Origin: an uncultured Candidatus Saccharibacteria bacterium
GTDB lineage: Bacteria > Patescibacteriota > Doudnabacteria > UBA920 > O2-02-FULL-48-8
Assembly: GCA_964605735.1 (NCBI GenBank)
Contig: CAZSDS010000001.1
Coordinates: 703,157-767,156 of the forward strand
DNA: 64,000 bases
Direction of reading: 5' to 3'
Part shown: positions 1 through 64,000 of the stretch, piece by piece
How positions within the stretch are numbered: the first letter of the stretch is position 1
How the letters are laid out: every line of letters starts with the position of its first letter
Made by a program: the position numbers and the translations under genes
The notes under the pieces: model-generated
What the model saw: the letters and a program-made list of their open reading frames with translations, nothing else
Database searches by the model: none
What the model was told of the DNA's origin: nothing

Positions 1-4
1 ATTG

Positions 5-634
5 TTACCTCTGCGGTGCAAGGATTATTACGCTGGTCGTGTCTGTTGTAAAATCTTTTCTCTTGACGGTAATTTTGTCTGATTCCACCGGCTTGCCGCC
101 CATTTCTTTGATGAAGTTGTCAGGCTTGTCGAAGTTTAGATTTAATCCTGGGATTTTATAGCTGTGTGGGACGATGTAATATGGTTCGAGTCTGGTGGCA
201 ATGTCTGCGGCTTTTACGTAATCACAAACATCTTTGCCGCCCACCGGGATCAGGACAATATCCGCGCCCTCCAGTGTTTCTTTCTGGTCGTCCGTAAGCT
301 CGGCCTGGTTAAATGCTCCAAAAAATGCGATTCGGATGTCGTCGAGCTCTATGCTGTAAATGGCATTAGGTCCCAAGGTTTTGTTCTCAGCCGGAGCGCC
401 CATGATATGGCCGCCCTTGATGTCGTATTCGCCCGGGCCGTTGATGACAAACGGTGTGCCTTGGATGGATGAAAGGTTATTGCTCCAGTCAAGTTTCGGG
501 TTGGATAAGATGACCACGTCTGCCGCTCCCCTGACCGGGCTTAAACCTGTCTTGTTGTTGAACGGGTCAGTGATGATTGTGAGGTCTTTTCCGACTAGTT
601 TAAAACTGCTTAAACCGAACCACGTGATTTGCAT
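5..634 (-). CDS. MBL-fold metal-dependent hydrolase (UPF0173-like)
   Basis: The 209-aa ORF starts MQITWFGLSSFK..., the pattern typical of UPF0173/beta-lactamase-fold hydrolases. The N-terminus lies inside the window. Confidence 0.6.
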   Translation of the reverse strand: MQITWFGLSSFKLVGKDLTIITDPFNNKTGLSPVRGAADVVILSNPKLDWSNNLSSIQGTPFVINGPGEYDIKGGHIMGAPAENKTLGPNAIYSIELDDIRIAFFGAFNQAELTDDQKETLEGADIVLIPVGGKDVCDYVKAADIATRLEPYYIVPHSYKIPGLNLNFDKPDNFIKEMGGKPVESDKITVKRKDFTTDTTSVIILAPQR

Positions 635-934
635 AAATTTACTGTCTTTTAAGGCGTTTCTTACTCACAAATTCTACCAAATTTCGGCTGTTTTGGGAAG
701 CCTTTTTTGGGCCTGATTTTGCCTTAATTTTTGTCCTGAATAAGGGCTTTGTTTTCGCCCCAACTTGACCCTTGATTTATGAGGCAAATAAGCGTATAAT
801 TCAAAAGCTTTATCTTGCCTTTTAAGGCAGGGTTGCAGGAAAGGCAGTAACTGTCGCAGCGCCTGCTGTTGAACAACAGCGGGACTTGCCCGGAACATGG
901 GCGGGTCGAACACGTTACTATCTATCTAACACAT

Positions 935-2110
935 ATGTCAGACGCTACAACAAGCGTTGCACAGGATTTCAAGACCATGCAGGAGTTACTGACTCAGGGT
1001 GGCATTGAAATCAAAGTTCCTAAAGTCGGCGATGTTTTGGAAGGCACTATTCTTAGCGCCGGAAAAAATGAAGTTTACGTTGACATTGACGGAATCGGTT
1101 TGGGTGTAGTTCGCGGCCGCGAGCTGTATGACGAATCAATTCGTCTGCAGGCTCTCAAGCCGGGTGATAAGGTTTTTGCCTCAGTGGTTGAGCCTGAGAA
1201 CAAGGAAGGAAACATTGAGTTGTCATTCCGACAGGCTGGCCAGGAACGCGTTTGGTCCACTTTGACCGACCGCATGAAGGCAAAGGAAGTTATCAAGACC
1301 CGCATCCTTGAGGCGAACAAAGGTGGTTTGATGGTCGAGGTAAACGGAGTTATTGGCTTCCTGCCGGTTTCCCAACTCTCATCAGAGCACTACCCTCGCG
1401 TGGAAGAAGCAGACAAGAATAAAATCCTTGAGATTTTGAAGAGCTACGTCGGCCAGGTGTTTGATGTCATGATCATCACAGCAGATCCTCATGAAGAGAA
1501 ACTGATTGTTTCCGAGAAGGCTGTAAATGAAGACATCCTCAGAGAGAAGATCGGCAAGCTGGCGTTGAACCAGGTTGTCGAAGGCGAAGTTTCCGGTGTT
1601 GTCGATTTCGGTATTTTCCTGAAGTTCGGCGATGGTCTGGAAGGCTTGGTCCACATCTCAGAACTGGCATGGAGCCGCATTGATCATCCAAAAGACCTTT
1701 ACAAGGTTGGCGACAAGGTTAAGGCAATGGTTATCTCCATTGATCGCGACCGCATCTCCCTCTCAGTAAAGCGCTTGCAGGCTGATCCTTGGGTGGAAGC
1801 AATCAAGAAGTACCAGGTTGGACAGGTTGTTAAAGGTAAGGTTACAAAGATCATGCCGTTCGGCGCCTTTGTAGAGCTTGATCCGGACATCTACGGCTTG
1901 GTCCACTCCGTTGAACTCTCTAATGAAGAAGTGAAAGACCCTTCTGAAATTGTAAAGATAAACGAAGAGCGTGAATTCAAGATTATTTCCATTGAACCGC
2001 AGGAACACAGGCTTGGTTTGTCTTTGAGAGCCCTTACTGCTCCGGCAAAAGCTGAGAAATCAGAAAAGCCAGTTGCAGAAGCACCAAAAGAAGAAGCTAA
2101 GGCTGAATAA
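935..2110 (+). CDS. rpsA: 30S ribosomal protein S1-like, four S1 RNA-binding domains (start moved to the in-frame ATG at 935)
   Basis: Repeated S1-domain motifs (GxV.G.V..i..fG.FV.l..g..GLvHiSE). The ORF is in frame from 869. Shorter than E. coli S1. Confidence 0.7.
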   Translation: MSDATTSVAQDFKTMQELLTQGGIEIKVPKVGDVLEGTILSAGKNEVYVDIDGIGLGVVRGRELYDESIRLQALKPGDKVFASVVEPENKEGNIELSFRQAGQERVWSTLTDRMKAKEVIKTRILEANKGGLMVEVNGVIGFLPVSQLSSEHYPRVEEADKNKILEILKSYVGQVFDVMIITADPHEEKLIVSEKAVNEDILREKIGKLALNQVVEGEVSGVVDFGIFLKFGDGLEGLVHISELAWSRIDHPKDLYKVGDKVKAMVISIDRDRISLSVKRLQADPWVEAIKKYQVGQVVKGKVTKIMPFGAFVELDPDIYGLVHSVELSNEEVKDPSEIVKINEEREFKIISIEPQEHRLGLSLRALTAPAKAEKSEKPVAEAPKEEAKAE

Positions 2111-2122
2111 TGAACGAATAAA

Positions 2123-2148
2123 AACCTCCCGAAAGGGAGGTTTTTTGT
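2123..2148 (+). terminator. rho-independent terminator after rpsA
   Basis: CCTCCC-GAAA-GGGAGG hairpin followed by TTTTTTGTT. Confidence 0.7.
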
Positions 2149-2149
2149 T

Positions 2150-2730
2150 ACCTGCATAAACCGCCGGCTTTAGCCGGCGTGTGCGTTTGAAGGCGTAGCC
2201 CTCTGTCACATAAACTAAAGTCACCACACCTTGGTAAGAAGGGAGGTGACTTTAATGTCTAATCGTCGGTTGTATCAACTCGACCATTGCACCTGGAGAT
2301 GTATCTACCACTTGGTTTGGACACCAAGATACCGGGGCCAGGTTCTTCAAGACAAGTATATCAAAGCAGAAGTAAAGCGAATATTCAAGCAGATATGCCA
2401 ATGGAAAGGCTTTGGAATTGAAGGTTGGCACATTGGTGATGAACACATCTATCTCATAGTAATCATTCCACCAAAGTATTCAGTTGCATACGCAACCCAG
2501 GTTCTCAAAGGTAAATCAAGCTCTTGGCTTAAGAAAAAGACAAAACAATTCCCACCAGGACCATTCTGGGCAAGGGGATACTTTGTCACAACCATGGGAC
2601 TAGATGAGCTTACGGTGAAAAACTATGTTGCCAACCAAAAGCACCACCAAAGACCCTTGCCACAACTGCCTTTTCCAGGCTAAGCCTGGATGATAAAAGC
2701 CACCAGCGTCAGCTGGTGGCTAGTTTACTT
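2150..2730 (+). mobile_element. IS200/IS605-family element carrying tnpA only
   Basis: A Y1 (HUH) transposase ORF is flanked by subterminal hairpins, CCGCCGGCTTTAGCCGGCG (2161-2179) and GCCACCAGCGTCAGCTGGTGGC (2699-2720). No tnpB is present. Confidence 0.55.
2255..2683 (+). CDS. tnpA: IS200-type Y1 transposase TnpA
   Basis: The HCTWRCIYHLVWTPRYR motif (HuH plus catalytic Tyr) is the hallmark of IS200 TnpA. A strong SD (GGGAGGTGA) lies 5 nt before the ATG at 2255. Length is about 142 aa. Confidence 0.8.
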   Translation: MSNRRLYQLDHCTWRCIYHLVWTPRYRGQVLQDKYIKAEVKRIFKQICQWKGFGIEGWHIGDEHIYLIVIIPPKYSVAYATQVLKGKSSSWLKKKTKQFPPGPFWARGYFVTTMGLDELTVKNYVANQKHHQRPLPQLPFPG

Positions 2731-2756
2731 GTTAAAAAATAACACTCAATTGAGTG

Positions 2757-3476
2757 TTATTTAACGCTGTTTTCTAGAGCTGTAAGTTCGTTGTATACCT
2801 GGAGGTTGTTGTAAACCCAGTGGTCTCCTGGTGGTTGCTTGTATAAACCATTCATCTGTTCAAAGTTCATTTGCGAATATTTCACCTGTGATTTTTTTGG
2901 AGCAGTGTTCAGGAAATGGTTCATGGCAACCACCCCTTCACCGAGGTTGTCGCCCATGTCCCAGAGGTCTGAGCCCCCTACTCCCCAGCAGTTGTTCAGG
3001 TGTTCGATGTAACGGCGGCACATAGTGCTTTCTGCATTTGAGAGCGCAAGAATTTTCTTCCAATTATTCTGTTGCAGGATTACATGAGTGTAGTCAGCCA
3101 GCGGTGAGCGTTTGGATTGCAGGTATTGTTTTAGAGCTGTGTTCATTTTCAGCTGGCGCTGAAGTTTGGCAACGGCCTGTTCGTGTCTTTCCTTGAATGA
3201 TTTTTCTTCTGCGCTCTCTTTCAGTTCGCGCATGAACTCGGTATGGTCCCCTGCTTCAAATACAAGCGGGTTGATGATGACAGGCTCAATTTCTGCAGCA
3301 ACTGATTTTTGCGGGAACAGCATAGGAGTAAGACTGAACAACAAAGCCGCAACCAATAATTTGGTGAATGACCCCATGTCCTCTATAGGCTGGGGAACAA
3401 TGTCTATGTGTTTTTTAACTGTTGGGGCTAAGACTTTTTTCGGGTTCTGTTTTTTGACGATTCTTATTGCGTCCAT
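2757..3476 (-). CDS. hypothetical membrane-anchored or secreted protein
   Basis: 239-aa ORF with an N-terminal hydrophobic segment (LLVAALLFSLTPMLF). No recognisable domain. Confidence 0.5.
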   Translation of the reverse strand: MDAIRIVKKQNPKKVLAPTVKKHIDIVPQPIEDMGSFTKLLVAALLFSLTPMLFPQKSVAAEIEPVIINPLVFEAGDHTEFMRELKESAEEKSFKERHEQAVAKLQRQLKMNTALKQYLQSKRSPLADYTHVILQQNNWKKILALSNAESTMCRRYIEHLNNCWGVGGSDLWDMGDNLGEGVVAMNHFLNTAPKKSQVKYSQMNFEQMNGLYKQPPGDHWVYNNLQVYNELTALENSVK

Positions 3477-3628
3477 TTAGGGTTTGTTTCAAAAATTAGC
3501 GTGTTTCTTCTGAGAGAACCTTATCAAAAATTAACTTCAGGGTCAATGTTAAGATGTGGATTTGCTTGGGATAAAAAAAACAAACGCGCTAGCTGCCTTT
3601 CGTAAAGCATCTAAGGCGTATGTTTCTT

Positions 3629-3715
3629 TGGTGGGCAAGGAGGGAATCGAACCCTCAATCCCTTGCGGGCCCGGGATTTTAAGTCCCGTGCGTATGCCAG
3701 TTCCGCCACTTGCCC
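3629..3715 (-). tRNA. tRNA-Leu (anticodon UAA), type II with long variable arm
   Basis: Hand-folded from the reverse complement: GGGCAAG acceptor stem, anticodon loop CTTAAAA, variable arm CCC-GCAA-GGG, T-arm GAGGGTTCGATTCCCTC, encoded CCA. Confidence 0.8.
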
Positions 3716-3726
3716 CTTATTTCCTT

Positions 3727-3800
3727 TGGAGGTCTGGAGCGGAGTCGAACCGCTGTAAAAGCTTTTGCAGAGCTCTGCCTGACCGCTCGGCCACCAGACC
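3727..3800 (-). tRNA. tRNA-Cys (anticodon GCA)
   Basis: Hand-folded: acceptor GGTCTGG/CCAGACC, anticodon loop CTGCAAA, T-arm AGCGGTTCGACTCCGCT, encoded CCA. Confidence 0.7.
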
Positions 3801-3811
3801 AACTTCGGTAA

Positions 3812-4486
3812 TTATAACAATTTTCCCGACATTTTTCGAGTCTTCAAGAAAAGCTGGAAAACATCGTACTTTCGTTTTAAATACAAACCTGGTGAATTAA
3901 AATACATGTACTTATACAGTTTCAAGCTGTCTTTCGTAGAATAAGCTAGTTGATATGATCTACGGCTTTCGTATAGATGGGGTTTCATAATTCTAAGCTC
4001 TGTTTGGAGTATGTAGTCTAATTGTTCGAGAAATGGTTTACTCCCGCTTGTAAAAACTGTTCTCAATCTTCTTGGGTGACTATTCTTATATTCAATTAGC
4101 ACGGAGCCATCTCCATCGAAATAGCCACGAATAAAATGTTTTAGCTTTTGCTTAGATAGGGCTGGAAAAATCATGGAAAGCGATTTGTTAGGTCTTAGGC
4201 CAATTTTGAATAACTCATTGTAAAGCACATGATTTCCGATTCGTAAAAAATATCTTGCTTGTCGTGTCATGGTTGCAGGTAGAGTAACTATTCTATGCTC
4301 AGATTTAAGCGAGTTTTTTACAATTAAGATTAACTCTTTATCGATACTACTCGCTCTAATATATTTCCCTCTTAAATATGTAGCGTCCTCAAGGCTGCCA
4401 TCTGCATATAGATAACCTAGAATATAAGCTGATTCATTGGTTATTTTTGAAAAAAATTTTTCATTAACTCTATATTTTATGCCCAT
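3812..4486 (-). CDS. LAGLIDADG-family homing endonuclease (free-standing, two motifs)
   Basis: Two LAGLIDADG motifs (ILGYLYADGS and IRGYFDGDGS). The ORF is AT-rich and ends 11 bp from tRNA-Cys. Confidence 0.75.
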   Translation of the reverse strand: MGIKYRVNEKFFSKITNESAYILGYLYADGSLEDATYLRGKYIRASSIDKELILIVKNSLKSEHRIVTLPATMTRQARYFLRIGNHVLYNELFKIGLRPNKSLSMIFPALSKQKLKHFIRGYFDGDGSVLIEYKNSHPRRLRTVFTSGSKPFLEQLDYILQTELRIMKPHLYESRRSYQLAYSTKDSLKLYKYMYFNSPGLYLKRKYDVFQLFLKTRKMSGKLL

Positions 4487-4548
4487 AAACGGTGGTTATG
4501 ATATATCCTGCAATTCTATATATAAAATGTAAGTTTGTCTATAAACCA

Positions 4549-4574
4549 AAACCCCGGGGTTGTCCGGGGTTTTG
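4549..4574. terminator. bidirectional intrinsic terminator
   Basis: AAAA-CCCCGG-ggttgt-CCGGGG-TTTT, with A/T runs on both sides. Confidence 0.6.
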
Positions 4575-4580
4575 TTCATG

Positions 4581-5366
4581 TTAGTTCACAACAGCTGCTG
4601 CGGCTGCGGTTTCAACCAACGCAGCGGCTTCGATAGCCTTAGCCTCAATGGCCTGGGCGGAAGCAAGCACAGCTGGCAAATGCTTTTTGTAGGCGCCTTT
4701 GGTATATGCATACCAAGGTTGGAAACCTCTTCGTGAGTACATTTCCAGGGCTACATCCAGGTTATACTTACAGTCCTGCAAGTTTTCGAAGGTGTGCCAT
4801 GGGTTCCCGGGTTTCCAGTTGATTTGAGCAAGACCGATGTCTATAGAACCATTGCGGTTCAATCCGCGGTTGTCACGAGTACATTCGTGAGTTCCGTTTT
4901 CGGCTTTCAAAATAGCAATGAACGTATTACATTTATCCCCTAATCTAGGACAGACGTATGCACGAATTTCAGGTTCTTGCATGAAGACTCTGTCGGCGCC
5001 GGTTTTCTTTGGCGGAACTGAGTTAGAAGATGTTGAGCTTGTTAAAGTTACAGCTTTCGCTACTGGAAGAACTTGTGCGATTTCAGTGACTGGGAGCGGA
5101 GCCGGATTAGGCACCATCTCCAGTTTAGTAGCAACTTCGACCATTTCTACTTTTTCAGAATTCTTATAGATGTCAGCAATGAGCTGAATTTTAGGAAGTT
5201 CTGGTAATTTTATTGTTGGAAGATTTTTGATTTCAAAGACTTGGGACGTTTTGTTTTCGGTATGAGCATCAGCGGAATTCGGAAAACCGAATAAAGCCAT
5301 GATGGCAAGCATAGAAGCTAAAATTGTGCCATCGATGATGCTCAGCCTCTCAAAACGGGCTGTCAT
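4581..5366 (-). CDS. secreted protein with C-terminal lysozyme-like / transglycosylase-like domain
   Basis: An N-terminal TM/signal segment, and a C-terminal IDIGLAQINWKPGNPW...GFQPWY segment that resembles SLT / transglycosylase-like folds. Confidence 0.45.
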   Translation of the reverse strand: MTARFERLSIIDGTILASMLAIMALFGFPNSADAHTENKTSQVFEIKNLPTIKLPELPKIQLIADIYKNSEKVEMVEVATKLEMVPNPAPLPVTEIAQVLPVAKAVTLTSSTSSNSVPPKKTGADRVFMQEPEIRAYVCPRLGDKCNTFIAILKAENGTHECTRDNRGLNRNGSIDIGLAQINWKPGNPWHTFENLQDCKYNLDVALEMYSRRGFQPWYAYTKGAYKKHLPAVLASAQAIEAKAIEAAALVETAAAAAVVN

Positions 5367-5737
5367 CTTGAAATACTCGCTGGCTTCCTTAAATCACCCT
5401 TCCTATTCCCTTACATAGCAGAGAGCGGCAAATAGGCTGCAATAAAAGGTAGCTTAGTTTGACCTTTATAAAAAGAACTTTCTGCTGCGTTTTTCGGGCA
5501 CTAAATCCTTGGTGATTTAGTTGCCTGCCCTGGCCTCCCGGAGGAGGCTAGGGTACGCAACTGTGAATGTTATCATAAAAAGGGTGTTTTGTCAAGAGCT
5601 AAAAGGTGGTGAATGACCAATAAATACGTGGGTTTTAGAAAGAAATAGGCGTGTGAAATTGTGATAAAAAATGCATAAAAAACAGCCATTTTAAAGGCTG
5701 TTCCAGGTTGTGCTATTTAGACCCTGTTTTCCTCAGT

Positions 5738-5935
5738 TTATAGAAGCTTTATGTGATGTTTGATGGCTAAATTCTCATGCTTGATATCCCGGACGTCTTT
5801 AACGACTGCATCCAGTGTTGTTGTAATTGTTGTGACAGTATCTTCCACCCTGGTGAGCCGTTCGTCCAGTCCGCGAATATCTTCTTTGGTTGCCAAAACT
5901 TTAGCTAATTTTGCAATATCGGAATTTGTGATCAT
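5738..5935 (-). CDS. small coiled-coil protein (hypothetical)
   Basis: 65-aa ORF. Downstream on the minus strand at 5694-5722 is the hairpin AACAGCC-ATTTTAA-AGGCTGTT plus a T-run. Confidence 0.4.
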   Translation of the reverse strand: MITNSDIAKLAKVLATKEDIRGLDERLTRVEDTVTTITTTLDAVVKDVRDIKHENLAIKHHIKLL

Positions 5936-5991
5936 AGGGGGTTAATTATCCCGCGCTGAAATTTTGCGGTCAATATCAACTCTGTGGATAG

Positions 5992-6363
5992 CTAACTTAG
6001 ATGACCAATCACTCCCGCTGATACAGGCATCACAAGCATAGTGTATAGCATTAAGCTGTAGACCTTAGCTGGGAGTTTAAGTCCGAGCCATTGGTTTCCG
6101 TAGTGAGACAGGCATGAGCCCAAGTATGCCAGCTCTTTTTGTTCAATTGCCCGGAGCCTGTTCTCCCAGACCGTGAACGGACATCCTTTGAATAGTTTCC
6201 AAGAAAACATGGTGGCGCCAAGCAAGACGCCGGCAATTATTGCGTAAAGATATGATGCGAAGATTGACGGGTAGAAAATTGCAAGTACGGGAGAACTTAT
6301 GGCTGATACTGCGAACACTGCAAATATCATAGTATGCAGATAGAGGACGTGTTGGGCTTTCAT
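5992..6363 (-). CDS. small integral membrane protein (possibly DUF2784-like)
   Basis: 123 aa with 3-4 hydrophobic helices and a CPFTVWE motif. Confidence 0.45.
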   Translation of the reverse strand: MKAQHVLYLHTMIFAVFAVSAISSPVLAIFYPSIFASYLYAIIAGVLLGATMFSWKLFKGCPFTVWENRLRAIEQKELAYLGSCLSHYGNQWLGLKLPAKVYSLMLYTMLVMPVSAGVIGHLS

Positions 6364-6403
6364 ATGTTGAGCTTAACAGATAAACATTAATATTCCTAAT
6401 TCC

Positions 6404-6793
6404 CTACTTTACTTTGAACCAGACCTCATCTTTGCTGTCTGGTTCGCCATTGTAGTTGCTCATTAATTCCTCACCTTTTTTGATGTCTCTGAGGGCGGTG
6501 AAGATCATAGCTTTTCGTTCAACGTCTTCGTCGTATTCTATGTTGGGCGTGTAGGAGTGGTTGTATAACGAGCCGAACCCAAGCACAATGGCCGGCTGGT
6601 ATTGCGTTGCCCAGGGGAAACAATAATCATCCAAGAGAGTTTTTCTTAAAGTCTTCTCCTGGCTTTTGGGAACAGCTATTACAGGGCAAACTTCGATCAC
6701 TTCACCCTTTTTGATGTCAGCTGTGGCGAACACTCCCCTGCCCTTTTTTCCTGTCTTTCTTACAATAATTTTGGTTGGTGGTTTTATGCGCAT
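6404..6793 (-). CDS. SET-domain protein (putative protein-lysine methyltransferase)
   Basis: GRGVFA...KGE N-SET core, the NHSYTPN (NHSC-like) motif, and a post-SET ELxxNY segment. Confidence 0.7.
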   Translation of the reverse strand: MRIKPPTKIIVRKTGKKGRGVFATADIKKGEVIEVCPVIAVPKSQEKTLRKTLLDDYCFPWATQYQPAIVLGFGSLYNHSYTPNIEYDEDVERKAMIFTALRDIKKGEELMSNYNGEPDSKDEVWFKVK

Positions 6794-6898
6794 AGAAGGA
6801 TTTTAGCAAAAAAATCGTTTATAAGGAATATTTTTAGCGTTCGATTCCCTTCCACATACTAAAGAAAAAACTTCCACCTGTTGGTGAAAGTCTTTTCT

Positions 6899-6972
6899 TG
6901 GAGCAGGTAGGGGGAATCGAACCCCCGCATCGTCCTTGGCAAGGACGTGTTCTACCACTAAACCATACCTGC
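6899..6972 (-). tRNA. tRNA-Gly (GCC)
   Basis: Hand-folded: acceptor GCAGGTA/TACCTGC, anticodon loop TTGCCAA, T-arm GGGGGTTCGATTCCCCC, CCA encoded. 74 nt. Confidence 0.8.
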
Positions 6973-6991
6973 GCTCTAATATGTTATTTTC

Positions 6992-7066
6992 TGGTGCCCC
7001 GGGTCAGAATCGAACTGACGACACGACGCTCTTCAGGCGTCTGCTCTACCACTGAGCTACCGAGGC
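6992..7066 (-). tRNA. tRNA-Phe (GAA)
   Basis: Hand-folded: acceptor GCCTCGG/CCGGGGC, D-arm GCTCAGTGGTAGAGC, anticodon loop CTGAAGA, T-arm GTCAGTTCGATTCTGAC. Confidence 0.8.
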
Positions 7067-7086
7067 TATTATATCAAAATTTTCTT

Positions 7087-7163
7087 TGGTGGGCGCTAAA
7101 GGATTCGAACCTTTGGCCTTCTCGGTGTAAACGAGACGCTCTAACCAGCTGAGCTAAGCGCCC
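7087..7163 (-). tRNA. tRNA-Val (UAC)
   Basis: Hand-folded: acceptor GGGCGCT/AGCGCCC, anticodon loop TTTACAC, T-arm AAAGGTTCGAATCCTTT. Confidence 0.8.
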
Positions 7164-7166
7164 TCT

Positions 7167-7252
7167 TGGTGGGCACGGAGAGACTCGAACTCTCAAGCCA
7201 TAAAGGCACACGCACCTCAAGCGTGCGCGTATACCAGTTCCGCCACGTGCCC
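7167..7252 (-). tRNA. tRNA-Leu (GAG), type II
   Basis: Hand-folded: acceptor GGGCACG/CGTGCCC, anticodon loop TTGAGGT, long variable arm, T-arm GAGAGTTCGAGTCTCTC. Confidence 0.75.
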
Positions 7253-7319
7253 GAACAGTTAAAACCAATTGTAAAAGCCTAAAAATTATACAAAAAATAT
7301 GCTATCCAGTCAATCCGGC

Positions 7320-8165
7320 TTAGAAGGTCCTGTCTTTGCCCACAATCACACGGATTTTGTTCGGCAATGCCTGTATTGTTGTTGGGGCTTTTGCCAGTGT
7401 CCTGTCCCCTTCATAGAAAGGCAGGCCATCCGGCGAACTTATGGTGATGCGCCTTCCGCGCATTACTGCGCATCCTGGAATGTTTTCAAAACAGGCGGTT
7501 GCCAGGTCGCTTCTGTATTTCCAAGCGTCAAACGGGGTTATGCCTGGAAGCAAAAGAATATCCAGTAAGCCGTCTGTCGGGTTGGCTAGTTTCGAGTTGC
7601 TTTTCGCCGCCCTACTGTTGAAGATTGCCCCGAGGGCAACTTCAAATTCAGCGCTGAATTGGTCGTCTATTTCCATTCTCATTTGCACTGGCTTGAGGTT
7701 GGCAGCAAGCGAGAATTTGGAAAAATCGAACATGGATTTTGGGTGCAGGTCGTCCAGTTTCACTCCCAGCCCTATCTTGGTCATAAATAACCCAGACTGT
7801 GCCTGACCCAAGTCCAGCAGTTCAACTCTTCTGTGCGCCAGGGTTTGGCAGGCGTTTTCCACTCCAGCAATCCCCAGAATTTTGGACAGCTCTGAATCAA
7901 CCAAAGGCACATAGCCAATTGTCATTTCTTTGTCCCCCAGGCAATTTATGATTTCCTGGATAGTGCTGTCATAGCCGACTGCCACGATAGTGCTGGCTTC
8001 GCGCAATACCGCAGTCTCTACAAGTTGCGGAATTGTGCGCAATGGCGTAACCCGGGTCATTTCTCCGCTAATTCGAAGCTGAGAAACGCACGAGTACAGC
8101 TGGTTCTGTACTCGTTCAAAAATTTTCTGTTCTATTTTTTGCGGATCAATTATGTAGTAGTACAT
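7320..8165 (-). CDS. diacylglycerol-kinase catalytic-domain family lipid kinase-like protein (degenerate GGDGT motif)
   Basis: 281 aa laid out like YegS/BmrU; GYDST sits where GGDGT is expected. First gene of a tightly packed three-gene minus-strand operon. Confidence 0.45.
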   Translation of the reverse strand: MYYYIIDPQKIEQKIFERVQNQLYSCVSQLRISGEMTRVTPLRTIPQLVETAVLREASTIVAVGYDSTIQEIINCLGDKEMTIGYVPLVDSELSKILGIAGVENACQTLAHRRVELLDLGQAQSGLFMTKIGLGVKLDDLHPKSMFDFSKFSLAANLKPVQMRMEIDDQFSAEFEVALGAIFNSRAAKSNSKLANPTDGLLDILLLPGITPFDAWKYRSDLATACFENIPGCAVMRGRRITISSPDGLPFYEGDRTLAKAPTTIQALPNKIRVIVGKDRTF

Positions 8166-8171
8166 GGCTGC

Positions 8172-8549
8172 CTACTCCTCGATAACTTCCTCTTCCACAA
8201 TTTGCACCTGCTTTGGCTCTTGCATGCGACAGTTGCCTACGAAAAGCGCGCCGTTTCTTATTTCGAGTTTACTGCACGCGATATTTCCCAGCACCCGGCC
8301 AGTCTCCGCAATTGTCAGCGAGTTTTTAATCGTTACATTCCCCTTAACCACTCCGGCTATGGTGGCATTATTGGCAATAAGATCAGCGTCAATCTGCGCG
8401 TTTGGGCCTATAATCAAATCCTGGGACGTATGCACTTTCCCGGAAACGATCCCGTCAATTCTGATATTGCCCTGGCTTTTTAGTTCACCCTCCACGCGCA
8501 TTGCTGTGGCAATTACGGTTTCCGGATTTTGTTCCATTCGGTTTGGCAT
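8172..8549 (-). CDS. bactofilin (DUF583) cytoskeletal protein
   Basis: Repetitive beta-helix pattern (IxGxV.G.V...LIIG..A.I.A.L...ATIAGVVKGNVTI...) and an acidic C-terminal tail. Confidence 0.75.
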   Translation of the reverse strand: MPNRMEQNPETVIATAMRVEGELKSQGNIRIDGIVSGKVHTSQDLIIGPNAQIDADLIANNATIAGVVKGNVTIKNSLTIAETGRVLGNIACSKLEIRNGALFVGNCRMQEPKQVQIVEEEVIEE

Positions 8550-8550
8550 G

Positions 8551-9015
8551 TTACTTTGCTTCTTTAATTGCCTGCTGTTCTTCTTCGGTCAGCTGGGATT
8601 TTGAGATTCCTTTTTCAACCTCCTTTGCGTAGACTCTGTTTCCTTCGCGGCCATGCAGAGAGGAAATGACCACGCCGCTGTTGTCTGCATCAAGCAGAGC
8701 GATGACAAAACTGATGCTGCCGCCTGCGTCGTCAAACGGATTAAACCTGATAAAGCCGATTTTCTGGAAATTGTTTTTGTTGGCAGTTGCCAGACCGCTG
8801 ACAAACTGTTCTAAATGGTCAATCTGGCTGTTTATTTTTTTGATGGATTGTTCATGGGAAGCAATGACGTTGTCCAGTTTTTCAGTTACGGCGCCGTCGT
8901 AAAACTCCTGTCTTATGCTGTCTATGTTTTTGACGCGCAAAAACAGCCACACCCACATAAATAACACAAGTACGGACAGCCCTGCGGCACCCAGTGCAAT
9001 ATATTCGTAGTTCAT
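8551..9015 (-). CDS. DUF4446 family membrane-anchored protein
   Basis: N-terminal TM, then the IRFNPFDDAGGSISFVIALLDADNSGVVISSLHGREGNRVYAKEV signature typical of DUF4446. Confidence 0.65.
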   Translation of the reverse strand: MNYEYIALGAAGLSVLVLFMWVWLFLRVKNIDSIRQEFYDGAVTEKLDNVIASHEQSIKKINSQIDHLEQFVSGLATANKNNFQKIGFIRFNPFDDAGGSISFVIALLDADNSGVVISSLHGREGNRVYAKEVEKGISKSQLTEEEQQAIKEAK

Positions 9016-9059
9016 AAATTTCCGTCTTATTATAGCCTAAACAATAAGGTTTGTGAAAA

Positions 9060-9088
9060 TTGGCAGTTAAGCGCGGGTAAGGTATAAT
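9060..9088 (+). promoter_or_regulatory. near-consensus sigma70 promoter (TTGGCA-17-TATAAT)
   Basis: -35 TTGGCA at 9060-9065, 17-bp spacer, -10 TATAAT at 9083-9088. Drives the small ORF and probably tRNA-Ala. Confidence 0.6.
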
Positions 9089-9112
9089 CTTAATGCTCTT
9101 AACAGGAAACTT

Positions 9113-9292
9113 ATGAAAAACAATAATTTGGCTCAGCAGAGCGAAGAACGCGAACTTCGAGTGGTAAAAAAGGATTTTACTTTTGTAGTTGGTTTGAATT
9201 TAATGCTTTTGGCCTTGATGGTGGCTTTGTATTTCTGGAACAGGTCAACTGGACAGCTTGAACACTGGTTTTCGCAGCTGATTAAATTCTAA
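9113..9292 (+). CDS. small (59 aa) single-TM membrane protein, not in the ORF track
   Basis: ATG at 9113 after AGGAAA. It sits between a consensus promoter and tRNA-Ala. The hydrophobic segment is FVVGLNLMLLALMVALYFW. Confidence 0.4.
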   Translation: MKNNNLAQQSEERELRVVKKDFTFVVGLNLMLLALMVALYFWNRSTGQLEHWFSQLIKF

Positions 9293-9387
9293 GTCGTTAT
9301 GTTGCAAGCGTTGCACAGCGTGAACCTGCACGGTTTTTAGTCAGTTTTGCTGTATTCGGCATTCACACCGCCTGCCTTTCTCCTGTT

Positions 9388-9461
9388 GGGGATATAGTAA
9401 AGTGGTATTACATCGCATTCGCATTGCGGAGGCGCGGGTTCGATTCCCGCTATCTCCACCA
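9388..9461 (+). tRNA. tRNA-Ala (CGC)
   Basis: Hand-folded: acceptor GGGGATA/TATCTCC with a G3:U70 pair, anticodon loop TTCGCAT, T-arm GCGGGTTCGATTCCCGC, CCA encoded. Confidence 0.75.
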
Positions 9462-9484
9462 AAGGAAAGTTAGGTGAAATGAAA

Positions 9485-9510
9485 AACGCGGGTTAACCGC
9501 GCTTTTTTGT
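9485..9510. terminator. bidirectional intrinsic terminator
   Basis: CGCGG-GTTAA-CCGCG with a downstream T-run and an upstream A-run. Confidence 0.6.
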
Positions 9511-9517
9511 TTTTTGG

Positions 9518-10747
9518 CTATTTTCTTAAGAAGGCTTCTTTTGGTGAAAGGCCCGTGGCTCTCCGTGCCGGCCAGAATCCGGCAAACACTCCAATGAACG
9601 CGGATGATCCAATACAAAGTGCGGCAAACCACCATGGCGTAATGAACAGATCCACTGGTGTGCCCCCCAAGCGTGAGGCTAAAGTGTTAAAGCCAAGGTT
9701 GAGCAACTCCCCTGCTCCCACACCAAGGACAACTCCTGTGACTCCGCCGGCCAGTCCCATCAACAAAGATTCCATTAAAAACAAATTCCTGACGTCAGAG
9801 TCAGTCGCGCCCAAAGATTTCATAACACCAACCTCATAAATGCGCTCCAGGAAGCTGACAATCATGGTGTTGAACATTCCCACAGCCGAGACAACCAAAG
9901 CGGCAATACCGAACACACCAAGCACAATTGTGATTATGGTTAAAATTCTCCCTGCCTGGTTGACCAAGTCAAGTTTTGCTGAGATCAAGAATCCTTTTTC
10001 CAGCAAGGCGTCCCGTAGCTCATTAACTTCATCCCCGCTTTTGGCTTTGATATAGGTTTCTTTGTAGCCCGGCATCTCCTTGTCCATGGATTGAGCCAAA
10101 ACATAGACGACTGGCGGCTCGGCTTCGTTTGTGATTAAGCCCAAAATGGGCAAGTCACGTTTTGAGTTTATTTCCTGCGTGATCTCCCCTTGGTCATTTT
10201 CAATGGCAATATGTATTCCCAACTGCTTGCCTAATGCCGTGGCATCTTCAGGCAAGCCAAAAATCTTTGCCGTTTGCAGGGTTATGATCACGCCTTCGCT
10301 GGCGTTTTTTATTTGGTTTCCAACATCCGGGATCGTGCCGGAAAGCCGGAAGAAATTTTCATTGATTGTACGGACCAGGATGCCGCTTCCCAAAGCTTCG
10401 CCTGCCCTAACTTCGCCTTGAAACTCCGCCACCGGGCTTATTTCCGCTGTTAACGGTAGGTTTGCGATTTCCTGTACCTGCTCTGCTCTGATTGTCAGGC
10501 CGCTCTCCTGCGGATAATATGCTTGAACGGTAAGCAGTGAATCTTCTGTGGTGATAAGGCGGCCAAGCAATACGTATTGCAAGCCATACCCAAGCGAAAT
10601 CAAAAAGACAACCGTGGCAATGCCAATGGACGTGCCAAAAATCGTCAAAAAAGTCCTGGTTGGTTTTACCGTAAAAATTCTGGTTGAAAGCCTAACCAGG
10701 TCAAACAGCCTTAGTTTGTGGTTTGTTTGTTGAGTGGATTGTTCCAT
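9518..10747 (-). CDS. ABC transporter permease, FtsX/MacB family
   Basis: An N-terminal TM, a large periplasmic domain, then a C-terminal FtsX-type four-TM bundle. Confidence 0.8.
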   Translation of the reverse strand: MEQSTQQTNHKLRLFDLVRLSTRIFTVKPTRTFLTIFGTSIGIATVVFLISLGYGLQYVLLGRLITTEDSLLTVQAYYPQESGLTIRAEQVQEIANLPLTAEISPVAEFQGEVRAGEALGSGILVRTINENFFRLSGTIPDVGNQIKNASEGVIITLQTAKIFGLPEDATALGKQLGIHIAIENDQGEITQEINSKRDLPILGLITNEAEPPVVYVLAQSMDKEMPGYKETYIKAKSGDEVNELRDALLEKGFLISAKLDLVNQAGRILTIITIVLGVFGIAALVVSAVGMFNTMIVSFLERIYEVGVMKSLGATDSDVRNLFLMESLLMGLAGGVTGVVLGVGAGELLNLGFNTLASRLGGTPVDLFITPWWFAALCIGSSAFIGVFAGFWPARRATGLSPKEAFLRK

Positions 10748-10767
10748 TTGTTTTGGTGTCTAGTTGG

Positions 10768-12066
10768 TTAGTCAACCTGTCCGGCTGGCAGTTGTTTGGA
10801 GGAAAGGGCAAGTTCGAGTTTTTCCGCCATGCGCTGGGAGCTGCGCAACGGTATTCCCACTCCCATTTTGCTCTTTGGCAGGTTCAGCACTTTCTGGAAA
10901 GATTCATAATCGATTATATTTACGATTCTTTCGCGGATAATCTCATCAAGTCGTTCGATTTGCAGGTAGTCCAAAGTTCCTTTGTATCCTTGCAAAAGCC
11001 ATTTTCGGATCAGCATCATTTCTTCGTAAGGAGGATTTTCCGGGTTGGTTTCAAAAATTTTATGGATTTCGTCCAGTTTGGCTTTTTCCTGGATCAGATC
11101 CTCCACAAACAAACTGATCTTGCTCGCTTTTTGGAACCACAAGCCAATTCCACCTTCTTTGTAGGGGCGGTCCAGTTCCCATAAAAACTGCTGAGCAGTA
11201 ATTTTTCTATCGAGTCTGTCGCGGATCAGTTTTTGGAATCGTTCCATTTCTTCCCTTGAAAAACCCCGCAGGAACATGCTTGAAAGTGACTTGGCGGCAA
11301 CCTCGTTTGGTTCGGCCTGCTGATCAATTTGCCCGAACATATGTTTGGTGATTGATTTTCTCAGTGTTTTCGGAGTCGGGGTTTCTGTTTTTACAACCTG
11401 CCCATCTTTGATGTAGAAAATTTTCTTGGCATCGCGCAAGCTCCAGGCTTCGTGAGTGACCATGATGACAGTGCGGTTGTCTTTTTCGTTCAGCTCTTTC
11501 AAGAACTCTAGAACTTTTTGGGAGTTTTCAGAGTCAAGGTTTCCCAGCGGTTCGTCAGCGATTAATATTGGGGGGTTGTTCGCCAGTGCGCGCGCTATGC
11601 CGACGCGTTGTTGTTGTCCGCCGGATAATTCATAAGGCAGGCGCTCCGCCAAATTGCTGATTCCCAATCTGTCCAGCAGTTCCATGGCTCTCTTGCGGCG
11701 CCTGTCAGCGGAAATCCCAAGGAAAGCCATTGGCAAAGCCACATTATTGGCCACGCTCAATGTTGGAATCAGATTGAATTGCTGGAAAATCATGCCAACC
11801 CCCACCTGGCGGTAAATTGCCAGTTCCTGGGAAGTAAAATTGGCGATGTCACGGCCGTTGATTTTCAATTCACCGGCCTGCGATTTTTCAATGCCTGAAA
11901 TAAGGTAAAGCAAAGAAGTTTTCCCGGATCCGGACGGCCCAAAAAACGCGGCATACTCTCCCCTGTTGATGGTCAAGTTGATGTCTTTAAGCGCCCACGT
12001 TTCAGAGGGCTTGTCTTTGTTGTACCAAAAATTAACTTTGTTAAGTTCGATGATCGGCTCAGCCAT
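10768..12066 (-). CDS. ABC transporter ATP-binding protein (MacB/LolD-like) with ~200-aa C-terminal extension of unknown function
   Basis: Walker A GPSGSGKTS, signature LSGGQQQRV, Walker B ILIADEP. 432 aa against a normal 230 or so. Confidence 0.8.
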   Translation of the reverse strand: MAEPIIELNKVNFWYNKDKPSETWALKDINLTINRGEYAAFFGPSGSGKTSLLYLISGIEKSQAGELKINGRDIANFTSQELAIYRQVGVGMIFQQFNLIPTLSVANNVALPMAFLGISADRRRKRAMELLDRLGISNLAERLPYELSGGQQQRVGIARALANNPPILIADEPLGNLDSENSQKVLEFLKELNEKDNRTVIMVTHEAWSLRDAKKIFYIKDGQVVKTETPTPKTLRKSITKHMFGQIDQQAEPNEVAAKSLSSMFLRGFSREEMERFQKLIRDRLDRKITAQQFLWELDRPYKEGGIGLWFQKASKISLFVEDLIQEKAKLDEIHKIFETNPENPPYEEMMLIRKWLLQGYKGTLDYLQIERLDEIIRERIVNIIDYESFQKVLNLPKSKMGVGIPLRSSQRMAEKLELALSSKQLPAGQVD

Positions 12067-12086
12067 TTTGAAATTAAAATTACGTT

Positions 12087-12530
12087 TTAAGCGAATCGTT
12101 CAATAACAGCAACCATGTCCTGCGGCAGGTGATCATCTTTGACCAGGTATTCATCTGCGCCGAGCTCTTTGGCCTTTTTGCGGTACTTGGATTCTGTGAA
12201 TCCGGAGAAAATTATGACGACCGTATTTTTAAGTTTGGGGTTGCCTTTTATTTTTTTCAAAAGCTCAAATCCGGTTTCGTCAGTTCTGGTTGATTTGTTG
12301 CCGTCAATCATTGGCATGGACAAATCTAAAAGGACCAACGAAGGTTTTTTCTTGGGGTTCATGATGACTTTTTCCGCTTCGTTTATTCCGGCGGTTATCG
12401 TCAGTTCGAACTTATTTTCCAGCCCGTGCAGCCAGAAAATATCTTTTATGTACATTCGGACAATTTCACTGTCGTCAACCAGCAAAACCTTGGTTTTTTG
12501 CTTCTTTTTCGTTGCGGTTTTTGTTGTCAT
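12087..12530 (-). CDS. stand-alone response regulator receiver domain (CheY-like)
   Basis: KVLLVDDSE...LLDLSMP...K conserved Asp/Lys positions. Confidence 0.75.
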   Translation of the reverse strand: MTTKTATKKKQKTKVLLVDDSEIVRMYIKDIFWLHGLENKFELTITAGINEAEKVIMNPKKKPSLVLLDLSMPMIDGNKSTRTDETGFELLKKIKGNPKLKNTVVIIFSGFTESKYRKKAKELGADEYLVKDDHLPQDMVAVIERFA

Positions 12531-12582
12531 ATGGGTAAAAATTTTCAGGTTTATTATATCACAAATCTGCTCAGGAAGAATA

Positions 12583-12611
12583 AAAACCCCTCAGTTTTGA
12601 GGGGTTTTTTT
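12583..12611. terminator. bidirectional intrinsic terminator
   Basis: AAAAA-CCCCTC-agtttt-GAGGGG-TTTTTTT. Confidence 0.7.
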
Positions 12612-12622
12612 AGAAGCTTCAA

Positions 12623-15600
12623 TTACTGTCGCAAGAACTTGAAGGTGTCTTCAAAATTTTTGAAGATGACATCCAAAATTGACTCTGTCTGGCGCGGCAC
12701 TACAATTGTTCTGACTGGGAACGAGGTGGTGTTGCCGGACTGGTCAGTGGATTCGATCTGAATGCGGTAGATGCCGCCTGGTTTAAGCGTGGTCAGGATG
12801 ACTGTGTGTTCCGTGACTGTGTTGTTGGTAATTTCCACTTTATTGGTCAGCGGCCTGTCAGCAGCGCCTGTTCCTTCTTCGTAACGGACAATTGAAGTGG
12901 CTGGTTCATTCGTCTTCCACGCGACAATTGTCTGGGTGCGGTCCTGTCTGCCAGGAACCAGCGCGGTTTCAATCTTCAAACCGCTGATTTCCGGCGCTGA
13001 CTCATCTTGCGTTGTGGTGATGATTGTTGGGGCTCCGCCTTCAATCATGTTGCCATTGGCCGCGTAGCCGTAAACCGTGACTTCATAAGAGGTTGCCGGC
13101 AGCAGGTTCTCAATTACCATTGAGTGGCTGGTTGTGCGGTTTTCGTCAGATTTCTGCAAAACTTCACTTGTGGCCATGTTCTTATACTGCACCACGGTGG
13201 TGGTTGCTGTTGGTGTTGACCAGGAAGCGCGGAAAGAGTTGTTTGTAATTTCCGTGATGCGGCCTTGCACCGGCAGAGGTCTGGTTGTGAAAGTCTGTTC
13301 CCTGCCCTGACCAACTGCTCCTGGTATGCTGAAGCTTTTTGGCAAAATTCTGTACGTGGTGTTTGGTTTGAGGTTAACCAGTTTGATCTCGTGTTGAGTA
13401 ACTTTAGTTGATGTGTTTGAAGCCTCGTTTGGATATTCTGTACTGCCGGCTGGAACCTGGGATTCTTCCGCGTAGTTCAAGACAGAAAAGGCTTTAATGT
13501 TTGTGCGCCACCTTACAGTTGCGCTGTCCGGGGTGATGTCCACCACTTCAGGCCGGTCAATGAATGGTGGAACCAAGCTAGGCAAGGCTGATTCAATAGC
13601 CTCTTCAATAGCCGCCTGGAATTGCTCAGCATCTTCAATATCAATACTGCCTTCAGTGAAGTACTTGGTTTCAAGGTTTGCCGGTGTGTCTGTTTTTGAG
13701 TTTCCGCCTTTGTCCACTGCTTTTACGCGGTAGTAGTAAGTTGTGCCCATTGTCAGGCCGCGCATTTGAATATTATGCTGCTGGGCAAAATCAGCGCTGG
13801 AAGCAGTAAGCCCATAATCTTCTGTCTTGCCGTATTCAACTATACCGATGGTGTCTTCATTGGTGCTGAAGGCGATTTCTGCAGAAAATGAAGTGATGTT
13901 ATTCGCCACGACTCCGGTAATGTTAGGCGCAGTGGTATCTAGGGTAACGGATGACCCTCCTCCCCCGCCTCCAACCTGCTGGATAATGGTTGTTTCGTCA
14001 GTGGTGAACTGTCCGACGTCAGAAATTGTTTCATTTCCTGCCTCATCAGTTGATTTTACTCGGAAGTAGTAAGTGGTGTTTTCTTCAAGTCCGGTAATTG
14101 AAACCACGTGGAAAATGGACAACGTTTCAATCAGGTCAGTTTCGGTATCAAGGTCATCCTCTGCCAAGCCCCAATCCAGTTGTGAAGTGGCAAGCTCATT
14201 GGTTTGCCAGATCACAACAGCAGCCGTGGCAGCAATCACCGGCGTGTCGATTCCGGTAATGACAGGCGCCTGGTTGTCTGTTGTGGTAACAAAGGAGTAG
14301 TAACTGCCGCCATTGGTGTCAGTGGTTGTGTTTTCCTGGTCGTCCGTGGACTGGACTGAGTAATAATATGTGGTGCCCGCGTCCAAGCCAGTCAGGTTCA
14401 CTGAGTGCTGGAAAGGAGCTGAGCCGCCGACCAAAGATGCAGTTCCAACCTGTGTTGGGTTTGCCAGGGTCGGGCTTGTTGAATAGTTTACGAAAGAATC
14501 CGAGTCTGCGTTTGTAGTCCAGAATATTGTTGCCGAATGATCACCAACGCTGGTTTCCGTGACACCGGAAACTACCGGGCCGGATACTGTGGTAAAGTTA
14601 TACCCTGCCCCGTCATTGTCTTTGGTGGTGGCGTTCCCCAGCGGGTCATTGGATTTGACTCGGAATAAGTAAGTGGTGTTTGGAGTCAGGTTGCGCAGAG
14701 TGACTGAGTGCGAGGTGACAAAAGATGAAACCGCCTGGCCTACGTCAAAGGTTGTTGCCGGGGAAATAGAAAAGTCCACGCGAGAATCAGAAAGCTCGTC
14801 AGTGGTCCACGTAATAGTGGCTGTGGTTGACTGGACATCAGCCACGGTGATGTTCGTGATTACCGGGGCAGAGTTATCCGTACCACCTTGTCCGTCAGCG
14901 GTGTCTGAAACAACATCAGAGAATCCGCTGATGTCTCCGTCAGTGTCCACTGTGCGGACTTTGTAGTAATAAGTGGTTTCTTGGTCCAGGGTAAAGTCTG
15001 CGAAGTAGTTGACGTTAATGTCCGTGATGGTGGAATGAAGAGAGAACGAACTACCGTCCGTTGACCGGTAGATTTCATACTGTTCAAACTCAGAACCTGC
15101 TTCCTCAGTGTAAACCTCCCAGGAAATAAATTCGGTGTAATTTTCTGCGCTGACATTGGAGATGTCCTTGATAAACATCTTGTTAGGGTTTGGGGTGTTT
15201 GGCGAAACAGCTGTTACAGAAGTGATGTTTCCGTTTGCGTCCATAACCTGCAGGTAAACCGTGAAGTGATTAGGAATTGGGGCAAAGTTCCAATTTGGGC
15301 TTAGGTCTATAGAGTTCCCGCCCGCGTCCTGCCATTCACCGGAAGTCGCGTTGCGTCCGTCCGCAGACATGTCGGAGTTGTTGGATAACCTGTAGGACAG
15401 CCCCGCGTCATCATCAGCCGTAATTTGAACCTTGCCCTGGCTTACATCCAAATTTAAAGTGACACTAGGCGGAGTCGTGTCTAATGTGAATTCTCCGGAT
15501 GTGGCTTGGGCAGTATTATTGGCTGATTCGTTGTCGTTTATCGTCACGCGAACTTGCGCGGTAGTCACATAGTTGTCCGGTATCTGGCTGAGGGCGTCCC

Positions 15601-17539
15601 AAACCGCAGTGTATGAGGTATAGCCAACCTCCTCCACTTCCTTGTTGTTTGTGTCGCCTGCGGCCAGGGATTGCGAATTGATCGCGACCCATCCCCCGCC
15701 AATATTATATTGGAACGAAGGTGTCACAAAGCCAGGGGTTGTTGTGCCGGTAGTTGTGTCAACGTCACGAATATTATATGTGATCAGAACCTTGCCGACG
15801 TCAGGGCTGTCCGGGTCAGTCTCATGCACTGCTGAAACTGAGTCAGATGGGTCAAAGTTCGGCGGAGCGTTAACAACGTAAGTAACCGTAATACTGCTGA
15901 ATGTTGGCGTTGCAACGCCGTTGCCGCCAAGAATGACCTTGTATTGGAACCACCGGTCATTGCTGCCCGATCTGAGCGGGTTAGATGAGGCAATGGTTAC
16001 GTTGTTGTTTGCTGAAACAAAATAGTTGCTTCCGTCGCACGAACTGCCGGTGTCGGAAAACCCGCACCAGCCGCTCCAGGTTGCGCCATCCGGAGATGTG
16101 CGGATTTGAACGCGGGCGGTTTCTGTGACAGAAGTGCCTGATGCAGTCCAGGCAACCTTTGCCACCAGGGTTTCAGTGTCCCCTGCGTCAAATGGTGATG
16201 AAATCACTTCTGCTCCTGAGTACATCCCACTATATGTGAGCGATGAGCTTGTGATTGGTCTAGGAGTGTCGCTGCCCCCCGTAACAAACGACGCCATGGC
16301 GTTAGCGGTGTTACGAGAATCATTTGTAGTCCAAGTAGCTGTTTCATTCGTTAATGCCGAAGATGATGTCCTATACTGTACCATGTGTTGTCCGTTATCA
16401 CTGCTTACTTCGGTATAACTGGCATTTGGCCCTGAGACTGATGTGGAGCCGACTTGTGTAGCAACACACAACACGAAAACATTAGCAACTGTATTGAGTC
16501 CTGAAGAACAAGGATGGATTGTAGCGGAAATGTTAGAGGTGCTGCCTGTGGTGTCGAGTGGGTCATAATGATCAGCACCAGCAAGTTCAAAAGCATAAAT
16601 TCTGAAGGTTGAACCTACGGTCGCAGCCTGTACTGTGACAGTAGTTGTTCCGCCTGTGACATTTTTTGCGTAATAGATGTGTTCTTGTCGGAAGTTAGTA
16701 CCAGTGAATGAAATTGCAGTAGAGTAAGTGTTACCAGCGTTGTCTGAAGCGGAATAAGCGATTCCAGAACTATCTACCTGCGACATCGCAACAACAATCA
16801 AGTTGCCGGGAGTTACATTCGGAAGTACCGCTTGTGCACTGATTCCTGAGTTAGATCCGCTTGTTTGTTGGACAACCGTTGGCGGGGCAATTGGATAAGG
16901 CACTGCCCTCCACTGCAAGTTTGTACCAGGCGAGGCGAAGGTATGCAGTTGCCCTGGTCTTACCCTCTCCCAAGTTGATCCCCCATTGTTTGATAATTCA
17001 TAATATAAGCTTCCAGTGCCAGCCCCCTCTGTTGCTGTTAGGGTGGCTGAATTTACGGAAGTGCCTGCCGCATTTGCCTGAGTAGATTGGGCAGGGTCTG
17101 TAGTAACCAAATTCGAGTAAGTTCCAAGTTGGATGTTGGATCCTATTAGTGCTCCTGTTTGCGTTGAGTATTTATTCCAATTGGTCTGGTCTGCCGGGTG
17201 GGCCGCTGTTGAGGCACTAACTCCCCCGCTCCAGCTGTTTTGGGTAAAGGTATAGGATGCGGCTGAGCTAGGCGTGCCACCGTACAAAAGAACCCACGCA
17301 AAAATAGCCAACAATAATGTTGTTGCTGACAGTGTTCTCCAGCGCGGTTCGCTGACTTTGAGAAAACCCAGCACTTTCCTTGGAATGACAAAAACAACCC
17401 AAGACAGTTTTCTAAAAAAACTGTCGGATTTTACCTTTTTGTTATTTGTGGTTTTTCTGGGCATGTCAGTCACGTTTGCACTATTTGTGAATGCTGATTT
17501 CTCCGACTGATTTCCCGAACCAATAGGATTTTCATCCAT
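12623..17539 (-). CDS. giant (1638 aa) cell-surface protein with N-terminal signal anchor and multiple Fn3-like repeats
   Basis: An N-terminal TM (LLLAIFAWVLLYGG), Thr/Ser-rich beta-rich repeats with ATITWTT.ELSDSRVDFS-type Fn3 / PAP-N-like units, and a GGGGGGSS linker. Confidence 0.7.
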   Translation of the reverse strand: MDENPIGSGNQSEKSAFTNSANVTDMPRKTTNNKKVKSDSFFRKLSWVVFVIPRKVLGFLKVSEPRWRTLSATTLLLAIFAWVLLYGGTPSSAASYTFTQNSWSGGVSASTAAHPADQTNWNKYSTQTGALIGSNIQLGTYSNLVTTDPAQSTQANAAGTSVNSATLTATEGAGTGSLYYELSNNGGSTWERVRPGQLHTFASPGTNLQWRAVPYPIAPPTVVQQTSGSNSGISAQAVLPNVTPGNLIVVAMSQVDSSGIAYSASDNAGNTYSTAISFTGTNFRQEHIYYAKNVTGGTTTVTVQAATVGSTFRIYAFELAGADHYDPLDTTGSTSNISATIHPCSSGLNTVANVFVLCVATQVGSTSVSGPNASYTEVSSDNGQHMVQYRTSSSALTNETATWTTNDSRNTANAMASFVTGGSDTPRPITSSSLTYSGMYSGAEVISSPFDAGDTETLVAKVAWTASGTSVTETARVQIRTSPDGATWSGWCGFSDTGSSCDGSNYFVSANNNVTIASSNPLRSGSNDRWFQYKVILGGNGVATPTFSSITVTYVVNAPPNFDPSDSVSAVHETDPDSPDVGKVLITYNIRDVDTTTGTTTPGFVTPSFQYNIGGGWVAINSQSLAAGDTNNKEVEEVGYTSYTAVWDALSQIPDNYVTTAQVRVTINDNESANNTAQATSGEFTLDTTPPSVTLNLDVSQGKVQITADDDAGLSYRLSNNSDMSADGRNATSGEWQDAGGNSIDLSPNWNFAPIPNHFTVYLQVMDANGNITSVTAVSPNTPNPNKMFIKDISNVSAENYTEFISWEVYTEEAGSEFEQYEIYRSTDGSSFSLHSTITDINVNYFADFTLDQETTYYYKVRTVDTDGDISGFSDVVSDTADGQGGTDNSAPVITNITVADVQSTTATITWTTDELSDSRVDFSISPATTFDVGQAVSSFVTSHSVTLRNLTPNTTYLFRVKSNDPLGNATTKDNDGAGYNFTTVSGPVVSGVTETSVGDHSATIFWTTNADSDSFVNYSTSPTLANPTQVGTASLVGGSAPFQHSVNLTGLDAGTTYYYSVQSTDDQENTTTDTNGGSYYSFVTTTDNQAPVITGIDTPVIAATAAVVIWQTNELATSQLDWGLAEDDLDTETDLIETLSIFHVVSITGLEENTTYYFRVKSTDEAGNETISDVGQFTTDETTIIQQVGGGGGGSSVTLDTTAPNITGVVANNITSFSAEIAFSTNEDTIGIVEYGKTEDYGLTASSADFAQQHNIQMRGLTMGTTYYYRVKAVDKGGNSKTDTPANLETKYFTEGSIDIEDAEQFQAAIEEAIESALPSLVPPFIDRPEVVDITPDSATVRWRTNIKAFSVLNYAEESQVPAGSTEYPNEASNTSTKVTQHEIKLVNLKPNTTYRILPKSFSIPGAVGQGREQTFTTRPLPVQGRITEITNNSFRASWSTPTATTTVVQYKNMATSEVLQKSDENRTTSHSMVIENLLPATSYEVTVYGYAANGNMIEGGAPTIITTTQDESAPEISGLKIETALVPGRQDRTQTIVAWKTNEPATSIVRYEEGTGAADRPLTNKVEITNNTVTEHTVILTTLKPGGIYRIQIESTDQSGNTTSFPVRTIVVPRQTESILDVIFKNFEDTFKFLRQ

Positions 17540-17715
17540 TTTGTTTTTGTTTCTGATATCTGCTCATTTTGGCAGACAGAAATATATTAACCAACTCAAT
17601 TATACCACAAGAACTTGAATTTGTCCAGCAAAATATAATGGTTGATACTGGCAATTCCAAGAGGTTTACTTAATCATATTTGTTTAAGGAACAAAAGAAA
17701 CTTGTGTTTATGGTT

Positions 17716-19905
17716 GTTTCACGTGAAACACGTATTTAGTCAGATGTTTCACAAGAATTTAAGTCCAAAGAACAGGGCAAAACCTAAATTGCAAAGCTGT
17801 GTCTAAAAACCCCTTAATAACGAGAGAATCAGCTAGATTTCCAAACTATTTCCCTATAAATAAGCATATCAATAAAACATGAAAAATAGGGTGGAAATAA
17901 ATACCGTGAAACAAGGTTATTGCTCAATGTATTTTATTTACGAAAGATGGGACTTCAGAATCAGGGCCCTTTTTCTCAGTTTCACGCATTCTTATTGGGA
18001 GTTGAGAATTTGCCTTTATTTCAAACAATGTTTCACGTGAAACATTGTTGAAATAGCCTTAAAATGTTTCATTTTTTCAAATAGTGTACATTATTGGCCC
18101 AAGTTTTTTGACATAAAATGGCTTATTTAAGCCAATTCTAAGTAGTTTTCATAACCAGTTTCCTAGGATATTAAGGCTGGGGTAGGTGTCTATATTTCGG
18201 CAAATATTACACTTGTGGAACGTTGATTAACTCCCAATAAAATGGTATTCATGCTCAATATACCCTATTCGTGCAAATCTCTATTAGTATTTAGAGTTCA
18301 ATATTTGAACTGCAAAGTAATCCCATCTTATGAAATATTTCGCCAAATAACACTAGAAAATCCCCTGGTAAATTGCGGTTAAATCCTTATTATTTACGCA
18401 AAATCTAGAATTTTTTTGGCTTATCTAAGCCTGTTTTAAATAGATTTTGATTTTGTTTCTTTAGGAATTCGGGGTCTGAATATGTTTCACATGAAACACA
18501 TAGAATGTTTCACATAAGTATGTGTTTCCGCCTTGCTCTTCCTGAGACTGTAAAAAGTGGCTAAATTAAGGGAAAACATACAGTTCTCGAAACTATTTTC
18601 CTAATATATTGATGCACTATATTCCTGTGAAACATACCGCTGTTTCTCAGTGAAACTACTTAGTAATCACTAAATATTAGAGAAATTGCTGTTAAAAGAA
18701 GGATTTGGCCTTGCTGAATAGTTAAAAGATAGTGATCTAACGAGCCAATAACCAATAACGCTAATATTATTGCTATTTTTTGAGTGTTCCACGTGAAACG
18801 TATCCTGGTGCCTACATATAATAGCGTTATCAAACCAAGTAGTCCTGTTGTAGCGGCGATTAGTAGAAAGATATTGTGAGGGGGTTGGTATTGCCATGGT
18901 TCCACGTGAAACGCATGTTCCGCTGTTCTAATGTACTGACCTAGCCCTACACCAAAAATTGGCCTTTCTTTGAATAAAGTGAGTGCCATATCATTAAAAT
19001 CAGCTCGATATTCAATAGCGGGATCATTATCCACTGTTTCCAATGATCTGGGGATAACTAAGTCACTGTAAAACCCTATCAAAATTAGGGTAGAAATCAC
19101 CCCCAATAAGGTCACTAAAAACGCGGTTTTAAAGCGCTTTTTTGCCAAATTTTTTGCAAGGAAATACAGGAGGATGATAGTTGCTGTAAGCCATGCGCTC
19201 CTTGAGAAACTCACAAGTAATCCCCAGGCTAGAATTCCAGCTGTTATAGCGCATAATATAGCCTTGAGTTTGGTTTCACGTGAAACGTTAAGGAGAAAGA
19301 CTAAACAAACAGCCAAAAACCCACCAAGTACATTAGGGTGCGGGAATGTGCCATAAGCTCTTAAAACCTTGGTTCCAGCAATATCCAAAGTAGCGGCCCC
19401 AGAGTCAGTCATTCGAGGCAGATGGTAGCCAATTGTGCTGAATTCCCGGATTTGTTCCACGTGAAACTGTGCTACAGCCAAAATTGACTGAAAAACCCCG
19501 TGAACAAGTAATATGCCAATGATTGGTCTGTGTGTTTGCGGGTTAGATCGTACGTAAATGAAAATGAAAGCATATTCAGCCAGTTTTAATGTTGCATACA
19601 GCCAGGAGTTAAAGTGTTCCACGTGAAACAGTCCAATCAGGCTTATTGCCAAGAGTAAAAGAATTAGTGGCTTTATTTGAAGTCTTTTTTGAGTAAAAAA
19701 ACAGGTGAGTGCCAGGGTTACCACAGCCAAATCACTAGCATAAATAAAGAAAGCTTTGTGGTAAGAAAAGTAATAGTCTATAAAGGCGTCATCAAAATTT
19801 AGGATCGTCCTTAATTGAAAAGGCGCCAAGATAAAGAACAGATAAAGAAGTAGATCTGTTATAGGTATGCTTTGGATTTTCGTAAATAATTGTTTCACGT
19901 GAAAC
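17716..19905. repeat. dispersed palindromic motif GTTYCACGTGAAAC, at least 8 exact copies plus variants
   Basis: Exact copies at 17716, 18030 (inside the 26-bp perfect palindrome 18024-18049), 18786, 18899, 19273, 19454, 19616 and 19892. Variants at 18484 (CACATG core) and 18640 (GTTTCtcagTGAAAC). See F2 for context. Confidence 0.8.
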
Positions 19906-19955
19906 ATTGACTTATTGTAAAAAATATTGTCTGATGATGAAAATTCAAAAATCAT
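18660..19955 (-). CDS. O-antigen ligase / Wzy_C-family polytopic membrane protein
   Basis: Ten or more TM helices; Wzy_C-like motifs RAYGTFPHPNVLGGFLAV and SFSRSAWL. Five in-frame palindrome copies encode FHVE/K. Confidence 0.65.
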   Translation of the reverse strand: MIFEFSSSDNIFYNKSMFHVKQLFTKIQSIPITDLLLYLFFILAPFQLRTILNFDDAFIDYYFSYHKAFFIYASDLAVVTLALTCFFTQKRLQIKPLILLLLAISLIGLFHVEHFNSWLYATLKLAEYAFIFIYVRSNPQTHRPIIGILLVHGVFQSILAVAQFHVEQIREFSTIGYHLPRMTDSGAATLDIAGTKVLRAYGTFPHPNVLGGFLAVCLVFLLNVSRETKLKAILCAITAGILAWGLLVSFSRSAWLTATIILLYFLAKNLAKKRFKTAFLVTLLGVISTLILIGFYSDLVIPRSLETVDNDPAIEYRADFNDMALTLFKERPIFGVGLGQYIRTAEHAFHVEPWQYQPPHNIFLLIAATTGLLGLITLLYVGTRIRFTWNTQKIAIILALLVIGSLDHYLLTIQQGQILLLTAISLIFSDY

Positions 19956-20050
19956 TTTTACTTTGCCGTGTGCTTATTATAATGCTTCGCATAAAAAAAC
20001 CGCTAATGCGGTTTCGTTTTTGAAATTAGAGACGGATTGTAGTGGACTTG

Positions 20051-20542
20051 TTAAGTTTTGTTGCTATTAGCTTTTCTTAATATCCGTATGCTAATTGTTA
20101 ACACTATTAGTTGAGTAATTATGCCCGGCACAGCCCATTGGGGCATGGGGAAGTATTGAACTGGAAAATTGTTCGCCGCATGGTGAAACATCTGAATGTG
20201 GCCAAGTACTGGGATTTTTAAAATATATTGCGACCAAAGCGGTTGGCTATCCAGAATATCAGGCAATAATCCGCCAGCGGCTCCTAAAACAAATGTGCTT
20301 AGGTTAGGGAACTGGAACTTTTTGATCCAAAACGTAAGACCAACTATTGCGCCAATAATGATATCGAATACCACTATTGTCCATGAAAGTTTGTTCCACG
20401 CGTGAATCGCATTAATTGCATCGAGGTGGGGGACAATGTCCAGTATATAATGTGAAACAATGCCAGCGCCTATGGCGTAAAGAAAATGTTTGCGATTAAC
20501 ACCGGCGGCTGCTCCTGCGAGCATGTGTACTGTTGCTATCAT
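20051..20542 (-). CDS. membrane-bound metal-dependent hydrolase-like protein (YdjM/DUF457-like)
   Basis: The VSHYILDIVPH motif and four hydrophobic helices. Confidence 0.45.
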   Translation of the reverse strand: MIATVHMLAGAAAGVNRKHFLYAIGAGIVSHYILDIVPHLDAINAIHAWNKLSWTIVVFDIIIGAIVGLTFWIKKFQFPNLSTFVLGAAGGLLPDILDSQPLWSQYILKIPVLGHIQMFHHAANNFPVQYFPMPQWAVPGIITQLIVLTISIRILRKANSNKT

Positions 20543-20681
20543 ATGATTAAGTATATCTGAGTCAATCTAATTGTTAAAGCCTTTATAATTCAATTAAAGA
20601 TTGTGAAATGTAATGAACGGTGTTTCATACGGTGCAGGCTTTACATGGGCTTGAATATTAAGTAAAATGAAGTGCGTTGAG

Positions 20682-20756
20682 GCCTTCGTAGCTCAATGGA
20701 TAGAGCTATCCCGTCCTAAGGGAGAGATGGGGGTTCGATTCCCTCCGAGGGCACCA
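20682..20756 (+). tRNA. tRNA-Arg (CCU)
   Basis: Hand-folded: acceptor GCCTTCG/CGAGGGC, D-arm GCTCAATGGATAGAGC, anticodon loop GTCCTAA, T-arm GGGGGTTCGATTCCCTC. One A.G mismatch at the top of the anticodon stem. Confidence 0.6.
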
Positions 20757-20856
20757 AGAAATCGAATACCGGGGGGTTTGCAGAATTGATTATTTTTCCG
20801 CCGCGGTCGACGCTGAACTCAAAAGGGTTATTTATAGAATCAACCAAGATTATTTA

Positions 20857-20930
20857 GGGCCCATGGTATAACGGTAATACGCAACTATGGCATAGTTGAG
20901 TCCGGGGTTCGACTCCCCGTGGGTCCACCA
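20857..20930 (+). tRNA. tRNA-Ala (GGC)
   Basis: Hand-folded: acceptor GGGCCCA/TGGGTCC with G3:U70, anticodon stem CAACT/AGTTG with loop ATGGCAT, T-arm CCGGGGTTCGACTCCCCG. Confidence 0.65.
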
Positions 20931-21208
20931 CAAAAATCATCTTCAATGGAAGGTGTTTTTTGTTTGTATTTTGTTTCACAAAAAGTATCCACAGCCTGGG
21001 TATTCCCAAGCCTATTTCAGTGTGTTAGTAATATGTTAGGCGAGCGCGTTGTACCTGTGGAACATAAATAATTTACAGGGACCAGAGAATTGAATATTCG
21101 TGACTTTGTTGAAGTAACGAACCAATACTCAGCTTGCGGTTAAGCCGTAAGACAACCCAGCGTGGTCAATGTTTCTTTAACGCCTTTTAGCATTAGCAAG
21201 CAAAATTT

Positions 21209-21520
21209 ATGTCAGAACGCGAGGGGGAGTTTAGGCTCGGTAAAAATGAACATTCTCGTGAAACCGAGATGAAACACAATATTACGGAGATCTATAACAA
21301 CAGCGGGAGTGTTGAAGAGTTGGAAAGAAATTTGGATAAGTTTCATGAAGATGAGGAGTTGGTGCTTGAGTTGCATGTGTCTGAAGCTGACCCTGACTCT
21401 ATTACCTATATAATGAACAGGTTTCCTCACGCGCGCGTAGTGATAGCCGCTGATAGGGAAGACTATGATAAACACAAAAATATGTTCCCAATCAGCGTTG
21501 AGTGGCCAGGTAATCAATGA
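21209..21520 (+). CDS. hypothetical acidic protein, translationally coupled to rnhB
   Basis: Its stop overlaps the rnhB start (ATGA). The composition is more protein-like than the antisense ORF. Confidence 0.4.
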   Translation: MSEREGEFRLGKNEHSRETEMKHNITEIYNNSGSVEELERNLDKFHEDEELVLELHVSEADPDSITYIMNRFPHARVVIAADREDYDKHKNMFPISVEWPGNQ

Positions 21521-22182
21521 TTTTTCCAACGTTTAAATATGAAACAGAGAAATACCAAAACGGATTTGGCCTGGTGGCTGGATGCGACGAGGTTGGCATC
21601 GCTCCTTTGGCTGGACCAGTTGTTTCAGCGGCAGTGATTTTGGATAAAGAAAGCGTTACCGGCCGCCGGACCAAATCTAAGTGGTGGTATCGTGTCAGGG
21701 ATTCAAAAACCGTAAATGAGAAAGAAAGAGGGGAGCTTGTTGCTTTCATTAAGGATCATTGTTTGGCGCACGCAGTCGGCATCGTCTCACATGAAACTAT
21801 TGATCAGGTAAACATTTATCACGCCGCCATGCTAGCCATGAAACAAGCGTTAAACAGTTTGACGATCAAACCTGATTTTTTGTTTGTTGATGGTAAGCAC
21901 AAAATAAAAGATTTGTTTGATGTCAAACAAGAAGCGGTGGTTGACGGTGACGCAAAGATTTTGTCCATTTCTGCGGCCAGCATAGTTGCCAAGGTTGCCC
22001 GCGATTCAATTATGAACCAGCTGCATGCCAAGCACCCGAATTACAATTTTCATTTGAACAAAGGATACCCAACCAAGTTTCATCGTGAAGCATTAGTGAA
22101 ACATGGTGCGTGTGAAGTTCACAGAAAGAGCTTTGGTCTGGTCCGGCAAACATTCCAACAAGTATTGCCGTTGCCCGTATGA
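21517..22182 (+). CDS. rnhB: ribonuclease HII
   Basis: GCDEVGIAPLAGPVVSAAVIL catalytic N-terminus and overall RNase HII layout. Confidence 0.85.
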   Translation: MIFPTFKYETEKYQNGFGLVAGCDEVGIAPLAGPVVSAAVILDKESVTGRRTKSKWWYRVRDSKTVNEKERGELVAFIKDHCLAHAVGIVSHETIDQVNIYHAAMLAMKQALNSLTIKPDFLFVDGKHKIKDLFDVKQEAVVDGDAKILSISAASIVAKVARDSIMNQLHAKHPNYNFHLNKGYPTKFHREALVKHGACEVHRKSFGLVRQTFQQVLPLPV

Positions 22183-22727
22183 CCGAACAGGAAATAACGT
22201 ATTTGGTTAAAAACGATCCATGGATGATGAAAGTACTATGCGTGGCTGAGTCTTTGAATCTTCCTGACTGGATGATTGGCGCCGGTTTTATAAGGAATAA
22301 AGTTTGGGATCATCTGCATGGTTTTTCAAACGACACAGTTCCTACAAATGACATTGATCTGATCTATTTTGACAAAGACAACACCTCAACCGATTTTGAA
22401 AAAGAATGTGAAACAAAATTGAAACAGGTGATGGGTGTGGAATGGTCGGTAAAAAACATGGCGCGAATGCATGAGAAAAGCAGTGATGGTCCTTACAAGT
22501 CTGCGGCTGATGGTTTAGCACATTGGGTTGAAACGGCAACTGCTGTTGCCGTTAAGTTGGAGAACGGTGGCGTGAAACTTATTGCGCCATATGGTTTGTC
22601 GGATTTAGTGGGGTTGGTTGTGAAACCAACTCCCTACATGAAAAACAGAATGCAGGATTTTAACAGGAGATACAAAGAAAAAGGTTGGCTTGAGCATTGG
22701 CCTAAGTTGAGAGTTGTGGTCGATTAG
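22179..22727 (+). CDS. nucleotidyltransferase family protein (NTP_transf_6/DUF925-like)
   Basis: The LPDWMIGAGFIRNKVWDHLHG motif. Start overlaps the rnhB stop. Confidence 0.6.
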   Translation: MTEQEITYLVKNDPWMMKVLCVAESLNLPDWMIGAGFIRNKVWDHLHGFSNDTVPTNDIDLIYFDKDNTSTDFEKECETKLKQVMGVEWSVKNMARMHEKSSDGPYKSAADGLAHWVETATAVAVKLENGGVKLIAPYGLSDLVGLVVKPTPYMKNRMQDFNRRYKEKGWLEHWPKLRVVVD

Positions 22728-22751
22728 CATATAATAGTGTGGTTCTGAATA

Positions 22752-22843
<92 letters not shown>

Positions 22844-22861
22844 AATATGTCGGCCCAAAAT

Positions 22862-22888
22862 GAACTGCGTGAAACGCAGTTTTTTGTT
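22862..22888 (+). terminator. intrinsic terminator after tRNA-Ser
   Basis: CTGCGT-GAAA-ACGCAG followed by TTTTTTGTTTG. Confidence 0.7.
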
Positions 22889-22930
22889 TGCCCAATAGAC
22901 AGCGTTCAACCCGGTTGCTAATTATGAAAC

Positions 22931-23533
22931 ATGTCTGAGCAGTCTAAAATAATTGCACTGACCGGACCGTCTGCAGCCGGCAAAACAACCCTGGGGCATT
23001 ATTTGGCTCATCACTATGAAGATGAGTTTGTTCATATTCGGCTGGATGACTATCTTAAGGATCCGGACACTTTCCCTGTAAATGAACGCGGCCAAAAAGA
23101 TTGGGACAACCCATCCAACATTCAATTTGACGAACTGATCGCCCATCTTCATAAGCTTAAACGCGGTGAACCAATTGATTGGCATACCTTTGCCAAGCAC
23201 AAAGATGAACAAGTCTACTATTACACGCTTTATCCAAAGAAATATATTTTGGTGGAAGGGACAATGGTTCTTATGGACGAGGAGGTTAGAAACATGGCGG
23301 ATTTAAAAATTTATTTGGATGTGCCTGTAGAGGTTTCACTGGCCCGCAGGCTGGAGCGGGGTAAGAGGGTGTGGGGGCTGGATCTTGAAGAGTATGACAA
23401 AGAGTATACGATTCCAGTTTTAGAGCGACACAGGAGAGTGGAAAAGTTTCACACAGACTACATTATTGACGGCACCAAACCTCCAAAAGACGTGGCTGAT
23501 GAAGTTTACTCCCTTATTACCAGGGTTTTATGA
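22931..23533 (+). CDS. P-loop nucleoside/nucleotide kinase (uridine-kinase-like fold)
   Basis: Walker A LTGPSAAGKTTL at the N-terminus; about 200 aa. Confidence 0.55.
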   Translation: MSEQSKIIALTGPSAAGKTTLGHYLAHHYEDEFVHIRLDDYLKDPDTFPVNERGQKDWDNPSNIQFDELIAHLHKLKRGEPIDWHTFAKHKDEQVYYYTLYPKKYILVEGTMVLMDEEVRNMADLKIYLDVPVEVSLARRLERGKRVWGLDLEEYDKEYTIPVLERHRRVEKFHTDYIIDGTKPPKDVADEVYSLITRVL

Positions 23534-23616
23534 TGCTACCATTCCAACTCGCAAAAGGGGTTTTTAGTTGCTAAAATACACTCGTTAGTTAAGCAACAAC
23601 AAATCAGGAAATATAA

Positions 23617-24774
23617 ATGAAAACTCGGGTTTTAATTCTACATACATCTGTTGGGTACGGCATTAAGGTCACCGCCCAAAACATTCACCAGGCGCTATCA
23701 AAGTCAGCCAGTTTTGAATCGCGGATTGAAGACATCCAGCAAGTCGAATCCGGCGCCCTGGTCACAAGTTCAGAAAAAATTTATACGACTATCTTGGATC
23801 GAATCTCACCGCTGTGGGGTTTTTTGTACCGTTCGCGAGTGGTTATGTTTTTGACTTTGCCTCTCCGCAAGTGGGTGGCAGGTTTTAAGTCCGCTAATAC
23901 TCTGAAACTTTTGCGCGAATACCAGCCGGCAATTGCCATGTCAACACAGGCAGCACCATCCGCAGTGCTCGCGTATTTAAAATCGAAGGGATTGTATCGC
24001 GGCAAAGTTGTGGCAGTTTTCTCAGACTATCATATTCATCCGTTCTGGTTGTTTGACGAAATCGATCTTTATGTCTGCAACATCCCTGAGCAGGCGGAGT
24101 ATTTGAGGGTGCAAGGCGTGGCGGAAGACCGCATTGCCGTGACCGGCATGCCAATGGATGAAAAATTCTACAAACCAATTTCCCATGAGGAAGCGTGCAG
24201 GGAAGTCGGCCTGCTGACTACCATGCCAACAGTCATGATCAGCAGCGGCGGCCGGGCTCGCGACGCAGTCAAAGAGTTGTACGTTAATTTTTTGCGCTCG
24301 CCTAAAACTTACCAAATAGCGGTTGTCTGCGGCCGCAATGAAGAGCTGAAAAAGGAATTGGAAAAAATCAGCGCTCCATCCAGACATCCGGTTAAAATCT
24401 TTGGCTACATCAATAACATGGAAGTCGTCATGTCAGCGGCCACTGTCATGGTGGGAAAGACGGGTGGTCCTACCATGTGCGAGGCAGTCGTAAAAAAGCT
24501 TCCGATAATTTTAACTGACGTCAGGCCTGGCCATGAATGGGAGAATCTTGAATATTTGGTGAAGCATAAAATTGCCGATTACGCCCGCATCCCGCGCGAG
24601 GCCGTGTTCCTGGCCGAGCAGGTCCTTGACGGAAAAATAAAGCGAGATTGGATCCAGATTGAAGCTAAGGTTATCAGGCCGCCGGCAAGCGTCAGCGTTG
24701 TTGATGCATTGGAAAAAATAAAGCCGCAAACCCCGCCAATACAGGTGAAAAACTACCTAAATCAGTCAGCTTGA
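23617..24774 (+). CDS. glycosyltransferase, GT28/MGDG-synthase (UgtP-like) family
   Basis: LILHTSVGYGIKVTAQNI N-terminus typical of MGDG_synth, plus a C-terminal GT-B half. Confidence 0.6.
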   Translation: MKTRVLILHTSVGYGIKVTAQNIHQALSKSASFESRIEDIQQVESGALVTSSEKIYTTILDRISPLWGFLYRSRVVMFLTLPLRKWVAGFKSANTLKLLREYQPAIAMSTQAAPSAVLAYLKSKGLYRGKVVAVFSDYHIHPFWLFDEIDLYVCNIPEQAEYLRVQGVAEDRIAVTGMPMDEKFYKPISHEEACREVGLLTTMPTVMISSGGRARDAVKELYVNFLRSPKTYQIAVVCGRNEELKKELEKISAPSRHPVKIFGYINNMEVVMSAATVMVGKTGGPTMCEAVVKKLPIILTDVRPGHEWENLEYLVKHKIADYARIPREAVFLAEQVLDGKIKRDWIQIEAKVIRPPASVSVVDALEKIKPQTPPIQVKNYLNQSA

Positions 24775-24869
24775 AACGCGCACCTGCGGCTTACAAACAA
24801 ACATAAAAACAGGTGTTGACCCAGCATTTACGTTCGTATAATATTTAGTTACTTAAAGAAACATTTACC

Positions 24870-25361
24870 ATGCCAAAAGACAAGAACCTCATAAACAAAC
24901 TCATGGGTACGCAATCTGTCCGGGACAACGACGATGAAGAAATCGAAGAAGATGAAGAAATGGAAGAGGTTGACGAAGAAGAAGAAACAGCCGTCCAGCC
25001 GCAACAGGATGAATGGATGAGTGATTTTGAAGGTCAGCTGACAATTGACATGTTCCAGACCAAAGATAACGTCATCATCAAGTCAACCATTGCTGGTGTG
25101 AAGCCGGATGATATTGATATTACGATCGCCAATGACATGGTGACTATCCGCGGCGAGCGAACACGGGATTTTGAAGCTTCTGCAGAAGATTACTTTTATC
25201 AGGAATGTTACTGGGGCAGTTTCTCAAGATCAGTTGTTCTGCCGGTTGATGTAGACATTGAAAACGTCAGCGCTGATTTGAAAGATGGAATTCTGACTGT
25301 GGTCTTGCCAAAAGCGGCAAAGGCTAAAGCAAAGAAGATTCGAGTCGGCGGCGCAGTATAA
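24870..25361 (+). CDS. Hsp20/alpha-crystallin small heat-shock protein with acidic N-terminal extension
   Basis: Alpha-crystallin domain (DMFQT.DNVIIKSTIAGV...GILTVVLPK) preceded by a DEEIEEDEEMEEVDEEEE run. Confidence 0.8.
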   Translation: MPKDKNLINKLMGTQSVRDNDDEEIEEDEEMEEVDEEEETAVQPQQDEWMSDFEGQLTIDMFQTKDNVIIKSTIAGVKPDDIDITIANDMVTIRGERTRDFEASAEDYFYQECYWGSFSRSVVLPVDVDIENVSADLKDGILTVVLPKAAKAKAKKIRVGGAV

Positions 25362-25375
25362 AACTTTAGCAAAAA

Positions 25376-25400
25376 AACGGCCCAGATCAGGGCCGTTTTC
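25376..25400 (+). terminator. intrinsic terminator
   Basis: ACGGCCC-agatca-GGGCCGT followed by TTTCT. Confidence 0.6.
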
Positions 25401-25478
25401 TAATTTAACAACCCTGAGTTTTGGCAAAAAATCGCTGCTTGATTAATTTGAAGATTTGTGGCAAAATAAGTTGATTAC

Positions 25479-27407
25479 ATGGATATTTCTACACTCTCCA
25501 AACAATTGAACATGTCTGCCCAACAGTTGCGCCAGAAAATGACAGCAGCTGGTTTTCGCATTTCTCCAAAAGCAAACAAGATTGATAACCAACTGGCAAA
25601 GCAGGTTTTGCAGGCTTTTGGCGGAAAGCAACAGGAGGTGCAGGCGACAGCAGCGAATAAGGATGTGTCTTTGCCTAAAGTCATGACTGTGAAGGAGTTG
25701 GCAGGGATTTTGAAGCTGGATATTGCCACTGTCATCAAAAAATTGATCCAAAACGGCGTCATGGCCACAATCAACGAGGAAATTGATTATGACACCGCCG
25801 CAATTGTTGCTTCAGATTTGGGGTACAACGTCTCAGAGGTGCCGGAAGCAACAGCCCGGTTGGGCGTTGGATATGTTGATGAAGTCCTGACCGCGGAAAG
25901 GGCGGCGAATGAGGCTGATTTTGTTGTCAGGCCTCCGTTGGTTGCAATCATGGGCCACGTTGACCATGGAAAAACCACATTGCTGGACAAAATCCGACAG
26001 GCTAAAGTGGTTGAAACGGAATCCGGCGGGATCACCCAGCACATTGGCGCTTATCAGGTTACTCGCAACGGCAAGCATATTACTTTTCTTGATACCCCAG
26101 GCCACGAAGCTTTTGCGGCCATGCGTGCCCGCGGCGCTAACGTTACGGACATTATTGTTTTGACTGTTGCCGCAGATGACGGAGTTAAGCCTCAGACAGT
26201 GGAAGTCATCAACCGCGCCAAACTGACCCAGACTCCAATAGTTGTTGCCATCAACAAGATCGACAAACCTGACGCAAATGTTGAGCGCGTTAAGAAAGAA
26301 TTGGCAGACTTTGGCGTGTTAATTGAAGAGTGGGGAGGTACTGTCCCAGTGGCCAAAATTTCGGGTATGACCGGGCAGGGCGTGGATGAATTATTGGATT
26401 TGATTTTGCTCCAGGCTGAAGTTATGGATTTGCGCGCCAACCCTAAGGGTCAGGTTTTGGGAACTGTCATCGAATCACACCTGTCAAAAACCTTAGGATC
26501 AGTTGCAACAATCATAGTCCAGAACGGGACTTTGAATTTGGGCGATATTGTTGCTGTGGGCAAGGCTTCAGGAAAGATTCGTTCCATGATGGATGACACG
26601 GGCAAAAAGGTAAAATCAGCCGGTCCTTCTTCAGCAGTTCAGATTACCGGTTTGTCTGATGTCCCAAGTGCCGGTGACATTTTGAAGACATACCCCGATG
26701 CGGATTCTGCCAAGACCGCGGCTTTGAATGTTGCCAAGTCAGAGCGCGCCAAGCGCATAATGACTCAGAGCAATTTGGCTTTGGATGGCGGCAAGGATTT
26801 GAATTTGATCATCAAAGTGGACGTGGCCGGAAGCTTGGAAGCCATTACCGGAGCTTTGGATAAATTGAAAAATGACGAAGTAAAAGTCAACGTTATCAAC
26901 CAGGATGTTGGGGAAATCAACGAAAACGACGTTTTGCGCGCTGAGTCTTCAAAAGCTTTGATTATCGGGTTCCATACCCGCGTCAACGCACAGGCCGCAA
27001 AGCTGGCGCAGGCTAAAAAAGTCCCTATCCAGTTGTACAACATTATCTATGAATTGGTTGAGGATATTACCCAGAGGGTTGTGTCCATGATGACGCCGGA
27101 AATTGTCCGTGAAGATGTTGGTCGGGCAAAAGTTTTGGCCGTCTTCCGAACAGAGCGTGAAAAGCAGATCGTTGGCGGCACTGTGATTGAAGGCAGGATA
27201 AAGGACGCGGCCGGGATTGAGATCAAGCGCGGAGACGAAATTATCGGCAAAGCCCAGATCAACGAATTACAGCAGAACAAAAGCAAGGCAAAGGAAGTTT
27301 TGAAAGGCTTCGAATTCGGCATCAACCTTAAGACCAGCACTAAAATCCAGGAAGGCGATCTCCTTATTGCCTTCGAAGAGACGGTTAAGAAAAAAACCTT
27401 AAGCTAA
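25479..27407 (+). CDS. infB: translation initiation factor IF-2
   Basis: G-domain motifs [19 protein letters not shown], and the C-terminal IF-2 domains. Confidence 0.9.
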
Positions 27408-27421
27408 TTATTCAGAAATTG

Positions 27422-27586
27422 GCGACGCTGAAGCATTTTGCTGATGGCGGGGATTCGGCGCAGGCACATCAGTGCCGAGCCTGAAGCAGCGAACCACCTT
27501 AGAGGAGATCCTGACATTTGTCAGGAATACATAATAATGCAGTTCGACTGCGTGCCCCGACAGCAGAAAAATGCGCAGGCTAAGCC
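27422..27586 (+). repeat. copy 1 of a ~150-nt hairpin element with imperfect terminal inverted repeats (MITE-like or structured RNA)
   Basis: Shares about 75 nt (5') and 45 nt (3') of near-identity with 38487-38622 and with the reverse complement of 53520-53666. The ends GCATTTTGCTGATGGCGGGG and CCCCGACAGCAGAAAAATGC are inverted repeats. Confidence 0.8.
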
Positions 27587-27592
27587 ACATTT

Positions 27593-27934
27593 ATGACACG
27601 ACGCACAGAACAAGTTGCATCTTTAATACAGCAGGAGCTCGGCCAGCTCATGCTGTCTTTGGATTTGCCTGCCATGACCACAATCAGCAGGGTAGAGGTG
27701 ACTCAGGATTTGAAACACGCAAAAGTTTGGATCACTGTGCTGAGCGAAGACAAGAAGGTGGAAGATTTTGTTATGGATGCGCTTCACAAAAACATGTATG
27801 ACCTCCAGGGTGAATTGAACCGAATGTCCACCATGCACCATACCCCGCGCATCGCTTTCAAAATAGATAATTCCCAACACCATGTTTCCCGCATTAACGA
27901 GCTGCTGAAGAGCACGCATGACGATGAACAATAA
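27593..27934 (+). CDS. rbfA: ribosome-binding factor A
   Basis: MTRRTEQVASLIQQELGQL... RbfA N-terminus and KH-like fold; it follows infB. Confidence 0.8.
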   Translation: MTRRTEQVASLIQQELGQLMLSLDLPAMTTISRVEVTQDLKHAKVWITVLSEDKKVEDFVMDALHKNMYDLQGELNRMSTMHHTPRIAFKIDNSQHHVSRINELLKSTHDDEQ

Positions 27935-28886
27935 TTCGGGAGAATTTAAAAAAGCTTGGGTTTTAATAGAATCATCCCAGAAGATTTTCATGACAACTCA
28001 TGAACATACGGACGGCGATGACTTAGGCAGTCTTCTTGCCATGAAGATCGTGTTGGAGAAAATGGGTAAGGAGCTTTTTTGTATTGTTAACGGAGGTGTG
28101 CCGCATACTTTGAAATTCCTGCCAGGCAGCAGTGAGGTAACCGAGGAATTTCAGAACCGTGATTATGACTTAGTGATCACGTTTGGGTGCAACAGCATTG
28201 ACCGGCCTAATTATCCGGAACTTAAAAATCTGAAATCGAAAATATTGAACTTCGATCACCATCCGGATAACAAGATGTTTGGTCACGTGAACATGGTGGA
28301 TGTCAGCACTGCGGCGGTGGCAGAGTTGGTCTATTATTTTTTTAAATCGAATCCGGAAGTAATAATTGACAAAGACATTGCCACCTGTCTGCTTACTGGG
28401 ATATTTACCGATACGGGCGGCTTCAAGCATTCGAACACCTCAAGCAGGGTTTATGAAGTTGCCGCCGATTTGCTTAAGAAAGGCGCGCGAATCGACAAAA
28501 TTTCCCAGGAGACGTTTGGAAATAAACGTCCGCAAACTTTAAGAGCCTGGGCAAAGGCTTTGGAGAATGCCCGTTTTGACCCGGAAAAACAAATGGTATT
28601 TTCTGTCATGACTGAAGAGGATATGAGAGAGGTGCAGGCCGATGATGAAGATTTAACCGGGTTTGTGGAAGTGCTGAACCATATGCCGCAAGCCAAGTTT
28701 GCTCTGATGTTGAGACAGGATGGGGATGTGGTAAAAGGGAGCTTGCGTTCTGATCCGCACAAAAAAACTGATGTATCGGAAATCGCCAAGACTTTTGGGG
28801 GCGGGGGACACAAGTATGCTTCCGGGTTTAAGGTTAAAGGCAAACTCACGCGTGACGAAAAGGGTTGGAAAATAGTTCCAAGGTAG
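27918..28886 (+). CDS. DHH/DHHA1 phosphoesterase (NrnA-like oligoribonuclease / pAp phosphatase)
   Basis: The HEHTDGDDLGS and DHH motifs and a C-terminal GGGH...ASG DHHA1 domain. Confidence 0.75.
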   Translation: MTMNNNSGEFKKAWVLIESSQKIFMTTHEHTDGDDLGSLLAMKIVLEKMGKELFCIVNGGVPHTLKFLPGSSEVTEEFQNRDYDLVITFGCNSIDRPNYPELKNLKSKILNFDHHPDNKMFGHVNMVDVSTAAVAELVYYFFKSNPEVIIDKDIATCLLTGIFTDTGGFKHSNTSSRVYEVAADLLKKGARIDKISQETFGNKRPQTLRAWAKALENARFDPEKQMVFSVMTEEDMREVQADDEDLTGFVEVLNHMPQAKFALMLRQDGDVVKGSLRSDPHKKTDVSEIAKTFGGGGHKYASGFKVKGKLTRDEKGWKIVPR

Positions 28887-29078
28887 TATCCACAAGACAG
28901 GCATTTACAATAGGTAAAATATTATAGCCATACTGACAAGTGAACAACATTTGGGCCAACCCCAAGACTTAAAACACCTGCAATCAGGCCGGTGTTTTAT
29001 ATTGTAAAATACAGTGTTTCCAAACTTGGTGATTTGCCTTGGTTTATGGTAAAATAAACAGGCATTCATAACATATAT

Positions 29079-31304
29079 ATGGGAAGAAAGAAACAAAAAG
29101 ACCATGATGATTACGGCTTTAGAAGGCCGCAGCTTAATTTGAAAAAAGACACACAGCGCGGAGTCGCTGTTATTGTTTTTATAGTCCTCGCCATCCTGTT
29201 TACCCTAAGCCTCGCCAATATTGCCGGACCTTTCGGTGAGATTTCCAACCGCGTAATGAAACTGGCTTTTGGCTGGATGGCTTATGGCGTGCCTTTAATT
29301 TTTCTGATGGTCGCGACAGCTTTGCTGAAACAAACAGATGAACCTGATGAAGAAAAATCCAAAACCATTTCAACCCATGCTTACGTGGGTGCGGTGTTTT
29401 TGACATTGTCCCTGACCGGCTTGTTGCATTTGATTGTCATTCGCGAAGACTATACGCAAGCTTTCCAAATGGTTAAAGATGGATTAGGCGGCGGTTACTT
29501 GGGATTGTTTACTGCATATCCTTTGATTCAGCTCATGGGGTTTATTGCCAGCCTGGTTGTTTTGCTTGCGGCAATTACCATTTCACTGATTGTCACTTTT
29601 AATGTTTCCATCACAGACTTGTTCAAGCGCAGGCAGAAACCGGAAGAGGCTAAGTTGGCGGTTAAACCCGCGGCGCCTCTGAAAATCAATAATGGCGCAG
29701 CCGGATTCACCAAGGAAGAAGTCGGAGAGATGAACTCAGCCGTGAAAAAGGAAAAGGAAAAACTTGAGCCTGTCGTTAACCAGCTCGGTGATCTTAAAGG
29801 CGGCACGCAAGCAGCTCCTAAGATGATGATGACAGACAAGAACTGGAAACTGCCATCACTTGATCTGCTGGAAGGCAGCAAGAATAAAGTTGATTCTGGA
29901 AATATTGAAGCAAATGTTTCGGTCATTCAAAAAACTCTTGCTGATTTTGGCATTGAGGTGGAAATGGGGGAGGTTAATGTTGGTCCGACTGTCACACAGT
30001 ATACCTTCCGTCCGGCTGTAGGCGTAAAGCTTTCACAAATTGCAGGTCTGCAAAATGATTTGGCTTTGGCTTTGGCGGCCAGCGCCATTCGTATGGAGCT
30101 TCCCATTCCGGGCAAGGCATTGGTTGGTTTGGAAATTCCAAACAACGCAAAAGCCACTGTCCGAATCAAGGAAATTTTGGGACACCAAACATTTACTGAA
30201 CACCAGTCAAAAGTTGCTTTTGCACTTGGCCGGGATGTGTCCGGTGCGCCAATTGTCACTGATTTGGCAAAGATGCCTCACTTGCTGGTAGCAGGTGCAA
30301 CCGGTTCCGGTAAATCCGTGGCCATCAACTCCATTTTGATGAGCTTCCTGTTCCGCTCTTCTCCGTCAGATGTAAAGATGATTTTGGTTGACCCTAAGCG
30401 CGTGGAACTTTCTTTATATAACGGGATTCCTCATTTGTTGACCGGCGTCATCACTGACCACCAGCAGGCGGTTAATGCTTTGCGCTGGACAGTGGGGGAG
30501 ATGGACCGTCGTTATAAATTGCTGCAGGAAGTGGGCAAGCGCAACATAGGAGAGTTTAATGATTCTTTGACAGATACTTCAGCAGTCCGCAAACTGCCGT
30601 ACTTGGTTTTGGTTATTGACGAATTGGCGGATTTGATGAGTGTTGCCCAAACTGAAGTGGAAGCAGCCATTGTTCGTTTGGCGCAAATGGCGCGCGCAGT
30701 GGGAATCCATTTGATAGTCGCTACCCAGCGCCCTTCCGTGGATGTCATTACTGGTTTGATCAAGGCAAACATCACAACCCGCATTGCGTTTGCAGTGGCT
30801 TCGCAGGTTGACTCCCGCACCATTTTGGACATGGCGGGCGCGGAAAAACTGCTTGGTGCCGGAGACATGTTGTATACCAGTTCTGATTTGCCTAAGCCTA
30901 AGCGTATTCAAGGGACTTATGTGAACGAAAAGGAAATCAAGAAAGTTACGGACTTTTTGAAGGAGCAGGCCGGGGACGTTATTTATGATCATAATGTGGT
31001 GGAACGGCCGCAACGAGACGTGACTATTCCTGGATTTGAAGGGGTTGGGCAGAGCGACAGCAATGAAGATGATTTGCTGTCTGAAGCAATAGAAACTGTC
31101 CAGGCTGCTGGCAAAGCTTCGGCGTCATTATTACAGAGACGATTGCGAGTTGGTTATGCTCGCGCGGCCAGGCTTTTGGATATTTTGGAAGAGAAGGGAA
31201 TTGTTGGTCCGGCAGATGGTGCCAAGCCTCGCGAAGTTTATGGTGCGACTGGCGGCGATGATGCGGCAGAAGAGGGTTATGGAAGTGATGAAGGAAACGC
31301 TTAA
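29079..31304 (+). CDS. ftsK: DNA translocase FtsK/SpoIIIE
   Basis: Four or five N-terminal TM helices, Walker A GATGSGKS, and a gamma domain LLQRRLRVGYARAARLLDILEEKGIVG. Confidence 0.9.
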   Translation: MGRKKQKDHDDYGFRRPQLNLKKDTQRGVAVIVFIVLAILFTLSLANIAGPFGEISNRVMKLAFGWMAYGVPLIFLMVATALLKQTDEPDEEKSKTISTHAYVGAVFLTLSLTGLLHLIVIREDYTQAFQMVKDGLGGGYLGLFTAYPLIQLMGFIASLVVLLAAITISLIVTFNVSITDLFKRRQKPEEAKLAVKPAAPLKINNGAAGFTKEEVGEMNSAVKKEKEKLEPVVNQLGDLKGGTQAAPKMMMTDKNWKLPSLDLLEGSKNKVDSGNIEANVSVIQKTLADFGIEVEMGEVNVGPTVTQYTFRPAVGVKLSQIAGLQNDLALALAASAIRMELPIPGKALVGLEIPNNAKATVRIKEILGHQTFTEHQSKVAFALGRDVSGAPIVTDLAKMPHLLVAGATGSGKSVAINSILMSFLFRSSPSDVKMILVDPKRVELSLYNGIPHLLTGVITDHQQAVNALRWTVGEMDRRYKLLQEVGKRNIGEFNDSLTDTSAVRKLPYLVLVIDELADLMSVAQTEVEAAIVRLAQMARAVGIHLIVATQRPSVDVITGLIKANITTRIAFAVASQVDSRTILDMAGAEKLLGAGDMLYTSSDLPKPKRIQGTYVNEKEIKKVTDFLKEQAGDVIYDHNVVERPQRDVTIPGFEGVGQSDSNEDDLLSEAIETVQAAGKASASLLQRRLRVGYARAARLLDILEEKGIVGPADGAKPREVYGATGGDDAAEEGYGSDEGNA

Positions 31305-31325
31305 GCAGTAAAAAATCCAATTATC

Positions 31326-31490
31326 CTTCGAACGTAGTGAGAAGTTAATAGTAACCCATAGTTCTCGCGGAGGCTCGAACAATAATATTTAAACTCTGGC
31401 ATTTACATCTTCGAGCGAATTAGCGAGAAGTTAAGCATCCTTATTTTTAGTTCTCGCGAAGCTCGAATAACAAACATTTCATTCTTGAAC
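31326..31490 (+). repeat. two tandem ~83-bp direct repeats, each containing a stem-loop
   Basis: R1 (31326-31408) and R2 (31409-~31490) align at about 75% identity. Each carries CGAGAAgtta...TTCTCG inverted repeats. They lie upstream of the RodZ-like gene. Confidence 0.6.
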
Positions 31491-32453
31491 AATAAGATTT
31501 CTAACATGTCACAAGATCAGCCATTATTCAAAACAAAGGAAGTCAGGATTGATACTCTCGGCGAATATCTCAAGCAAATTCGCGAACAGCTGAACTTCGA
31601 CATAAAAACCGCGAGCATTCTGACACAGATCAAACCGAAGTATTTGGAAAGCCTGGAGGCCGGAGATTATGACAGCCTCCCCTCAGACGTATACATCCGC
31701 GGTTTCATAAAAAGCCTGGCGCGGGTATACAACCTTGAAGAAAAAGTTTTGATCGAACAGTACGAAAAAGAACACGGGTTTACCCCAAAAGCCCGCCCAA
31801 CCACAAACATACAAACAAAAAAGCAATTCAATTTTACGCCCAAGACAATCATTGTCTTGGTCAGTTTGTTATTAGGGGTGCTTGCGGTTGGGTATGTGGC
31901 CAGCCAGATCAGGTCTGTTCTGGCGCCACCGTTACTGGAGCTGGAAGAACCGGGAGAAGATATTACTATTCAGGGCAATACCTTGGTTATTTCAGGGCGC
32001 GCAGAAGTTGGCGCAGATGTTACCATCAATGAACAAATTGTGTTGCTTGACCGGAACGGCCAGTTTACGGAAAGTCTGATTCTGAGCCCTGGATTAAATG
32101 TCATTGAAGTCAAGGCAAGAAATAGGTTTGAAAAAGAAAGTGTTGTTAGTAGGCGGGTAAATGCAGAGCTGCCGCAGAATGTGGTAGTTGCCCCAACCGC
32201 GCCTGTCACAGTAACTATTGAGGTGGGTCCAGAAAGTGCTTGGATTTATCTGGAAGCGGATGGGGTGGTGGTGCAGCGCGGAACAATGTTGCCAAATTCT
32301 ACAAAGACGGTGACGGCATCAAATGATGTTTTGCTCACTTCCGCCAATGCTGGCTCAACAAAGGTGATTTACAATGGCAAAGATTTGGGGGTAATGGGAC
32401 GATTAGGTGAAGTAATTAGGAATGTGGAATTTACGGCAACGCCGTTGCAGTAA
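31485..32453 (+). CDS. RodZ-like HTH / DUF4115 membrane protein
   Basis: N-terminal XRE-type HTH (LGEYLKQIREQLNFDIKTAS), a central TM, and a C-terminal beta-rich domain. Confidence 0.6.
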   Translation: MNNKISNMSQDQPLFKTKEVRIDTLGEYLKQIREQLNFDIKTASILTQIKPKYLESLEAGDYDSLPSDVYIRGFIKSLARVYNLEEKVLIEQYEKEHGFTPKARPTTNIQTKKQFNFTPKTIIVLVSLLLGVLAVGYVASQIRSVLAPPLLELEEPGEDITIQGNTLVISGRAEVGADVTINEQIVLLDRNGQFTESLILSPGLNVIEVKARNRFEKESVVSRRVNAELPQNVVVAPTAPVTVTIEVGPESAWIYLEADGVVVQRGTMLPNSTKTVTASNDVLLTSANAGSTKVIYNGKDLGVMGRLGEVIRNVEFTATPLQ

Positions 32454-32538
32454 ACAGTTATCATTTTACGTCGGTTATTGCCGGCGTTTTTTATTTCAGG
32501 ATACTGTGTTATAGTTCTGAAAAGACAAGGAGGTTTTC

Positions 32539-32745
32539 ATGTTCCCGATTGGAGTATTGTCGATTGACATCCGTCGCTATGTAGAGCGTGGCAAACGGGT
32601 CACCATTGAAGAGCTTGCCGACGTTCTCAAAAGGCCAATGGACGAAGTCCGCTCAGAGATAGAAGTCTTGAGCGAGAAAGACGAAATCAGATTCTACGAT
32701 GGCTGGGTCTATCCAAACTTCAGTCCATCTGCCTTCGAAAAGTGA
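32539..32745 (+). CDS. small hypothetical protein (68 aa)
   Basis: Strong SD AAGGAGG 6 nt before the ATG. Confidence 0.55.
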   Translation: MFPIGVLSIDIRRYVERGKRVTIEELADVLKRPMDEVRSEIEVLSEKDEIRFYDGWVYPNFSPSAFEK

Positions 32746-32835
32746 GCAATCTGAGAACAATGAACCGTGATGGTTCTTATCAACAACCCACCTCTTGACC
32801 AGGGGTGTTTTTATTTTCTAATATTTAGTCTTTCG

Positions 32836-32849
32836 CAAACACTTGTTTG
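32836..32849 (+). promoter_or_regulatory. putative LexA (Cheo-type) box upstream of recA
   Basis: CAAACACTTGTTTG is a perfect 6-bp inverted repeat with AAAC-N4-GTTT geometry. It lies about 100 bp upstream of recA and just upstream of a putative TTGccc-17-TATACT promoter (32856-32884). Confidence 0.4.
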
Positions 32850-32951
32850 AAAAACTTGCCCGGATTAAAATACCGGCTTATACTTAATCTACTTTAACCA
32901 AGGATTCGGGGGCGATGGCGGAAAGGCTCCAGAATCCAGACAGGAAACAGA

Positions 32952-33983
32952 ATGGCAAAAAAAGAACGTGAAGAAAAAACAACTGGCGGCGGTTTAGAAA
33001 ATGCTCTCGCCTCAATCAGAGACAAATTCGGAGAGGGTTCAATCATGACTTTGCAGAAAGCAACCACCATGCACGTGGAGACAATTCCAACCGGATCAAT
33101 CTCACTTGACCTAGCACTCGGTGCCGGCGGAATTCCCAAGGGACGCATCATAGAAATTTTCGGACCTGAAGCATCCGGCAAAACCACCCTTGCCATGCAC
33201 ATCATGGCTGAGGTCCAGAAGCGCGGAGGAGTTGCTGCGTTCGTAGACGCTGAGCATGCTCTTGACCCTGACCGGGCAAAAGCTGTTGGAGTTAAGATCG
33301 ATAAACTTTTGATTTCACAACCGGACAGCGGCGAGCAAGCTCTGGACATTGTTGAGACCCTGGTCAGATCAAACTCAGTCGATGTGATTGTGGTGGACTC
33401 GGTGGCCGCGCTTACACCAAGAGCGGAGCTGGAAGGGGAAATGGGCGACTCACACATGGGCTTGCACGCAAGGCTCATGAGCCAGGCTCTCAGAAAACTT
33501 ACAGCGATCATTTCCAAATCCCGTTCCACAGTCATCTTCATCAACCAGATCAGAATGAAGATCGGAGTCATGTTCGGCAACCCGGAGACGACCACCGGCG
33601 GACAAGCACTCAAGTTCTACTCCTCAGTCCGGATTGAAGTCAGACGGCTTGCCCAGATCAAATCCGGAGAAACCATTGTGGGTAACCGGGTCAAAGCCAA
33701 GATTGTTAAGAACAAAGTTGCCGCTCCATTCAAAGTCGCGGAGTTTGATATCATGTTCAGCGAAGGCGGAATTTCTTACGCCGGCGACTTGCTTGACACC
33801 GGCATTGCCTGTGGTGTTGTCACCAAATCAGGGAATACCCATTCCTTTAAGGACGTGAAACTTGGGGTTGGTCGGGAAAACGCCAAAACATTCCTGCGAG
33901 AAAACCCAAAGATTACATCCGAGATTGAGAAAAATATCCGTGCAAAGTCTAAGGAAATTGATTTATCGGATTCAAAAGAGTAA
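32952..33983 (+). CDS. recA: recombinase RecA
   Basis: [13 protein letters not shown] Walker A and the canonical RecA core sequence throughout. Confidence 0.95.
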
Positions 33984-34155
33984 AAAACACACGGCTCAAG
34001 TCAAGTTAAGGCAAATTTATGAAACCAGACCAAAGGTAAACAGCCAGGGTCTGGTTTTGGATTTGTGAAACATCTGGGATCGCCGTTAAATAAATTGACT
34101 AAAAATTCGTTCCAAAACTTACCTTGACTTTGGGTGCTCATTTAAGTTGTAAACG

Positions 34156-34184
34156 TTGACAATCGACCAAATTTTTGCTATACT
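34156..34184 (+). promoter_or_regulatory. consensus sigma70 promoter TTGACA-17-TATACT
   Basis: -35 TTGACA at 34156-34161, -10 TATACT at 34179-34184. No ORF follows. Confidence 0.6.
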
Positions 34185-34189
34185 TAGTA

Positions 34190-34607
34190 CATAGTTAAGT
34201 GAAGTACATTAAAAAATACGAAACAAAAGTTAGCGGAGAAAGCCGAGAGCTCAAAAAAATTGAACTTCTGGCGTTCTCCACTATTCGTCATAGCCGTCTA
34301 GCCCGGCTGATTGAAAAACAAAAATAAAAAACAAAAAAATTGCTCTTTTGGTCGCACAAAAAGTTCGCACAAAACAAAAATAAAAAGAGACACGTTTGAG
34401 GTCCACAAGACCATAAGAACAGTGGGAACGTTCGCTCTTATAAAGAGGCTAGCAATATAAGGAAACACCTTCACAAGACGATGCGTGCCATTGCCCTGGA
34501 CTTGAGTCCGCTAACCATTAGCGGCATAGCGGATTGGGGTCCAAGGCGATGACAGGCTCCTATGAAGGCCCTCATAGTGAGAGGACCTTGTCCTCGCTAA
34601 TTATTTA
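34190..34607 (+). ncRNA. candidate structured non-coding RNA of unknown family (~415 nt)
   Basis: Strong promoter upstream. The GC-rich 3' half (34380-34600) is made of consecutive hairpins (CTTATA..TATAAG, GGACTtgAGTCC, CCGCTAAccaTTAGCGG, CTATGAaggcccTCATAG). It ends in the terminator GAGGAC-cttg-GTCCTC plus a T-rich tract. Confidence 0.35.
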
Positions 34608-34730
34608 TTTTATATTAGGCGGTACGCTCAAGTTCCTCTCCTATATCCATTTCTCACTATGAAAAAATGACTACAACGCGCAAGGCGTTTTTTTTGTACC
34701 GAAATTTTTTGCTGTACATTTCTGCAGTTG

Positions 34731-34759
34731 TCTCAAGAGCAAGAGTCTGGTATATTAGA
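34731..34759 (+). promoter_or_regulatory. putative promoter TTGTCT-17-TATATT for the dksA/traR-like gene
   Basis: Hexamers spaced 17 bp apart, about 25 bp upstream of the start codon. Confidence 0.4.
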
Positions 34760-34779
34760 AACACTTAAACGAGAACAAT

Positions 34780-35136
34780 ATGAACGAAAAATTACTACAG
34801 GAAAATAAAGCTAAGCTTGAATCAGAACGAGACAGGTTGCGCGGTGTCCTTGGACGTGAAAATATTCATGATGGTCCAGGCGCGTTCCCGGGAGAATACA
34901 AGCCAAAGTTTGATGAGGTTGGAAGGCAGGATGATGAGAACGCTTCTGAAGTCGAGAACTACGCAAATGCTCTGGGTGAAACAAATGTCCTTGAAGGACG
35001 GCTCCAGAAAATTGAAGCCGCTTTGCAAAGAATCGCGGACGGCACTTACGGCAAATGCAAGGAAGGTGATGATATAGAAGAAGAAAGGTTGCGTGCCGTA
35101 CCTGAAGCTGATACCTGCATGAAGCACTCAGTATAA
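34780..35136 (+). CDS. DksA/TraR-family protein (degenerate C4 zinc finger)
   Basis: Coiled-coil N-terminus and a C-terminal GTYGKC...C segment characteristic of the TraR/DksA family. Confidence 0.65.
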   Translation: MNEKLLQENKAKLESERDRLRGVLGRENIHDGPGAFPGEYKPKFDEVGRQDDENASEVENYANALGETNVLEGRLQKIEAALQRIADGTYGKCKEGDDIEEERLRAVPEADTCMKHSV

Positions 35137-35142
35137 TTAGTC

Positions 35143-35580
35143 ATGCACAGGCTGTTTATAGTTTTTGTTTTGATTGATCAAATCACGAAGATGCTGCTCG
35201 CATCCCGTGATTTTTTTATTCTTGGTTTGCACCTCCACCCGATGAAAAATTTTGGCTTGCCTTTTGGTTTGGACTTTGGAGGGGTTTGGAATTTTATTTT
35301 GCTTTGCGTGGTCTATGCTGTTGCGTTGTGGTACATAAAGCACCTGCCAAGCAAATCCATTTGGATGTATGCAGGCAAATCCATGTTTTTGGCAGGAGCT
35401 GCTTCAAACTTAATTGACCGGATTTTTTTCGGTTACGTCAGAGATTTTATAGACATCAGTTTGGGTTTTGTTTTTAATTTGGCTGATCTGTTTATTGTTG
35501 TTGGATTGGCAATTATACTTTTGCTTCCACCGGACAAGACAAGAACAGTGGAAAATTCACACCCAATTAGCAAAACCTAA
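35143..35580 (+). CDS. lspA: lipoprotein signal peptidase II
   Basis: Conserved NxGxxFG and FNLAD motifs; four TM helices. Confidence 0.8.
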   Translation: MHRLFIVFVLIDQITKMLLASRDFFILGLHLHPMKNFGLPFGLDFGGVWNFILLCVVYAVALWYIKHLPSKSIWMYAGKSMFLAGAASNLIDRIFFGYVRDFIDISLGFVFNLADLFIVVGLAIILLLPPDKTRTVENSHPISKT

Positions 35581-35687
35581 CAAAAATATCCGCAAGCAGA
35601 AAGGTATTTACTCCGAATTGTCTGATGACTTAAATTTCTGCTTGCGGTATAAATAGAGGAGATCAACGTAAGAAGGGAGGTGGTTAC

Positions 35688-35816
35688 ATGGCTAGGAACA
35701 ATAATAAGGGTCGAGGATGGTTTGGGGACTCAGCCAGACACGCCGCTGCCGGAAGACTTGGTGGCAGAGCGCGCGGCAGAAAGCGCAAGAACAGTTCAGA
35801 AAGTGAAAACGAGTAG
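35688..35816 (+). CDS. tiny (42 aa) Arg/Gly-rich basic protein
   Basis: Strong SD AAGGGAGGTG 7 nt before the ATG, and a terminator hairpin GCAGA-ttgaataatg-TCTGC-TTTTT at 35921-35948. Sequence: MARNNNKGRGWFGDSARHAAAGRLGGRARGRKRKNSSESENE. Confidence 0.5.
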   Translation: MARNNNKGRGWFGDSARHAAAGRLGGRARGRKRKNSSESENE

Positions 35817-35976
35817 CTGTTAGGCCGGCCCAATTAACAGACCAGGGTGGCGAACCCCTCTGTTTCTTGGGGTTTATACGGATATCTTCAACAATGAAGC
35901 AGAACATGAAGAATTAAAAGGCAGATTGAATAATGTCTGCTTTTTCGTTATTATATATGGGCTTTCCCAGTAAATA

Positions 35977-36012
35977 GGGCCTGTAACTCAGTTGGTTAGA
36001 GCATGTGTCTTA
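35977..36012 (+). pseudogene. tRNA-like 5'-half fragment (acceptor, D-arm and start of anticodon arm only)
   Basis: GGGCCTGTAACTCAGTTGGTTAGAGCATGTGTCTTAC resembles the 5' half of the downstream tRNA (GGGCATGTAGCTCAGCGGTAGAGCGAATGTCTTATAC). No T-arm or 3' acceptor strand follows. Confidence 0.5.
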
Positions 36013-36045
36013 CCCGCCTGCCTCAATATATTTCAATTAATTCTT

Positions 36046-36120
36046 GGGCATGTAGCTCAGCGGTAGAGCGAATGTCTTATACACATTTGGTCCCAGGTTC
36101 GAATCCTGGCATGCCCACCA
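36046..36120 (+). tRNA. tRNA with anticodon UAU (predicted tRNA-Ile, AUA-reading)
   Basis: Hand-folded: acceptor GGGCATG/CATGCCC, D-arm GCTCAGCGGTAGAGC, anticodon stem AATGT/ACATT with loop CTTATAC, T-arm CCAGGTTCGAATCCTGG, A discriminator, CCA. Confidence 0.65.
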
Positions 36121-36307
36121 AGAAAACAATTTCCAGACATGGGCGGGCAGGTACACACAGGTGTCGACTATTGAGAACACATCATTTCAAGTGATCCGAT
36201 AAATAGTCGTAAAAATTAAAGGGTAAAGAAAGTACCACTCATTTTTGTGCAGCAATATCTTTTACCGTCTTCACCCTCTTAATTGAAAAAAATATTTTTA
36301 AATAAAA

Positions 36308-37069
36308 ATGAAGCGAAACCTATTTTCAATTCTAACCCCCACTTACAACCGCGCTGAGAAATTTTTGCCACAGACCATAAAATCAGTGCAAAGGCAAAAA
36401 GAAAAAGGTTTTGAGCATGAGCATATTATTGTAGACAATGCTTCCAGCGACGACACAGCAAAGGTGGTGCGCGAGTTCGCCAAAAAAGACAAGCGCATTA
36501 AATACATTCGCAACCCAAAGAACGCTGGACCAGGTCCGGCTTTAAATTTGGCTTTTAAAAAATCCAAGGGCGAGTTTATAGTACCTTTGGATGATGATGA
36601 CCTTTTGCCGCACCACAGCCTGCAAATGCGTTTTGACTACATGAAAGGGATGCCGGAAATTGATTGGAGTTTTGGATATTGCCTGCATGTGGACCAGGAC
36701 AGAAAGTACGTGGGGGAGTGGGATTCGCCGGCACCCACCGACAACAAAACTTTTTTAAAAAAGAATTTAGTGAACAATTTGATTATCAATGGCACAGTAA
36801 CCATGCGCCGCAAGTGCATAGAAACTGTTAAAGGTTGGGATAAGAATGTTGATGCTGGGCAGGATTGGGCCATGTGGTGTTCACTGCTGTATTATGGACT
36901 CAAGCCGGGATTGATCAAATCCTACCTTTCAATTTACAGATTTCATCCAGGTCAGCGCAGTCATATAAATCTGAAAGAAGGCCGCTGGAACAAAACTAAG
37001 GCGTACATGCTCAAAAAGTTTAAAATAAAACATTCGGAAAAATCTTGGTTTGTGGATAAGGCTGGATAA
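36308..37069 (+). CDS. family 2 glycosyltransferase
   Basis: LTPTYNRAEKF...IVDNASSDDT...PLDDDD (DxD) GT-A motifs. Confidence 0.8.
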   Translation: MKRNLFSILTPTYNRAEKFLPQTIKSVQRQKEKGFEHEHIIVDNASSDDTAKVVREFAKKDKRIKYIRNPKNAGPGPALNLAFKKSKGEFIVPLDDDDLLPHHSLQMRFDYMKGMPEIDWSFGYCLHVDQDRKYVGEWDSPAPTDNKTFLKKNLVNNLIINGTVTMRRKCIETVKGWDKNVDAGQDWAMWCSLLYYGLKPGLIKSYLSIYRFHPGQRSHINLKEGRWNKTKAYMLKKFKIKHSEKSWFVDKAG

Positions 37070-37098
37070 GCCTTATTTTATTTAAGAAATTGCAGCTC

Positions 37099-37127
37099 TT
37101 GACAGTGGGTGAACGATCGTTTACCAT
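37099..37127 (+). promoter_or_regulatory. putative promoter TTGACA-17-TACCAT with embedded Cheo-type LexA box GAACGATCGTTT (37111-37122)
   Basis: The box has GAAC-N4-GTTT geometry and sits between the -35 and -10 elements, upstream of the hypothetical-lexA-small ORF operon. Confidence 0.45.
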
Positions 37128-37248
37128 ACAGTCATGGAAGCTAACAACGAAGGAATTGGTAATATCCTTGCCGCCTGGATACTACTGGTTCCTTCGAAAC
37201 TTCCAGTAGAAGTAAGGTTCTCGTTGGAGGCCTGAAGGAATAAGAATT

Positions 37249-37569
37249 ATGGAAATCAATTATCGAGGCACAGTAGTAAAAGAAAGCTTGAAAGACCCTA
37301 CAATTTTGAAAGGCATGATGGTTATGGGGCATAAAATTGTGGGATCACCGGGAGATTCCTGGGACTTGGTTTCCGTAAGCGCATCTTTGGCTGAAGTAGC
37401 AAAACTTAAGTATTACATAAATGACGGACCATGGTATGCGCATTTCTGGAATGATGAAGAATTGATAGTAGTATTTAAGGATAAGGTTTTCACTAACGTG
37501 AACGAAGCAGTAGAGTATGGCAGGTCAATCGGAATTCCTTTAGAGCAATTAGATTTTATTAAAGAGTAA
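37249..37569 (+). CDS. hypothetical protein, first gene of the lexA operon
   Basis: 106-aa ORF ending 1 bp before the lexA ATG. Confidence 0.5.
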   Translation: MEINYRGTVVKESLKDPTILKGMMVMGHKIVGSPGDSWDLVSVSASLAEVAKLKYYINDGPWYAHFWNDEELIVVFKDKVFTNVNEAVEYGRSIGIPLEQLDFIKE

Positions 37570-37570
37570 A

Positions 37571-38185
37571 ATGCAAGAACTTACACCCAAACAACAAAAA
37601 CTTCTGGAGTATTTGACAGAGGAAATTAGAAACACCGGCTTGCCTCCAACAATCTCGGAGATGGCAAAGAGTTTGAAGGTTAAATCAAAGAATGCAGTTG
37701 CCAAGCTATTGAATGCGCTGGAAGAAAAGGGGTACGTCAGAAAGTCCGGTAAGGCTAGGGGGATTGAAGTTCTGGATCAAGAGGGCGAGGCTGTCAGTAA
37801 AGGTATGTTAAATATTCCTGTCCTGGGACGAATTACAGCCGGATTGCCCATGCTGGCAGAAGAGCAGATTGAAGATTGGCTGAGTTTGCCTACCAGTTTG
37901 ATTAGAGGAAGAAAAGATGTTTTTCTGCTTAAGGTTCAGGGGATGAGTATGAAGGATGCGGGTATTCTCAACGGAGACCTGGTTTTGGTTAAACAGCAAA
38001 AAATCGCGGAAGTGAATGACATAGTTGTCGCGCTCCTGGACGATGAAGCTACTGTAAAAAGATTAGTGAAGCAAAGCAACAAATATTTCTTAAAAGCAGA
38101 AAATAAAGACTACCCAAATATTTACCCTGAACACGAGTGGTCGATTCAGGGAAAGGTGGTCGGTGTGATAAGGAGACTTGAATAA
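37571..38185 (+). CDS. lexA: LexA repressor (S24 peptidase)
   Basis: N-terminal winged HTH (TISEMAKSL), the Ser/Lys dyad context GMSMKDAGILNGDLVLV, and the C-terminal S24 fold. Confidence 0.9.
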   Translation: MQELTPKQQKLLEYLTEEIRNTGLPPTISEMAKSLKVKSKNAVAKLLNALEEKGYVRKSGKARGIEVLDQEGEAVSKGMLNIPVLGRITAGLPMLAEEQIEDWLSLPTSLIRGRKDVFLLKVQGMSMKDAGILNGDLVLVKQQKIAEVNDIVVALLDDEATVKRLVKQSNKYFLKAENKDYPNIYPEHEWSIQGKVVGVIRRLE

Positions 38186-38373
38186 TGAGCGAATTTGAAA
38201 AAAGAAAGGCTAGCATTACAAACCAAATAAAAGGTTTGTGTGCTCATTGCTCATCCGGGGTGCCGCATAACTGCCGCGTGCAATCAATTGCTGAAGATGT
38301 GGCGAAACTTAGTGGGGTGCCGTTGATTGTAAATGACAGCTTTAGAGGTTTATTGCTAGCCGAGAGAGTATAA
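38185..38373 (+). CDS. small Cys/His-containing protein co-transcribed with lexA
   Basis: Start overlaps the lexA stop (ATGA). Contains CAHCSSGVPHNC. Confidence 0.45.
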   Translation: MSEFEKRKASITNQIKGLCAHCSSGVPHNCRVQSIAEDVAKLSGVPLIVNDSFRGLLLAERV

Positions 38374-38486
38374 AGGTCCGTGAATCTAAACAACAGGTTC
38401 CCGGGCTTTTTTATTTTGTTATGACCACTAGCGCTCGCGGTCTCTCTGTGAAAAGGGCAGCACAGTCGTTTTTAGGTGGAGAGTCA

Positions 38487-38622
38487 CTAATGAAGCATTT
38501 TGCTGATGGCGGGGATTCGGCGCAGGCACATCAGTGCCGAGCCTGAAGCAGCGAACCACACTAAAGGAATGTTAACTATAGAAGTTCGACTGCGTACCCC
38601 GACAGCAGGAAAATGCGCAGGT
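38487..38622 (+). repeat. copy 2 of the ~150-nt hairpin element
   Basis: Near-identical to 27431-27495 and 27541-27578 at its ends. The central ~35 nt differ. Confidence 0.8.
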
Positions 38623-38710
38623 AGTACATATCCACAGCCAGGGTCTTCACAAAGGTTTTTTCCATGTTATAGAATGCTTTCTTAAATAATTAATTTTAGG
38701 AAAGCAAAAT

Positions 38711-38941
38711 ATGACAGAACAAAAGCCAGAACCTTTGTTCACAACCAAGTTTAGTCAGGGAGGTCGTACGTTCTTTTTTGACGTTAAGAAAAGCAAGAAG
38801 GATAAGCCGTTTTTGAGGATCACCAGCTCAGCCAAGAAAGGTGAGGAAAAACAAAGGGCTTATCTGACTGTTTTTGACAATGAGGTTCAGGATTTTCATC
38901 AGGCTATTTCTGATGCCACCTCTTTTATAGTGAATACTTAA
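38711..38941 (+). CDS. PUR-alpha-like nucleic-acid-binding protein (DUF3276)
   Basis: The GRTFFFDVKKSKKDKPFLRITSS and AYLTVFDNEVQDF PUR-repeat signature. Confidence 0.6.
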   Translation: MTEQKPEPLFTTKFSQGGRTFFFDVKKSKKDKPFLRITSSAKKGEEKQRAYLTVFDNEVQDFHQAISDATSFIVNT

Positions 38942-38950
38942 AACGGTTTT

Positions 38951-40465
38951 ATGGCGAAAGTTTTCTCTGCTGCTCTGGTGGGGTTGTCTGCTGAAATCGT
39001 TGAGGTGGAAGCAGATATTTTACCGGGGTTGCCTGTGACTATAATAGTCGGGTTGCCGGATGCGGCAGTGCAGGAAGCGCGTGAGCGCGTCCGATCCGCC
39101 ATAAAGAATTCTAGCGCATTGTATCCGCGGAGCAGGGTGGCTGTTAACCTTGCTCCCGCGGATTTGCCAAAAAACGGGTCACATTATGATCTGCCTATTG
39201 CACTTTCAATCCTGTTGAACTCAGAAACCATTAAGTTTAATCCCGATGACACGGTTATTGTAGGTGAACTTGCTCTTGATGGCTCAGTTAGGTCAGTGGT
39301 TGGTGTGCTCCCTGTAATTTTAATGGCCAAAGAAAAAGGGTTTAAGAAAGTGATCGTCCCCGCGGCAAACAAAGATGAGGCTTCGCTTGTGGAAGGAATA
39401 GATGTTTATGCGGCTGACAGCTTGATTCAAGTGATTGGCTTTTTAGAAGGTTTGCTGAAACTTGAACCAGTCAGGGTGATTGATTGGGATAACGCATTAA
39501 AGAGCCCGGAAAACGTGCTGGATTTCAAGCTTATAAACGGGCAGGAAGCAGTAAAAAGAGCTTTGGAGATAGCAGCTGCCGGCGGGCACAATATTTTATT
39601 GCATGGTCCTCCAGGAACTGGCAAAACTTTGTTGGCCAAAGCTTTGCCCTCGATTTTGCCAAAACCAACCATAGAAGAGGTTTTGGAAATTACAAAAATT
39701 TACAGCATTGCGGGCTTGTTGAACAGCGGGCAAACCATAATCTCAGCGCGGCCTTTTAGGAGTCCTCACCATTCGGCTTCCACTTCATCGCTTGTTGGCG
39801 GTGGGGCATACCCAAGGCCTGGAGAAATTTCCCTGGCACACAGAGGAGTTTTGTTTTTGGACGAATTGCCGGAATTTTCCCGGGCTTCACTGGAGACGCT
39901 CAGACAGCCGCTTGAGGAAGGTGTGATTGCTATCTCGCGGGTCAACGGCACTGTAATTTTTCCCGCGCAATTCATCTTGGTGGCTTCCCAAAACCCTTGC
40001 CCGTGCGGGTATTACAACAGCAGCCGCCAGCAATGCACCTGCAGTTACACTCAGATAATGGGTTACCAGCGCCGCGTTTCCGGGCCATTACAGGATCGCA
40101 TTGATATATTTATGGAAGTCAGCAAAGTTGAATATGAAAAACTATCTACTGGCGAAGCAGGGGAGAGTTCACAGGATGTTCAGAAGCGCGTCCAGCAGGC
40201 GCGCAACAGACAACAGAAACGGTTTGCAGGAACTAGGTTGGTTACAAACTCTGAAATGGGGGTTAAGGAGATAAGAAAGTTTTGCTTGTTGGGGAACAGG
40301 GAGCGGGAATTTGCCAAACAGGCAGCAGTAAAGTTGAATCTTTCGGCGCGGGCTTATCATCGGATAGTTAAGCTCGCCAGAACCATTGCAGATTTGGCAG
40401 GACAGGAAGAAATTGCAGTCAAACACATTGCTGAAGCAGTCCAGTATCGGACCAAAATAGAATAA
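38951..40465 (+). CDS. YifB/ComM-family Mg-chelatase-like AAA+ ATPase
   Basis: N-terminal Lon-like domain, Walker A GPPGTGKT, and ChlI-type C-terminal domain. Confidence 0.85.
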   Translation: MAKVFSAALVGLSAEIVEVEADILPGLPVTIIVGLPDAAVQEARERVRSAIKNSSALYPRSRVAVNLAPADLPKNGSHYDLPIALSILLNSETIKFNPDDTVIVGELALDGSVRSVVGVLPVILMAKEKGFKKVIVPAANKDEASLVEGIDVYAADSLIQVIGFLEGLLKLEPVRVIDWDNALKSPENVLDFKLINGQEAVKRALEIAAAGGHNILLHGPPGTGKTLLAKALPSILPKPTIEEVLEITKIYSIAGLLNSGQTIISARPFRSPHHSASTSSLVGGGAYPRPGEISLAHRGVLFLDELPEFSRASLETLRQPLEEGVIAISRVNGTVIFPAQFILVASQNPCPCGYYNSSRQQCTCSYTQIMGYQRRVSGPLQDRIDIFMEVSKVEYEKLSTGEAGESSQDVQKRVQQARNRQQKRFAGTRLVTNSEMGVKEIRKFCLLGNREREFAKQAAVKLNLSARAYHRIVKLARTIADLAGQEEIAVKHIAEAVQYRTKIE

Positions 40466-40551
40466 AATTTTAGTCAAATTGCCAATTGAGCAGTATTGTG
40501 GTTACAATGACAATTAGTGGATGAAATTAACCTAAGGAAAAGATTCAAGAC

Positions 40552-41448
40552 ATGGCAAAAAAAGTTAAGAAAGCTATTATTCCGGCCGCTGGTTACGGGA
40601 CAAGGTTCCTTCCGGCAACAAAGGCTCAACCAAAGGAAATGCTTCCGCTGGTAGATAAACCCATTATTCAGTACGTGGTAGAGGATGCAGTTTCAGCGGG
40701 CATTGAGGACATTATTATAGTCACTGGATGGCATAAGAAATCAATTGAAGATCACTTCGATTACCCGTTTGAGCTTGAAAAAAGATTGGAGGAAAGCGGG
40801 AAGTTTGAAGAACTTGAAAAAATCCGTCAAGTCGCAGATCTGGCGAATTTTTATTATGTCAGGCAAAAAGGGCCGCTCGGAAACCTAACTCCGATTTGGA
40901 ACGCCAAAGAGTTCATAGACGGGGAACCGTTTTTGGTGTTATGGGGTGACGATTTTATAGAAGCAAACCCGCCGCGCTGCCAACAGCTCATAGATGCATA
41001 TGAAAAATTTGGCGGGCATGCAATAGTCAGTAGTTTGAGAAAGGCCCAGCCTGAGGATTATGAAAGGTATGGATACGCAGCTGGAAAAGAAATAGAGAAA
41101 GGAGTCCTGAAGATTGACCGGATCCTCGAGAAGCCAGGACCAGGCAATATTGATTCCGATTATGCGGTTGTCTCAGGTTTTTTGTTTGAACCAACCTTTT
41201 TTGAAGCCGCAGAAGAGGTGTTTAAGCGGGCGCAAAAAGAAGGGATAACCAGAGAGCTTCACTATATTGATGCCATAAACGTTTTACTTGAAGAGGAGAA
41301 AGCCTGCTACGCGCTTGAGATCAAAGGCGGCAAATTTTACGACTGCGGGAATAAACTGGAGTACCTGAAAGCAGTGGTTGAATTCGGGTTAAAGCACGAA
41401 GACCTTCGCGAGGACTTTCTTGACTTTTTGAAGAGTATTAAGGCGTAA
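40552..41448 (+). CDS. galU: UTP--glucose-1-phosphate uridylyltransferase
   Basis: KAIIPAAGYGTRFLPATKAQPKEMLP N-terminal signature. Confidence 0.85.
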   Translation: MAKKVKKAIIPAAGYGTRFLPATKAQPKEMLPLVDKPIIQYVVEDAVSAGIEDIIIVTGWHKKSIEDHFDYPFELEKRLEESGKFEELEKIRQVADLANFYYVRQKGPLGNLTPIWNAKEFIDGEPFLVLWGDDFIEANPPRCQQLIDAYEKFGGHAIVSSLRKAQPEDYERYGYAAGKEIEKGVLKIDRILEKPGPGNIDSDYAVVSGFLFEPTFFEAAEEVFKRAQKEGITRELHYIDAINVLLEEEKACYALEIKGGKFYDCGNKLEYLKAVVEFGLKHEDLREDFLDFLKSIKA

Positions 41449-41551
41449 TAACGGAAGAAAACCGGCAGCTTTGGTTGTAACGCCGGTTTTTTTGTTGTAA
41501 AATAAACCCGTGCATAATACTTCCAAAATTACGAAACAAAAGTTATAAAAC

Positions 41552-42850
41552 ATGAGAAAATACTTACTAATCGGCGGAGCCATCTTCTTCTTTTTGCTTT
41601 TGATCATCGGAGCAATGTTTTTTTCAACCGGCAACCGCCAGAACAATAATGGGGAACAGGTGGAGCTGATCTGGTGGAAGACTTTCCAGGATCGATCTGA
41701 TATGGATAAGTTAATAGAGGAATATCAAAAAGTCCGGCCAAACGTAACCATCAAATATTTTAAGAAGAATATTCAGGATTATGAATCTGAACTGCTGAAT
41801 GCCATTGCTTCTGGAAATACTCCGGATATTTTTACCATCCACAATGACTGGTTGCCCAAGCACATAGACAAAATGGCGCCAATGCCTGAGAGCATGATGT
41901 CGGAACGCCAGTACAGGGAAGCGTTTGTGGATGTGGCTGCTGCAGATTTTATTAAAGACGCCAGGATATATGCCATGCCGCTGGCCGTGGATGTTCTTGC
42001 GTTATATTACAACAAGGATATTTTAGGGTCTGCCGGGATTTTTACTCCGCCTCAAACCTGGCCGGAGGTTGTTTCAGCGGTGCAAAAAATCACCCAGCAG
42101 GATACTTCCGGGAACTTTACCCGCTCAGCGATTGCCATGGGCAGTTCCGGAAACGTAAACAGATCTGCGGATTTGTTGCTTTTGTTGATGTTGCAAAACG
42201 GCACAACATTCTATAACGATAACCTCACTGCCGCCCGCTTTGACCAGCTGACCAGGATCAATGACCAAAGCTTCAATCCTGGTGCAACAGCTCTGGATTT
42301 TTATACCCAGTTTGCGAGGGCAAGCAAGCGGGCTTACACTTGGAACTCAAAAGCAGATAACAGCGTAGATGCATTCGCACAGGGTAAGCTCGCAATGATG
42401 CTGTCTTATTCATATATGATTCCGACTATAAAAGACAAAGCGCCTAATCTTAACTGGGGAGTGACTGGGGTGCCGCAGGTAGATAATTCTGGATTAAAGA
42501 TTAATTTTGCCAACTATTGGGGCGAGGGCGTCTCCAAGACTTCCACAAAACAGGAGTATGCTTGGGATTTCCTGCGTTTCATTACACAGCGGGATATCCT
42601 GGCGAAGTATTATGAGAAGGTGAAAGCACCTTCATCACGCAAGGATCTTCTTGAGTCCCAGACAAGCGACGTGGAGCTCGGGGTTTTTGCGGAAAACGCG
42701 ATTACGGCTAAAAGCGTGTACAAACCTGATGCTGCTCAGTTTGAAACAATTGTTTTGAAGATGATTGATGATGTGACTTTGCGTGGATCTGACCCGGAGT
42801 CTGCGGTTACAGACGCTGTTGCGCAGGTAAACTTGATATTAAGGGATTAA
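41552..42850 (+). CDS. ABC transporter substrate-binding protein (family 1, sugar-type), membrane-anchored
   Basis: N-terminal TM, then an SBP_bac_1-like sequence. Confidence 0.65.
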   Translation: MRKYLLIGGAIFFFLLLIIGAMFFSTGNRQNNNGEQVELIWWKTFQDRSDMDKLIEEYQKVRPNVTIKYFKKNIQDYESELLNAIASGNTPDIFTIHNDWLPKHIDKMAPMPESMMSERQYREAFVDVAAADFIKDARIYAMPLAVDVLALYYNKDILGSAGIFTPPQTWPEVVSAVQKITQQDTSGNFTRSAIAMGSSGNVNRSADLLLLLMLQNGTTFYNDNLTAARFDQLTRINDQSFNPGATALDFYTQFARASKRAYTWNSKADNSVDAFAQGKLAMMLSYSYMIPTIKDKAPNLNWGVTGVPQVDNSGLKINFANYWGEGVSKTSTKQEYAWDFLRFITQRDILAKYYEKVKAPSSRKDLLESQTSDVELGVFAENAITAKSVYKPDAAQFETIVLKMIDDVTLRGSDPESAVTDAVAQVNLILRD

Positions 42851-42890
42851 CGGGCGTTTATGGTATAATAAAGTCACAAAAGACACCTAG

Positions 42891-43322
42891 ATGAAATCAA
42901 AAATCAACAAAATATTCTTTACTGCACTTGTTTTTCTGCTCTTTGCGCAACCAGTTTTTGCGCAAGGTTTTGTTTTTTGCGGAAAACGAAGTCAGGATGA
43001 TCCTAATACCCCAGTTGTGGAAGGGGCGTGTACGCTCAATGACCTTTGGACCTTGATTTTCTACGGTGCCAACTTTTTGATTGGAATGTCAGGTTTGGTT
43101 GCTTTGTTCTTTGTTGTCTGGGGTGGAGTAAGAATGATGCTTTCCTTTGGGAACCCGGAAGCAGTTAAGGAGGGGAAGTCCACTATTACCAATGCCTTAC
43201 TCGGTTTGGTGCTGGTGTTGCTTTCCTATTTGATAGTTGGATATGTTGCTGAATTGCTCTTGCCGGGCGGGGGAGTAGGCAACCCGCTTCAAAACCTTAT
43301 CCGATACGTAAGACCGAATTAG
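42891..43322 (+). CDS. TrbC/VirB2-like pilin family protein (paralog 1)
   Basis: Signal peptide, then two hydrophobic helices flanking a short polar loop (LIGMSGLVALFFVVWGGVRMMLSFGNPEAVKEGKSTITNALLGLVLVLLSYLIVG). Confidence 0.6.
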   Translation: MKSKINKIFFTALVFLLFAQPVFAQGFVFCGKRSQDDPNTPVVEGACTLNDLWTLIFYGANFLIGMSGLVALFFVVWGGVRMMLSFGNPEAVKEGKSTITNALLGLVLVLLSYLIVGYVAELLLPGGGVGNPLQNLIRYVRPN

Positions 43323-43325
43323 ACT

Positions 43326-43982
43326 ATGAAGAAGCTCTTAATAGCATTAATAATAATTTTGGCCATTGTCCCGTTCTTCGCTTTTGCGCAAGAAGCGTGT
43401 TCGCCGGGTTACACCGGCACTTCGCTCTGCAACGCGATCCCAAGATTCGGCGGCTTAAACATAAACGATTTACAGGGATTTATTATTGGGATATTTTCCT
43501 GGATTGCCGGAATCATTGGCACAATCCTTATGGCCGTTCTTATATACAGCGGGATAAAGATGGTGCTCTCACAGGGTGATCTAGGCAAAGTCAAAGAAGC
43601 CAAAGCGTCATTTACTTATGCCATCCTGGGTTTTTTGGTAACTATCTTTGGATACGTGATTGTTTCCTCGGTTCAGTATTTCATTGGCGTCAGGCAGGGT
43701 GATCCTGAGCAGGAAAGAAATTTCTTCTTTAACCCTTTGCGGGACAGCACATTGATCGGATTTCTTGAAACAACAATGACAAACGTTTTAGGAGTTGTCG
43801 GTGCCGTCGTTTTGTTTTATCTTGTGTGGAATGGATTCAAATATATATTGGCTGGATCAAATGAAGAGCAGACAAAAGCTGCCAAGTTGGCGATTACATG
43901 GTCCATCATTGGTTTGATCAGTATTTTAGCATCTTACACAATAGTAAAGGTTCTTATTGATACATTTGGAAAATATACATGA
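43326..43982 (+). CDS. TrbC/VirB2-like pilin protein with duplicated pilin module (paralog 2)
   Basis: Signal peptide plus two consecutive helix-loop-helix pilin modules (..LIYSGIKMVLSQGDLGKVKEAK.. and ..LVWNGFKYILAGSNEEQTKAAK..). Confidence 0.6.
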   Translation: MKKLLIALIIILAIVPFFAFAQEACSPGYTGTSLCNAIPRFGGLNINDLQGFIIGIFSWIAGIIGTILMAVLIYSGIKMVLSQGDLGKVKEAKASFTYAILGFLVTIFGYVIVSSVQYFIGVRQGDPEQERNFFFNPLRDSTLIGFLETTMTNVLGVVGAVVLFYLVWNGFKYILAGSNEEQTKAAKLAITWSIIGLISILASYTIVKVLIDTFGKYT

Positions 43983-44320
43983 AGAAATATTTTCTACCGA
44001 TTTTCATAATACTCTCAAGTTTGGTGGCTGCACCGGCGCAGGCCGTGCTACGGGGGAATGCTCCCGGGGGTCTCTTTGTTAGTTTCACCAGCAATGATCC
44101 TTATAATGTGATCATGGCGGTAATTTCTTTGATACTTGGGTTTGCTGGGTCAGTTGCCATGTTGTTTTTAATCATTGGTGGATTTTATTATGTAACTGCT
44201 GGCATGAACGAGGATTTGGCAAAGCGCGGCAAATTGTATGTTAAAAATTCCATAATCGGCTTGATAATTATCGTATTATCGTATACCATTATATCTGTAA
44301 TATATAGGGAACTTGCGTAG
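43979..44320 (+). CDS. TrbC/VirB2-like pilin family protein (paralog 3)
   Basis: Start overlaps the previous stop. LFLIIGGFYYVTAGMNEDLAKRGK motif. Confidence 0.6.
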   Translation: MKKYFLPIFIILSSLVAAPAQAVLRGNAPGGLFVSFTSNDPYNVIMAVISLILGFAGSVAMLFLIIGGFYYVTAGMNEDLAKRGKLYVKNSIIGLIIIVLSYTIISVIYRELA

Positions 44321-44374
44321 ACTTTTATAAATCCTATGAAAGGTCGAAATAAATATAAAAAGAAAGGAATAAAA

Positions 44375-44755
44375 ATGAAGAAAATAACAAAAATTGCTAA
44401 CATCTTAATGATCTGTTTGAGTTTGGTTTTGGTTGTGGCCCCATTTGTGGCTGGTGCTCAGTTCAACCTGCCTAACGCAGGCGGCACTGGTTTGACCGGC
44501 GGCATCACAAACGAAACCACTCTGACAGGTTTTATCTTGCGCGTTATCAACATCGCGTTGGCGTTGGCTGGTTTGATTGCTGTTTTGTTCCTGATCATCG
44601 GTGGTTTTAGATACATCACTGCTGGCGGAAACGAAGAAGCATCAGGTAGTGCCAAAAAAATTATTTTGAACGCGGTCATTGGTATTATTGTCATCATTCT
44701 GTCATTCGTAGTTGTCCGTGTTGTGGCCAATACTTTGACCTCCACTAACATCTAA
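44375..44755 (+). CDS. TrbC/VirB2-like pilin family protein (paralog 4; start moved to ATG 44375 after AAAGGAA)
   Basis: LFLIIGGFRYITAGGNEEASGSAKK motif and a signal peptide. Confidence 0.6.
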   Translation: MKKITKIANILMICLSLVLVVAPFVAGAQFNLPNAGGTGLTGGITNETTLTGFILRVINIALALAGLIAVLFLIIGGFRYITAGGNEEASGSAKKIILNAVIGIIVIILSFVVVRVVANTLTSTNI

Positions 44756-44759
44756 CAGT

Positions 44760-45143
44760 ATGAAGAAAAAGTTAAGCATATTGTTGGTAGTGGCGTTTGT
44801 CATTGTGGGGGTTTCCGCATTTTTTACCGCAGATGCTCAAGGGTTGACCGCGCCAAGTAATCCCGGTGGATTGTTGGATTTCTCTAGAGTCAAAGGCGGA
44901 TCAGGCGGTGTAGCAGGACTTATCATTGCAATTACAAACTTGGTTCTTGGGGTTGCCGGAGCAATTGCCATACTCTTTGTGATCATTGGTGGTTTCCAGT
45001 ACATTCTCAGCGGAGCCAATGAAGATTTGGCCAAGCGAGGCAAGGCTACACTAACGAATGCCATCATCGGTTTGATAATTATTGTATTGTCATTTACAGT
45101 AATTAGCGTTGTATATACTACACTTACAAATGTACAACCATAA
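44760..45143 (+). CDS. TrbC/VirB2-like pilin family protein (paralog 5)
   Basis: LFVIIGGFQYILSGANEDLAKRGK motif and a signal peptide. Confidence 0.6.
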   Translation: MKKKLSILLVVAFVIVGVSAFFTADAQGLTAPSNPGGLLDFSRVKGGSGGVAGLIIAITNLVLGVAGAIAILFVIIGGFQYILSGANEDLAKRGKATLTNAIIGLIIIVLSFTVISVVYTTLTNVQP

Positions 45144-45152
45144 ATAAAAAAG

Positions 45153-45184
45153 ATAAGCCGACTCCCGTTAGGGGTCGGCTTTTG
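45153..45184. terminator. bidirectional intrinsic terminator
   Basis: AAGCCGAC-tcccgttaggg-GTCGGCTT with T/A runs on both sides. Separates the pilin array from the convergent GC-rich gene. Confidence 0.65.
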
Positions 45185-45229
45185 ATTTGTCTCAGACGAG
45201 ACGCTTAGAGACAGTGTGCAGAATCTTGG

Positions 45230-46435
45230 TCAGTTTTGCGTCGTAGGAACGCAGTTACCGCTCGATTCGTTGAAGGTGCCGCGGAGCGTTCTGCTGCGCT
45301 TGGTGCTGTCCGCGGTGTAGAACCTTGATTCGTTCACCGGAATCTTGGGTGTCTCATCGTCGCCACGGTTGGCGACTTGATACACGGCCATGGATTTCGG
45401 CTTGACTCGTTCCGTAAAGCAGGCATCCTGCCCTTCCAGGGGAGTCACGAACGTAATCAAAGCGGGTGCATCTGAGTCAGCGGGAATTTTGCCGTCCCAG
45501 ATGTTGTTGACGTTGTTTGCCGTGTCCACGAAATTGCCGTTCATGTACACTCGAACCCTGCCCATGAACCGGTCAGGCCCTTGCGTGCGGAACGCGGCGA
45601 TGTAGTTCTCACCCATGAAATTGCGGATCTTGCGCGCCTGGTTGACTGAATAGAACCCATATGGGTTGTAACCATACTGGTATCCGTATGCCGCGCCGTA
45701 GTTCAGTCCGTAGCCATATTCAGCCGGGATAGTTTCCAGCGGCGTGCCGGGTTCAAGTCCGAGCGCCATGTTCCGAAAGTGCGTCATGTTAGTCATGTGC
45801 GCACGCGCCAGGGTCTGCGGCGATTCAAGTGCCGGATTTTTGTAGCGGATCGGCTGAACCAAACCCTGGTCCATTGCATCCAGAACAAAGTCGTTGACCA
45901 AGTCCTGGGGCATGACTTGCCGAGGTGCCGTTGGCGGTACACCGTACAAAGGCGGTGTGTAGGCAGGCGGCGTGGCCGGCGTGGCCGGCGTGGTTGGAGC
46001 AATGCTCTCTGCCCGACGCGTCACTTGCGGCGCGCTTGGTGCAGGGGAAATTGCGCCAGAGCGGTGGTGAAGTACCAGGGTGTTGCCCTGGAATTCGTGC
46101 GTGACGTTGTGCGGGCGCAGTGCCCTGAGCAACTTGTCCAGCACATTGCCGAGCGGTTCTTTGACAAATCCGCCCTTGAGCCTGGTTTCGTCCAAGACCC
46201 GTTCTTCTGTTCCGGCGCCCAGCACGTAACTGAATCCAGGTGCTTGCTGGGTGAGGCCGTCGAGGATTTCCCGCAGGCTCCTGTCCTGTCCGGCCGGCGG
46301 CGCATTCAGGCTCACAATCGAGTTGTACACGTTCCCGATGATCCTGGCCGGCTGCTGCGCCCCGGCGAACGCCGGTACGCTGAGCAAAACCAACAGGATC
46401 AGAAAAACGTTGTGCGCGGTTCTGATGCTCTTCAC
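45230..46435 (-). CDS. secreted Pro/Thr- and Tyr/Gly-rich hypothetical protein (start moved to GTG at 46435)
   Basis: GTG start 6 nt after AAGGAGG. The signal peptide KSIRTAHNVFLILLVLLSVPAFAGA is followed by APTTPATPATPPAYTPP and YGYGLNYGAAYGYQYGYNPYGFY low-complexity tracts. GC-rich by eye. Confidence 0.55.
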   Translation of the reverse strand: MKSIRTAHNVFLILLVLLSVPAFAGAQQPARIIGNVYNSIVSLNAPPAGQDRSLREILDGLTQQAPGFSYVLGAGTEERVLDETRLKGGFVKEPLGNVLDKLLRALRPHNVTHEFQGNTLVLHHRSGAISPAPSAPQVTRRAESIAPTTPATPATPPAYTPPLYGVPPTAPRQVMPQDLVNDFVLDAMDQGLVQPIRYKNPALESPQTLARAHMTNMTHFRNMALGLEPGTPLETIPAEYGYGLNYGAAYGYQYGYNPYGFYSVNQARKIRNFMGENYIAAFRTQGPDRFMGRVRVYMNGNFVDTANNVNNIWDGKIPADSDAPALITFVTPLEGQDACFTERVKPKSMAVYQVANRGDDETPKIPVNESRFYTADSTKRSRTLRGTFNESSGNCVPTTQN

Positions 46436-46644
46436 TGTCTTCCTCCTTGGAAGTGAAAATTGCTGATTGGACAATATCTGAAGTGGTGTAAATCGCGAAT
46501 TTATCGAGCAAGTCAAAATATGATTTTGACTTGCAATTATAGCAAAAAAAGAGCATTTTGTCAATGCTCTAGAAAGAACATCTAAAGACCTTTGCGCAGG
46601 CGATATTAACTACTCCAAAAGATTTTGAGAATGAATTAGACAAT

Positions 46645-46672
46645 AAAAAAGAAGGGCCTAAAGATCAGGCCC
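46645..46672 (-). terminator. intrinsic terminator for the minus-strand operon
   Basis: On the minus strand: GGGGCC-tgatcttta-GGCCC followed by TTCTTTTTTATT. Confidence 0.6.
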
Positions 46673-46699
46673 CTCGATGTTCAAGTCCGCAAGTTGCGG

Positions 46700-48556
46700 T
46701 TACTTGAACCGGTAGTAAAATCCTCCTTCCAGCGGAAACCCGTTCACGGCGATTTTAACCGTTGTGGTTGCCGACTGGATTGTAATTTCGTCCCCAGTCA
46801 TGGGATACGCGACACCGTCCACCAGGACGATGATTTGCATCAGGTTCCCACCCTCAACGAGTGGGCCGTGCTGTTGATATCCACGCAGGCCCATTGGTTG
46901 GCTGCACCTAACGTCAGAACCGATGACACGAGCCGCGTAGCCCGAGATCACCAGGGTCTGTCGTGTTGCTGGGATCACGCCGGTGTCGTGCCAGCGCACT
47001 TGTTCGGTTAAGGTCCCCAGATCCACGTAAGTGAGCGGAGACTTTGACGGCTGCGCCGACGCAAACACGTGTTCGGAGCGAGGTTTGTATTCCCGTTCCG
47101 TGCTGCCCATCCGCGAAGCTGCCCCCAGCTTCCTTTGGTACATGTCCAGTGAGTCGAACATATTGTACACACCAGCCACATACAGCATGATCGCAAGAAC
47201 CATGAGCGATCCGGCGGTAGCTGCCCTTTTTCTGTCGCGTGCCACCATTGCATAGACCCAAACGATGGCAATGAAAGTCAGGAGCAGGATGAGCGGGTAC
47301 TTTGGCATGTCAGACATGTTCATGATCTGGTTCCAGAAAGGCTGTCCAAAGATCAGCACTGCCAGAATCAGAGCCACTCCCATAATCTGTTCCACCAAAC
47401 CAAGCTTGTCGCCAGACGTTGCAGCCGAAGACGAGGTACTGGATTTGGTTGTTATAGTGGTTGCCGCTGAACCTGCTGTTGGATCACCCGCACCCGGCAC
47501 TGTTGGTCCAGTTGCGGCGGCGATTACAGGTGCTGGGCCCGCGATGTTTCTCCAAAACCAGATGACCGTGCCAATGAAGGCGAGGCCAAAAAGCATGAGG
47601 ATGATCCATCCAAGCGCCCAGACGAATCTGTTTTTCCAGGTCATTTCCTGCCATCCGGCCGGAACAAAGTTCCAGCTTTCTGACGAGGCAGAAGAGCTTG
47701 GATTAACAGTTCTAGCCCCCAGAATGCGGTCGCGTTTCTGAATCAGAAGGTCGAGTGCCTTCCTTTCTGATTCGGTTAATCCGCGCTGCATGTTTTTGTT
47801 TTGCAGTACAGCGATTTCGCCATACGTTTTGTTCAATTCAGTTTCAGCCTGATTTCTCAGGTTATCTTCGTGTTGGTTCGCGATTTCCCGATTCTTGTTC
47901 ACGAAGACAGCTTCTGACTGAATTTTCTGAACGTGGGCGAGATGGGGAAGCAGGCTTCCCAGAATCGCGAACAGCAGAATACCGCTGATCGCGTATCCGC
48001 TGAGCCTCATCCACTCGTTCCGGTTCAGTGTGATGATACCCCACGTAAACAGGGCCAGAATGATCATCCCAGAGAAGTACGGGCTTGGCCACTGAGGCAT
48101 TGCCGCCAGGATGAAGATGAACACCATCATGGAGGCGATGACCGCGAGAGCTGACCTGACCAGGAATTTCAGGAATACCAGGTCCTCGAAAGTGCCGGTG
48201 CCTGTGTATTCGATCATTCCCTTAGGGTGGGTAGGGAGGTGAAAGTGAATTTTGCCCCTGAGTTTGTTCAGGACAAGATCGACTCCCACTGCAAGAGCGG
48301 CGGCGTTGATGCTCCGTTCGCTCATCAAAAGCATGAGGATGATCGGCGGGTAAACAATCCCCAGCCACGGCATGATGCTGTGGCCGAAAGATCCCAGTGA
48401 ACCGATTGTCACGGTTGCGATCAGCCAGAGCAGTGAAACAAGAAGGAGGCTGAAGTACGATGCCATCAGCGCCCTCATTGCCGTTGCCGCCCAGCCGCCG
48501 ACTGTTCGGACGGCTTCATCCAGAAGCCGGAAGAAGTCCATGATCAAAGCACCCAT
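46700..48556 (-). CDS. large polytopic membrane protein with internal coiled-coil and Thr/Ser-rich linker (function unknown; VirB6/TrbL-like topology is a guess)
   Basis: 618 aa with 10 or more predicted TM segments, an ~100-aa coiled-coil insert and a C-terminal soluble domain. GC-rich by eye. Confidence 0.55.
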   Translation of the reverse strand: MGALIMDFFRLLDEAVRTVGGWAATAMRALMASYFSLLLVSLLWLIATVTIGSLGSFGHSIMPWLGIVYPPIILMLLMSERSINAAALAVGVDLVLNKLRGKIHFHLPTHPKGMIEYTGTGTFEDLVFLKFLVRSALAVIASMMVFIFILAAMPQWPSPYFSGMIILALFTWGIITLNRNEWMRLSGYAISGILLFAILGSLLPHLAHVQKIQSEAVFVNKNREIANQHEDNLRNQAETELNKTYGEIAVLQNKNMQRGLTESERKALDLLIQKRDRILGARTVNPSSSASSESWNFVPAGWQEMTWKNRFVWALGWIILMLFGLAFIGTVIWFWRNIAGPAPVIAAATGPTVPGAGDPTAGSAATTITTKSSTSSSAATSGDKLGLVEQIMGVALILAVLIFGQPFWNQIMNMSDMPKYPLILLLTFIAIVWVYAMVARDRKRAATAGSLMVLAIMLYVAGVYNMFDSLDMYQRKLGAASRMGSTEREYKPRSEHVFASAQPSKSPLTYVDLGTLTEQVRWHDTGVIPATRQTLVISGYAARVIGSDVRCSQPMGLRGYQQHGPLVEGGNLMQIIVLVDGVAYPMTGDEITIQSATTTVKIAVNGFPLEGGFYYRFK

Positions 48557-48579
48557 TGCTATCTCCTTGGTCTCAAAAA

Positions 48580-49242
48580 TTAGCGGTTGAGGAGAGCTGA
48601 CTTCAGCCGGCTCCAGAAGGTTACATGTCTGGCAGGATCCCAGTCGAAGCCAGTGTTTCTGCTTCGCCGCAGATCATCGGCAAGCTCGCGGAGAGTTGGA
48701 CTTCCTGTCTCTTCTGCCCAGCTTGTGATCAGGGCCTGGTTTTTTTCCATCCATACGGCAAAGCTTTTGCCCTTGCCGCTGGAGAAGAATCCAGTGATCT
48801 GACGATCGACCCGCTTCTTGTCCAGGTCCATGAACTTCACGTAGTTCTTCCAGTCGTCATCAGTCATGTTACTGAGTTTCGCCAGGACCTGAGCCGTCTT
48901 TTTCGGGTCGCCGCCCTTGCGGTCTCCTTCGACCTTGTATTGCGCCACCAGGATACGGAACCGGTTCTGCTGGTGGTCGTTCAGCTTACTGACCCTCTTC
49001 AGCAACGTGTGAAGATTTTCAATGCTGACGTTTTCGTCGCTGATGGCAGCGTTGAACAGCTGTTCATCAGCTACGTCGTTGGGCAGAAAGTCGTTGAAGA
49101 TGCTTTTGACCTTGTCCTTTACTTCAGGTCGGTTTACCAGCATCTTGAACATGCTTGCCAAGCCGCTTGTGAAGCTTTCTTCGGCGATAGCTTCACCGCC
49201 TCGCTTGGTCAAACCCCAAATCGTCTTCCAAAAGCTAGCCAT
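48580..49242 (-). CDS. hypothetical cytoplasmic protein (start at ATG 49242 after AAAGGAG)
   Basis: 221-aa ORF; SD 7 nt upstream. It lies 23 bp upstream of the 618-aa membrane protein. Confidence 0.5.
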   Translation of the reverse strand: MASFWKTIWGLTKRGGEAIAEESFTSGLASMFKMLVNRPEVKDKVKSIFNDFLPNDVADEQLFNAAISDENVSIENLHTLLKRVSKLNDHQQNRFRILVAQYKVEGDRKGGDPKKTAQVLAKLSNMTDDDWKNYVKFMDLDKKRVDRQITGFFSSGKGKSFAVWMEKNQALITSWAEETGSPTLRELADDLRRSRNTGFDWDPARHVTFWSRLKSALLNR

Positions 49243-49456
49243 TCGCACGCTCCTTTTTATCTTTGATTTTTCCCAAATTGTGAAACTGCAATCCGTTCGC
49301 CTAGAAAATTCCAGTCTGAAACAGTAAATAATAGCAGAAATTGACGATTTTGTCAAGAATACACAGTAAATAGCACAAATATCCGGTTAATTTAGGTTTA
49401 TGCTGGCGTTTTCATTAAATGTGGGCTTTGGTATAATTACGAGGCTTTAAGAAAAG

Positions 49457-49543
49457 GCCGGGGTGGTGAAATTGGCAGACACGCAAGGTTTAGGACCTTG
49501 TACCCGAAAGGGTGTGGAGGTTCAAGTCCTCTCCCCGGCACCA
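49457..49543 (+). tRNA. tRNA-Leu (UAG), type II
   Basis: Hand-folded: acceptor GCCGGGG/CCCCGGC, anticodon loop TTTAGGA, variable arm, T-arm GGAGGTTCAAGTCCTCT, CCA encoded. Confidence 0.8.
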
Positions 49544-49682
49544 AGAGCATAATAATATGTTATATTGCGGGGACTTGAACGGGCAGAAGTGAGGCAAGTT
49601 CGTAAGGAACGCAGCCAAACGATCGACAAACGTCCAGTGGACGTTTGGCGCTGCCCTGTAAAGAGCGCCAGCAGGCGACTGA

Positions 49683-49708
49683 AAGTCCTCTCCCCGGCAC
49701 CAAGAAGG
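49683..49708 (+). repeat. 23-bp direct repeat of the 3' end of tRNA-Leu(UAG) (att-like scar)
   Basis: AAGTCCTCTCCCCGGCACCAAGA at 49521-49546 is repeated at 49683-49708. The 137 bp between them contains a perfect 9-bp-stem hairpin, CAAACGTCC-agt-GGACGTTTG. Confidence 0.75.
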
Positions 49709-49809
49709 CGCAATAAGCACTTTGGTTTCCAATTGACAGCGTAAATGCTGTTCTCTAAAATTTTAGGACAACTTAATCAATTTAACCAACATTTTAACCA
49801 CCAAATATA

Positions 49810-51708
49810 ATGAATAGATTTGTAAGAAACATTTTGATTGTACTGGCAATTTTTGTGATAGTGGCTGCGGTGTTCAGTTTTGTAAATACTGACGACGCAA
49901 ATGTCGAACGCGTGACCATATCAGAAGTTGCTGAGCAGGCAAAGGCCGGGCAAATTGATCGTGTTGAAGTTGAAGAAGACCGCGTCTATGTATTTTTGAA
50001 AGACGGTACCCAGCAAACAGCAAATAAAGAAAGACAGGAATCGTTCCTCACGGTTTTGGAAACATATGGAGTGACGCAGGAACAGCTTTCAAGTTTCCGA
50101 GTGGACGTGCTTGACTCGTCAGGTTCATCCTTCCTGCTTTCTACGATCCTGCCTTTTGTGATACCATTCCTCTTCATCGCCGCATTCATATGGTTTTTAA
50201 TGCGACAAGTGCAAGGCTCAAACAACCGGGCAATGTCTTTTGGACAGTCCAATGCCAAAGTCATGGAGCAATCCGACCGCCGCAAGCGCGTAACATTTAA
50301 TGACGTCGCGGGCGTGAAGGAAGCCAAAGAAGAGCTGAAAGAAATAGTTGAGTTCTTAAAGTACCCGCAAAAATTCTTTAACCTTGGGGCGCGAATCCCC
50401 AAAGGTGTTTTGTTGCTTGGTCCTCCAGGCGTTGGGAAAACAATTATTGCCCGTGCCGTGGCAGGGGAGGCTAATGTCCCGTTCTTCCACATCTCAGGCT
50501 CTGAGTTCGTGGAAATGTTCGTTGGGGTTGGTGCTTCCCGTGTTCGTGATTTGTTCAAGAAGGCCAAGCGCAATGCTCCGTGTATCATTTTCGTGGATGA
50601 AATTGACGCAGTTGGAAGACAGCGAGGTGCCGGTCTTGGCGGCTCTCATGACGAACGCGAACAAACTTTGAACCAAATTCTCGTAGAGATGGATGGGTTT
50701 GACAACGAGACCAATGTCATTGTTATTGCCGCCACAAACCGTCCGGACGTTTTGGATCCAGCTTTAATGCGCCCTGGCCGATTCGACAGACAAGTCATTT
50801 TGGACCTGCCGGACATTTCTGACCGCGAGGCTATTTTGAAAGTCCATGCCAAAAACAAGCCTTTGTCCCAAAACGTTGATTTGCGCGCTCTGGCTGAAAG
50901 AACCCCAGGCTTCTCCGGTGCGGATCTCGCCAACTTGATGAACGAAGGAGCAATTCTGGCTGCACGCAAAAACAACAAGGAAATCGGGCAAATTGACCTG
51001 TTTGAAGCAATTGAGAAAGTAATGATCGGCCCTGAAAGGAAAAGCCATGTGCTGTCAAAGCGAGAAAAGGAAATCGCTGCCTGGCACGAGGCTGGGCACG
51101 CTCTGGTTGCCACAGTTCTGCCGCACGCAGATCCGGTGCACAAGGTTTCCATTGTTTCGCGCGGGCGGGCTGCAGGTTACACCATGAAAATCCCGACCGA
51201 AGACAAGAACCTGCACTCCAAATCAGAATTCCTGGCAGACCTGGCAGTGTCATTGGCTGGGCAGGCCACGGAAAAAATGATTTTTAACGAAATCACCACC
51301 GGCGCTTCAAACGACTTGAAAGTCGCCACCAACCTTGCCCGCAAACTAGTCACCACCTACGGCATGTCTGATCTGGGCCCTATGACCTTTGGCGACCAGC
51401 ACGAAATGATTTTCCTCGGCCGCGAAATTTCCGAACAGAAAAATTATTCGGAAAAAGTTGCTGCCCGCATTGACGAAGAAGTGGCTGGGTTCATTGACCG
51501 CGCCTACCAGACCGCAACTGATATTTTGATCAAGTACCACAATTACCTCAAAGCAATCGCTGACAAATTAATGGAAGTTGAAACTTTAGAGCGGGAAGAG
51601 TATGAGGCAATCGTCAAAGACATTATTCCGCAGGAAAAACTCTACAAGAGGTCGTCCAGCGAAATGGTCACGCCTCCAACACCTGAGTTCGGCTCCCAAA
51701 CTGCTTAA
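49810..51708 (+). CDS. ftsH: ATP-dependent zinc metalloprotease FtsH
   Basis: Two N-terminal TM helices, AAA+ Walker [12 protein letters not shown], and the zinc-binding HEAGHALV motif. Confidence 0.95.
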
Positions 51709-51713
51709 AACAC

Positions 51714-52652
51714 ATGGAGGGAAACTTCCTCAAAATACTAAAACAGGCCTTTCAACTGACAAAAGGATATAAATTCTTTTGGCTGTTGGGTCTGTTTTTG
51801 GTTTGGTTTAATTTTTTCCGGGCCTTGTTATTGTTGTTCGGCATGAGAAGCGGGATGGATTGGATGCCTTTGGAAGGGAATATTGGCGCTGGGCCGATCA
51901 ATGAGACTGCCGGCAATGGTTGGATCGGTGTAGTCTCTTTGGTATTCATAACACTTGCCGTGATTTTTTATTTCCGAAGCAAGGGTGCGCTGATTTCCGC
52001 AGTCAGCCAGCTTAGGGACAAAAAATCCCTGGACAAGAAACTTGTTTACAGCGAGTCAGAACCCCATACAATTAAACTGATGAAAGTGGGTTTCGGGCTG
52101 ATGGCGGCAATGTTGCTGGTCGGCGCGCTGTTAGCCAGTCCTGTGGTTTACCTGACCGCAAACAATTATTCCAGCCGCGCATTTTCGCTTGGGTTGATGG
52201 CCACCATTATTTACTTGCCAATTTTTTGCATCCTTTATTATCTGGCGGTTTTGACGCCCATGTTTATTGTCCTGCAAAGGATGAGTATAGGCGGGGCACT
52301 CAAAGCCGGGTTTGATCTGATAAGAAAGTATTGGCCGATGCTGATTGCCTTCAGTGCAATACTGCTGTTGGTGGAGCTGGTTTTGGTCATAGTCTCACTT
52401 GGCCTCATGGTTGCCGCAACCTTGCCATTTGTCCTTTTATATAATGTATTTTATGATATGGGAGGCCAGACAGCGGCAAATATTTTGCAGGGACTGGCAA
52501 TTTTAGCTGGTTTTATGGTATTCTTTATCTCCATGGGTTTGGTGGCTGGATTTCAGCGCATCGCATGGACAATAGCATTCTTTGAAATAATCAAACCGGT
52601 GAAAATCGAAGAAGCCGCTACGGCGGAGACTTTGCCGGAAGTAATCACCTGA
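51714..52652 (+). CDS. polytopic membrane protein (hypothetical)
   Basis: 312 aa, 6-8 TM helices, immediately downstream of ftsH. Confidence 0.5.
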   Translation: MEGNFLKILKQAFQLTKGYKFFWLLGLFLVWFNFFRALLLLFGMRSGMDWMPLEGNIGAGPINETAGNGWIGVVSLVFITLAVIFYFRSKGALISAVSQLRDKKSLDKKLVYSESEPHTIKLMKVGFGLMAAMLLVGALLASPVVYLTANNYSSRAFSLGLMATIIYLPIFCILYYLAVLTPMFIVLQRMSIGGALKAGFDLIRKYWPMLIAFSAILLLVELVLVIVSLGLMVAATLPFVLLYNVFYDMGGQTAANILQGLAILAGFMVFFISMGLVAGFQRIAWTIAFFEIIKPVKIEEAATAETLPEVIT

Positions 52653-52657
52653 ATCGC

Positions 52658-52732
52658 GGACGGTTAGCTCAGTGGTAGAGCATCTCTTTGACGTAGAGAG
52701 GGTCATAGGTTCAAATCCTATACCGTCCACCA
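52658..52732 (+). tRNA. tRNA-Val (GAC)
   Basis: Hand-folded: acceptor GGACGGT/ACCGTCC, anticodon loop TTGACGT, T-arm ATAGGTTCAAATCCTAT, CCA. Confidence 0.8.
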
Positions 52733-52824
52733 GAGGAATTAAGGAAAATAATCATTAACGATTTCAGATCTCAAACTCCAACTAGTTTGGTGCTTGTGAT
52801 TTGGAATTCTTGGGGGACAACCCA

Positions 52825-53517
52825 ATGGCTGATTTAAACCAGCTTGAAGAAGAAATAAACATAAAATTCAACGACCGGAATTTGCTGCAAAGCGCCCTGA
52901 CTCACCGTTCTTACCTAAATGAAAACCGTTCCTGGCCGCTGCCACATAACGAGCGCCTCGAATTTTTGGGAGACGCGGTTTTGGAATTGATAACCACTGA
53001 GTATCTGTACCGCAATTTTCCGAACCCGGAAGGTGAGCTGACCAACCTGCGCTCAGCTTTGGTTAACTATAAGATGCTTTCCGAAATCGCCGCTGGAATC
53101 AGGCTGGACAAATACATAATGCTTTCCAAAGGCGAGGCTAAGGATTTGGGGCGTGCCCGGCAGGTTATTTTGGCGAACGCCATGGAAGCGCTTATTGGCG
53201 CAATTTATCTTGATCAGGGATTTGCAAAGTCTGAAGAATTCGTGCACAGGTTTGTAATTAACCAGCTCGCGGCGATTGTTTCCGGCGGGAAGGTCTTGGA
53301 CCCAAAGAGCAAGTTTCAGGAATTGACCCAGGAGAAAATGGGAGTTACTCCGCATTACAAAGTGCTGGCAGAGTGGGGGCCTGATCATAACAAGCAGTTT
53401 GAAGTTGGGGTTTTTGTGCAGGATAAACAGATTGCCAAAGGCCAGGGTAGTTCAAAGCAAGAGGCTGAAATATCAGCGGCGGCCAATGGACTCAAAGTCT
53501 GGTCCGATCAAATTTAG
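52825..53517 (+). CDS. rnc: ribonuclease III
   Basis: ERLEFLGDAVLELIT signature and a C-terminal dsRBD. Start placed at MADLNQ. Confidence 0.9.
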   Translation: MADLNQLEEEINIKFNDRNLLQSALTHRSYLNENRSWPLPHNERLEFLGDAVLELITTEYLYRNFPNPEGELTNLRSALVNYKMLSEIAAGIRLDKYIMLSKGEAKDLGRARQVILANAMEALIGAIYLDQGFAKSEEFVHRFVINQLAAIVSGGKVLDPKSKFQELTQEKMGVTPHYKVLAEWGPDHNKQFEVGVFVQDKQIAKGQGSSKQEAEISAAANGLKVWSDQI

Positions 53518-53519
53518 TG

Positions 53520-53666
53520 CGGCTTAGCCTGCGCATTTTCCTGCTGTCGGGGCACGCAGTGGAACTTCTACAATTTACATTCCTTTAAAGTTGTTCGCTG
53601 CTTCAGGCTCGGCACTGATGTGCCTGCGCCGAATCCCCGCCATCAGAAAAATGCTTCAGCATCGCC
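53520..53666 (-). repeat. copy 3 (inverted orientation) of the ~150-nt hairpin element
   Basis: The reverse complement matches copies 1 and 2 across both conserved arms. Starts 3 bp after the rnc stop codon. Confidence 0.8.
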
Positions 53667-53703
53667 GCAATATTAGCTAGCTTGAGTAATAAAATACCCA
53701 CTA

Positions 53704-56262
53704 ATGTATTTAAAACGACTAGAAATTCAGGGGTTCAAATCATTCGCACACAAAACGGTTCTTGAATTTGAGCCTGGTTTGACTGCGGTTGTCGGGCCAA
53801 ACGGTTCCGGCAAATCCAACGTAGCTGACGCTTTGCGCTGGGTCATGGGTGAGCAATCCATGAAGCTTTTGCGCGGAAAAAAATCCGAGGATGTGATTTT
53901 TGCTGGCTCTGACAAGAAAGCCAAACTTTCAATGGCTGATGTAACTCTGACTTTCGACAACAAAGACCGCAAACTTCCTTACGAGTACTCAGAGGTGGCA
54001 TTAACCAGGCGATATTTCCGCAACGGCGAATCCGAATACCTCATCAACAACCAGAAGGTCCGCTTGCTGGACGTGGTTGATGCCTTACTGCGCTCAGGAT
54101 TTGGAGCTTCAAATTACGCAGTCATTGGCCAGGGCACAATTGACCAAATGGTTTTGGCGGGACCGGCTGAAATCAAAAGCCTTGTCGAAGAGGCGGCTGG
54201 GGTCAAGCCATACTACATAAAGCGCGAAAAAACCTGGCGCAAGCTTGAACAGACAGAAGAGAATCTTCAGCGTGTTTCTGAATTGACCGCGGAAATCGAG
54301 CCTCGCTTGAGATCCTTGCGCAGACAGGCCAAACGCATGGAAGAGCGTGAAGTGGTTGCCAATGAGCTGACCGCTTTGCACCTTGAGTATTATGGCAACC
54401 AGTATTACCTTCTGGAAACCAATTTGAACGCGCTGAAAACACAGCTTGAATTGAAGGACAAGTCCATTCAAACAATGGAAGCGCAGATTAATGAATTCCA
54501 GGGCAATTTGGAAAAAGAAGAAAAACAGACAAAGACCAATTTAAGCTTTACGGAAGAGCTTGAGAAGAAGATCAGTTTCTTGGAAGCAAAAAGATATAAA
54601 GTCCAGGAAGAGCTTGCGGAAATTCGCGGCAAATTGAAAGCCCAGGTCGTGCCCGGCAAGACAGATGCGGAATCCCTGAACGTTGAAAAACTTGATTATG
54701 AGCGCCAGCTGGATGTAATGAACCAGAAGTTGAAGGAATTGGATGGGCAACTGCTCGGTGAACAAAAACAGTTTACTGATCTGAAGCATTCCGTGGATAA
54801 TTTCAACAAGAAAATTGAGGAAGCCAAGAACAGCAAGGTTGACCCAGACCAGCTTAGGCGAACCCTTGAGCAATTTGAAAATGAATTCACCCACACATTA
54901 GAGATTCTGGATTCTGAGAACTTTGCGGAGATTAGGCAAAAGTTAAGGCAATTGGTCAGTAAACTGGCTGAAACAAGAAGAAACATCACGCTGGCTGGCC
55001 CGGCCGATTTAAGCGGTTTGCTTATCTCAAAAGAAGAGACTCAGACGCGTTTACATAAACTTGAGCTTAATATTGTTGAACACAACACGCTTCGTCAGAC
55101 ATACCTGGATACAATTGAAAGCTATAACTCCAAGCTTAATCAGATCAAGAGTTTGATGAATGATGATCCGGAAAAATTCAAGTCAGAATTGTTCACCCAG
55201 GAAGAGAAACTGAATGCTTCTTTGAATGAGCTGGTCAGCCAAATAACGGATTTGCGCGAAAACCTGAACAAAGTCAGCCAGCAGGAAAAGGAGAAGAAAA
55301 CCTTCCTCATGGAAGAGGAAAAGAAATTCCGCCAGATCAGTTCAGATTTGTCTCGGCTCAAAGATGAGCACAACCAAGTTTTGGTGGACAAGGCGCGTCT
55401 GGAAACAAGGCTTGAATCTTTGAACAAGGAATCAGAGGCCGCCTTGGGGACCAGAACAGCGGAATTGCCTCAGCATAAAAAACCGGAAGTGCCGGCTGAT
55501 CTGATCAATAAAATAGACAAGCTGAAAAGACAGCTTGAATTGTCCGGTGGTATTGACGAAACTACTTTACAGGAGTATCGGGAAACAGAAGAACGCTACA
55601 ATTACCTGACTCAGCAGTCTGAGGATTTGACCAAGGCAGTTGCTGACCTCAAAACCGTCATTGAAGAATTGGATCAGATCATCAAGACTCAATTCAATGA
55701 AGCCTACAATAAAATTTCAGAAAAATTTGCGGAGTATTTCAGAATTTTGTTCAATGGCGGGCGCGCGCAAATGTCTTTGCAAAGATCAGTTGTGAAGCCG
55801 GAAGAGGGGGATGATGGTCTTGAAGAAACTGAACCTGGTGAAGGTGTTGCAGTTCCAGCCGGAGTGGACGGGGTTCGAGCAAAGAAGCCGCAAACAGAAA
55901 TTTCAGGCATTGAGATTAAGGCCACGCCGCCTGGCAAAAAACTGGCGACAATTGCGGCTTTGTCCGGCGGTGAGCGCGCTTTGACCGCTATTGCATTGCT
56001 CTGTGCGATGTTGGCATCTTACCCTTCACCATTTGTGGTTTTGGACGAAGTCGATGCTGCGCTTGATGAAGCCAATTCCATCCGCTTTGCCAAAATTCTG
56101 GGCACGCTGGCTCACCAGACGCAGTTCATCACCATTACTCACAACAGGGAAACCATGCGCCAGGCTCACACTCTGTATGGCGTGACCATGACTGATGAAG
56201 GCATTTCAAAAATCTTGTCATTGAAACTTGAGCAGGCTGAAAAAGTTGCACCACAACAGTAA
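53704..56262 (+). CDS. smc: SMC-like chromosome-segregation ATPase (short, 852 aa)
   Basis: N-terminal MYLKRLEIQGFKSF...GPNGSGKSN Walker A, long coiled coil, and C-terminal LSGGERALTAIALL...VLDEVDAALD signature and Walker B. Confidence 0.75.
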   Translation: MYLKRLEIQGFKSFAHKTVLEFEPGLTAVVGPNGSGKSNVADALRWVMGEQSMKLLRGKKSEDVIFAGSDKKAKLSMADVTLTFDNKDRKLPYEYSEVALTRRYFRNGESEYLINNQKVRLLDVVDALLRSGFGASNYAVIGQGTIDQMVLAGPAEIKSLVEEAAGVKPYYIKREKTWRKLEQTEENLQRVSELTAEIEPRLRSLRRQAKRMEEREVVANELTALHLEYYGNQYYLLETNLNALKTQLELKDKSIQTMEAQINEFQGNLEKEEKQTKTNLSFTEELEKKISFLEAKRYKVQEELAEIRGKLKAQVVPGKTDAESLNVEKLDYERQLDVMNQKLKELDGQLLGEQKQFTDLKHSVDNFNKKIEEAKNSKVDPDQLRRTLEQFENEFTHTLEILDSENFAEIRQKLRQLVSKLAETRRNITLAGPADLSGLLISKEETQTRLHKLELNIVEHNTLRQTYLDTIESYNSKLNQIKSLMNDDPEKFKSELFTQEEKLNASLNELVSQITDLRENLNKVSQQEKEKKTFLMEEEKKFRQISSDLSRLKDEHNQVLVDKARLETRLESLNKESEAALGTRTAELPQHKKPEVPADLINKIDKLKRQLELSGGIDETTLQEYRETEERYNYLTQQSEDLTKAVADLKTVIEELDQIIKTQFNEAYNKISEKFAEYFRILFNGGRAQMSLQRSVVKPEEGDDGLEETEPGEGVAVPAGVDGVRAKKPQTEISGIEIKATPPGKKLATIAALSGGERALTAIALLCAMLASYPSPFVVLDEVDAALDEANSIRFAKILGTLAHQTQFITITHNRETMRQAHTLYGVTMTDEGISKILSLKLEQAEKVAPQQ

Positions 56263-56338
56263 GCGATATTTCATTAACCGCCGATAGATCCGGCGGTTTT
56301 AAATTCGGAAAAATAAAAAGACTCTTCTGTGGGAAGAG

Positions 56339-56869
56339 TCACATTCTGCCGGACAGCCAGTCAATGAGCCGCTGGCGTTTGAAGTAGGCAGCTGCCAGGA
56401 TACACACGGCGGTTGTTGGCCAGATCCATTCGTCACTTGCTGATGCATCCTGGGCATAGTGCATGAGAATTAGGGTGATGACCACCAGGTACAGCAAGGG
56501 AAGGACTATGTTGCTGAAGCGTTTGAGTCTAGGAAAGGAATCCTCGTGCTTGAGCCATTTCATCAAGAGTGCGGCTAAGCCCAGTGCAATTCCAGTTGGT
56601 ACGGCAGACCAGAACCCGGTTGGGCCCAAGCTTAAGCCAAATCCTGCGCCAGCCGTCATGATTGCGTCGCTTGCAGGGTCAATGAATTTTTTTCCTGTGG
56701 CGCTTTCTGCTTTCAGTTTCCTGGCAACCGTTCCGTCAATCATATCCGTGAATACTGCCAGTGCCAGAAACGCAAACGCGAGCGGGCCGTTGCCTGTCCA
56801 CCTAAAATAAACAGCCAACGCCGTTAAAGGTATCCGGGATAAAGACAGCAGGTCAGGTACCCTTTGCAT
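56339..56869 (-). CDS. CDP-alcohol phosphatidyltransferase (PgsA-like)
   Basis: The DGTVARKLKAESATGKKFIDPASDAIM motif (D-G-x2-A-R...G-x3-D-x3-D). Confidence 0.75.
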   Translation of the reverse strand: MQRVPDLLSLSRIPLTALAVYFRWTGNGPLAFAFLALAVFTDMIDGTVARKLKAESATGKKFIDPASDAIMTAGAGFGLSLGPTGFWSAVPTGIALGLAALLMKWLKHEDSFPRLKRFSNIVLPLLYLVVITLILMHYAQDASASDEWIWPTTAVCILAAAYFKRQRLIDWLSGRM

Positions 56870-56943
56870 GTATTCCTCCTTGTCGTCTCAATAAGATACT
56901 TTGGAGGGGGTAATATGTCAACAACCGGACTTAAACACGCCTG

Positions 56944-56972
56944 TTGACGCTGACCCTTATTTCTGTTATTAT
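56944..56972 (+). promoter_or_regulatory. promoter TTGACG-17-TATTAT upstream of rpsP, followed by a ~140-nt structured leader
   Basis: The hexamers, then leader hairpins GGACC-ttcct-GGTCC and CATATAAGGC-acca-GCCTTATATA ahead of the rpsP start at 57117. Confidence 0.45.
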
Positions 56973-57116
56973 TTGCAGGCATTAGTGGCATAAAACCACG
57001 GCAATTATTATTAATTTCATTATTGTCCGAACGGACCTTCCTGGTCCGAAAGGGCATATAAGGCACCAGCCTTATATATTCAATAGTGATTACCGCTTAA
57101 GCGGGAATGAAATAAC

Positions 57117-57518
57117 ATGTTGACCATTCGTTTACAGAGAACTGGCACCAAGAACCGACCGACCTTCCGATTGGTTTTGGCACAGGCTCACAGGGCAGCG
57201 AGCAAGAGATTCATTGAAATCTTGGGCCATTACAATCCTCGCAACAAACAGTTCGGTTTGAAGAGCGAAGAAAGGTTGAAATACTGGCTTGGCCAAAACG
57301 TGCACCTTTCTCCGACAGTCCATAACTTGCTGGTTGAAAAGAAGTTTGTGGATGGAAAGAAAGTGAAAGCTTGGCAGCCAAAGAAGAAAGAGGCTGCAGA
57401 AGGCGAAGCAGCAGCTGAAGCTCCAAGCTCAGCTCCAGCAGCCGCACCAGCTGAAGCCCCGGCCGCTGAATCTGCTCCAGCAGCAGAAACCCCAGCCGAA
57501 CCAGCGCCGCAAGCATAG
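57117..57518 (+). CDS. rpsP: 30S ribosomal protein S16 with Ala/Pro/Glu-rich C-terminal tail
   Basis: The MLTIRLQRTGTKNRPTFRLV...ILGHYNPR bS16 core. Confidence 0.9.
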   Translation: MLTIRLQRTGTKNRPTFRLVLAQAHRAASKRFIEILGHYNPRNKQFGLKSEERLKYWLGQNVHLSPTVHNLLVEKKFVDGKKVKAWQPKKKEAAEGEAAAEAPSSAPAAAPAEAPAAESAPAAETPAEPAPQA

Positions 57519-57620
57519 AAATCAAACTCCGCCCAGGCGGAGTTTTTGTTTTCGTTCTAAAATTGACAAACGAAAGACATTTAAAGTATAATTATTCCAC
57601 GGAAATTAACTAGAATAGAC

Positions 57621-57962
57621 ATGGCAGACGAAAAAGATCAAGAGTTTGTTGAGTACATAGTTAAAAGCCTGGTTGATCATCCAGAAGACGTCAAAACTGA
57701 GCGATCAGTTGACGAAATGGGCGTACTGATCACCCTCCACCTCAACCCTGAGGACATGGGTCAGGTTATCGGAAGACAGGGTCAGACTGCAAAGTCAATT
57801 CGAACTTTGCTCCGCGTAGTAGGCGCAAAGCGCAAGTCACGCGTGAACTTGAAAATCCATGAACCAGAAGGTTCAAATCGCGGCCCACGCCGTGAATCAA
57901 GCCACAGCGAAGCTTCAACAAGCACCGCTGATCTGGGAGACATTGACGAATTCAAGTTATAA
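57621..57962 (+). CDS. KH-domain RNA-binding protein (YlqC/UPF0109-like)
   Basis: VIGRQGQTAKSIRTL GXXG-type KH motif; conserved position between rpsP and trmD. Confidence 0.75.
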   Translation: MADEKDQEFVEYIVKSLVDHPEDVKTERSVDEMGVLITLHLNPEDMGQVIGRQGQTAKSIRTLLRVVGAKRKSRVNLKIHEPEGSNRGPRRESSHSEASTSTADLGDIDEFKL

Positions 57963-57977
57963 ATTTTACTGAAACAA

Positions 57978-58008
57978 AAACCTCCGCCCAAACCGCGGAG
58001 GTTTTTTA
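57978..58008 (+). terminator. intrinsic terminator
   Basis: CCTCCGC-ccaaacc-GCGGAGG followed by TTTTTTA. Confidence 0.7.
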
Positions 58009-58070
58009 AAGCCCGCTAGAGTTTTTGCTGGGTTTTGTTAATAAGGATCACTACAAGAATAAATTATCAA

Positions 58071-58748
58071 ATGAAATTTGTAATTCTTACATTATTCCCG
58101 GAAGCATTTGAGTCTTACTTTAACGTAAGCCTGATTCAACGCGGTCTGGCAAAGAAATTTATTGACATAAAAATCGTAAATTTGCGCGACTATGCTGATG
58201 ATCCGCACAAGAAAGTGGATGACCGGCCGTACGGCGGCGGAGCTGGAATGGTGTTGCGGGTTGATATTATAGACAAAGCTTTGCGCGCACTCAGGGCCAG
58301 GAAGGGGAGCAAGGACAAATTGATTCTCCTGATGTCACCGCAAGGGAAAACTTTAAACCAAAAATTGGTCACCAAGCTGGCCAAGCACAAAACCATTTAT
58401 TTAATCTGCGGCAGGTACGAAGGCTTTGATGAACGAATCCGTAAGCTCGTAGATATGGAAGTTTCCCTAGGCGACTTTGTCCTGACTGGCGGCGAAATTC
58501 CAGCAATGGCTGTGGTAGATGCGGTTTCGAGGTTTGTTCCGGGATTTTTAGGCAAAGCAGAATCATTGCATGAGGAAAGTTTTACTTCCGGGATGCTCGA
58601 GTATCCGCAGTACACCCGCCCCGAAGTTTATAAAAAAATGCGGGTGCCCAGGGTTTTGCTCAGCGGCGACCACGGCAAGGTAAAACAGTGGCGTGAGCAG
58701 GAAGCGCTTAAGCGCACAAAAAAGCGCAGGCCTGACTTGGTTAAGTAA
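58071..58748 (+). CDS. trmD: tRNA (guanine37-N1)-methyltransferase
   Basis: MKFVILTLFPE N-terminus and the SPOUT knot region; 225 aa from the second ATG. Confidence 0.85.
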   Translation: MKFVILTLFPEAFESYFNVSLIQRGLAKKFIDIKIVNLRDYADDPHKKVDDRPYGGGAGMVLRVDIIDKALRALRARKGSKDKLILLMSPQGKTLNQKLVTKLAKHKTIYLICGRYEGFDERIRKLVDMEVSLGDFVLTGGEIPAMAVVDAVSRFVPGFLGKAESLHEESFTSGMLEYPQYTRPEVYKKMRVPRVLLSGDHGKVKQWREQEALKRTKKRRPDLVK

Positions 58749-58879
58749 ACCAAAAACCCGCTTTCGTGGGTTTGGATTCCTGGTTGACAAACCTGACCCT
58801 GCACTGAGCCACCCCCACAGGAAAGAACCTTACATAAAGAATTTTTTTATTGCTAGGTCCTGGTTGTGGATATAATAAA

Positions 58880-59812
58880 ATGCTTGAATTTATTTCCGAA
58901 TCACCAGAAAGAATAGATAAATTTTTAGCGGTCAAGAGCAATGTCTCTCGTGGCCGTGTTCAGGCTGCCATAAAATCCGGTGTTGTGAAAGTGAATGGCG
59001 AGCCAGTTAATGAGCCTGACTACAAGGTTTCAGAGGGGGATGCTGTAACACTCCCAGAATTTGAAGACGAATCTCTCAAGCCAATGGAATATGACCTGAA
59101 AGTGGTGTTTGAAAATGAAGACATAATTGTGATCGATAAGCCGCATAATCTGGTGGTGCATCCGGGAGCCGGCCACAAGCAGGATACGTTAAGCAATGCC
59201 CTCCTTGCCAAGTACCCGGAAATTGCAAATGTGGGGGATGTGGCCAGGCCGGGAATAGTGCACAGGCTGGACGAGGATACTTCCGGTTTGATCGTCGCCG
59301 CCAAGACCCAGTCGGGCTATGGCTACATGAAAAATCTGTTCATGACCAGGCAGATTGAAAAAGAATATATCACATTAGTTCATGGTATTCCGGAAAAAAT
59401 GCACGACATCATCAACGCCCCGATAGAACGAGCCTCCACCCATGTGAAAATGAAGGTTGGGTCCGGAAAAGAGGCTGTTACCGGGTACCGCATCCTGGCA
59501 ACAAATGAGCAAAATGGCGAAAATTCAGGAGTTGACAAAATGGCCCTTCTTAGGGTAAAATTGCATACGGGTCGCACCCATCAGATAAGGGTTCACATGG
59601 CGCACATAGGCCATCCAGTGGTGGGTGATCAGTTGTACGGCGGCAATTTCAAGAAAGCAGACACACAGCTGATTAACCGACAATTCCTGCACGCCGCACA
59701 ATTAAAGTTCAAACTTCCGGATGGCACACTGCTTGATTTGCAAGCACCTTTGCCGAAAGATCTGCAGGAAGTATTAAAGAAAGTAAACATTGACTATGAT
59801 GCACGCATTTAA
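58880..59812 (+). CDS. RluA-family pseudouridine synthase (RluD-like)
   Basis: N-terminal S4 domain (RIDKFLA) and the catalytic HRLDEDTSGLIVAAK motif. Confidence 0.85.
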   Translation: MLEFISESPERIDKFLAVKSNVSRGRVQAAIKSGVVKVNGEPVNEPDYKVSEGDAVTLPEFEDESLKPMEYDLKVVFENEDIIVIDKPHNLVVHPGAGHKQDTLSNALLAKYPEIANVGDVARPGIVHRLDEDTSGLIVAAKTQSGYGYMKNLFMTRQIEKEYITLVHGIPEKMHDIINAPIERASTHVKMKVGSGKEAVTGYRILATNEQNGENSGVDKMALLRVKLHTGRTHQIRVHMAHIGHPVVGDQLYGGNFKKADTQLINRQFLHAAQLKFKLPDGTLLDLQAPLPKDLQEVLKKVNIDYDARI

Positions 59813-60143
59813 ACAAGAACAGCTCAGGACCGATGTCCCTGTGCTCAAAGCCGGATATATCGTTCGAGTCCACCAGAGAATTACAGACGTTTCCCCGGAT
59901 GGAAAAGAAAAACAGCGTATCCAGATTTTTGAGGGACAGGTAATCGGAACCAAGGGCGGCAAGGGAATTAACGGCACTGTGACTGTCCGCAAGGTTACAT
60001 CTGGTGTTGGCGTAGAACGTATCTTCCCAGTACATGCTCCATCTATTGAGAAGATTGAAGTTGTGAAGTCTGCTCCGGCAAGAAAAGCCAAACTGTACTA
60101 CACAAGAGACGGAAAAGAAGCCAAAACAAGAGACGCAAAATAA
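59790..60143 (+). CDS. rplS: 50S ribosomal protein L19
   Basis: The bL19 core (KAGYIVRVHQRITDVSPDGKEKQRIQIFEGQVIG); follows trmD as is typical. The exact start among M1-M4 is uncertain. Confidence 0.85.
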   Translation: MTMMHAFKQEQLRTDVPVLKAGYIVRVHQRITDVSPDGKEKQRIQIFEGQVIGTKGGKGINGTVTVRKVTSGVGVERIFPVHAPSIEKIEVVKSAPARKAKLYYTRDGKEAKTRDAK

Positions 60144-60144
60144 T

Positions 60145-60168
60145 CCGCCATCCCGGCGGGTTTTTTGT
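60145..60168 (+). terminator. intrinsic terminator after rplS
   Basis: CCGCC-atcc-CGGCGG followed by GTTTTTTGT. Confidence 0.65.
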
Positions 60169-60187
60169 ATGAAGGAGGATAGTCGTC

Positions 60188-60382
60188 ATGTCTTGTAAGA
60201 AGGGTGACCATCTGGTTTTGGTTCGGGTAAGAGGCGGGTGGTTTACACCGAACACTGGGTGCACTTTGGAGGAGGCGCAAGCTCAATCTGATCAGATATT
60301 TGCTTCAGGTATGACGGAAAGAAACAATGCAATGGTGGTTCAAGTGGTCGAAGTGAAGGAGCGGGAGTTCGACCCCCGCTAA
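60188..60382 (+). CDS. small hypothetical protein (64 aa)
   Basis: SD AAGGAGG 9 nt before the ATG, and its own terminator GAACGCAATGATTGCGTTC-TTTTTT at 60402-60427. Confidence 0.55.
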   Translation: MSCKKGDHLVLVRVRGGWFTPNTGCTLEEAQAQSDQIFASGMTERNNAMVVQVVEVKEREFDPR

Positions 60383-60503
60383 CGGACGCTGTGCTCTGTG
60401 TGAACGCAATGATTGCGTTCTTTTTTATTGGTCGATTTGCATGGCTTTTTTATAGTTGCTACTATTCAACTGGGTGATTAGATTCCTGTGACTTAAGAAA
60501 CAA

Positions 60504-61091
60504 ATGAAAAATTTAAAACCAGAAATTCTTGGTATTTCTTTGGTAATAATAGTTACTGCAGTGGTTATTGCTTTGGTTGTAGACGAAAAACCAAACACAA
60601 GTACTCAGCAGCAGACGGAAGTAGAAAATGATCAAGAAATCTCTCAAGGAGAGGAGGAAGCTCTACCCTCCACGACAGCTCTTCTTGCTAACGGATGGAA
60701 ACTCTACAAAAATCAAGAACTGGGATTTAGTCTGGAGATGCCCCCTGATATTTCAGTCGAAAAAGAGTTAAATTCAAGGAACAATAGGCTTGTTATTTTT
60801 AAAGGAACGTCTTATGTTTTTGAAGTAAGGTTGAAAGAAGGGCAGGGTACCACATTAAATAATTATTTATACCTTGATTTTCTTCCAAGCGGTTCAGCCG
60901 CCCTGGGAGGTCAGGAAGCAAAAGTTTTTAAAGCTCCTAATGGATATTGTGATGGGCCGAGCTGTGGTGATCCGTTTGTTGTTTACTCGACTAAGCTCAA
61001 TAAAGATTTCTATAACCTAGTCTTTTACGGGGATACTGCACTAAATCAAGTTGAGGAGAAGGTTTTTTCATCTTTTAAGTTTATTCAATAA
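60504..61091 (+). CDS. membrane-anchored hypothetical protein
   Basis: N-terminal TM (ILGISLVIIVTAVVIALVV), then a soluble domain. Confidence 0.5.
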   Translation: MKNLKPEILGISLVIIVTAVVIALVVDEKPNTSTQQQTEVENDQEISQGEEEALPSTTALLANGWKLYKNQELGFSLEMPPDISVEKELNSRNNRLVIFKGTSYVFEVRLKEGQGTTLNNYLYLDFLPSGSAALGGQEAKVFKAPNGYCDGPSCGDPFVVYSTKLNKDFYNLVFYGDTALNQVEEKVFSSFKFIQ

Positions 61092-61180
61092 ACCGCTTAT
61101 GCGGTTTTTGGGAAATTTTCTTTAACATAGAATGGTTTTGGTAAGTTGCATGCGGAGTTTCTTGTTGTTAGAATTTACGC

Positions 61181-61822
61181 ATGATACGCATCGAAGAGTT
61201 GATCAATTTAAAGCCGGTAACCATAGGGCCGGAGACTTACCTGGTTGAGGCTGTTTCACTGATGACAAAAAATGGCATCAAAATAGTGCCTGTGGTTGAC
61301 CAAAGCAGTGTGCTGGTGGGGATGCTGAGGGAAAGAGACCTGATTAAGAACAGCTCCTTTATGCACTTGAGCACCTTATATAAACTGCTCCACAAATTTG
61401 ATTATTACAAGAGAGACAAAAGCCTTATAGAAAATGACCTCAAGCAAATTATGTCGCTTAAGGTTAAAGATGTAATGAGCACAAACCTGCATTCAGTCAA
61501 TGAAAAAGCGACAATTGAAGAAGCCTTGAATATTTTTTCTAAATCCGACTCTGATGTTTTGCCGGTGGTGGACAAGAAAAACAGGGTAGTGGGTGTGATT
61601 ACATTGACTGATCTTACCCGGTACTACGGCGTTTCGCTCAAATCCAGCTCCACGGACAGAGAGATTGACCGTCGGGTAGATGATTTTGTCGAGCACTTCG
61701 GCAGGCAGTTTGTGGTGGTTAGCAAATTGCACACCAAGATGTGGCTACTGTTCAGCATTCTGTTTACTTTTTTGGGGTTTTTTATAGCCACACTATTCCT
61801 GATCAGGATTACGCTTGGGTAA
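61181..61822 (+). CDS. CBS-domain pair protein with C-terminal TM anchor
   Basis: Two CBS motifs (PVVDQSSVLVGMLRERDL and PVVDKKNRVVGVITLTDL) and a terminal hydrophobic helix. Confidence 0.7.
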   Translation: MIRIEELINLKPVTIGPETYLVEAVSLMTKNGIKIVPVVDQSSVLVGMLRERDLIKNSSFMHLSTLYKLLHKFDYYKRDKSLIENDLKQIMSLKVKDVMSTNLHSVNEKATIEEALNIFSKSDSDVLPVVDKKNRVVGVITLTDLTRYYGVSLKSSSTDREIDRRVDDFVEHFGRQFVVVSKLHTKMWLLFSILFTFLGFFIATLFLIRITLG

Positions 61823-61870
61823 ATATAGTCAGCCAATAAAAAAACCGCCAAATTGCGGTTTTTTCGTTTG

Positions 61871-62074
61871 CTACATTCCTGCGTCTACTATTCTGCTTCG
61901 GTCTTCTTTAAGCTTTCCGATTTTCCGACGAAGCTCTTTAACTTCTTTGTCTACGATTTCACCGTTCTCGGCCCTTTCCTTTAAGGATTCCATTTCTTCT
62001 TGAGCTAACTCTAAGGCTTCATCATTTGATTCCATTGCCCGGAATCCGGAGCTTTCAAATCTGGCTTCTTGCAT
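61871..62074 (-). CDS. small acidic coiled-coil protein (hypothetical)
   Basis: 67-aa ORF ending at the bidirectional terminator 61841-61867. Confidence 0.35.
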   Translation of the reverse strand: MQEARFESSGFRAMESNDEALELAQEEMESLKERAENGEIVDKEVKELRRKIGKLKEDRSRIVDAGM

Positions 62075-62338
62075 GAGTTATTGTGATTAAGGTTTGAGTA
62101 TATTATAAAGGAAATTCCACGGCATACCAATAGCTCCTTGCGCCAGCCTTTTTTGCTTTTCCAGTTTGTCCAGATGGGCGTGTATCTAAATCAAATCAGC
62201 AAATTAATCTAAACGGAAAAATAACCAATGCGAGTGTCATGGTTTCTGTATGCGGGAGCGAATTGTTAATAGCCTCAAAAGACGCTAGAATATAGGTGAA
62301 ATAGTTACTTTTAGCCACAATTATCGTATATATCTTAT

Positions 62339-63469
62339 ATGGAAGATCAATTATCGCCATTGATAAAATCTAGAAAGTTCTTGACTCCACTTGGAATCCT
62401 TACTGCTTTGTTGCTAAGTTGTTGGATTATTTATTTTTTTGTCTTCGCCGCTCCAAACTCTCAAGCAGTGCAGCTTCTGACTTTCAGTAATCTCCCAACT
62501 ATTAACAATGATCAAATCGCCATAGATGGCAGGGGAATAGGGAAATTGAAAGGCGAGGGGTGGATCAAAAGCACTTTTGGCTTTAAGATCGCCTTTGCTT
62601 TAAATGGTGGCAAGGAAATTGCGCCTGGTGCATACCAAATTTCCAAGTCCATGAATGCTTGGCAGTTAGCAGGAGTGCTTTCTAAAGAGCCAAACATGAA
62701 ATGGGTTGTCATTCCGGAGGGGCTGCGGAAGGAACAGATTGCAGACCTTCTTGCCGAGGAGTTGGAATGGCCTCCAGCTGCAAGGAACACTTGGGTTAAG
62801 GTGAGCAGTGCAATGAAGTTTGATGAGTTGGAAGGGGTCTATTTTCCTGATTCTTACCTTATTCCTGTCGATAATACGCCAGCAGAAACTGCGAACAGGC
62901 TCGTATCAAATTTCCATGAAAAATTTGCACCGTATTCTCAAGAGGCACTGAATCAGAACATTCAGTGGACTACAGTTCTTAAGGTCGCTTCATTGGTACA
63001 GCGGGAGGCGGCCGGCTCTGATGATATGCCGCTCATCGCCGGCATAATCTGGAATCGCTTGGATCAGGACATGAAGCTGGAAATAGACGCTACTGTGCAG
63101 TACGCGCGTGATTCAAGGGAAGCGTATGACTACGGGAGAAATCCTTGTGAAACCGATGCCATAACTAAGCAATCCGGAATCTGTTACCAGCCCAACATCC
63201 GTCAACCATACTCCGAATACACGGGACTATCCGACTGGTGGAAGCCCATCATTCCTGAAGACAAAAACATAGATTCTCTCTATAACACTTATAAGTACAA
63301 GGGTTTGCCGCCGCACCCGATTGCAAATCCAGGTCTTGATGCAATTAAGGCTGCGTTATATCCAACCGAAACAGAATGCCTTTATTACTTGCATGATAGT
63401 GCTGGCACGATTCATTGCACGAGAAACTATGCTGAGCACCAGGAGAATATAAACAAATATCTACAGTAG
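62339..63469 (+). CDS. mltG: endolytic murein transglycosylase MltG (YceG-like)
   Basis: N-terminal TM, then a YceG domain carrying the GAYQISKSMNAWQLAGVL motif. Confidence 0.75.
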   Translation: MEDQLSPLIKSRKFLTPLGILTALLLSCWIIYFFVFAAPNSQAVQLLTFSNLPTINNDQIAIDGRGIGKLKGEGWIKSTFGFKIAFALNGGKEIAPGAYQISKSMNAWQLAGVLSKEPNMKWVVIPEGLRKEQIADLLAEELEWPPAARNTWVKVSSAMKFDELEGVYFPDSYLIPVDNTPAETANRLVSNFHEKFAPYSQEALNQNIQWTTVLKVASLVQREAAGSDDMPLIAGIIWNRLDQDMKLEIDATVQYARDSREAYDYGRNPCETDAITKQSGICYQPNIRQPYSEYTGLSDWWKPIIPEDKNIDSLYNTYKYKGLPPHPIANPGLDAIKAALYPTETECLYYLHDSAGTIHCTRNYAEHQENINKYLQ

Positions 63470-63485
63470 TATTATTCCAATAACT

Positions 63486-64000
63486 ATGAAATTGCTTGGC
63501 ATTCAGGACAAAAGAATTTTCTATTCTTTGATATTAGTTTTGCTTTGTTTTTGTTTGCTTAGCATCCCGTTTAAGGATGGCAGTTCTTCGTATGTAAAGC
63601 ATGAATTGTACCGTGATTTGGCAGTGGCAGAAAGCATTGATAGTGGGAAGCTTGTTGAGCTTGGGCCGGTTTCAAGCTTAGGTGATTTTCACTTTGGTCC
63701 GGCGTACTATTATCTGATTTTTCCATTCGTTAAATTGCTGGATTTTCAACCCTACTCACTGGCAGTGGCCAGTGCATTTTTTATGTTTTTAACGATTCTC
63801 GGAACGTTCTTTTTTGTGAAGAAATGGTTTGGGAGCGAGTTAATGGCTTTGCTTGCGGCAGGGCTTATGTCTTTTTCAATACTGACATTTCAGATTGTTA
63901 AGTATGGTTCGAACCCGAACTTTATTCCATTTTTCTCGCTGATGTTTTTCTGGGCTATTCGCGAACTTATGGATAATCCAAAGAGTATTAATTTTACCTT
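63486..64000 (+). CDS. GT39/ArnT-like (PMT_2) glycosyltransferase, N-terminal part (runs off window)
   Basis: Multi-TM N-terminus with the conserved periplasmic loop D/E residues (HELYRDLAVAES) of dolichyl/undecaprenyl-phosphate sugar transferases. No stop before the window end. Confidence 0.5.
   Translation, partial: MKLLGIQDKRIFYSLILVLLCFCLLSIPFKDGSSSYVKHELYRDLAVAESIDSGKLVELGPVSSLGDFHFGPAYYYLIFPFVKLLDFQPYSLAVASAFFMFLTILGTFFFVKKWFGSELMALLAAGLMSFSILTFQIVKYGSNPNFIPFFSLMFFWAIRELMDNPKSINFT

Follow-up and report, generated by a model that had tools for sequence, protein, structure and literature searches.

Comparative evidence for a family of ~0.5-kb structured non-coding RNAs encoded upstream of a dksA-like gene in Doudnabacteria-type bacteria

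Between recA (32952–33983) and a dksA-like gene (34780–35136), the window, by which we mean the whole 64,000-nucleotide stretch of DNA analysed here, holds a gap of 796 nt, the second largest in a sequence whose median gap is 89 nt. An initial annotation had called this gap unusually large, as it is, and had read it as an orphan transcription unit for a structured non-coding RNA. Is there such an RNA, where does it begin and end, and does it act on its own or as a leader of the gene that follows? Comparison with related loci supports the core of the initial reading and strongly supports the prediction of a gene for a new ~0.5-kb, highly structured non-coding RNA family in Doudnabacteria-type bacteria of the Candidate Phyla Radiation (CPR). 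The existence of the RNA, its strand, its predicted boundaries and its fold are well supported.

The element and its neighbours across loci

The closest RecA in a species-representative genome set is 78% identical to that of the window and belongs to a Candidatus Doudnabacteria MAG (locus L001); the sources of close homologues of the 118-aa protein encoded by the dksA-like gene likewise name Doudnabacteria. The window is accordingly assigned to a CPR/Patescibacteria organism. An nhmmer search with the gap against 80 recA loci returned one weak match, in L001 (E=1.8e-11), which lies away from recA, after a DinG-like gene and directly before the homologue of the 118-aa gene. Further loci were fetched by homology to the 118-aa protein family, and the element was recovered in every locus of the clade with sufficient upstream sequence. 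By nhmmer and profile searches it is found upstream of the dksA-like gene in L001, L003, L081–L090, L099–L111, L116, L117 and L095, the copy in L095 being partial or truncated and that in L003 more distant. Full or nearly full distinct sequences number 19, including that of the window, where the nhmmer profile match spans 34200–34694 and the 5′ end carries a lineage-specific duplication of 18 nt. RNA length across members is ~420–580 nt. The initial annotation had proposed looking for conservation in related genomes, and the presence of the element in 19 distinct loci provides it; judged by sequence comparison, the element has been kept throughout a class of ultra-small (CPR) bacteria of the Doudnabacteria type. 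The RNA core is 68–79% nucleotide-identical to the window, and the adjacent coding gene 55–70%.

A covariance model of the core (R1), built from 14 main-group sequences with the pseudoknot left out, recovered five held-out divergent members at full length, with E-values of 1e-10 to 3e-17, and matches the window at full length with 142.8 bits (34276–34463). Profile and model searches of the window found no second copy, and each locus holds one. The gaps upstream of the distant dksA-like genes in L092 and L094 gave no homology by nhmmer or by the covariance model with filters off. The layout of L092 is nonetheless the same, with a promoter, an A-rich non-coding RNA of ~400 nt, a terminator, a promoter and the gene in succession. 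No match was found in INPHARED phages or IMG/VR; with one copy per locus as well, a phage or mobile origin was rejected.

The most common gene order in the relatives is ftsK, a rodZ-like gene, recA, the RNA, the dksA-like gene and lspA, with lexA close by. L003 and the members of the L001 subgroup have a DinG-like gene, and not recA, upstream of the RNA. Pairs of dksA-like and lspA genes also occur in other contexts without the gap and without the RNA, examples being L112–L115 (sepF-yggT-divIVA-...-dksA-lspA-rluD) and L118. The 118-aa neighbour is, by profile and structure matches, a member of the YteA/DksA family, that is, a factor of the type that acts at the secondary channel of RNA polymerase: it matches the TIGR02890 yteA family at E=1e-13, DksA at E=3e-8 and solved DksA structures at E-values down to 1.6e-9. 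The zinc finger is degenerate in the DksA-like proteins linked to the RNA.

Promoter and transcript ends

From the end of recA to lspA, the window presents the following features.

34042–34056: terminator-like hairpin of recA itself, 3′ of the recA end at 33983
34156–34184, plus strand: RNA promoter, with −35 TTGACA (34156–34161), a 17-nt spacer containing a T-tract and TG, and −10 TATACT (34179–34184); found by scan, 11/12 match
34191–34695, plus strand: predicted transcript of ~505 nt, with ends deduced from promoter and terminator
34581–34595, plus strand: hairpin GAGGAC-ctt-GTCCTC, the 'terminator' of the initial annotation; found by scan, a local alternative to helix P7
34675–34695, plus strand: intrinsic terminator of the RNA, AACGC-GCAAG-GCGTT and then T8 (34688–34695); found by scan, with equivalents in relatives
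34728–34756, plus strand: predicted promoter of the dksA-like gene, TTGTCT-17-TATATT with TG; found by scan
34780–35136, plus strand: dksA-like gene linked to the RNA, for the 118-aa protein of the YteA/DksA family (an RNA-polymerase-binding family); profile and structure matches
35143–35580: lspA, downstream of the dksA-like gene

The near-perfect TTGACA-17-TATACT promoter proposed initially is present at 34156–34184 and places the predicted transcription start near 34191. A promoter-like match of this kind says little when taken alone: in 3 kb the scan returned 8 such sites where 4.1 were expected. In the relatives, however, nearly every base of the promoter is kept. Of the 18 homologues with the 5′ region available, 15 have a perfect TTGACA separated by 17 nt from the −10 hexamer, and the spacer ends in a T-tract and TG that lead into TATAMT. 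Control of this promoter by the SOS response was rejected, the lexA promoter of the relatives having a Cheo-type box, GAACGATCGTAT, and the RNA promoter, by eye, only a GAAC half-site.

At the 3′ end the picture departs from the initial annotation, which had placed a canonical terminator at ~34575–34607 and the length of the RNA at ~415 nt. The hairpin at 34581–34595 exists, but it is lineage-specific, missing from most relatives and possible only in a few close ones, and it is neither a conserved structure nor the end of the transcript. Its 5′ arm is a strand of the conserved helix P7, which pairs GAGAGGA (34579–34585) with TCCTCTC (34634–34640) and is 8 columns long, and its T-rich tract is the A/U-rich loop of P8, in which CGCT (34595–34598) pairs with GGCG (34618–34621). 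The 34581–34595 hairpin was therefore rejected as a terminator, and the transcript is predicted to run on to the T8 at 34688–34695, giving a length of ~505 nt. This T8 belongs to the second hairpin that had been noticed near 34676–34700 and that is confirmed here at 34675–34695. A hairpin with a run of T6–9 occurs at the equivalent 3′ position in all relatives; in L001, L089, L116 and L117, the P7/P8 domain with its U-run is the terminator itself.

Fold, strand and coding potential

Within the predicted transcript, comparative analysis supports at least ten helices, among them a long-range helix (P-LR) and a kissing loop, the inferred elements being as follows.

34236–34278, plus strand: HP1, a long hairpin, GAGAAAGCCGAGAGCTC ... 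GAACTTCTGGCGTTCTC; 10/12 pairs with compensatory changes
34279–34286, plus strand: 5′ strand of P-LR, CACTATTC; partner 34417–34424
34292–34308, plus strand: HP2, AGCCG-TCTAGCC-CGGCT; stem 100% paired in 19 sequences, with three covarying pairs
34315–34330, plus strand: A-rich tract 1, AAAACAAAAATAAAAA (AAAACAAAAAUAAAAA; core motif AAAACAAAAAYAAAA); nearly invariant columns
34341–34389, plus strand: HPm, a variable middle hairpin; a U/G-rich segment with A-rich tract 2 (34371–34386) and the bases that follow it
34400–34412, plus strand: HP3, GGTC-CACAA-GACC, and then the conserved CATAAGAAC
34417–34424, plus strand: 3′ strand of P-LR, GAACAGTG; partner 34279–34286
34437–34461, plus strand: HP4, CTTATA ... 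TATAAG, with loop GGCTAGC (34447–34453) complementary to the HP2 loop
34468–34568, plus strand: P5/P6 domain, CCTTCAC...ATGAAGG closing a long irregular hairpin (34480–34559); 14/21 pairs with compensatory changes
34579–34640, plus strand: P7/P8 domain; supported by RNAalifold, the full-alignment test and the column scan

Applied to 17 sequences, RNAalifold returned HP1, HP2, P5/P6, P7 and P8, a total of 52 pairs of which 33 show compensatory double changes. P-LR and the HP2–HP4 loop pairing were added by inspection, which gave a model of 68 pairs. In this model 90% of cells are paired, as opposed to 37–45% with the partners slid by 1–3 columns; double changes occur in 41 of the 68 pairs, as opposed to 16–23 when slid; and the covariation score is 0.44, compared with ~0.12. 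In 500 shuffles, values as high as these were never reached. In the model-based alignment of 19 sequences, 93.5% are paired, and an unbiased column scan found the same helices and no further robust helix. The initial annotation had suggested testing covariation in aligned relatives; by the slid and shuffle controls it is strong, and it includes the pseudoknot.

The covarying pairs also bear on the strand. Fold z-scores against shuffles are −5.3 on the plus strand and −7.2 on the minus strand, so that single-sequence evidence, with both strands folding better than shuffles, could settle neither the strand nor the reality of the structure. Across the 52 RNAalifold pairs, G·U occupies 131 cells and A·C 30, an excess which indicates that the structure works on the plus strand and not on its complement. 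Together with the conserved plus-strand promoter and T-run terminator, this led us to reject the minus strand despite its better fold energy, and production of the RNA from the plus strand is a well-supported prediction. On that strand, the arrangement described initially, with an A-rich 5′ part and then GC-rich stem-loops, is what the window contains.

Conservation of this kind could in principle come from coding, and the plus strand of the window does have two small ORFs, one of 42 aa (34199–34327) and one of 49 aa that is Lys-rich (34311–34460). That these encode one or more small proteins is nevertheless hardly credible. Across 17 aligned homologues, no ORF of at least 20 aa is shared in position or frame, L083 has none of that length at all, and the one frame that is plausible locally is shifted by single-nucleotide indels in the HP2 loop. 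The substitutions are those of compensatory base-pairing, not of third-position wobble, and Pfam gave no match. The initial description of the unit as lacking an ORF agrees with this absence of a conserved frame.

On this comparative evidence the RNA folds, from its 5′ end, into HP1, then P-LR, which encloses HP2, the A-rich region and HP3, and then HP4, P5/P6 and P7/P8. In L100 and L003 the apical part of HP1 varies or is expanded. P-LR joins ACUAUUC (34279–34286) to GAACAGU (34417–34424); it is 90–91% paired and contains four covarying pairs (CG/UA/AU, UA/CG). A 5-bp extension of HP1 is an alternative pairing that competes with P-LR. Purine-rich and pyrimidine-rich strands recur in the RNA (GCGGAGA three times, CUCUGC-like three times), and alternative pairings or switching are thus possible.

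A kissing loop of 7 bp between the HP2 loop UCUAGCC (34297–34303) and the HP4 loop GGCUAGC (34447–34453) locks this core. The two loops co-vary, appearing as UCUAACC/GGUUAGA, UCUAGUC/GACUAGA, UCUAAUC/GAUUAGA, UCCAACC/GGUUGGA and UCAAGUC/GACUUGA, and the contact, which lies outside the covariance model, is 96% paired in 19 sequences, with three covarying pairs. Loop pairing could form within a molecule or between molecules and, by analogy, could mediate oligomerisation.

HPm differs in register by lineage, and the window has an extra insert in it; its helix 4 pairs GUUUGU with ACAAAC and, by eye, UGGUUUU with AAAACCA in the L001 subgroup. The stem of HP3 varies as GGUC/GACC, GGUA../..UACC and GGUG/CACC and is capped by GNRA or UUCG tetraloops in several relatives. 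The column scan gave no covarying partner for A-rich tract 1, and its pairing with the P8 loop or with the 3′ U-tail was rejected, neither showing covariation by eye or in the column scan. The P5/P6 hairpin contains CCAAGGCGATGAC; its tip varies in length and is deleted or truncated in L086, L088 and L106. The window has all the core features of the proposed family: P-LR, complementary HP2 and HP4 loops, AAAACAAAAAYAAAA, P5/P6, P7/P8, the promoter and the terminator.

This architecture can be compared with that of known families. CPR genomes are divergent, 6S RNAs are hard to detect by sequence and the promoter is strong, like those of housekeeping RNAs, all of which would fit a highly divergent 6S, RNase P, tmRNA or SRP RNA missed by the Rfam models. 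We consider this very unlikely. At gathering scores, Rfam reports 13 tRNAs only in the whole window, and Rfam 15 at E<=10, searched with the gap and six divergent homologues, gives only chance matches to miRNA and sRNA models; the Rfam check that had been proposed initially thus yields no known family, even at E<=10 in seven family members. ARAGORN found no tmRNA in the window. Rejection of a tmRNA rests further on the 3′ end, an intrinsic terminator, and on the ends being unpaired, the covariation scan having found no pairing of the 5′ with the 3′ end; a tmRNA has a tag reading frame and a tRNA-like domain (acceptor stem, T-arm) made by pairing of its two ends. The strings GGAGAAAGCCGAG and AACCCGGCUGAUUG superficially recall CR-I and CR-V of RNase P RNA, the strands of its long-range P4 helix within the P1–P18 core, but each pairs and covaries with a local partner (in HP1 and HP2) and not with the other, and the RNase P model has no match at E<=10 in the seven family members. 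The initial failure to match RNase P RNA, tmRNA or SRP RNA by eye is consistent with these searches. A stretch had also been likened to the 3′ side of SRP helix 8 (domain IV), a likeness carried by CCAAGGCGATGAC. It is spurious: domain IV is conserved, with its symmetric and asymmetric loops and a GNRA tetraloop, whereas the hairpin that contains CCAAGGCGATGAC has a variable tip, lost in the three loci named above, and there is no SRP match at E<=10. The suggestion of a 6S RNA fares no better, since a multi-domain RNA of ~420–580 nt with a long-range helix and a kissing loop is not the 6S rod with its central bubble, and no 6S match appears at E<=10. The covariance models of OLE, ROOL, GOLLD, HEARO and raiA give no match at gathering score or at E<=10, and a literature search found no description of a Doudnabacteria RNA upstream of dksA. 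The alternative put forward initially, a lineage-specific structured RNA, is supported by the comparative evidence, and the RNA is probably lineage-specific.

Function and comparison with known systems

The RNA lies directly upstream of the dksA-like gene and on the same strand in 19/19 distinct loci, with its T-run 30–100 nt from the start codon. As a sign of a functional link this synteny is weak, since it amounts to about a single rearrangement, by which either recA or a DinG-like gene precedes the RNA. The same arrangement would suit the main rival reading, a giant cis-acting leader or attenuator of a dksA-like–lspA operon, in which a sensed signal, such as a metabolite, a protein (for example the DksA-like factor itself) or the state of RNA polymerase, would set read-through at the 34675–34695 terminator. 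Several group-2 sequences have a hairpin X, GCUCUGUAUC/GAUACAGAGC, that shares bases with the P7 3′ strand. In L086 it extends into the terminator's 5′ strand as well, the classic arrangement of an antiterminator, and in L106 it covaries by eye. However, this competing hairpin is missing from group 1, the L001 subgroup and L003, and in L084 and L106 it does not overlap the terminator. Attenuation through hairpin X, seen only in a subset (some group-2 sequences), was rejected as a general model.

Other features also argue against a leader. In the four loci noted above the conserved P7/P8 domain serves as the terminator, and the fold, with at least 400 conserved nucleotides, several domains and a pseudoknot, far exceeds known leaders. 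Nearly all relatives keep a −10 element of the TGnTATAMT type after the terminator and ahead of the dksA-like start codon; it stands only 6–7 nt before the ATG in L086 and L088, which implies a leaderless mRNA, and L092 has a full consensus promoter in front of its dksA-like gene. The initial annotation had given the dksA-like gene a promoter of its own, and a predicted promoter with a TG-extended −10 is indeed found at 34728–34756. Independence of the unit from the gene, also claimed initially, is plausible in view of the conserved −10, but the RNA always adjoins the gene on the same strand. Because the competing hairpin is not general, we favour an independent, trans-acting RNA as the likelier reading of these sequences, and regard a giant leader as rather unlikely.

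As an independent RNA, the product would be transcribed from the conserved near-consensus sigma-70-type promoter, on the plus strand, to the intrinsic terminator, and would be an abundant, stable molecule acting in trans as a scaffold, a ribonucleoprotein or a catalytic RNA. The invariant 16-nt A-rich tract may be a recognition site for a partner. Since the RNA always adjoins that gene, the most likely partner or pathway would be the YteA/DksA-family protein or RNA polymerase itself, in a manner comparable to the link of OLE RNA with its partner gene or to the action of 6S and Ms1 on polymerase; a partnership with the adjacent DksA-like protein is possible on grounds of synteny. A more far-reaching proposal, which we hold to be speculative and improbable as it stands, is that the family constitutes a new functional class of CPR RNA: a global regulator of RNA polymerase acting with the DksA-family factor (an analogue of 6S/Ms1, structurally unrelated), an RNA-only oligomer assembled by loop–loop contacts as in ROOL and GOLLD, or a ribozyme.

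Large RNAs of complex fold are uncommon in bacteria, and those known (the ribosome, RNase P, group I/II introns, tmRNA, OLE, ROOL and GOLLD) are associated with sophisticated biochemistry. CPR genomes are tiny, ~1 Mb, so that strong purifying selection on a 0.5-kb gene without a protein product implies an important role. The core of the RNA has diverged less than the protein gene beside it, and its promoter is close to consensus. Its well-defined covarying tertiary contacts make the RNA well suited to structure determination and to testing by metatranscriptomics and biochemistry, and its fixed association with a DksA-family gene offers a concrete, testable hypothesis on the control of transcription in an uncultivated lineage. 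A new functional RNA class, if true, would join a very small number of large structured classes, as the first of them confined to the Candidate Phyla Radiation; a leader would instead rank with the largest and most complex cis-regulatory RNAs known.

Terminator-containing leaders are known for genes of secondary-channel factors, namely greA (GraL) and rnk, and the rnk leaders are Rfam families. Like them, the Doudnabacteria RNA is a predicted transcript that encodes no protein, ends in an intrinsic terminator and lies directly before the gene for a factor of this kind. Those leaders are simple, ~100 nt long and share the promoter of the gene, whereas here the RNA is ~505 nt long with at least ten predicted helices and the gene keeps its own −10.

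6S RNA is a rod of ~180 nt with a closing stem, a large central bubble and a terminal stem-loop; it binds the sigma-70 holoenzyme and templates pRNA, and lineage-specific substitutes for it exist, such as Ms1 in mycobacteria. The Doudnabacteria RNA is probably similar to these in being stable and strongly expressed in a constitutive manner, and its neighbouring gene provides a possible link to RNA polymerase. As opposed to 6S and Ms1, which are rod-like and whose central bubble mimics an open promoter, it is ~2.5 times longer and multi-domain, with a pseudoknot.

Similar to ROOL and GOLLD, the Doudnabacteria RNA is large and ornate, with pseudoknots and kissing loops seen by covariation. In ROOL, a loop–loop contact first read as intramolecular joins separate molecules in a cage (PMC12286853). 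ROOL and GOLLD are associated with phages or prophages and lie near tRNA islands (PMC12286853), whereas the Doudnabacteria RNA occupies a chromosomal core locus (ftsK-rodZ-recA-RNA-dksA-lspA) and has no match in the phage and viral collections searched or in Rfam.

OLE RNA (ornate, large, extremophilic; RF01071), whose partner gene oapA adjoins it, lies inside an operon. It differs from the Doudnabacteria RNA in sequence and structure, with no match by Rfam, and in setting, OLE belonging to extremophilic and anaerobic Firmicutes and the Doudnabacteria RNA to CPR bacteria, with its own consensus promoter and terminator and a DksA-family neighbour. As with OLE, which has been described as a ribonucleoprotein (PMC10898510, PMC9723947), the Doudnabacteria RNA combines a length of ~0.5–0.6 kb, an intricate conserved structure and invariant stretches with confinement to one lineage and a fixed protein-gene neighbour.

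Insertions in the window RNA and the linked DksA-like proteins

The structured non-coding RNA between recA and the dksA-like gene carries two features particular to the window. Its 5′ end is duplicated over 18 nt at 34185-34210 (TAGTACAT...AAGTACAT), a duplication that is absent from its relatives, and the A-rich region, between HP2 and HP3, holds an additional insert at roughly 34350-34370, with two copies of TCGCACAAAA.

In the RNA-linked DksA-like proteins the zinc finger is degenerate, as seen in the window (34780-35136) and at a second RNA-bearing locus (L003:8146-8448). The zinc-finger residues of the window protein read CxxG...CxxH, and the L003 protein has no cysteine at all. Most RNA-linked homologues have no match on record to Pfam zf-dskA_traR; P0062, a homologue without the RNA, does match this family.

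Units upstream of distant dksA-like genes

An analogous unit, at L092:1425-1880, precedes a distant dksA-like gene (33% identity). It runs from a TTGACA-17-TATATT promoter through approximately 400 nt of non-coding sequence containing ACAAAAACAAAAACAAAAC to a terminator, followed by a second consensus promoter; sequence comparison detected no homology between this unit and the RNA family. At another distant locus, L094, a gap of approximately 720 nt lies upstream of the dksA-like gene.

Genes downstream of the RNA-dksA-lspA cluster

Located 3′ of lspA, a 42-aa ORF (35688-35816) encodes a very basic product beginning MARNNNKGRGWFGDSARHAAAGRLGG, for which an NCBIfam search returned no match; in L099-L102, four loci carrying the RNA, the equivalent position has a predicted gene of 44-52 aa. 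Just 3′ of the cluster lies a tRNA-Ile (36046-36120) with the anticodon UAU, which is uncommon in bacteria, and tRNAs occupy the equivalent position in two further RNA-bearing loci, L104 and L111.

lexA leaders and a palindromic repeat

In three relatives, the lexA promoter contains a Gram-positive-type LexA box, TTGACA..GGTGAACGATCGTATACCAT, after which comes a conserved hairpin of approximately 70 nt in the leader, ACGAAGGAAUUGGU...ACUGAUUCCUUCGAA. The regions concerned are:

L100:5652-5784, region upstream of lexA
L101:5977-6109, region upstream of lexA
L102:4402-4534, region upstream of lexA

Elsewhere in the window, an 18-bp perfect palindrome, ATGTTTCACGTGAAACAT, recurs across 17714-19907 in seven copies with 0-3 mismatches, compared with 0.09 expected by chance. 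The copies are spaced approximately 280-490 bp apart, three within the window's longest non-coding gap (17540-18659) and four within a membrane-protein ORF of 431 aa on the minus strand (18660-19955).

Follow-up and report, generated by a model that had tools for sequence, protein, structure and literature searches.

A GC-rich block of orphan genes kept beside the VirB2-like pilin array of Doudnabacteria may be a variable envelope-gene cassette site

O-antigen and capsule loci are variable surface-structure loci that lie between conserved flanks and are replaced by homologous recombination. The GC-rich gene block described here, found in a window of 64,000 nucleotides (the whole stretch of DNA analysed), resembles them in occupying a fixed site with conserved flanks, in having highly divergent or non-homologous alleles that all share an atypical composition, and in that these alleles do not track host relatedness. 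It differs in being GC-richer than the genome, not AT-richer, and in encoding predicted orphan envelope proteins instead of sugar-pathway enzymes, with exchange deduced from limited data. With tRNA-associated genomic islands, which are integrase-mediated and att-flanked, the block shares compositional contrast, a tRNA-adjoining site and a cargo of unknown function. A third relevant system is the VirB2-like pilin array of Patescibacteria. One paper reports 441 such arrays, with 2-11 highly divergent pilin copies each, and describes VirB6 homologues as scarce or undetectable in some classes, possibly from divergence (PMC12102498). The block adjoins a five-gene PF18895 array of that kind; a term search of the paper found neither an adjacent opposite-strand GC-rich block nor the protein families described below, and the terms "Doudnabacteria" and "GC content" are absent from it.

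The three minus-strand genes were as originally described (Table 1): gene C encodes a secreted protein with Pro/Thr and Tyr/Gly stretches, its GTG start is preceded by the strong Shine-Dalgarno sequence that had been claimed, and the coiled-coil insert of the polytopic gene B product was recovered as a charged helical insert. The product of gene A is probably cytoplasmic, as hydropathy shows no hydrophobic segment. The proposed boundaries also held. On one side is a hairpin with a T-rich tail on the plus strand and an upstream A-run, which makes a T-run on the minus strand, and on the other is tRNA-Leu(UAG), which lies on the plus strand so that its 5' end faces the block. All five pilins match PF18895 (T4SS_pilin) above the gathering score. 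The block is predicted to comprise two transcription units, A-B and C, each with a near-consensus promoter; the two promoters are 80% identical across 30 nt. In L002, a 97%-identical strain, the hairpin, the A-B promoter and the -35 and -10 of gene C are identical, and the core GTCAAAAT-N3-ATTTTGAC of the palindrome (inverted repeat I5), which is at the predicted transcription start of gene C, is retained. The tandem repeat in gene C differs in copy number between strains, and L002 has a 9-bp deletion there.

Table 1. Predicted features of the pilin array, the GC-rich block and its boundaries, with positions in the window
Feature	Position	Strand	Basis and remarks
Five VirB2-like pilin genes	42891..45143	+	42891-43322, 43326-43982, 43979-44320, 44375-44755, 44760-45143; array convergent with block
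Hairpin terminator shared by last pilin gene and gene C	45155..45181	.	11-bp stem, 7 GC pairs
Gene C, 401-aa Sec-secreted protein	45230..46435	-	ORF, GTG start, AAGGAGG Shine-Dalgarno
Gene C: signal peptide	aa 1-27		
Gene C: N0/STN-like domain	aa ~45-125, nt 46061-46303		Followed by Pro/Thr linker
Gene C: Tyr/Gly-rich stretch	aa 239-262, nt 45650-45721		
Gene C: conserved beta-rich domain	aa ~275-401		C-terminal
9-bp tandem repeat CGGCGTGGC x2.9	45968..45993	-	TRF; encodes Pro-Ala-Thr repeat
Gene C promoter	46508..46564	-	Promoter scan: TTGACA-17-TGnTATAAT, 12/12, then 12+12 palindrome
Intrinsic terminator of A-B unit	46651..46675	-	11-bp stem, then TTTTTTATTG
Gene B, 618-aa polytopic membrane protein	46700..48556	-	ORF; hydropathy: ~9-10 hydrophobic segments
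Gene B: charged helical insert	aa 207-284		After ~5-6 N-terminal hydrophobic segments; 4 more follow; secondary structure from low-confidence model, pLDDT 41.7
Gene B: Ser/Thr/Ala/Pro-rich loop	aa 337-382		
Gene B: C-terminal beta-rich domain	aa ~470-618		Same low-confidence model
Gene A, 221-aa soluble protein	48580..49245	-	ORF; first in A-B unit
A-B unit promoter	49328..49356	-	Promoter scan: TTGACA-17-TGnTATTAT, 11/12
tRNA-Leu(UAG)	49457..49543	+	ARAGORN, Rfam; conserved locus boundary

The compositional contrast, first seen by eye, was confirmed by computed profiles; the three genes occupy 45230-49245. GC is 0.524-0.546 in the 1-kb windows from 45001 to 49000, against a window mean of 0.456, and the 300-nt profile peaks at 0.62. 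The three genes have GC3 values of 0.706, 0.637 and 0.676, whereas the 50 other ORFs in the window average 0.485 +/- 0.059 and reach 0.586 at most (z = 2.6-3.8). The 4-kb tetranucleotide distance of the block (0.319) is the window's largest, tied with a low-GC region at 17-21 kb. The GC run quoted at about 45960-45990 is exact and spans 45966-45997. Spacers within the block are AT-rich (GC 0.35-0.47); it is the coding sequence that carries the excess.

The locus is present in all sampled Doudnabacteria (Patescibacteria/CPR), always with GC-rich orphan genes. In all 14 Doudnabacteria loci with both boundaries, five VirB2-like pilin genes are followed by the block, tRNA-Leu(UAG) and ftsH, with the block (3-7 kb) opposite in strand to the genes on either side; the order and orientation are the same in L004-L009, the P0005 contig, L010-L022 and L024-L040. 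The tRNA gene has the same position in the 14 loci and a near-identical sequence in several aligned species. Block GC (mean 0.550, range 0.486-0.598) exceeds flank GC (mean 0.459, range 0.403-0.549, from ~15 kb per genome) at every one of them (Wilcoxon P = 1.2e-4), and block GC3 in L014 is as high as 0.78, compared with 0.36 for the flanks. No common tetranucleotide signature was found among the blocks of different loci.

The three proteins are orphans whose homologues were found only inside their own clade, and families A and B are further restricted to a sub-clade. A search of 1.84 billion representative proteins for gene B homologues gave only three of 584-594 aa (E 6e-19 to 8e-7), all in syntenic blocks, and one of 147 aa (E 3.4e-4); the 618-aa protein itself matches P0006 at E 8e-16. 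The gene A product matches a 189-aa protein of L004 at E 2e-23, its homologues have the same position in L003, L004, L024 and L031, and a five-member profile of the family has no Pfam or PDB match. The gene C product of the window has no match in Pfam, PHROG, NCBIfam or PADLOC, and its family profile recovers 15 Doudnabacteria loci; L013 has no recognisable C gene. The blocks of other species hold unrelated genes at the site, for example those for CSD-fused proteins or a Ser/Thr kinase. This uneven gene content counts against a shared role for the block together with the pilins.

All three genes are under purifying selection in the frames given in Table 1, with dN/dS to L002 of 0.07 for gene A, 0.11 for gene C and 0.15 for gene B (ftsH, 0.017). 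Block dS (0.05-0.09) is like that of ftsH (0.054), and non-synonymous divergence of the block genes is about 10 times faster than that of ftsH. Between the window and L004, proteins of the flanks are 62-86% identical, pilins 36-61% and block proteins 23-31%, and the pattern with L024 is alike. The allele types of the secreted protein also vary in ways that host relatedness does not predict. L010 is close to L004 (FtsH 88% identical) and has a mosaic block, in which the C-terminal half of B is 64% identical to that of L004 and the remaining genes belong to the L011/L014 type. The similarity of C-family proteins shows no correlation with identity of the neighbouring SBP (Spearman -0.14), a single gene serving as host proxy; a similar picture could arise from very uneven evolutionary rates. 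Where SBP is 72-77% identical, hosts have C proteins without a BLAST match to each other, while hosts whose SBP is 57-61% identical have C proteins that are 32-38% identical. In the species of L004, 15 of 17 SNPs fall within 1.6 kb of B and C (14 synonymous; P = 6e-12), a recombination tract inside the block, in a single case and with unpolarised SNPs.

On balance we lean towards the block being a pilin-linked, variable envelope-gene cassette site, in which alleles replace one another through homologous recombination in the conserved flanking sequences and the GC excess is kept locally. An alternative to which we give a minor share of belief is a strictly vertical locus, inherited from the Doudnabacteria ancestor and evolving fast and unevenly without lateral exchange, its GC kept by selection for codon optimisation at high expression or for mRNA properties. 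The tenfold dN ratio of block to ftsH would by itself be enough to bring identity between species to saturation at 23-30%, and high expression would suit the near-consensus promoters with extended -10 elements, the strong Shine-Dalgarno sequence of gene C and a codon choice in the window that prefers NNC over NNT (0.73 vs 0.48), avoids ATA, CTA and TTA and keeps GAA over GAG (0.85). However, housekeeping genes, including those for ribosomal proteins, lack this bias (GC3 is 0.49 for S16 and 0.43 for ORF 59790-60143, assigned to L19 by eye). G-ending Lys, Gln and Glu codons also rise in the blocks of other species, which speaks for a general GC shift and not a tRNA-matched one, and amino-acid usage moves towards G/C-rich codons as well (Arg, Ala and Pro up; Lys, Glu and Ile down). 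The incongruent C types, the L010 mosaic and the tract of clustered synonymous SNPs likewise count against purely vertical descent.

The link to the pilins that the original prediction offered as a guess gains some support from conserved adjacency and from one domain of the secreted protein. All relatives have the five-gene array ahead of the block, and in one contig with different ftsH-side genes the block still adjoins the array. The pilin genes do not share the GC richness and are AT-richer than the genome in several species. The 401-aa protein appears to have an N-terminal domain like the N0 domain of secretins and the STN domain of TonB-dependent transducers (PilQ, InvG, XcpQ, FpvA; PF07660). 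Its whole-protein profile matches FpvA (E 1e-4) and PilQ N0 (E 2e-4), the best four PDB matches of a domain-only profile are all PilQ N0, and one of 10 family members matches Pfam STN (E 1e-4). The predicted model has a beta-alpha-beta-beta-alpha-beta-beta unit (pLDDT 60-78), and the first 41 Foldseek PDB matches are nearly all N0, STN, FecR-like or phage-baseplate N0-like domains. These scores are modest (sequence E 1e-4 to 0.05; Foldseek E at least 0.02, with an overall model pLDDT of 42). Unlike secretins and TonB-dependent transducers, the protein lacks a secretin C-terminal barrel domain and a TonB-dependent barrel, its remainder is unrelated to those families, and some C-family members lack the N0 domain. 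N0/STN domains bind membrane-anchored partners in secretins and FecA/FecR-type systems. The host clade is thought to have no outer membrane, and PilQ is reported absent from CPR (PMC6744442).

It is improbable, in our estimate, that the block forms an envelope or signalling locus in its own right, merely syntenic with the pilins. Such independence would fit the block and the array being separate, convergent transcription units with their own promoters and a terminator between them, the gene content that varies between species, the lack of any known T4SS component detectable in the block and of a VirB4-type ATPase among the window ORFs scanned; against it, adjacency is kept in every locus, including the one with the ftsH flank replaced, the pilin-adjoining gene encodes a secreted C-family protein (save in L013), and this C-family protein has a domain of a kind typical for docking in pilus and secretion machines.

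The part of the pilin link that gained no sequence support is the suggested VirB6/TrbL-like channel. It is very unlikely that the gene B product serves the adjacent pilins as a VirB6/TrbL subunit that has diverged strongly: the protein is polytopic and its gene lies beside those for VirB2-like pilins, and divergence might hide such homologues, as may be the case in some classes of Patescibacteria, but no similarity was detected in any of five family members, which have no Pfam TrbL/VirB6 match at E <= 1, and their joint profile has no match among all PDB chains, which presumably include solved VirB6-type proteins. The family also occurs in a sub-clade only, whereas the pilin array is found throughout, neither virB4 nor virB3 was found among the window ORFs scanned, and the coiled-coil insert and C-terminal beta-rich domain set the protein apart from VirB6/TrbL subunits.

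Least credible of all, and already refuted by conserved synteny, is the horizontally acquired islet of the original prediction, a recent arrival beside tRNA-Leu whose donor would be GC-richer and belong to another lineage. The real compositional contrast, the adjoining tRNA gene and the orphan proteins would speak for it. Against it, all 14 relatives' loci have the block in the same place, always GC-rich and on the same strand with homologous genes, block dS to L002 equals ftsH dS, and the block contains no integrase, other mobility gene, phage gene or plasmid-like gene. Nor could tRNA-Leu(UAG) be upheld as an integration site for the block, being a conserved boundary with the block on its 5' side; no tRNA-derived or att repeat bounds the block, and the only repeat derived from the tRNA encloses a segment of 136 bp on the tRNA's other side. 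Overall the original interpretation is partly supported, and the observation on which it was built is confirmed.

Horizontal exchange may still take place at this locus in another form, with one cassette allele taking the place of another while the site is conserved. Under the cassette-site reading, allele types would be swapped between lineages via the flanks, SBP and pilins on one side and tRNA-Leu and ftsH on the other. Since the block diverges fast and its alleles appear to be replaced through conserved flanks, we infer that the cassette pool and the locus have kept the GC excess over a long time, and that it is not what remains, unameliorated, of a single recent transfer; recombination-associated GC bias is the most plausible candidate for its cause, with the AT-rich spacers and the missing common tetranucleotide signature speaking against it. 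Position and one small domain suggest that the three proteins could form an envelope module working with the neighbouring pilins, in which the N0-like domain would dock onto a membrane-anchored partner and the remainder of the secreted protein would be exposed to the outside as an anchor, cap or host-contact factor.

Three minus-strand genes make up the GC-rich block between the pilin array and tRNA-Leu(UAG), and its composition, gene content and boundaries had been described correctly in the original prediction. By promoter and terminator prediction, the block consists of two transcription units, one carrying genes A and B and the other gene C. The two promoter regions (49327-49356 and 46508-46564) have 24 of 30 bases in common (80%), including TTGACAAAAT, and both promoters are the same in L002, the assembly of a near-identical strain with 97.3% identity to the window over 6.2 kb. 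A perfect 12+12 palindrome (46508-46534; GCAAGTCAAAAT cat ATTTTGACTTGC) lies immediately 3' of the gene C -10 element; L002 keeps an 8+8 core of it, and it may be an operator. In the comparison with L002, dN/dS is 0.11, 0.15 and 0.07 for genes C, B and A (dS 0.088, 0.070 and 0.052), and 0.017 for the partial ftsH sequence (dS 0.054), with a replacement-site rate in the block about ten times that of ftsH. The three genes are real, and they have been inherited together with their flanks, with a recent history in common.

Features of the block and its two edges (promoters and terminators are predictions)
Feature	Position	Strand	Description
Shared hairpin	45155-45181		Common to the block end and the convergent last pilin gene
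Gene C	45230-46435	-	401 aa; GTG start eight bases after AAGGAGGA
Gene C promoter	46564..46536	-	TTGACA-17-TATAAT with TG, perfect; predicted to drive gene C
A-B unit terminator	46675..46651	-	Strong hairpin plus T-run
Gene B	46700-48556	-	618 aa
Gene A	48580-49245	-	221 aa
A-B promoter	49356..49328	-	TTGACA-17-TATTAT with TG; predicted to drive genes A and B
tRNA-Leu(UAG)	49457-49543	+	Own promoter-like site; 5' end faces the block

Hydropathy gives the gene C protein a single hydrophobic segment at its N terminus, in keeping with a signal peptide, and the gene B protein about 9-10 such segments plus a charged helical insert, with long helices in its structural model; the gene A protein is without a hydrophobic segment. 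An exact 18-nt direct repeat inside gene B (47589-47606 and 48327-48344, copies 738 nt or 246 codons apart) encodes IILML within hydrophobic segments in both copies, and may be a remnant of internal duplication or conversion. The neighbouring pilin array (42891-45143) comprises five adjacent genes, each above the PF18895 gathering score. Elsewhere in the window, a 1638-aa protein (12623-17539, minus strand), probably a large protein of the cell surface, is made up of purple-acid-phosphatase-N and fibronectin-III-type domains in repeated copies.

The compositional deviation of the block was confirmed. Its GC is 0.53 against 0.45 elsewhere in the window; the 1-kb windows of 45001-49000 range from 0.524 to 0.546 (window mean 0.456), and a 300-nt profile has its peak, 0.62, near 45850-46300, with spacers at 0.39-0.46. 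The GC3 values of the three genes (0.706, 0.637 and 0.676; z = 2.6-3.8) compare with 0.485 +/- 0.059, and a maximum of 0.586, for 50 other ORFs of the window. Tetranucleotide composition over 4 kb departs most from the window average at 45001-49000 (distance 0.319), a value equalled only at 17-21 kb. The GC excess resides in coding sequence, with GC of 0.35-0.47 for the four spacers within or next to the block. The GC-rich run quoted in the original prediction is exact, at 45966-45997; positions 45968-45993 are a 9-bp tandem repeat encoding the Pro-Ala-Thr repeat of the gene C protein, with one unit fewer in L002. This minor variation in repeat number, in a surface protein, can be likened to the 9-mer PTD repeats reported from a Gracilibacterium (PMC6851277). 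Other places in the window also stand out in composition. The low-GC stretch 17000-20000 (0.34-0.40), as strong a tetranucleotide outlier as the block, holds a Wzy_C/O-antigen-ligase-like gene at 18660-19955. A CDP-alcohol phosphatidyltransferase gene (56339-56869, minus strand), the only other opposite-strand gene in the co-directional stretch from 20 to 64 kb, has a GC3 of 0.576, among the two highest values outside the block.

The same arrangement recurs in relatives, among them the source contigs of the three long (584-594-aa) gene B homologues. On the longer contigs, ftsH and tRNA-Leu(UAG) precede genes of 189, 584 and 409-420 aa, which are followed by five T4SS_pilin genes, SBP (the gene flanking the pilin side), NTP-transferase, ComM-like, DUF3276 and LexA; the short contig L003 carries tRNA-Leu(UAG) with genes of 218 and 585 aa. 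On the contig of the gene B homologue P0005, a 240/594/313-aa trio adjoins five pilin genes, with very large proteins in place of ftsH on the other flank. Scanning for the locus with the SBP gene gave 14 loci from one genome per species and 22 from metagenomes, and all loci with a credible organism name are from Candidatus Doudnabacteria. Every locus of sufficient length has SBP, five plus-strand pilin genes and then a GC-elevated stretch of 3-7 kb with its genes on the minus strand, followed, where the locus extends past the block, by tRNA-Leu(UAG) and then ftsH. Fourteen non-redundant loci include both boundaries; in these, GC averages 0.550 +/- 0.040 (range 0.486-0.598) in the block against 0.459 +/- 0.047 (0.403-0.549) in the flanks, higher in the block in 14/14 (Wilcoxon P = 1.2e-4). 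The contrast in GC3 goes up to 0.78 in the block against 0.36 in the flanks (L014), and in the two GC-rich genomes L010 and L024 the excess is down to about 4 points.

The gene A protein has its counterpart at this position in L004 (E 2e-23) and L003 (E 2e-12), and the gene B protein matches P0006 (E 8e-16), with families A and B confined to a sub-clade (the window, L003, L004, L024 and P0005, and partly L010 and L031). The gene C protein is barely detectable pairwise (E 0.04), and an iterated profile places it in a single family with members in 15 loci, in each case the gene beside the pilins. Other species have different block genes, mostly orphans, that include cold-shock-domain fusions and a Ser/Thr kinase; alignments of profiles between the groups are weak (hhalign probability 31% for the B N-terminus with a 533-aa protein of L013, and 7% for A with the 'cyt' group of other species). 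The relatives' block proteins that were scanned contain no integrase, transposase or phage gene.

The block had been read as a horizontally acquired islet inserted at the tRNA, which is wrong, given homologous genes in identical synteny across the clade, the very finding that the original prediction had named as its refutation. Like a tRNA-associated genomic island, the block deviates in composition from its host. Unlike one, it has no mobility gene among its three genes (Pfam, PHROG, NCBIfam, PADLOC and phage tblastn), it is not bounded by repeats of the tRNA 3' end, and its presence is not patchy, the site being filled in 14/14 two-boundary loci and in L002. The only repeat of the tRNA-Leu 3' end, an exact 23-nt direct repeat (49524-49546 and 49683-49705), brackets a 136-bp segment 3' of the tRNA, on the side facing away from the block. 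This segment folds moderately (z = -2.5), has no match to an Rfam family, and is found in the window and L002; it is absent from five other species, where the ftsH promoter directly follows the tRNA. It looks like an att-type scar or miniature insertion unrelated to the block. Also next to tRNA genes, a free-standing LAGLIDADG endonuclease ORF (3812-4486, minus strand; Pfam E 5e-12; GC 0.34, GC3 0.30) directly adjoins those for tRNA-Cys and tRNA-Leu(UAA). The tRNA-Leu(UAG) gene probably has no significance for the block beyond belonging to a strongly conserved flank. For island prediction this is a caution: a strong compositional contrast beside a tRNA is here ancestral and clade-wide, and not a sign of recent transfer.

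Within the conserved site, the block proteins are far more diverged than their surroundings. Between the window and L004, protein identity is 62-86% for flanking genes, 36-61% for pilins and 23-31% for the block; for L024, the closest relative found, it is 83% for FtsH, 72% for SBP, 40-58% for pilins and 24-30% for the block. Saturation of the block proteins could follow from the tenfold dN ratio by itself. Allele replacement at the block is, in addition, indicated by three observations. L010 is close to L004 (FtsH 88% identity), and its block (15019-18196) is a mosaic: the C-terminal half of B is a separate 287-aa gene with 64% identity to L004, gene C has 37-41% identity, and the remaining, promoter-proximal genes are of the type of the distant L011 and L014. 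Similarity within the C family does not follow host relatedness judged by SBP (Spearman -0.14): in L017/L030, L030/L040 and L017/L022, SBP is 72-77% identical and the C proteins have no BLAST match at E <= 10, while L004 or L010 against L031 or L012 have SBP at 57-61% and C proteins at 32-38% identity. Finally, among strains of the L004 species (L006 and L008, otherwise 99.9% identical), 15 of 17 SNPs, 14 of them synonymous, fall within a 1.6-kb interval that takes in gene C and the end of B (L004 11524-13113; binomial P = 6e-12), the footprint of an imported recombination tract. Lateral allele turnover at a conserved cassette site is a plausible reading of this one host marker and one tract, with uneven rates of evolution as the alternative.

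What maintains the GC excess is a separate question. A locus of 3-7 kb that lies 4-18 GC points above its genome across a candidate phylum, with synonymous sites expected to be saturated, needs a DNA-level force tied to the locus. Recombination-linked GC bias, which has been proposed for bacteria (PMC4450053), is a candidate that fits the signs of recombination described here. The tetranucleotide signal after normalization for GC (TETRA z-score correlation) is 0.35 between a block and its own host and 0.33 between a block and other blocks. Of the other explanations, translational selection, in which codon preference in the block genes would raise their GC, is unlikely, because housekeeping and ribosomal-protein genes in the window are without the block's codon bias and the shift is a general one: in most species Lys, Gln and Glu codons move to G-ending forms together with NNC codons, and amino-acid usage moves toward codons rich in G and C. 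The window's own block, however, keeps GAA and avoids ATA, CTA and TTA, so selection may contribute. Fast evolution alone is not the cause, since the neighbouring pilins evolve fast and are not GC-rich, being AT-richer than the genome in several species. Head-on orientation was rejected, with AT-rich selfish genes present in both orientations in the relatives' loci. A one-off transfer is excluded: a foreign signal at synonymous sites should fade by amelioration over long divergence, yet the excess is seen in all species despite FtsH identities of 77-83%.

In L011, L014, L015, L021, L031 and L040 the pilin genes themselves (GC 0.32-0.47) are mostly AT-richer than the genome; in the window they are slightly so, and in L013, L016 and L024 they are not. 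They sharpen the contrast at the block boundary, and adjoining fast-evolving gene sets can thus deviate in opposite directions in composition. Small, very AT-rich genes (GC 0.31-0.36) are also inserted in or beside the relatives' pilin/block locus (L022 14704-15009, L030 13028-13327, L013 17181-17558 and L015 19767-20144); judged by eye, their products resemble selfish-element proteins of GIY-YIG and four-helix-bundle type.

To judge from database searches, the block proteins are orphans outside the Doudnabacteria clade. A word-indexed search of 5.8 billion clustered proteins returned only the three proteins themselves and variants from near-identical strains. An exhaustive HMMER search with gene B over 1.84 billion representatives gave four matches besides itself, three of 584-594 aa (E 6e-19 to 8e-7), whose alignments cover the ~285 N-terminal residues, and one of 147 aa (E 3.4e-4). 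Pfam, PHROG, NCBIfam and PADLOC gave nothing beyond sub-threshold noise (PilX 0.003, JetD 0.004 and IcmF 0.03 were taken as chance), tblastn against 50,697 phage records gave no match, and profiles of the A and B families had nothing significant in Pfam or PDB.

The C family offers the clearest lead to function. A profile of the whole family picks up PilQ N0 (E 2e-4) and the signalling domain of FpvA (E 1e-4), and with a profile of the N-terminal domain only, four PilQ N0 chains rank first (E 0.002-0.05) and align over the full domain. Pfam STN (PF07660) matches one of ten family members at E 1e-4, the window protein alone having no match. A two-sequence AlphaFold model has a pLDDT of 42 overall and of 60-78 at residues ~45-125, which form beta-alpha-beta-beta-alpha-beta-beta, and the first 41 Foldseek PDB matches are almost all of N0/STN type (probability 0.9-1.0, E >= 0.02). 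These include the N0 domains of the secretins InvG, PilQ, XcpQ, LspD, MxiD and BfpB, the STN domains of FpvA and PupA, a FecR-like protein and phage-baseplate domains of the same fold. With moderate confidence, gene C thus encodes a secreted protein with a secretin-type N0 domain at its N terminus (residues ~45-125). It is not a secretin, as it lacks the barrel domain: none of ten family members matches the Secretin family, and the C-terminal-domain profile has no significant match in PDB, only prion-protein noise from Tyr/Gly-rich composition. In known systems, domains of the N0/STN fold dock onto a partner that is anchored in the membrane. The N0-like domain of gene C would likewise be a docking module, for the polytopic gene B protein or the pilin assembly. 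PilQ has been reported absent from CPR genomes (PMC6744442).

Gene B had been suggested to be VirB6/TrbL-like, which has no support at the sequence level: the window protein and four relatives have no Pfam match at E <= 1, and the B-family profile returned nothing from PDB. The protein agrees with VirB6/TrbL in being a polytopic inner-membrane type (at least five TM segments in VirB6/TrbL). The usual company of virB4, virB3 and virB8 is missing among the ORFs scanned against Pfam (~25 of some 55 in the window) and the genes called on the source contig. An AlphaFold model from a four-sequence alignment has a mean pLDDT of 41.7. An envelope role linked to the pilins is likely for the block. VirB2-like pilin arrays have been described from Patescibacteria, and are reported to be indispensable to an epibiotic way of life in the one system tested; a term search of that paper found no block like this beside them (PMC12102498).

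These observations can be drawn into one scheme, which is speculative and, taken as a whole, rather improbable. Doudnabacteria would keep, beside their VirB2-like pilin array, a dedicated cassette site for orphan envelope genes, among them one for a secreted protein with an N0/STN domain in a lineage that has no secretins. These genes would circulate among species as deeply diverged allele types. The conserved flanks, tRNA-Leu/ftsH on one side and SBP/pilin on the other, would serve for exchange by homologous replacement, and recombination-linked GC bias would hold the pool at its own GC (~0.55), largely independent of host GC (0.40-0.55). The cassette would govern the host or partner specificity, or the phage resistance, of the pilus apparatus.

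The block locus offers a good system in which to test for recombination-linked GC bias in reduced genomes. As conserved secreted and membrane neighbours of the pilins, one of them with a docking domain, the block proteins are concrete candidates for partners of the patescibacterial pilin arrays, as pilus accessory or host-contact factors.

Follow-up and report, generated by a model that had tools for sequence, protein, structure and literature searches.

Islands and prophages that carry a tyrosine integrase reportedly insert at a sublocation in the T-loop of tRNA genes, where they are flanked by attL and attR repeats, and CIMEs are said to be att-flanked, non-autonomous derivatives of ICEs or other integrative elements. 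Filamentous phages of the CTX type possess a folded single-stranded attP and are integrated by the host XerCD at dif. The REPIN/RAYT system and the PATEs that are derived from IS200/IS605 comprise small, hairpin-rich elements without proteins that act as single strands, and LTR retroelements and TRIMs have a primer-binding site complementary to roughly the final 10-22 nt of a tRNA. In integrons, the attC site is described as a folded single-strand recombination site of 57-141 nt (PMC3053210, PMC8618304).

In the window (the whole stretch of DNA that was analysed, 64 kb in length), an exact 23-nt direct repeat, AAGTCCTCTCCCCGGCACCAAGA, is found at 49524-49546 and again at 49683-49705, with a spacer of 136 nt between the copies. 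The repeat consists of the last 20 nt of tRNA-Leu(UAG), including the encoded CCA, and of a 3-nt flank (AGA), and it had no match in 100 dinucleotide-preserving shuffles of the window, with up to three mismatches allowed. The duplication of the tRNA end together with 3 nt of flank, as noticed in the first-pass annotation, is thus real, but the coordinates given there (49521-49546 and 49683-49708) were 3 nt off, the tRNA contributes 20 nt and not 23, and the spacer had been taken as 137 bp. ARAGORN and Rfam both place the tRNA at 49457-49543, and an independent Logan assembly contig (L001, SRR7082976), the sole one to be found, has the identical arrangement with the site filled. The locus comprises the following features:

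49409-49437, plus strand: sigma-70-like tRNA promoter, TTTTCA-17-TATAAT with a TG upstream (promoter scan).
49457-49543, plus strand: tRNA-Leu(UAG) with encoded CCA (ARAGORN; Rfam tRNA, 53.9 bits).
49516-49520 with 49528-49532, plus strand: T-stem of this tRNA, with the T-loop TTCAAGT at 49521-49527.
49524-49546, plus strand: left direct repeat (DR-L), comprising T-loop positions 57-60, the 3' strands of T-stem and acceptor, ACCA and AGA.
49547-49568, plus strand: hairpin A, GCATAATAATATGTTATATTGC, an AT-rich imperfect palindrome.
49568-49580, plus strand: internal antisense segment (IR), CGGGGACTTGAAC, recognised as an inverted repeat (10/10), in folds and by covariation.
49581-49656, plus strand: core helix P2, GGGCAG at 49581-49586 with CTGCCC at 49651-49656.
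49665-49682, plus strand: P3 hairpin GCGCC-AGCA-GGCG, then the conserved right end (A)CTGA, which directly abuts the second repeat.
49683-49705, plus strand: right direct repeat (DR-R), next to which come the native flank, AGGCGC..., and then the ftsH promoter.
49733-49761, plus strand: ftsH promoter TTGACA-17-TAAAAT in the native downstream flank, outside the element.
Element ends: left GCATAATAA... and IR-GGGCAG, right ...CTGA.
Predicted junctions: ...GGCACCAAGA / AGGCGCAAT for the empty site and ...GGCGACTGA / AAGTCCTCTCCCCGGCACCAAGA / GCATAATAA for a circle or tandem.

The identity of the two copies begins within the T-loop, 3' of GGTTC, and extends through the 3' end (23 of 23 nt, from T-loop position 57 to 3 nt past the CCA), and the tRNA is kept intact (53.9 bits). 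It is the first copy that completes the working tRNA-Leu(UAG), i.e. DR-L is its functional 3' end, and DR-R is the original 3' end, which has been displaced. The locus reads ...CCAAGA, then 136 nt plus the repeat, then AGGCGCAAT. There is no gene and no protein-coding fragment in the spacer, and the insert, flanked by att-like repeats on both sides, lacks recombination genes.

The spacer had been described as highly structured, which is borne out by its folding together with the second repeat better than shuffles (z = -2.6 as RNA); as single-stranded DNA including the T-arm, the top strand of the element reaches z = -4.3 versus shuffles. A part of the antisense segment, GGACTTGAAC, is the exact reverse complement of GTTCAAGTCC from T-loop and T-stem, and another part, CGGGG, is complementary to CCCCG of the acceptor strand. 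In the predicted folds the segment pairs with DR-R as helix P1 (GGGGACTT:AAGTCCTC) or, alternatively, with DR-L. Inside P2 there are a conserved AAGTGAGGCAAG, a small hairpin and the perfect hairpin CAAACGTCC-AGT-GGACGTTTG, which had been pointed out before and is indeed found at 49627-49647, whereas GGCGCT and AGCGCC are both present but belong to separate helices of the conserved fold and are not paired with each other. The -10 region of the tRNA promoter is kept in relatives, no terminator-like site was found in a scan of 49200-49900, and because no terminator is predicted after the tRNA, read-through into the element can be expected, so that the tRNA promoter would drive transcription through both.

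Comparison with related genomes, as had been proposed, revealed precise empty sites as well as homologous filled sites. Precise empty sites occur in the Doudnabacteria-like relatives L109, L325, L003, L028 and L002, and L004 is empty as well. In L109, the FtsH of which is 83% identical, the tRNA-Leu is directly followed by ...CCAAATAGGCGCC, and the flank past the second repeat in the window (AGGCGC...) matches this empty-site flank, which together with the T-loop start and the completion of the tRNA by the first copy agrees with the attL/attR likeness that had been suggested. The ftsH promoter lies 31 nt past the second CCA in the window; in L003 and L028, where the site is empty and there is one CCA, the distances from it are 32 and 27 nt. 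The reverse situation is found at tRNA-Val(GAC), which is filled in L109 and empty in the window, with homologous downstream flanks. At the tRNA-Leu(UAG) locus itself, L326 has a full element, L323 a full element and a truncated second unit, L322 a degenerate mini version with a 42-nt spacer, and L327 a degenerate, truncated element. The locus can therefore be empty, full, truncated or tandem among relatives, and this fits the hotspot that the first-pass annotation had seen in it. The empty sites show the 136-nt stretch to be an insertion, and the homologous elements speak against a random deletion remnant.

The inserted stretch belongs to a family of structured elements of about 80-200 nt beside tRNA genes of CPR (Patescibacteria) bacteria, which is apparently undescribed, and the literature that was searched contained no description of such elements. 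Their common plan is a repeat that starts in the T-loop, an AT-rich hairpin, a segment in antisense to the T-loop, the T-stem and the 3' strand of the acceptor, a core of several helices, and the second repeat. A hairpin is present at the position of hairpin A in every family member, with varying sequence. The window element and those in L323, L326 and L125 share the W-type consensus, with the core GGGCAG...AGTGAG...CTGCCC, an invariant P2 and an inner hairpin that has undergone compensatory changes; the spacers of the latter three measure about 111-198 nt and have the same architecture. The P3 hairpins of the W-type are unrelated in sequence among members, the counterparts of P3 and the right end being GACACACC-TACA-GGTGTGTC-TGA in L323, ...GCGATTGA in L326 and ...GTGCTGA in L322. 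In L125, the W-type homologue stands in tandem with a unit of a second kind, type A, and tandem units are found in L323 and L169 as well.

Type A is a well supported sister subfamily. A covariance-model search found 18 copies of it, next to the tRNAs for Lys, Leu, Val and Gly, which fold into a three-way junction with 91% of cells paired and share the conserved cores GAA.G.CGGA, GAG.CGGGGTCG and GTGACC. Compensatory changes are abundant, 18 of the 23 pairs being altered on both sides, and the covariation score of 0.479 compares with 0.165 for shuffles (0 of 500) and 0.04-0.10 for slid controls. The right junctions, CTGA/A in the W-type and GTGAC/C in type A, are precise and kept within each subtype. 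On the window element the type-A model scores only 18.4 bits, via P1 and the repeat alone, and an assignment of this element to type A was therefore dropped, its placement in the family being based on three to four W-type homologues. Rfam yielded no match to the type-A elements even at E = 10, and in the window region, where a covariance-model search of the spacer had been suggested, only the tRNA was matched and no ribozyme, intron, riboswitch or sRNA family.

The antisense segment covaries with the tRNA next to it. At the same locus the pairs GGACTTG/CAAGTCC, GGAATTG/CAATTCC and GGAGTTG/CAACTCC are found for antisense segment and T-loop, and beside other tRNAs the segment tracks the respective sequence (Val AGGGATTGAA, Cys GCGGAATTGAA, Leu-UAA GGACTCGAAC, Lys GTGAGGGATTCGAA). 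Conserved cores adjoin different tRNA species in different genomes, and a near-identical core follows tRNA-Leu(UAA) in L123 and tRNA-Lys in L169, with an antisense segment that matches the respective tRNA in each case. The helix P1 and the conserved helix stacked on it occur with covariation, and because of conserved G-U/G-T pairs, good folding is found only on the tRNA-sense strand. A conserved structure with G-U pairs is equally expected of a functional RNA.

A wider view comes from a metagenome sample of loci matching the repeat's own 20-mer (at least 120 matches), the frequencies of which are not an unbiased census because of this way of choosing them. Among the matches listed, duplicates 79-146 nt downstream were found for about 18 of 268 tRNAs, with one further duplicate at 414 nt, and the antisense segment and the repeat co-occur (Fisher p = 6.6e-8, 246 tRNAs among the matches listed). 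Across the elements the repeats are 18-46 nt long and always start inside the T-loop, and some extend 20 nt or more beyond the CCA. A 21-nt hairpin interrupts the second repeat of L124. In L100, where the acceptor part is missing from the second repeat, the antisense segment still has perfect complementarity to the acceptor strand of the tRNA, and the copy ends in a U9 run. The only cargo-bearing relative found is L121, in which an 18-nt tRNA-Pro repeat flanks a GIY-YIG nuclease cassette.

Some further observations concern tRNA surroundings in general. Downstream of tRNA-Gly(GCC) in the window there is an antisense-only case without core and without second repeat, and the hairpin after that tRNA is terminator-like. 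A LAGLIDADG ORF adjoins tRNA-Cys in the window, and L130 contains chimeric tRNA patchworks with breaks at T-arms.

On balance, the insert in the window is probably a non-autonomous, site-specific mobile mini-element of the W-type family that is moved in trans. A unit of 159 bp, in which a copied tRNA 3' end is followed by a hairpin, the antisense segment and a multi-helix core ending in CTGA, has been inserted into the T-loop of tRNA-Leu(UAG), so that the 3'-end copy brought by the unit now completes the tRNA and the original 3' end, moved 159 bp downstream, survives as the second repeat. The likely substrate is a single strand that would fold through pairing of the antisense segment with the repeat, and this pairing may rebuild the duplex tRNA target beside the conserved element-specific helix. 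The movement would be catalysed in trans by an enzyme encoded elsewhere; the data show the insertion, the membership in the family, the conserved fold and the covariation of antisense segment and tRNA, and from there we infer such mobility, the kind of enzyme, and a folded strand of DNA rather than RNA. The antisense segment is re-specified when the element stands beside a new tRNA, for which a simple recombinase model gives no account; the idea of a folded strand or of a guide would explain it. The wider claim is possible rather than probable, namely that there are undescribed, protein-less T-loop cassettes of 80-200 nt with an attachment site specified by nucleic acid, which use an unlinked host or helper recombinase, can be retargeted between tRNAs and build arrays, or else an equally novel conserved trailer RNA that pairs with its own tRNA in the 3' half.

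The mobile mini-element is compatible with a role as RNA, and the two are not mutually exclusive. That the elements are instead a functional structured trailer (spacer) RNA, made from the tRNA promoter, and not mobile DNA is unlikely. The antisense segment would then pair with the 3' half of the tRNA or with its decoy copy, and the repeat would exist since the RNA needs that sequence, possible roles being tRNA maturation or quality control, a sponge for tRNA fragments, or a mimic of the acceptor/T-arm minihelix with ...ACCA. This agrees with the strongly kept fold with its compensatory changes and with G-U pairs on the tRNA-sense strand only, with the position of the elements, which always lie on the same strand just 3' of a tRNA and often within tRNA clusters, and with the lack of a terminator between tRNA and element in the window. 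The U9 end of the L100 copy and its perfect antisense to the acceptor strand, in spite of a second repeat without that part, point in the same direction, as does the fact that no mobility enzyme was found among 58 window ORFs and 115 flanking ORFs. A trailer RNA leaves unexplained, however, the precise empty sites with intact tRNAs in close relatives, the reciprocal occupancy of two tRNA loci, the repeats reaching 20 nt or more past the CCA, and the tandem and truncated units; moreover, some hairpins after the tRNA are terminator-like and would halt transcription before the antisense segment, as at the tRNA-Gly site of the window, and there is no match to an Rfam family.

The first-pass annotation had left the choice between a very small non-autonomous element, which is the option that the recurrent size and fold favour, and a large element that has been deleted almost entirely. 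The latter, a phage or ICE that was inserted at the T-loop by a tyrosine integrase and then lost nearly all of its interior, is now rather improbable. A repeat that begins in the T-loop and makes the tRNA whole again is the classical footprint of an integrase, empty sites exist in relatives, and with L322 (42-nt spacer) and the truncated L327 there are deletion derivatives at the locus, but similar-sized elements with the same fold recur there in L323 and L326 and also in L125, so that independent genomes share architecture and conserved helices at spacers of about 111-198 nt, and the spacer contains no protein-coding fragments. Among the matches listed in the survey, the duplicates lie 79-146 nt apart (one at 414 nt), and no repeat pair at kilobase scale was found for the 138 of 268 tRNAs with at least 2 kb downstream. 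Neither an autonomous parent nor a phage-borne copy was found in viral, phage and plasmid collections: four window-derived patterns gave 0 matches in viral contigs, a spacer and repeat search gave none in INPHARED phages, and PLSDB plasmids yielded only a chance match of 27 nt. The 14-mer GAGGCGGGGTCGCG gave 120 matches in viral contigs, mostly random and GC-rich, among which L207, with host-like neighbouring genes, is the sole true type-A element. The att-like footprint of the proposed tyrosine-integrase insertion stands, but the 58 ORFs of the window include no Phage_integrase match and no box-II motif, and because no integrase was found in the 64 kb the tyrosine-integrase step is presumptive. 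Among the 115 ORFs flanking element-bearing loci, neither a recombinase nor a transposase nor a reverse transcriptase recurs. Copies in one contig are diverged and so give no hint of a recent burst.

Slightly less probable still is a by-product of replication or repair, in which snap-back synthesis or a break by a homing endonuclease would copy the tRNA 3' end first inverted and then direct, with spread only by homologous recombination between orthologous loci. In favour of such an origin, the tRNA 3' end, hairpin A and the antisense segment form one long imperfect palindrome, and the antisense-only case after tRNA-Gly(GCC), the nuclease cassette within the tRNA-Pro repeat of L121, the LAGLIDADG ORF beside tRNA-Cys and the chimeric patchworks of L130 can be read in the same way. 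Independent local accidents, however, predict neither the conserved type-A and W-type cores beside different tRNA species of different genomes nor the nearly same core of L123 and L169 with its own matching antisense segment in each.

A second, degenerate tRNA (a tandem duplicate) or a miniature tmRNA can practically be dismissed: the second copy does end in ACCA, a permuted-tmRNA model of Rfam matches weakly (11 bits, E = 5.5, with a gathering score of 47), and a spacer frame GCC AAA ... CUG UAA encoding AKRSTNVQWTFGAAL* is slightly tmRNA-tag-like, but ARAGORN and Rfam find no tRNA or tmRNA at 49547-49705, there is no cloverleaf or tRNA-like domain, the second copy lacks the 5' half (the upstream T-stem 5' strand, the D arm and the anticodon arm), its 5' partner runs antisense to the T-loop, an orientation that could not arise from a duplicate in sense, the acceptor strands pair imperfectly and without a G3-U70 pair, and the tag-like frame is not kept in L323, L326 and L125.

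Other candidates were rejected as well. An intron in the T-loop that is spliced to the second copy does not fit, as the intact copy is the first one and the second is interrupted or truncated in L124, L100 and L327; the intron and ribozyme models of Rfam had no match to the elements. A casposon or other transposon with terminal inverted repeats was rejected for the small elements, in which such repeats are absent. The window contains the gene of an IS200-like Y1 transposase (2231-2683), the flanking hairpins of which differ from those of the element, and no such transposase was found near other element-bearing loci; a link to IS200/IS605 or RAYT was rejected, as there is neither a shared hairpin nor co-occurrence.

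The genomes of CPR bacteria are minimal, and knowledge of their RNA biology is poor. If the elements are mobile, few site-specific insertion elements of such small size would be known, and the target would be spelled out through base-pairing inside the element; this would bear on the evolution of att sites and on how tRNA genes become hotspots, and could provide a compact module for programmable insertion. On the RNA reading, the elements would constitute a widespread family of structured, tRNA-linked non-coding RNAs in CPR bacteria. On either reading they yield false calls of integrated islands and spurious ORFs beside tRNA genes, and the covariance model from this analysis is a route to their annotation.

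Among the known systems, tyrosine-integrase islands share with the elements a repeat that runs from the T-loop to or past the 3' end, the restoration of the tRNA by the element's copy with the native end displaced to the far side, empty sites in relatives, and tandem accretion. Unlike such islands, the window insert is only 136 bp long and devoid of genes, an integrase included. For the elements no autonomous partner was found, and they contain a copy of the target in antisense as well as a single-strand fold that is conserved, features that a duplex att site does not need. Like CIMEs, they have att-like flanks, lack recombination genes of their own and are presumably mobilised in trans, but CIMEs measure kilobases and can be recognised as having arisen by deletion from a known ICE, the att sites of which they share, whereas the elements have 80-200 nt, a conserved fold of their own and no known parent. 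With REPINs and PATEs they share the small size, the lack of proteins and the richness in hairpins, and the window does hold an IS200-like Y1 transposase; those elements, however, make no target duplication (23 nt here), have no tRNA specificity and possess similar hairpins at both ends, whereas the end hairpins here are unrelated in sequence. The order of direct repeat, tRNA-complementary segment, short internal region and direct repeat recalls LTR retroelements and TRIMs, but only as an analogy, as the repeat here is the tRNA end itself and neither a polypurine tract nor a reverse transcriptase was found.

The proposed folded-strand substrate would resemble integron attC or the folded attP of CTX phages. 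Compared with integrons, the differences are that the T-loop GTTCAAG, with a C at position 4, misses the GTTRRRY core, that the window has no IntI gene and no attI-Pc platform, that the repeats are 18-46 nt long instead of 6-7 nt, and that type A forms a three-way junction instead of a simple bulged hairpin, the usual cargo here being just a hairpin. The order of core site, cargo, inverse core site, structured region and core site is that of integron cassettes, the structure is kept more than the sequence and folds strand-specifically as in attC, and arrays grow beside one fixed site. CTX phages target dif and not a tRNA and integrate a whole phage genome, and there is no phage here; what the element would have in common with the CTX attP is a pair of inverted half-sites, which in CTX are spaced by about 90 nt, on a single strand that mimic the duplex chromosomal target by pairing, and the enzyme of CTX is host-encoded and unlinked, just as is proposed for the mini-element of the window.

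The repeat and its tRNA gene lie in the window as follows:

Window 49457-49543: tRNA-Leu(UAG) (ARAGORN; Rfam tRNA 53.9 bits)
Window 49524-49546: copy 1 of the 23-mer AAGTCCTCTCCCCGGCACCAAGA
Window 49683-49705: copy 2 of the same 23-mer

The 23-mer consists of the final 20 nt of tRNA-Leu(UAG) plus AGA, and its identity starts within the T-loop, between GGTTC and AAGTCC. The spacer between the copies has 136 nt, 100 shuffles gave no match to the 23-mer even with up to 3 mismatches, and the same arrangement of tRNA and repeat is found on an independent Logan contig. The first-pass annotation recognised a real repeat but placed it 3 nt off. Downstream of the tRNA follow ftsH, a 312-aa ORF, tRNA-Val(GAC) and RNase III. 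A promoter-like site belongs to tRNA-Leu(UAG) itself, after which no terminator was found, and ftsH has its own promoter (TTGACA-17-TAAAAT).

The gene order tRNA-Leu(UAG)-ftsH-ORF-tRNA-Val is kept in relatives, and in the fetched loci L003 and L028 the gap between tRNA and ftsH is just 94 and 88 nt, with no duplicate; L325 (84% FtsH identity), reached via FtsH, is empty as well. A further comparison is with L109, a relative whose FtsH is 83% identical to that of the window (L322 and L323, with 87%, are closer) and whose T-arm is identical. Its empty site reads GGCACCAAATAGGCGCCC, the filled site of the window GGCACCAAGA, then 136 nt and the repeat, then AGGCGCAAT, and the sequence 3' of copy 2 is therefore the native flank. 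Copy 2 is the displaced original tRNA end, and copy 1, the functional one, arrived with the insert. The reciprocal case exists at tRNA-Val(GAC), where L109 carries an element and the window is empty, with homologous downstream flanks. The insertion has exact boundaries, and relatives differ in whether they carry it.

The arrangement recurs. A metagenome scan with a 20-mer gave at least 120 loci, a sample biased to this tRNA end because the query came from the repeat itself, and 12 among the matches listed are built alike, at spacings of 101-159 nt. Over all the DNA fetched, the 3' end of about 18 of 268 tRNAs (among them tRNA-Gly, Val, Lys, Cys and Leu(UAA)) is found a second time 79-146 nt downstream, and one further duplicate lies at 414 nt. 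The spacers cannot be aligned as wholes, and yet they share the order tRNA, hairpin, antisense segment (IR), structured core and second repeat, so that the window element is a member of a family and not a random remnant. The elements also form arrays, with tandem units at three loci: in L125 a W-type unit precedes a type-A unit (the two subfamilies), in L323 a full unit is accompanied by a truncated one, an arrangement that explains repeats reaching about 20 nt beyond the CCA, and in L169 a 112-nt unit is present three times. In L169 (5866-6240), the unit starts with the 3' end of tRNA-Leu(UAA), has no obvious T-loop antisense motif, and in tandem gives a 267-nt self-overlapping repeat.

The IR is the reverse complement of the T-loop, the T-stem 3' strand and sometimes the acceptor strand of its own tRNA, and in the window its part GGACTTGAAC perfectly complements GTTCAAGTCC.

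Antisense segments and their tRNAs
tRNA-Leu(UAG), window 49568-49580: CGGGGACTTGAAC
tRNA-Val: AGGGATTGAA
tRNA-Cys: GCGGAATTGAA
tRNA-Leu(UAA): GGACTCGAAC
tRNA-Lys: GTGAGGGATTCGAA
tRNA-Leu(UAG), L140: CGGGGAGAGGACTTGAA (17 nt)

The IR and the repeat tend to be present together (Fisher p = 6.6e-8, 246 tRNAs), and even at the tRNA-Leu locus alone, IR and T-loop change together (GGACTTG/CAAGTCC, GGAATTG/CAATTCC, GGAGTTG/CAACTCC). The target-complementary segment in each member thus covaries with the tRNA. A further site lies 3' of tRNA-Gly(GCC) (6899-6972), where GTGGAAGGGAATCGAAC (window 6839-6855, minus strand) follows a terminator-like hairpin, with which it forms a long imperfect palindrome. 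It is a near reverse complement of the T-loop, T-stem and acceptor strand of that tRNA, with an 11-nt perfect core; neither an element core nor a second repeat follows, and the site is an 'antisense-only' relative of these elements or what remains of one.

Type-A elements share the invariant sequences GAA.G.CGGA, GAG.CGGGGTCG and GTGACC, and their predicted fold is a three-way junction. P1 is formed between IR and second repeat; P2 (G-N-C/G-N'-C, the middle pair seen as C-G, G-C, U-A and A-U) includes a variable hairpin as well as a GGA/GA internal loop; P3 (GGUCGC...GUGACC) adjoins the repeat. The type-A covariance model R1 finds 18 copies at E < 1e-4, with E-values that are rough due to a shortened calibration of the model; several of the hits are orthologues in genomes related to each other (L124, L130, L147-L149). 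In the alignment of these copies, which was fitted to R1 itself, 91% of the cells are paired, 18 of 23 pairs have two-sided changes, and the covariation score is 0.479, where shuffles gave 0.165 (0/500) and slid controls 0.04-0.10. Rfam gave no match to the type-A elements. Near the end of a viral-labelled contig, L207 (2837-3189; IMG/VR IMGVR_UViG_3300033463_005745), lie two units of type A (94.5 and 30.5 bits), one of them with a hairpin that splits the antisense segment, with tRNA fragments only (CAAATCCCTCCC...) and no intact tRNA nearby; the translated neighbouring ORFs, judged by eye, look host-like (CysE-like, GalE-like, cytidine deaminase).

The window element reaches just 18.4 bits with R1, via P1, GAA and the repeat alone, and is therefore not type A. 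Its W-type homologues were drawn from L125 and relatives reached via FtsH: homologous elements at the same locus in L323 (FtsH 87%) and L326 (83%), a 42-nt mini version that kept IR and right end in L322 (87%), and a truncated element in L327 (83%). The W-type order, supported by four full sequences, is IR, GAA(C), GGGCAG, [A/C]AGTGAG(G)CAAG, hairpins, CGCTGCCC, the P3 hairpin, and CTGA directly followed by AAGTCC. P2 is invariant, the inner hairpin has compensatory changes (CGTCC:GGACG, CGTAC:GTACG, CATCC:GGATG), and the P3 hairpins are unrelated in sequence. In the family, the junction lies inside the T-loop, at position 53 to 57 depending on the subtype, the right end is conserved, and the fold is conserved on one single strand. 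Because P3 and P1 have conserved G-U (G-T) pairs, only the tRNA-sense strand folds well; as ssDNA, the top strand of the window reaches -38.9 kcal/mol (z = -4.3), the bottom strand -34.8 kcal/mol (z = -3.0). It is the single strand that matters, and RNA and ssDNA fit the fold data alike.

A search of the window's 58 ORFs found no tyrosine integrase, and the 115 ORFs around loci with elements show no recurrent family of recombinases, transposases or reverse transcriptases. Two mobility-related genes of the window, neither of them linked to the elements, are

Window 2231-2683, plus strand: IS200-like Y1 (HUH) transposase (PF01797, E = 7e-28)
Window 3812-4486, minus strand: free-standing LAGLIDADG-type ORF (PF14528, E = 5e-12)

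The former is flanked (2150-2190, 2675-2725) by the hairpins CGCCGGC-TTTA-GCCGGCG and GCCACCAGC-GTCA-GCTGGTGGC, looks like a complete IS200-type element, and gave no homologues in the other fetched loci. The latter, directly upstream of tRNA-Cys (3727-3800) and tRNA-Leu(UAA) (3629-3715), is possibly a homing-endonuclease gene at a tRNA cluster. The one cargo-bearing relative is in L121 (~5973-6422), where the tRNA-Pro(UGG) 3' end forms an 18-nt direct repeat on both sides of a 414-bp cassette with terminal inverted repeats of 15 nt (CTTCGACAAGCTCAG / CTGAGCTTGTCGAAG), a short IR (GTAGCTGG) near the right end, and a 91-aa GIY-YIG nuclease (PF01541, E = 4.6e-16) as product; the cassette is possibly a relative of the mini-elements that bears cargo or is autonomous.

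Just upstream of tRNA-Leu, three large ORFs (444, 618 and 258 aa; 45230-49356, minus strand) have no Pfam match, and relatives have hardly any equivalents in the corresponding place, save for L109, in which the 618-aa ORF is matched at 23%; this 5' side is a fast-evolving or variable region. Next to it (42891-45143, plus strand), five small paralogues of T4SS pilin (PF18895) stand in an array, as is typical of CPR bacteria; together with the relatives of FtsH, these paralogues assign the window to the CPR/Patescibacteria, near Doudnabacteria. L130 (2780-3300, minus strand) is a patchwork of tRNA pieces with a repeated 116-nt unit, in which a T-arm and 3' end like those of tRNA-Cys follow the 5' two-thirds of tRNA-Leu(UAA), a chimera to which Rfam gives 39 bits as a 'tRNA' that contains a 28-nt insertion; its composition is evidence of T-arm recombination in CPR tRNA clusters. 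The FtsH homologue P0089 (1066 aa) has precomputed LAGLIDADG (PF14528) and intein-splicing (PF14890) domains, which points to an intein inside ftsH of a related lineage.

We infer that the elements are non-autonomous, site-specific mobile mini-elements that are moved in trans. In a hypothetical folded-strand model, the IR would pair with the repeat and thereby rebuild the duplex tRNA target, which would stack on the conserved element-specific helix opposite the crossover point. The rebuilding would explain the need for an intrastrand complement, a homology test during strand exchange the covariation of IR and tRNA, and the model would account for both the strand bias and the attC-like size. 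A functional trailer RNA fits almost as well, and is compatible with a mobile element rather than exclusive of it. The deleted large element or island of the first-pass annotation is less well supported, since small spacers of the same anatomy recur and no kb-scale duplicate exists among 138 tRNAs with at least 2 kb of downstream sequence; an origin as a by-product of repair is also less well supported. A second tRNA at copy 2 was ruled out because the T-stem 5' strand, D arm and anticodon arm are absent. A tmRNA is suggested only superficially by the tag-like frame GCC AAA CGA ... CUG UAA (49613-49660, plus strand; AKRSTNVQWTFGAAL and stop), which homologous elements have not conserved.

No description of such elements was found in the open-access literature, nor any Rfam family, and we consider it possible, if somewhat doubtful, that they are a new class. 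Matching end hairpins without duplication, the trait of a known miniature-element family, are not seen here. The footprint is the same as that of att sites in tRNA T-loops and the lifestyle is similar to that of CIME-like or MITE-like non-autonomous elements, although neither the integrase nor the parent element expected of att/CIME-like systems was found. Likewise, the integron traits tested (GTTRRRY core, IntI platform) were not found, but the architecture is similar to that of integron cassettes with attC and of the folded attP of CTX phage.
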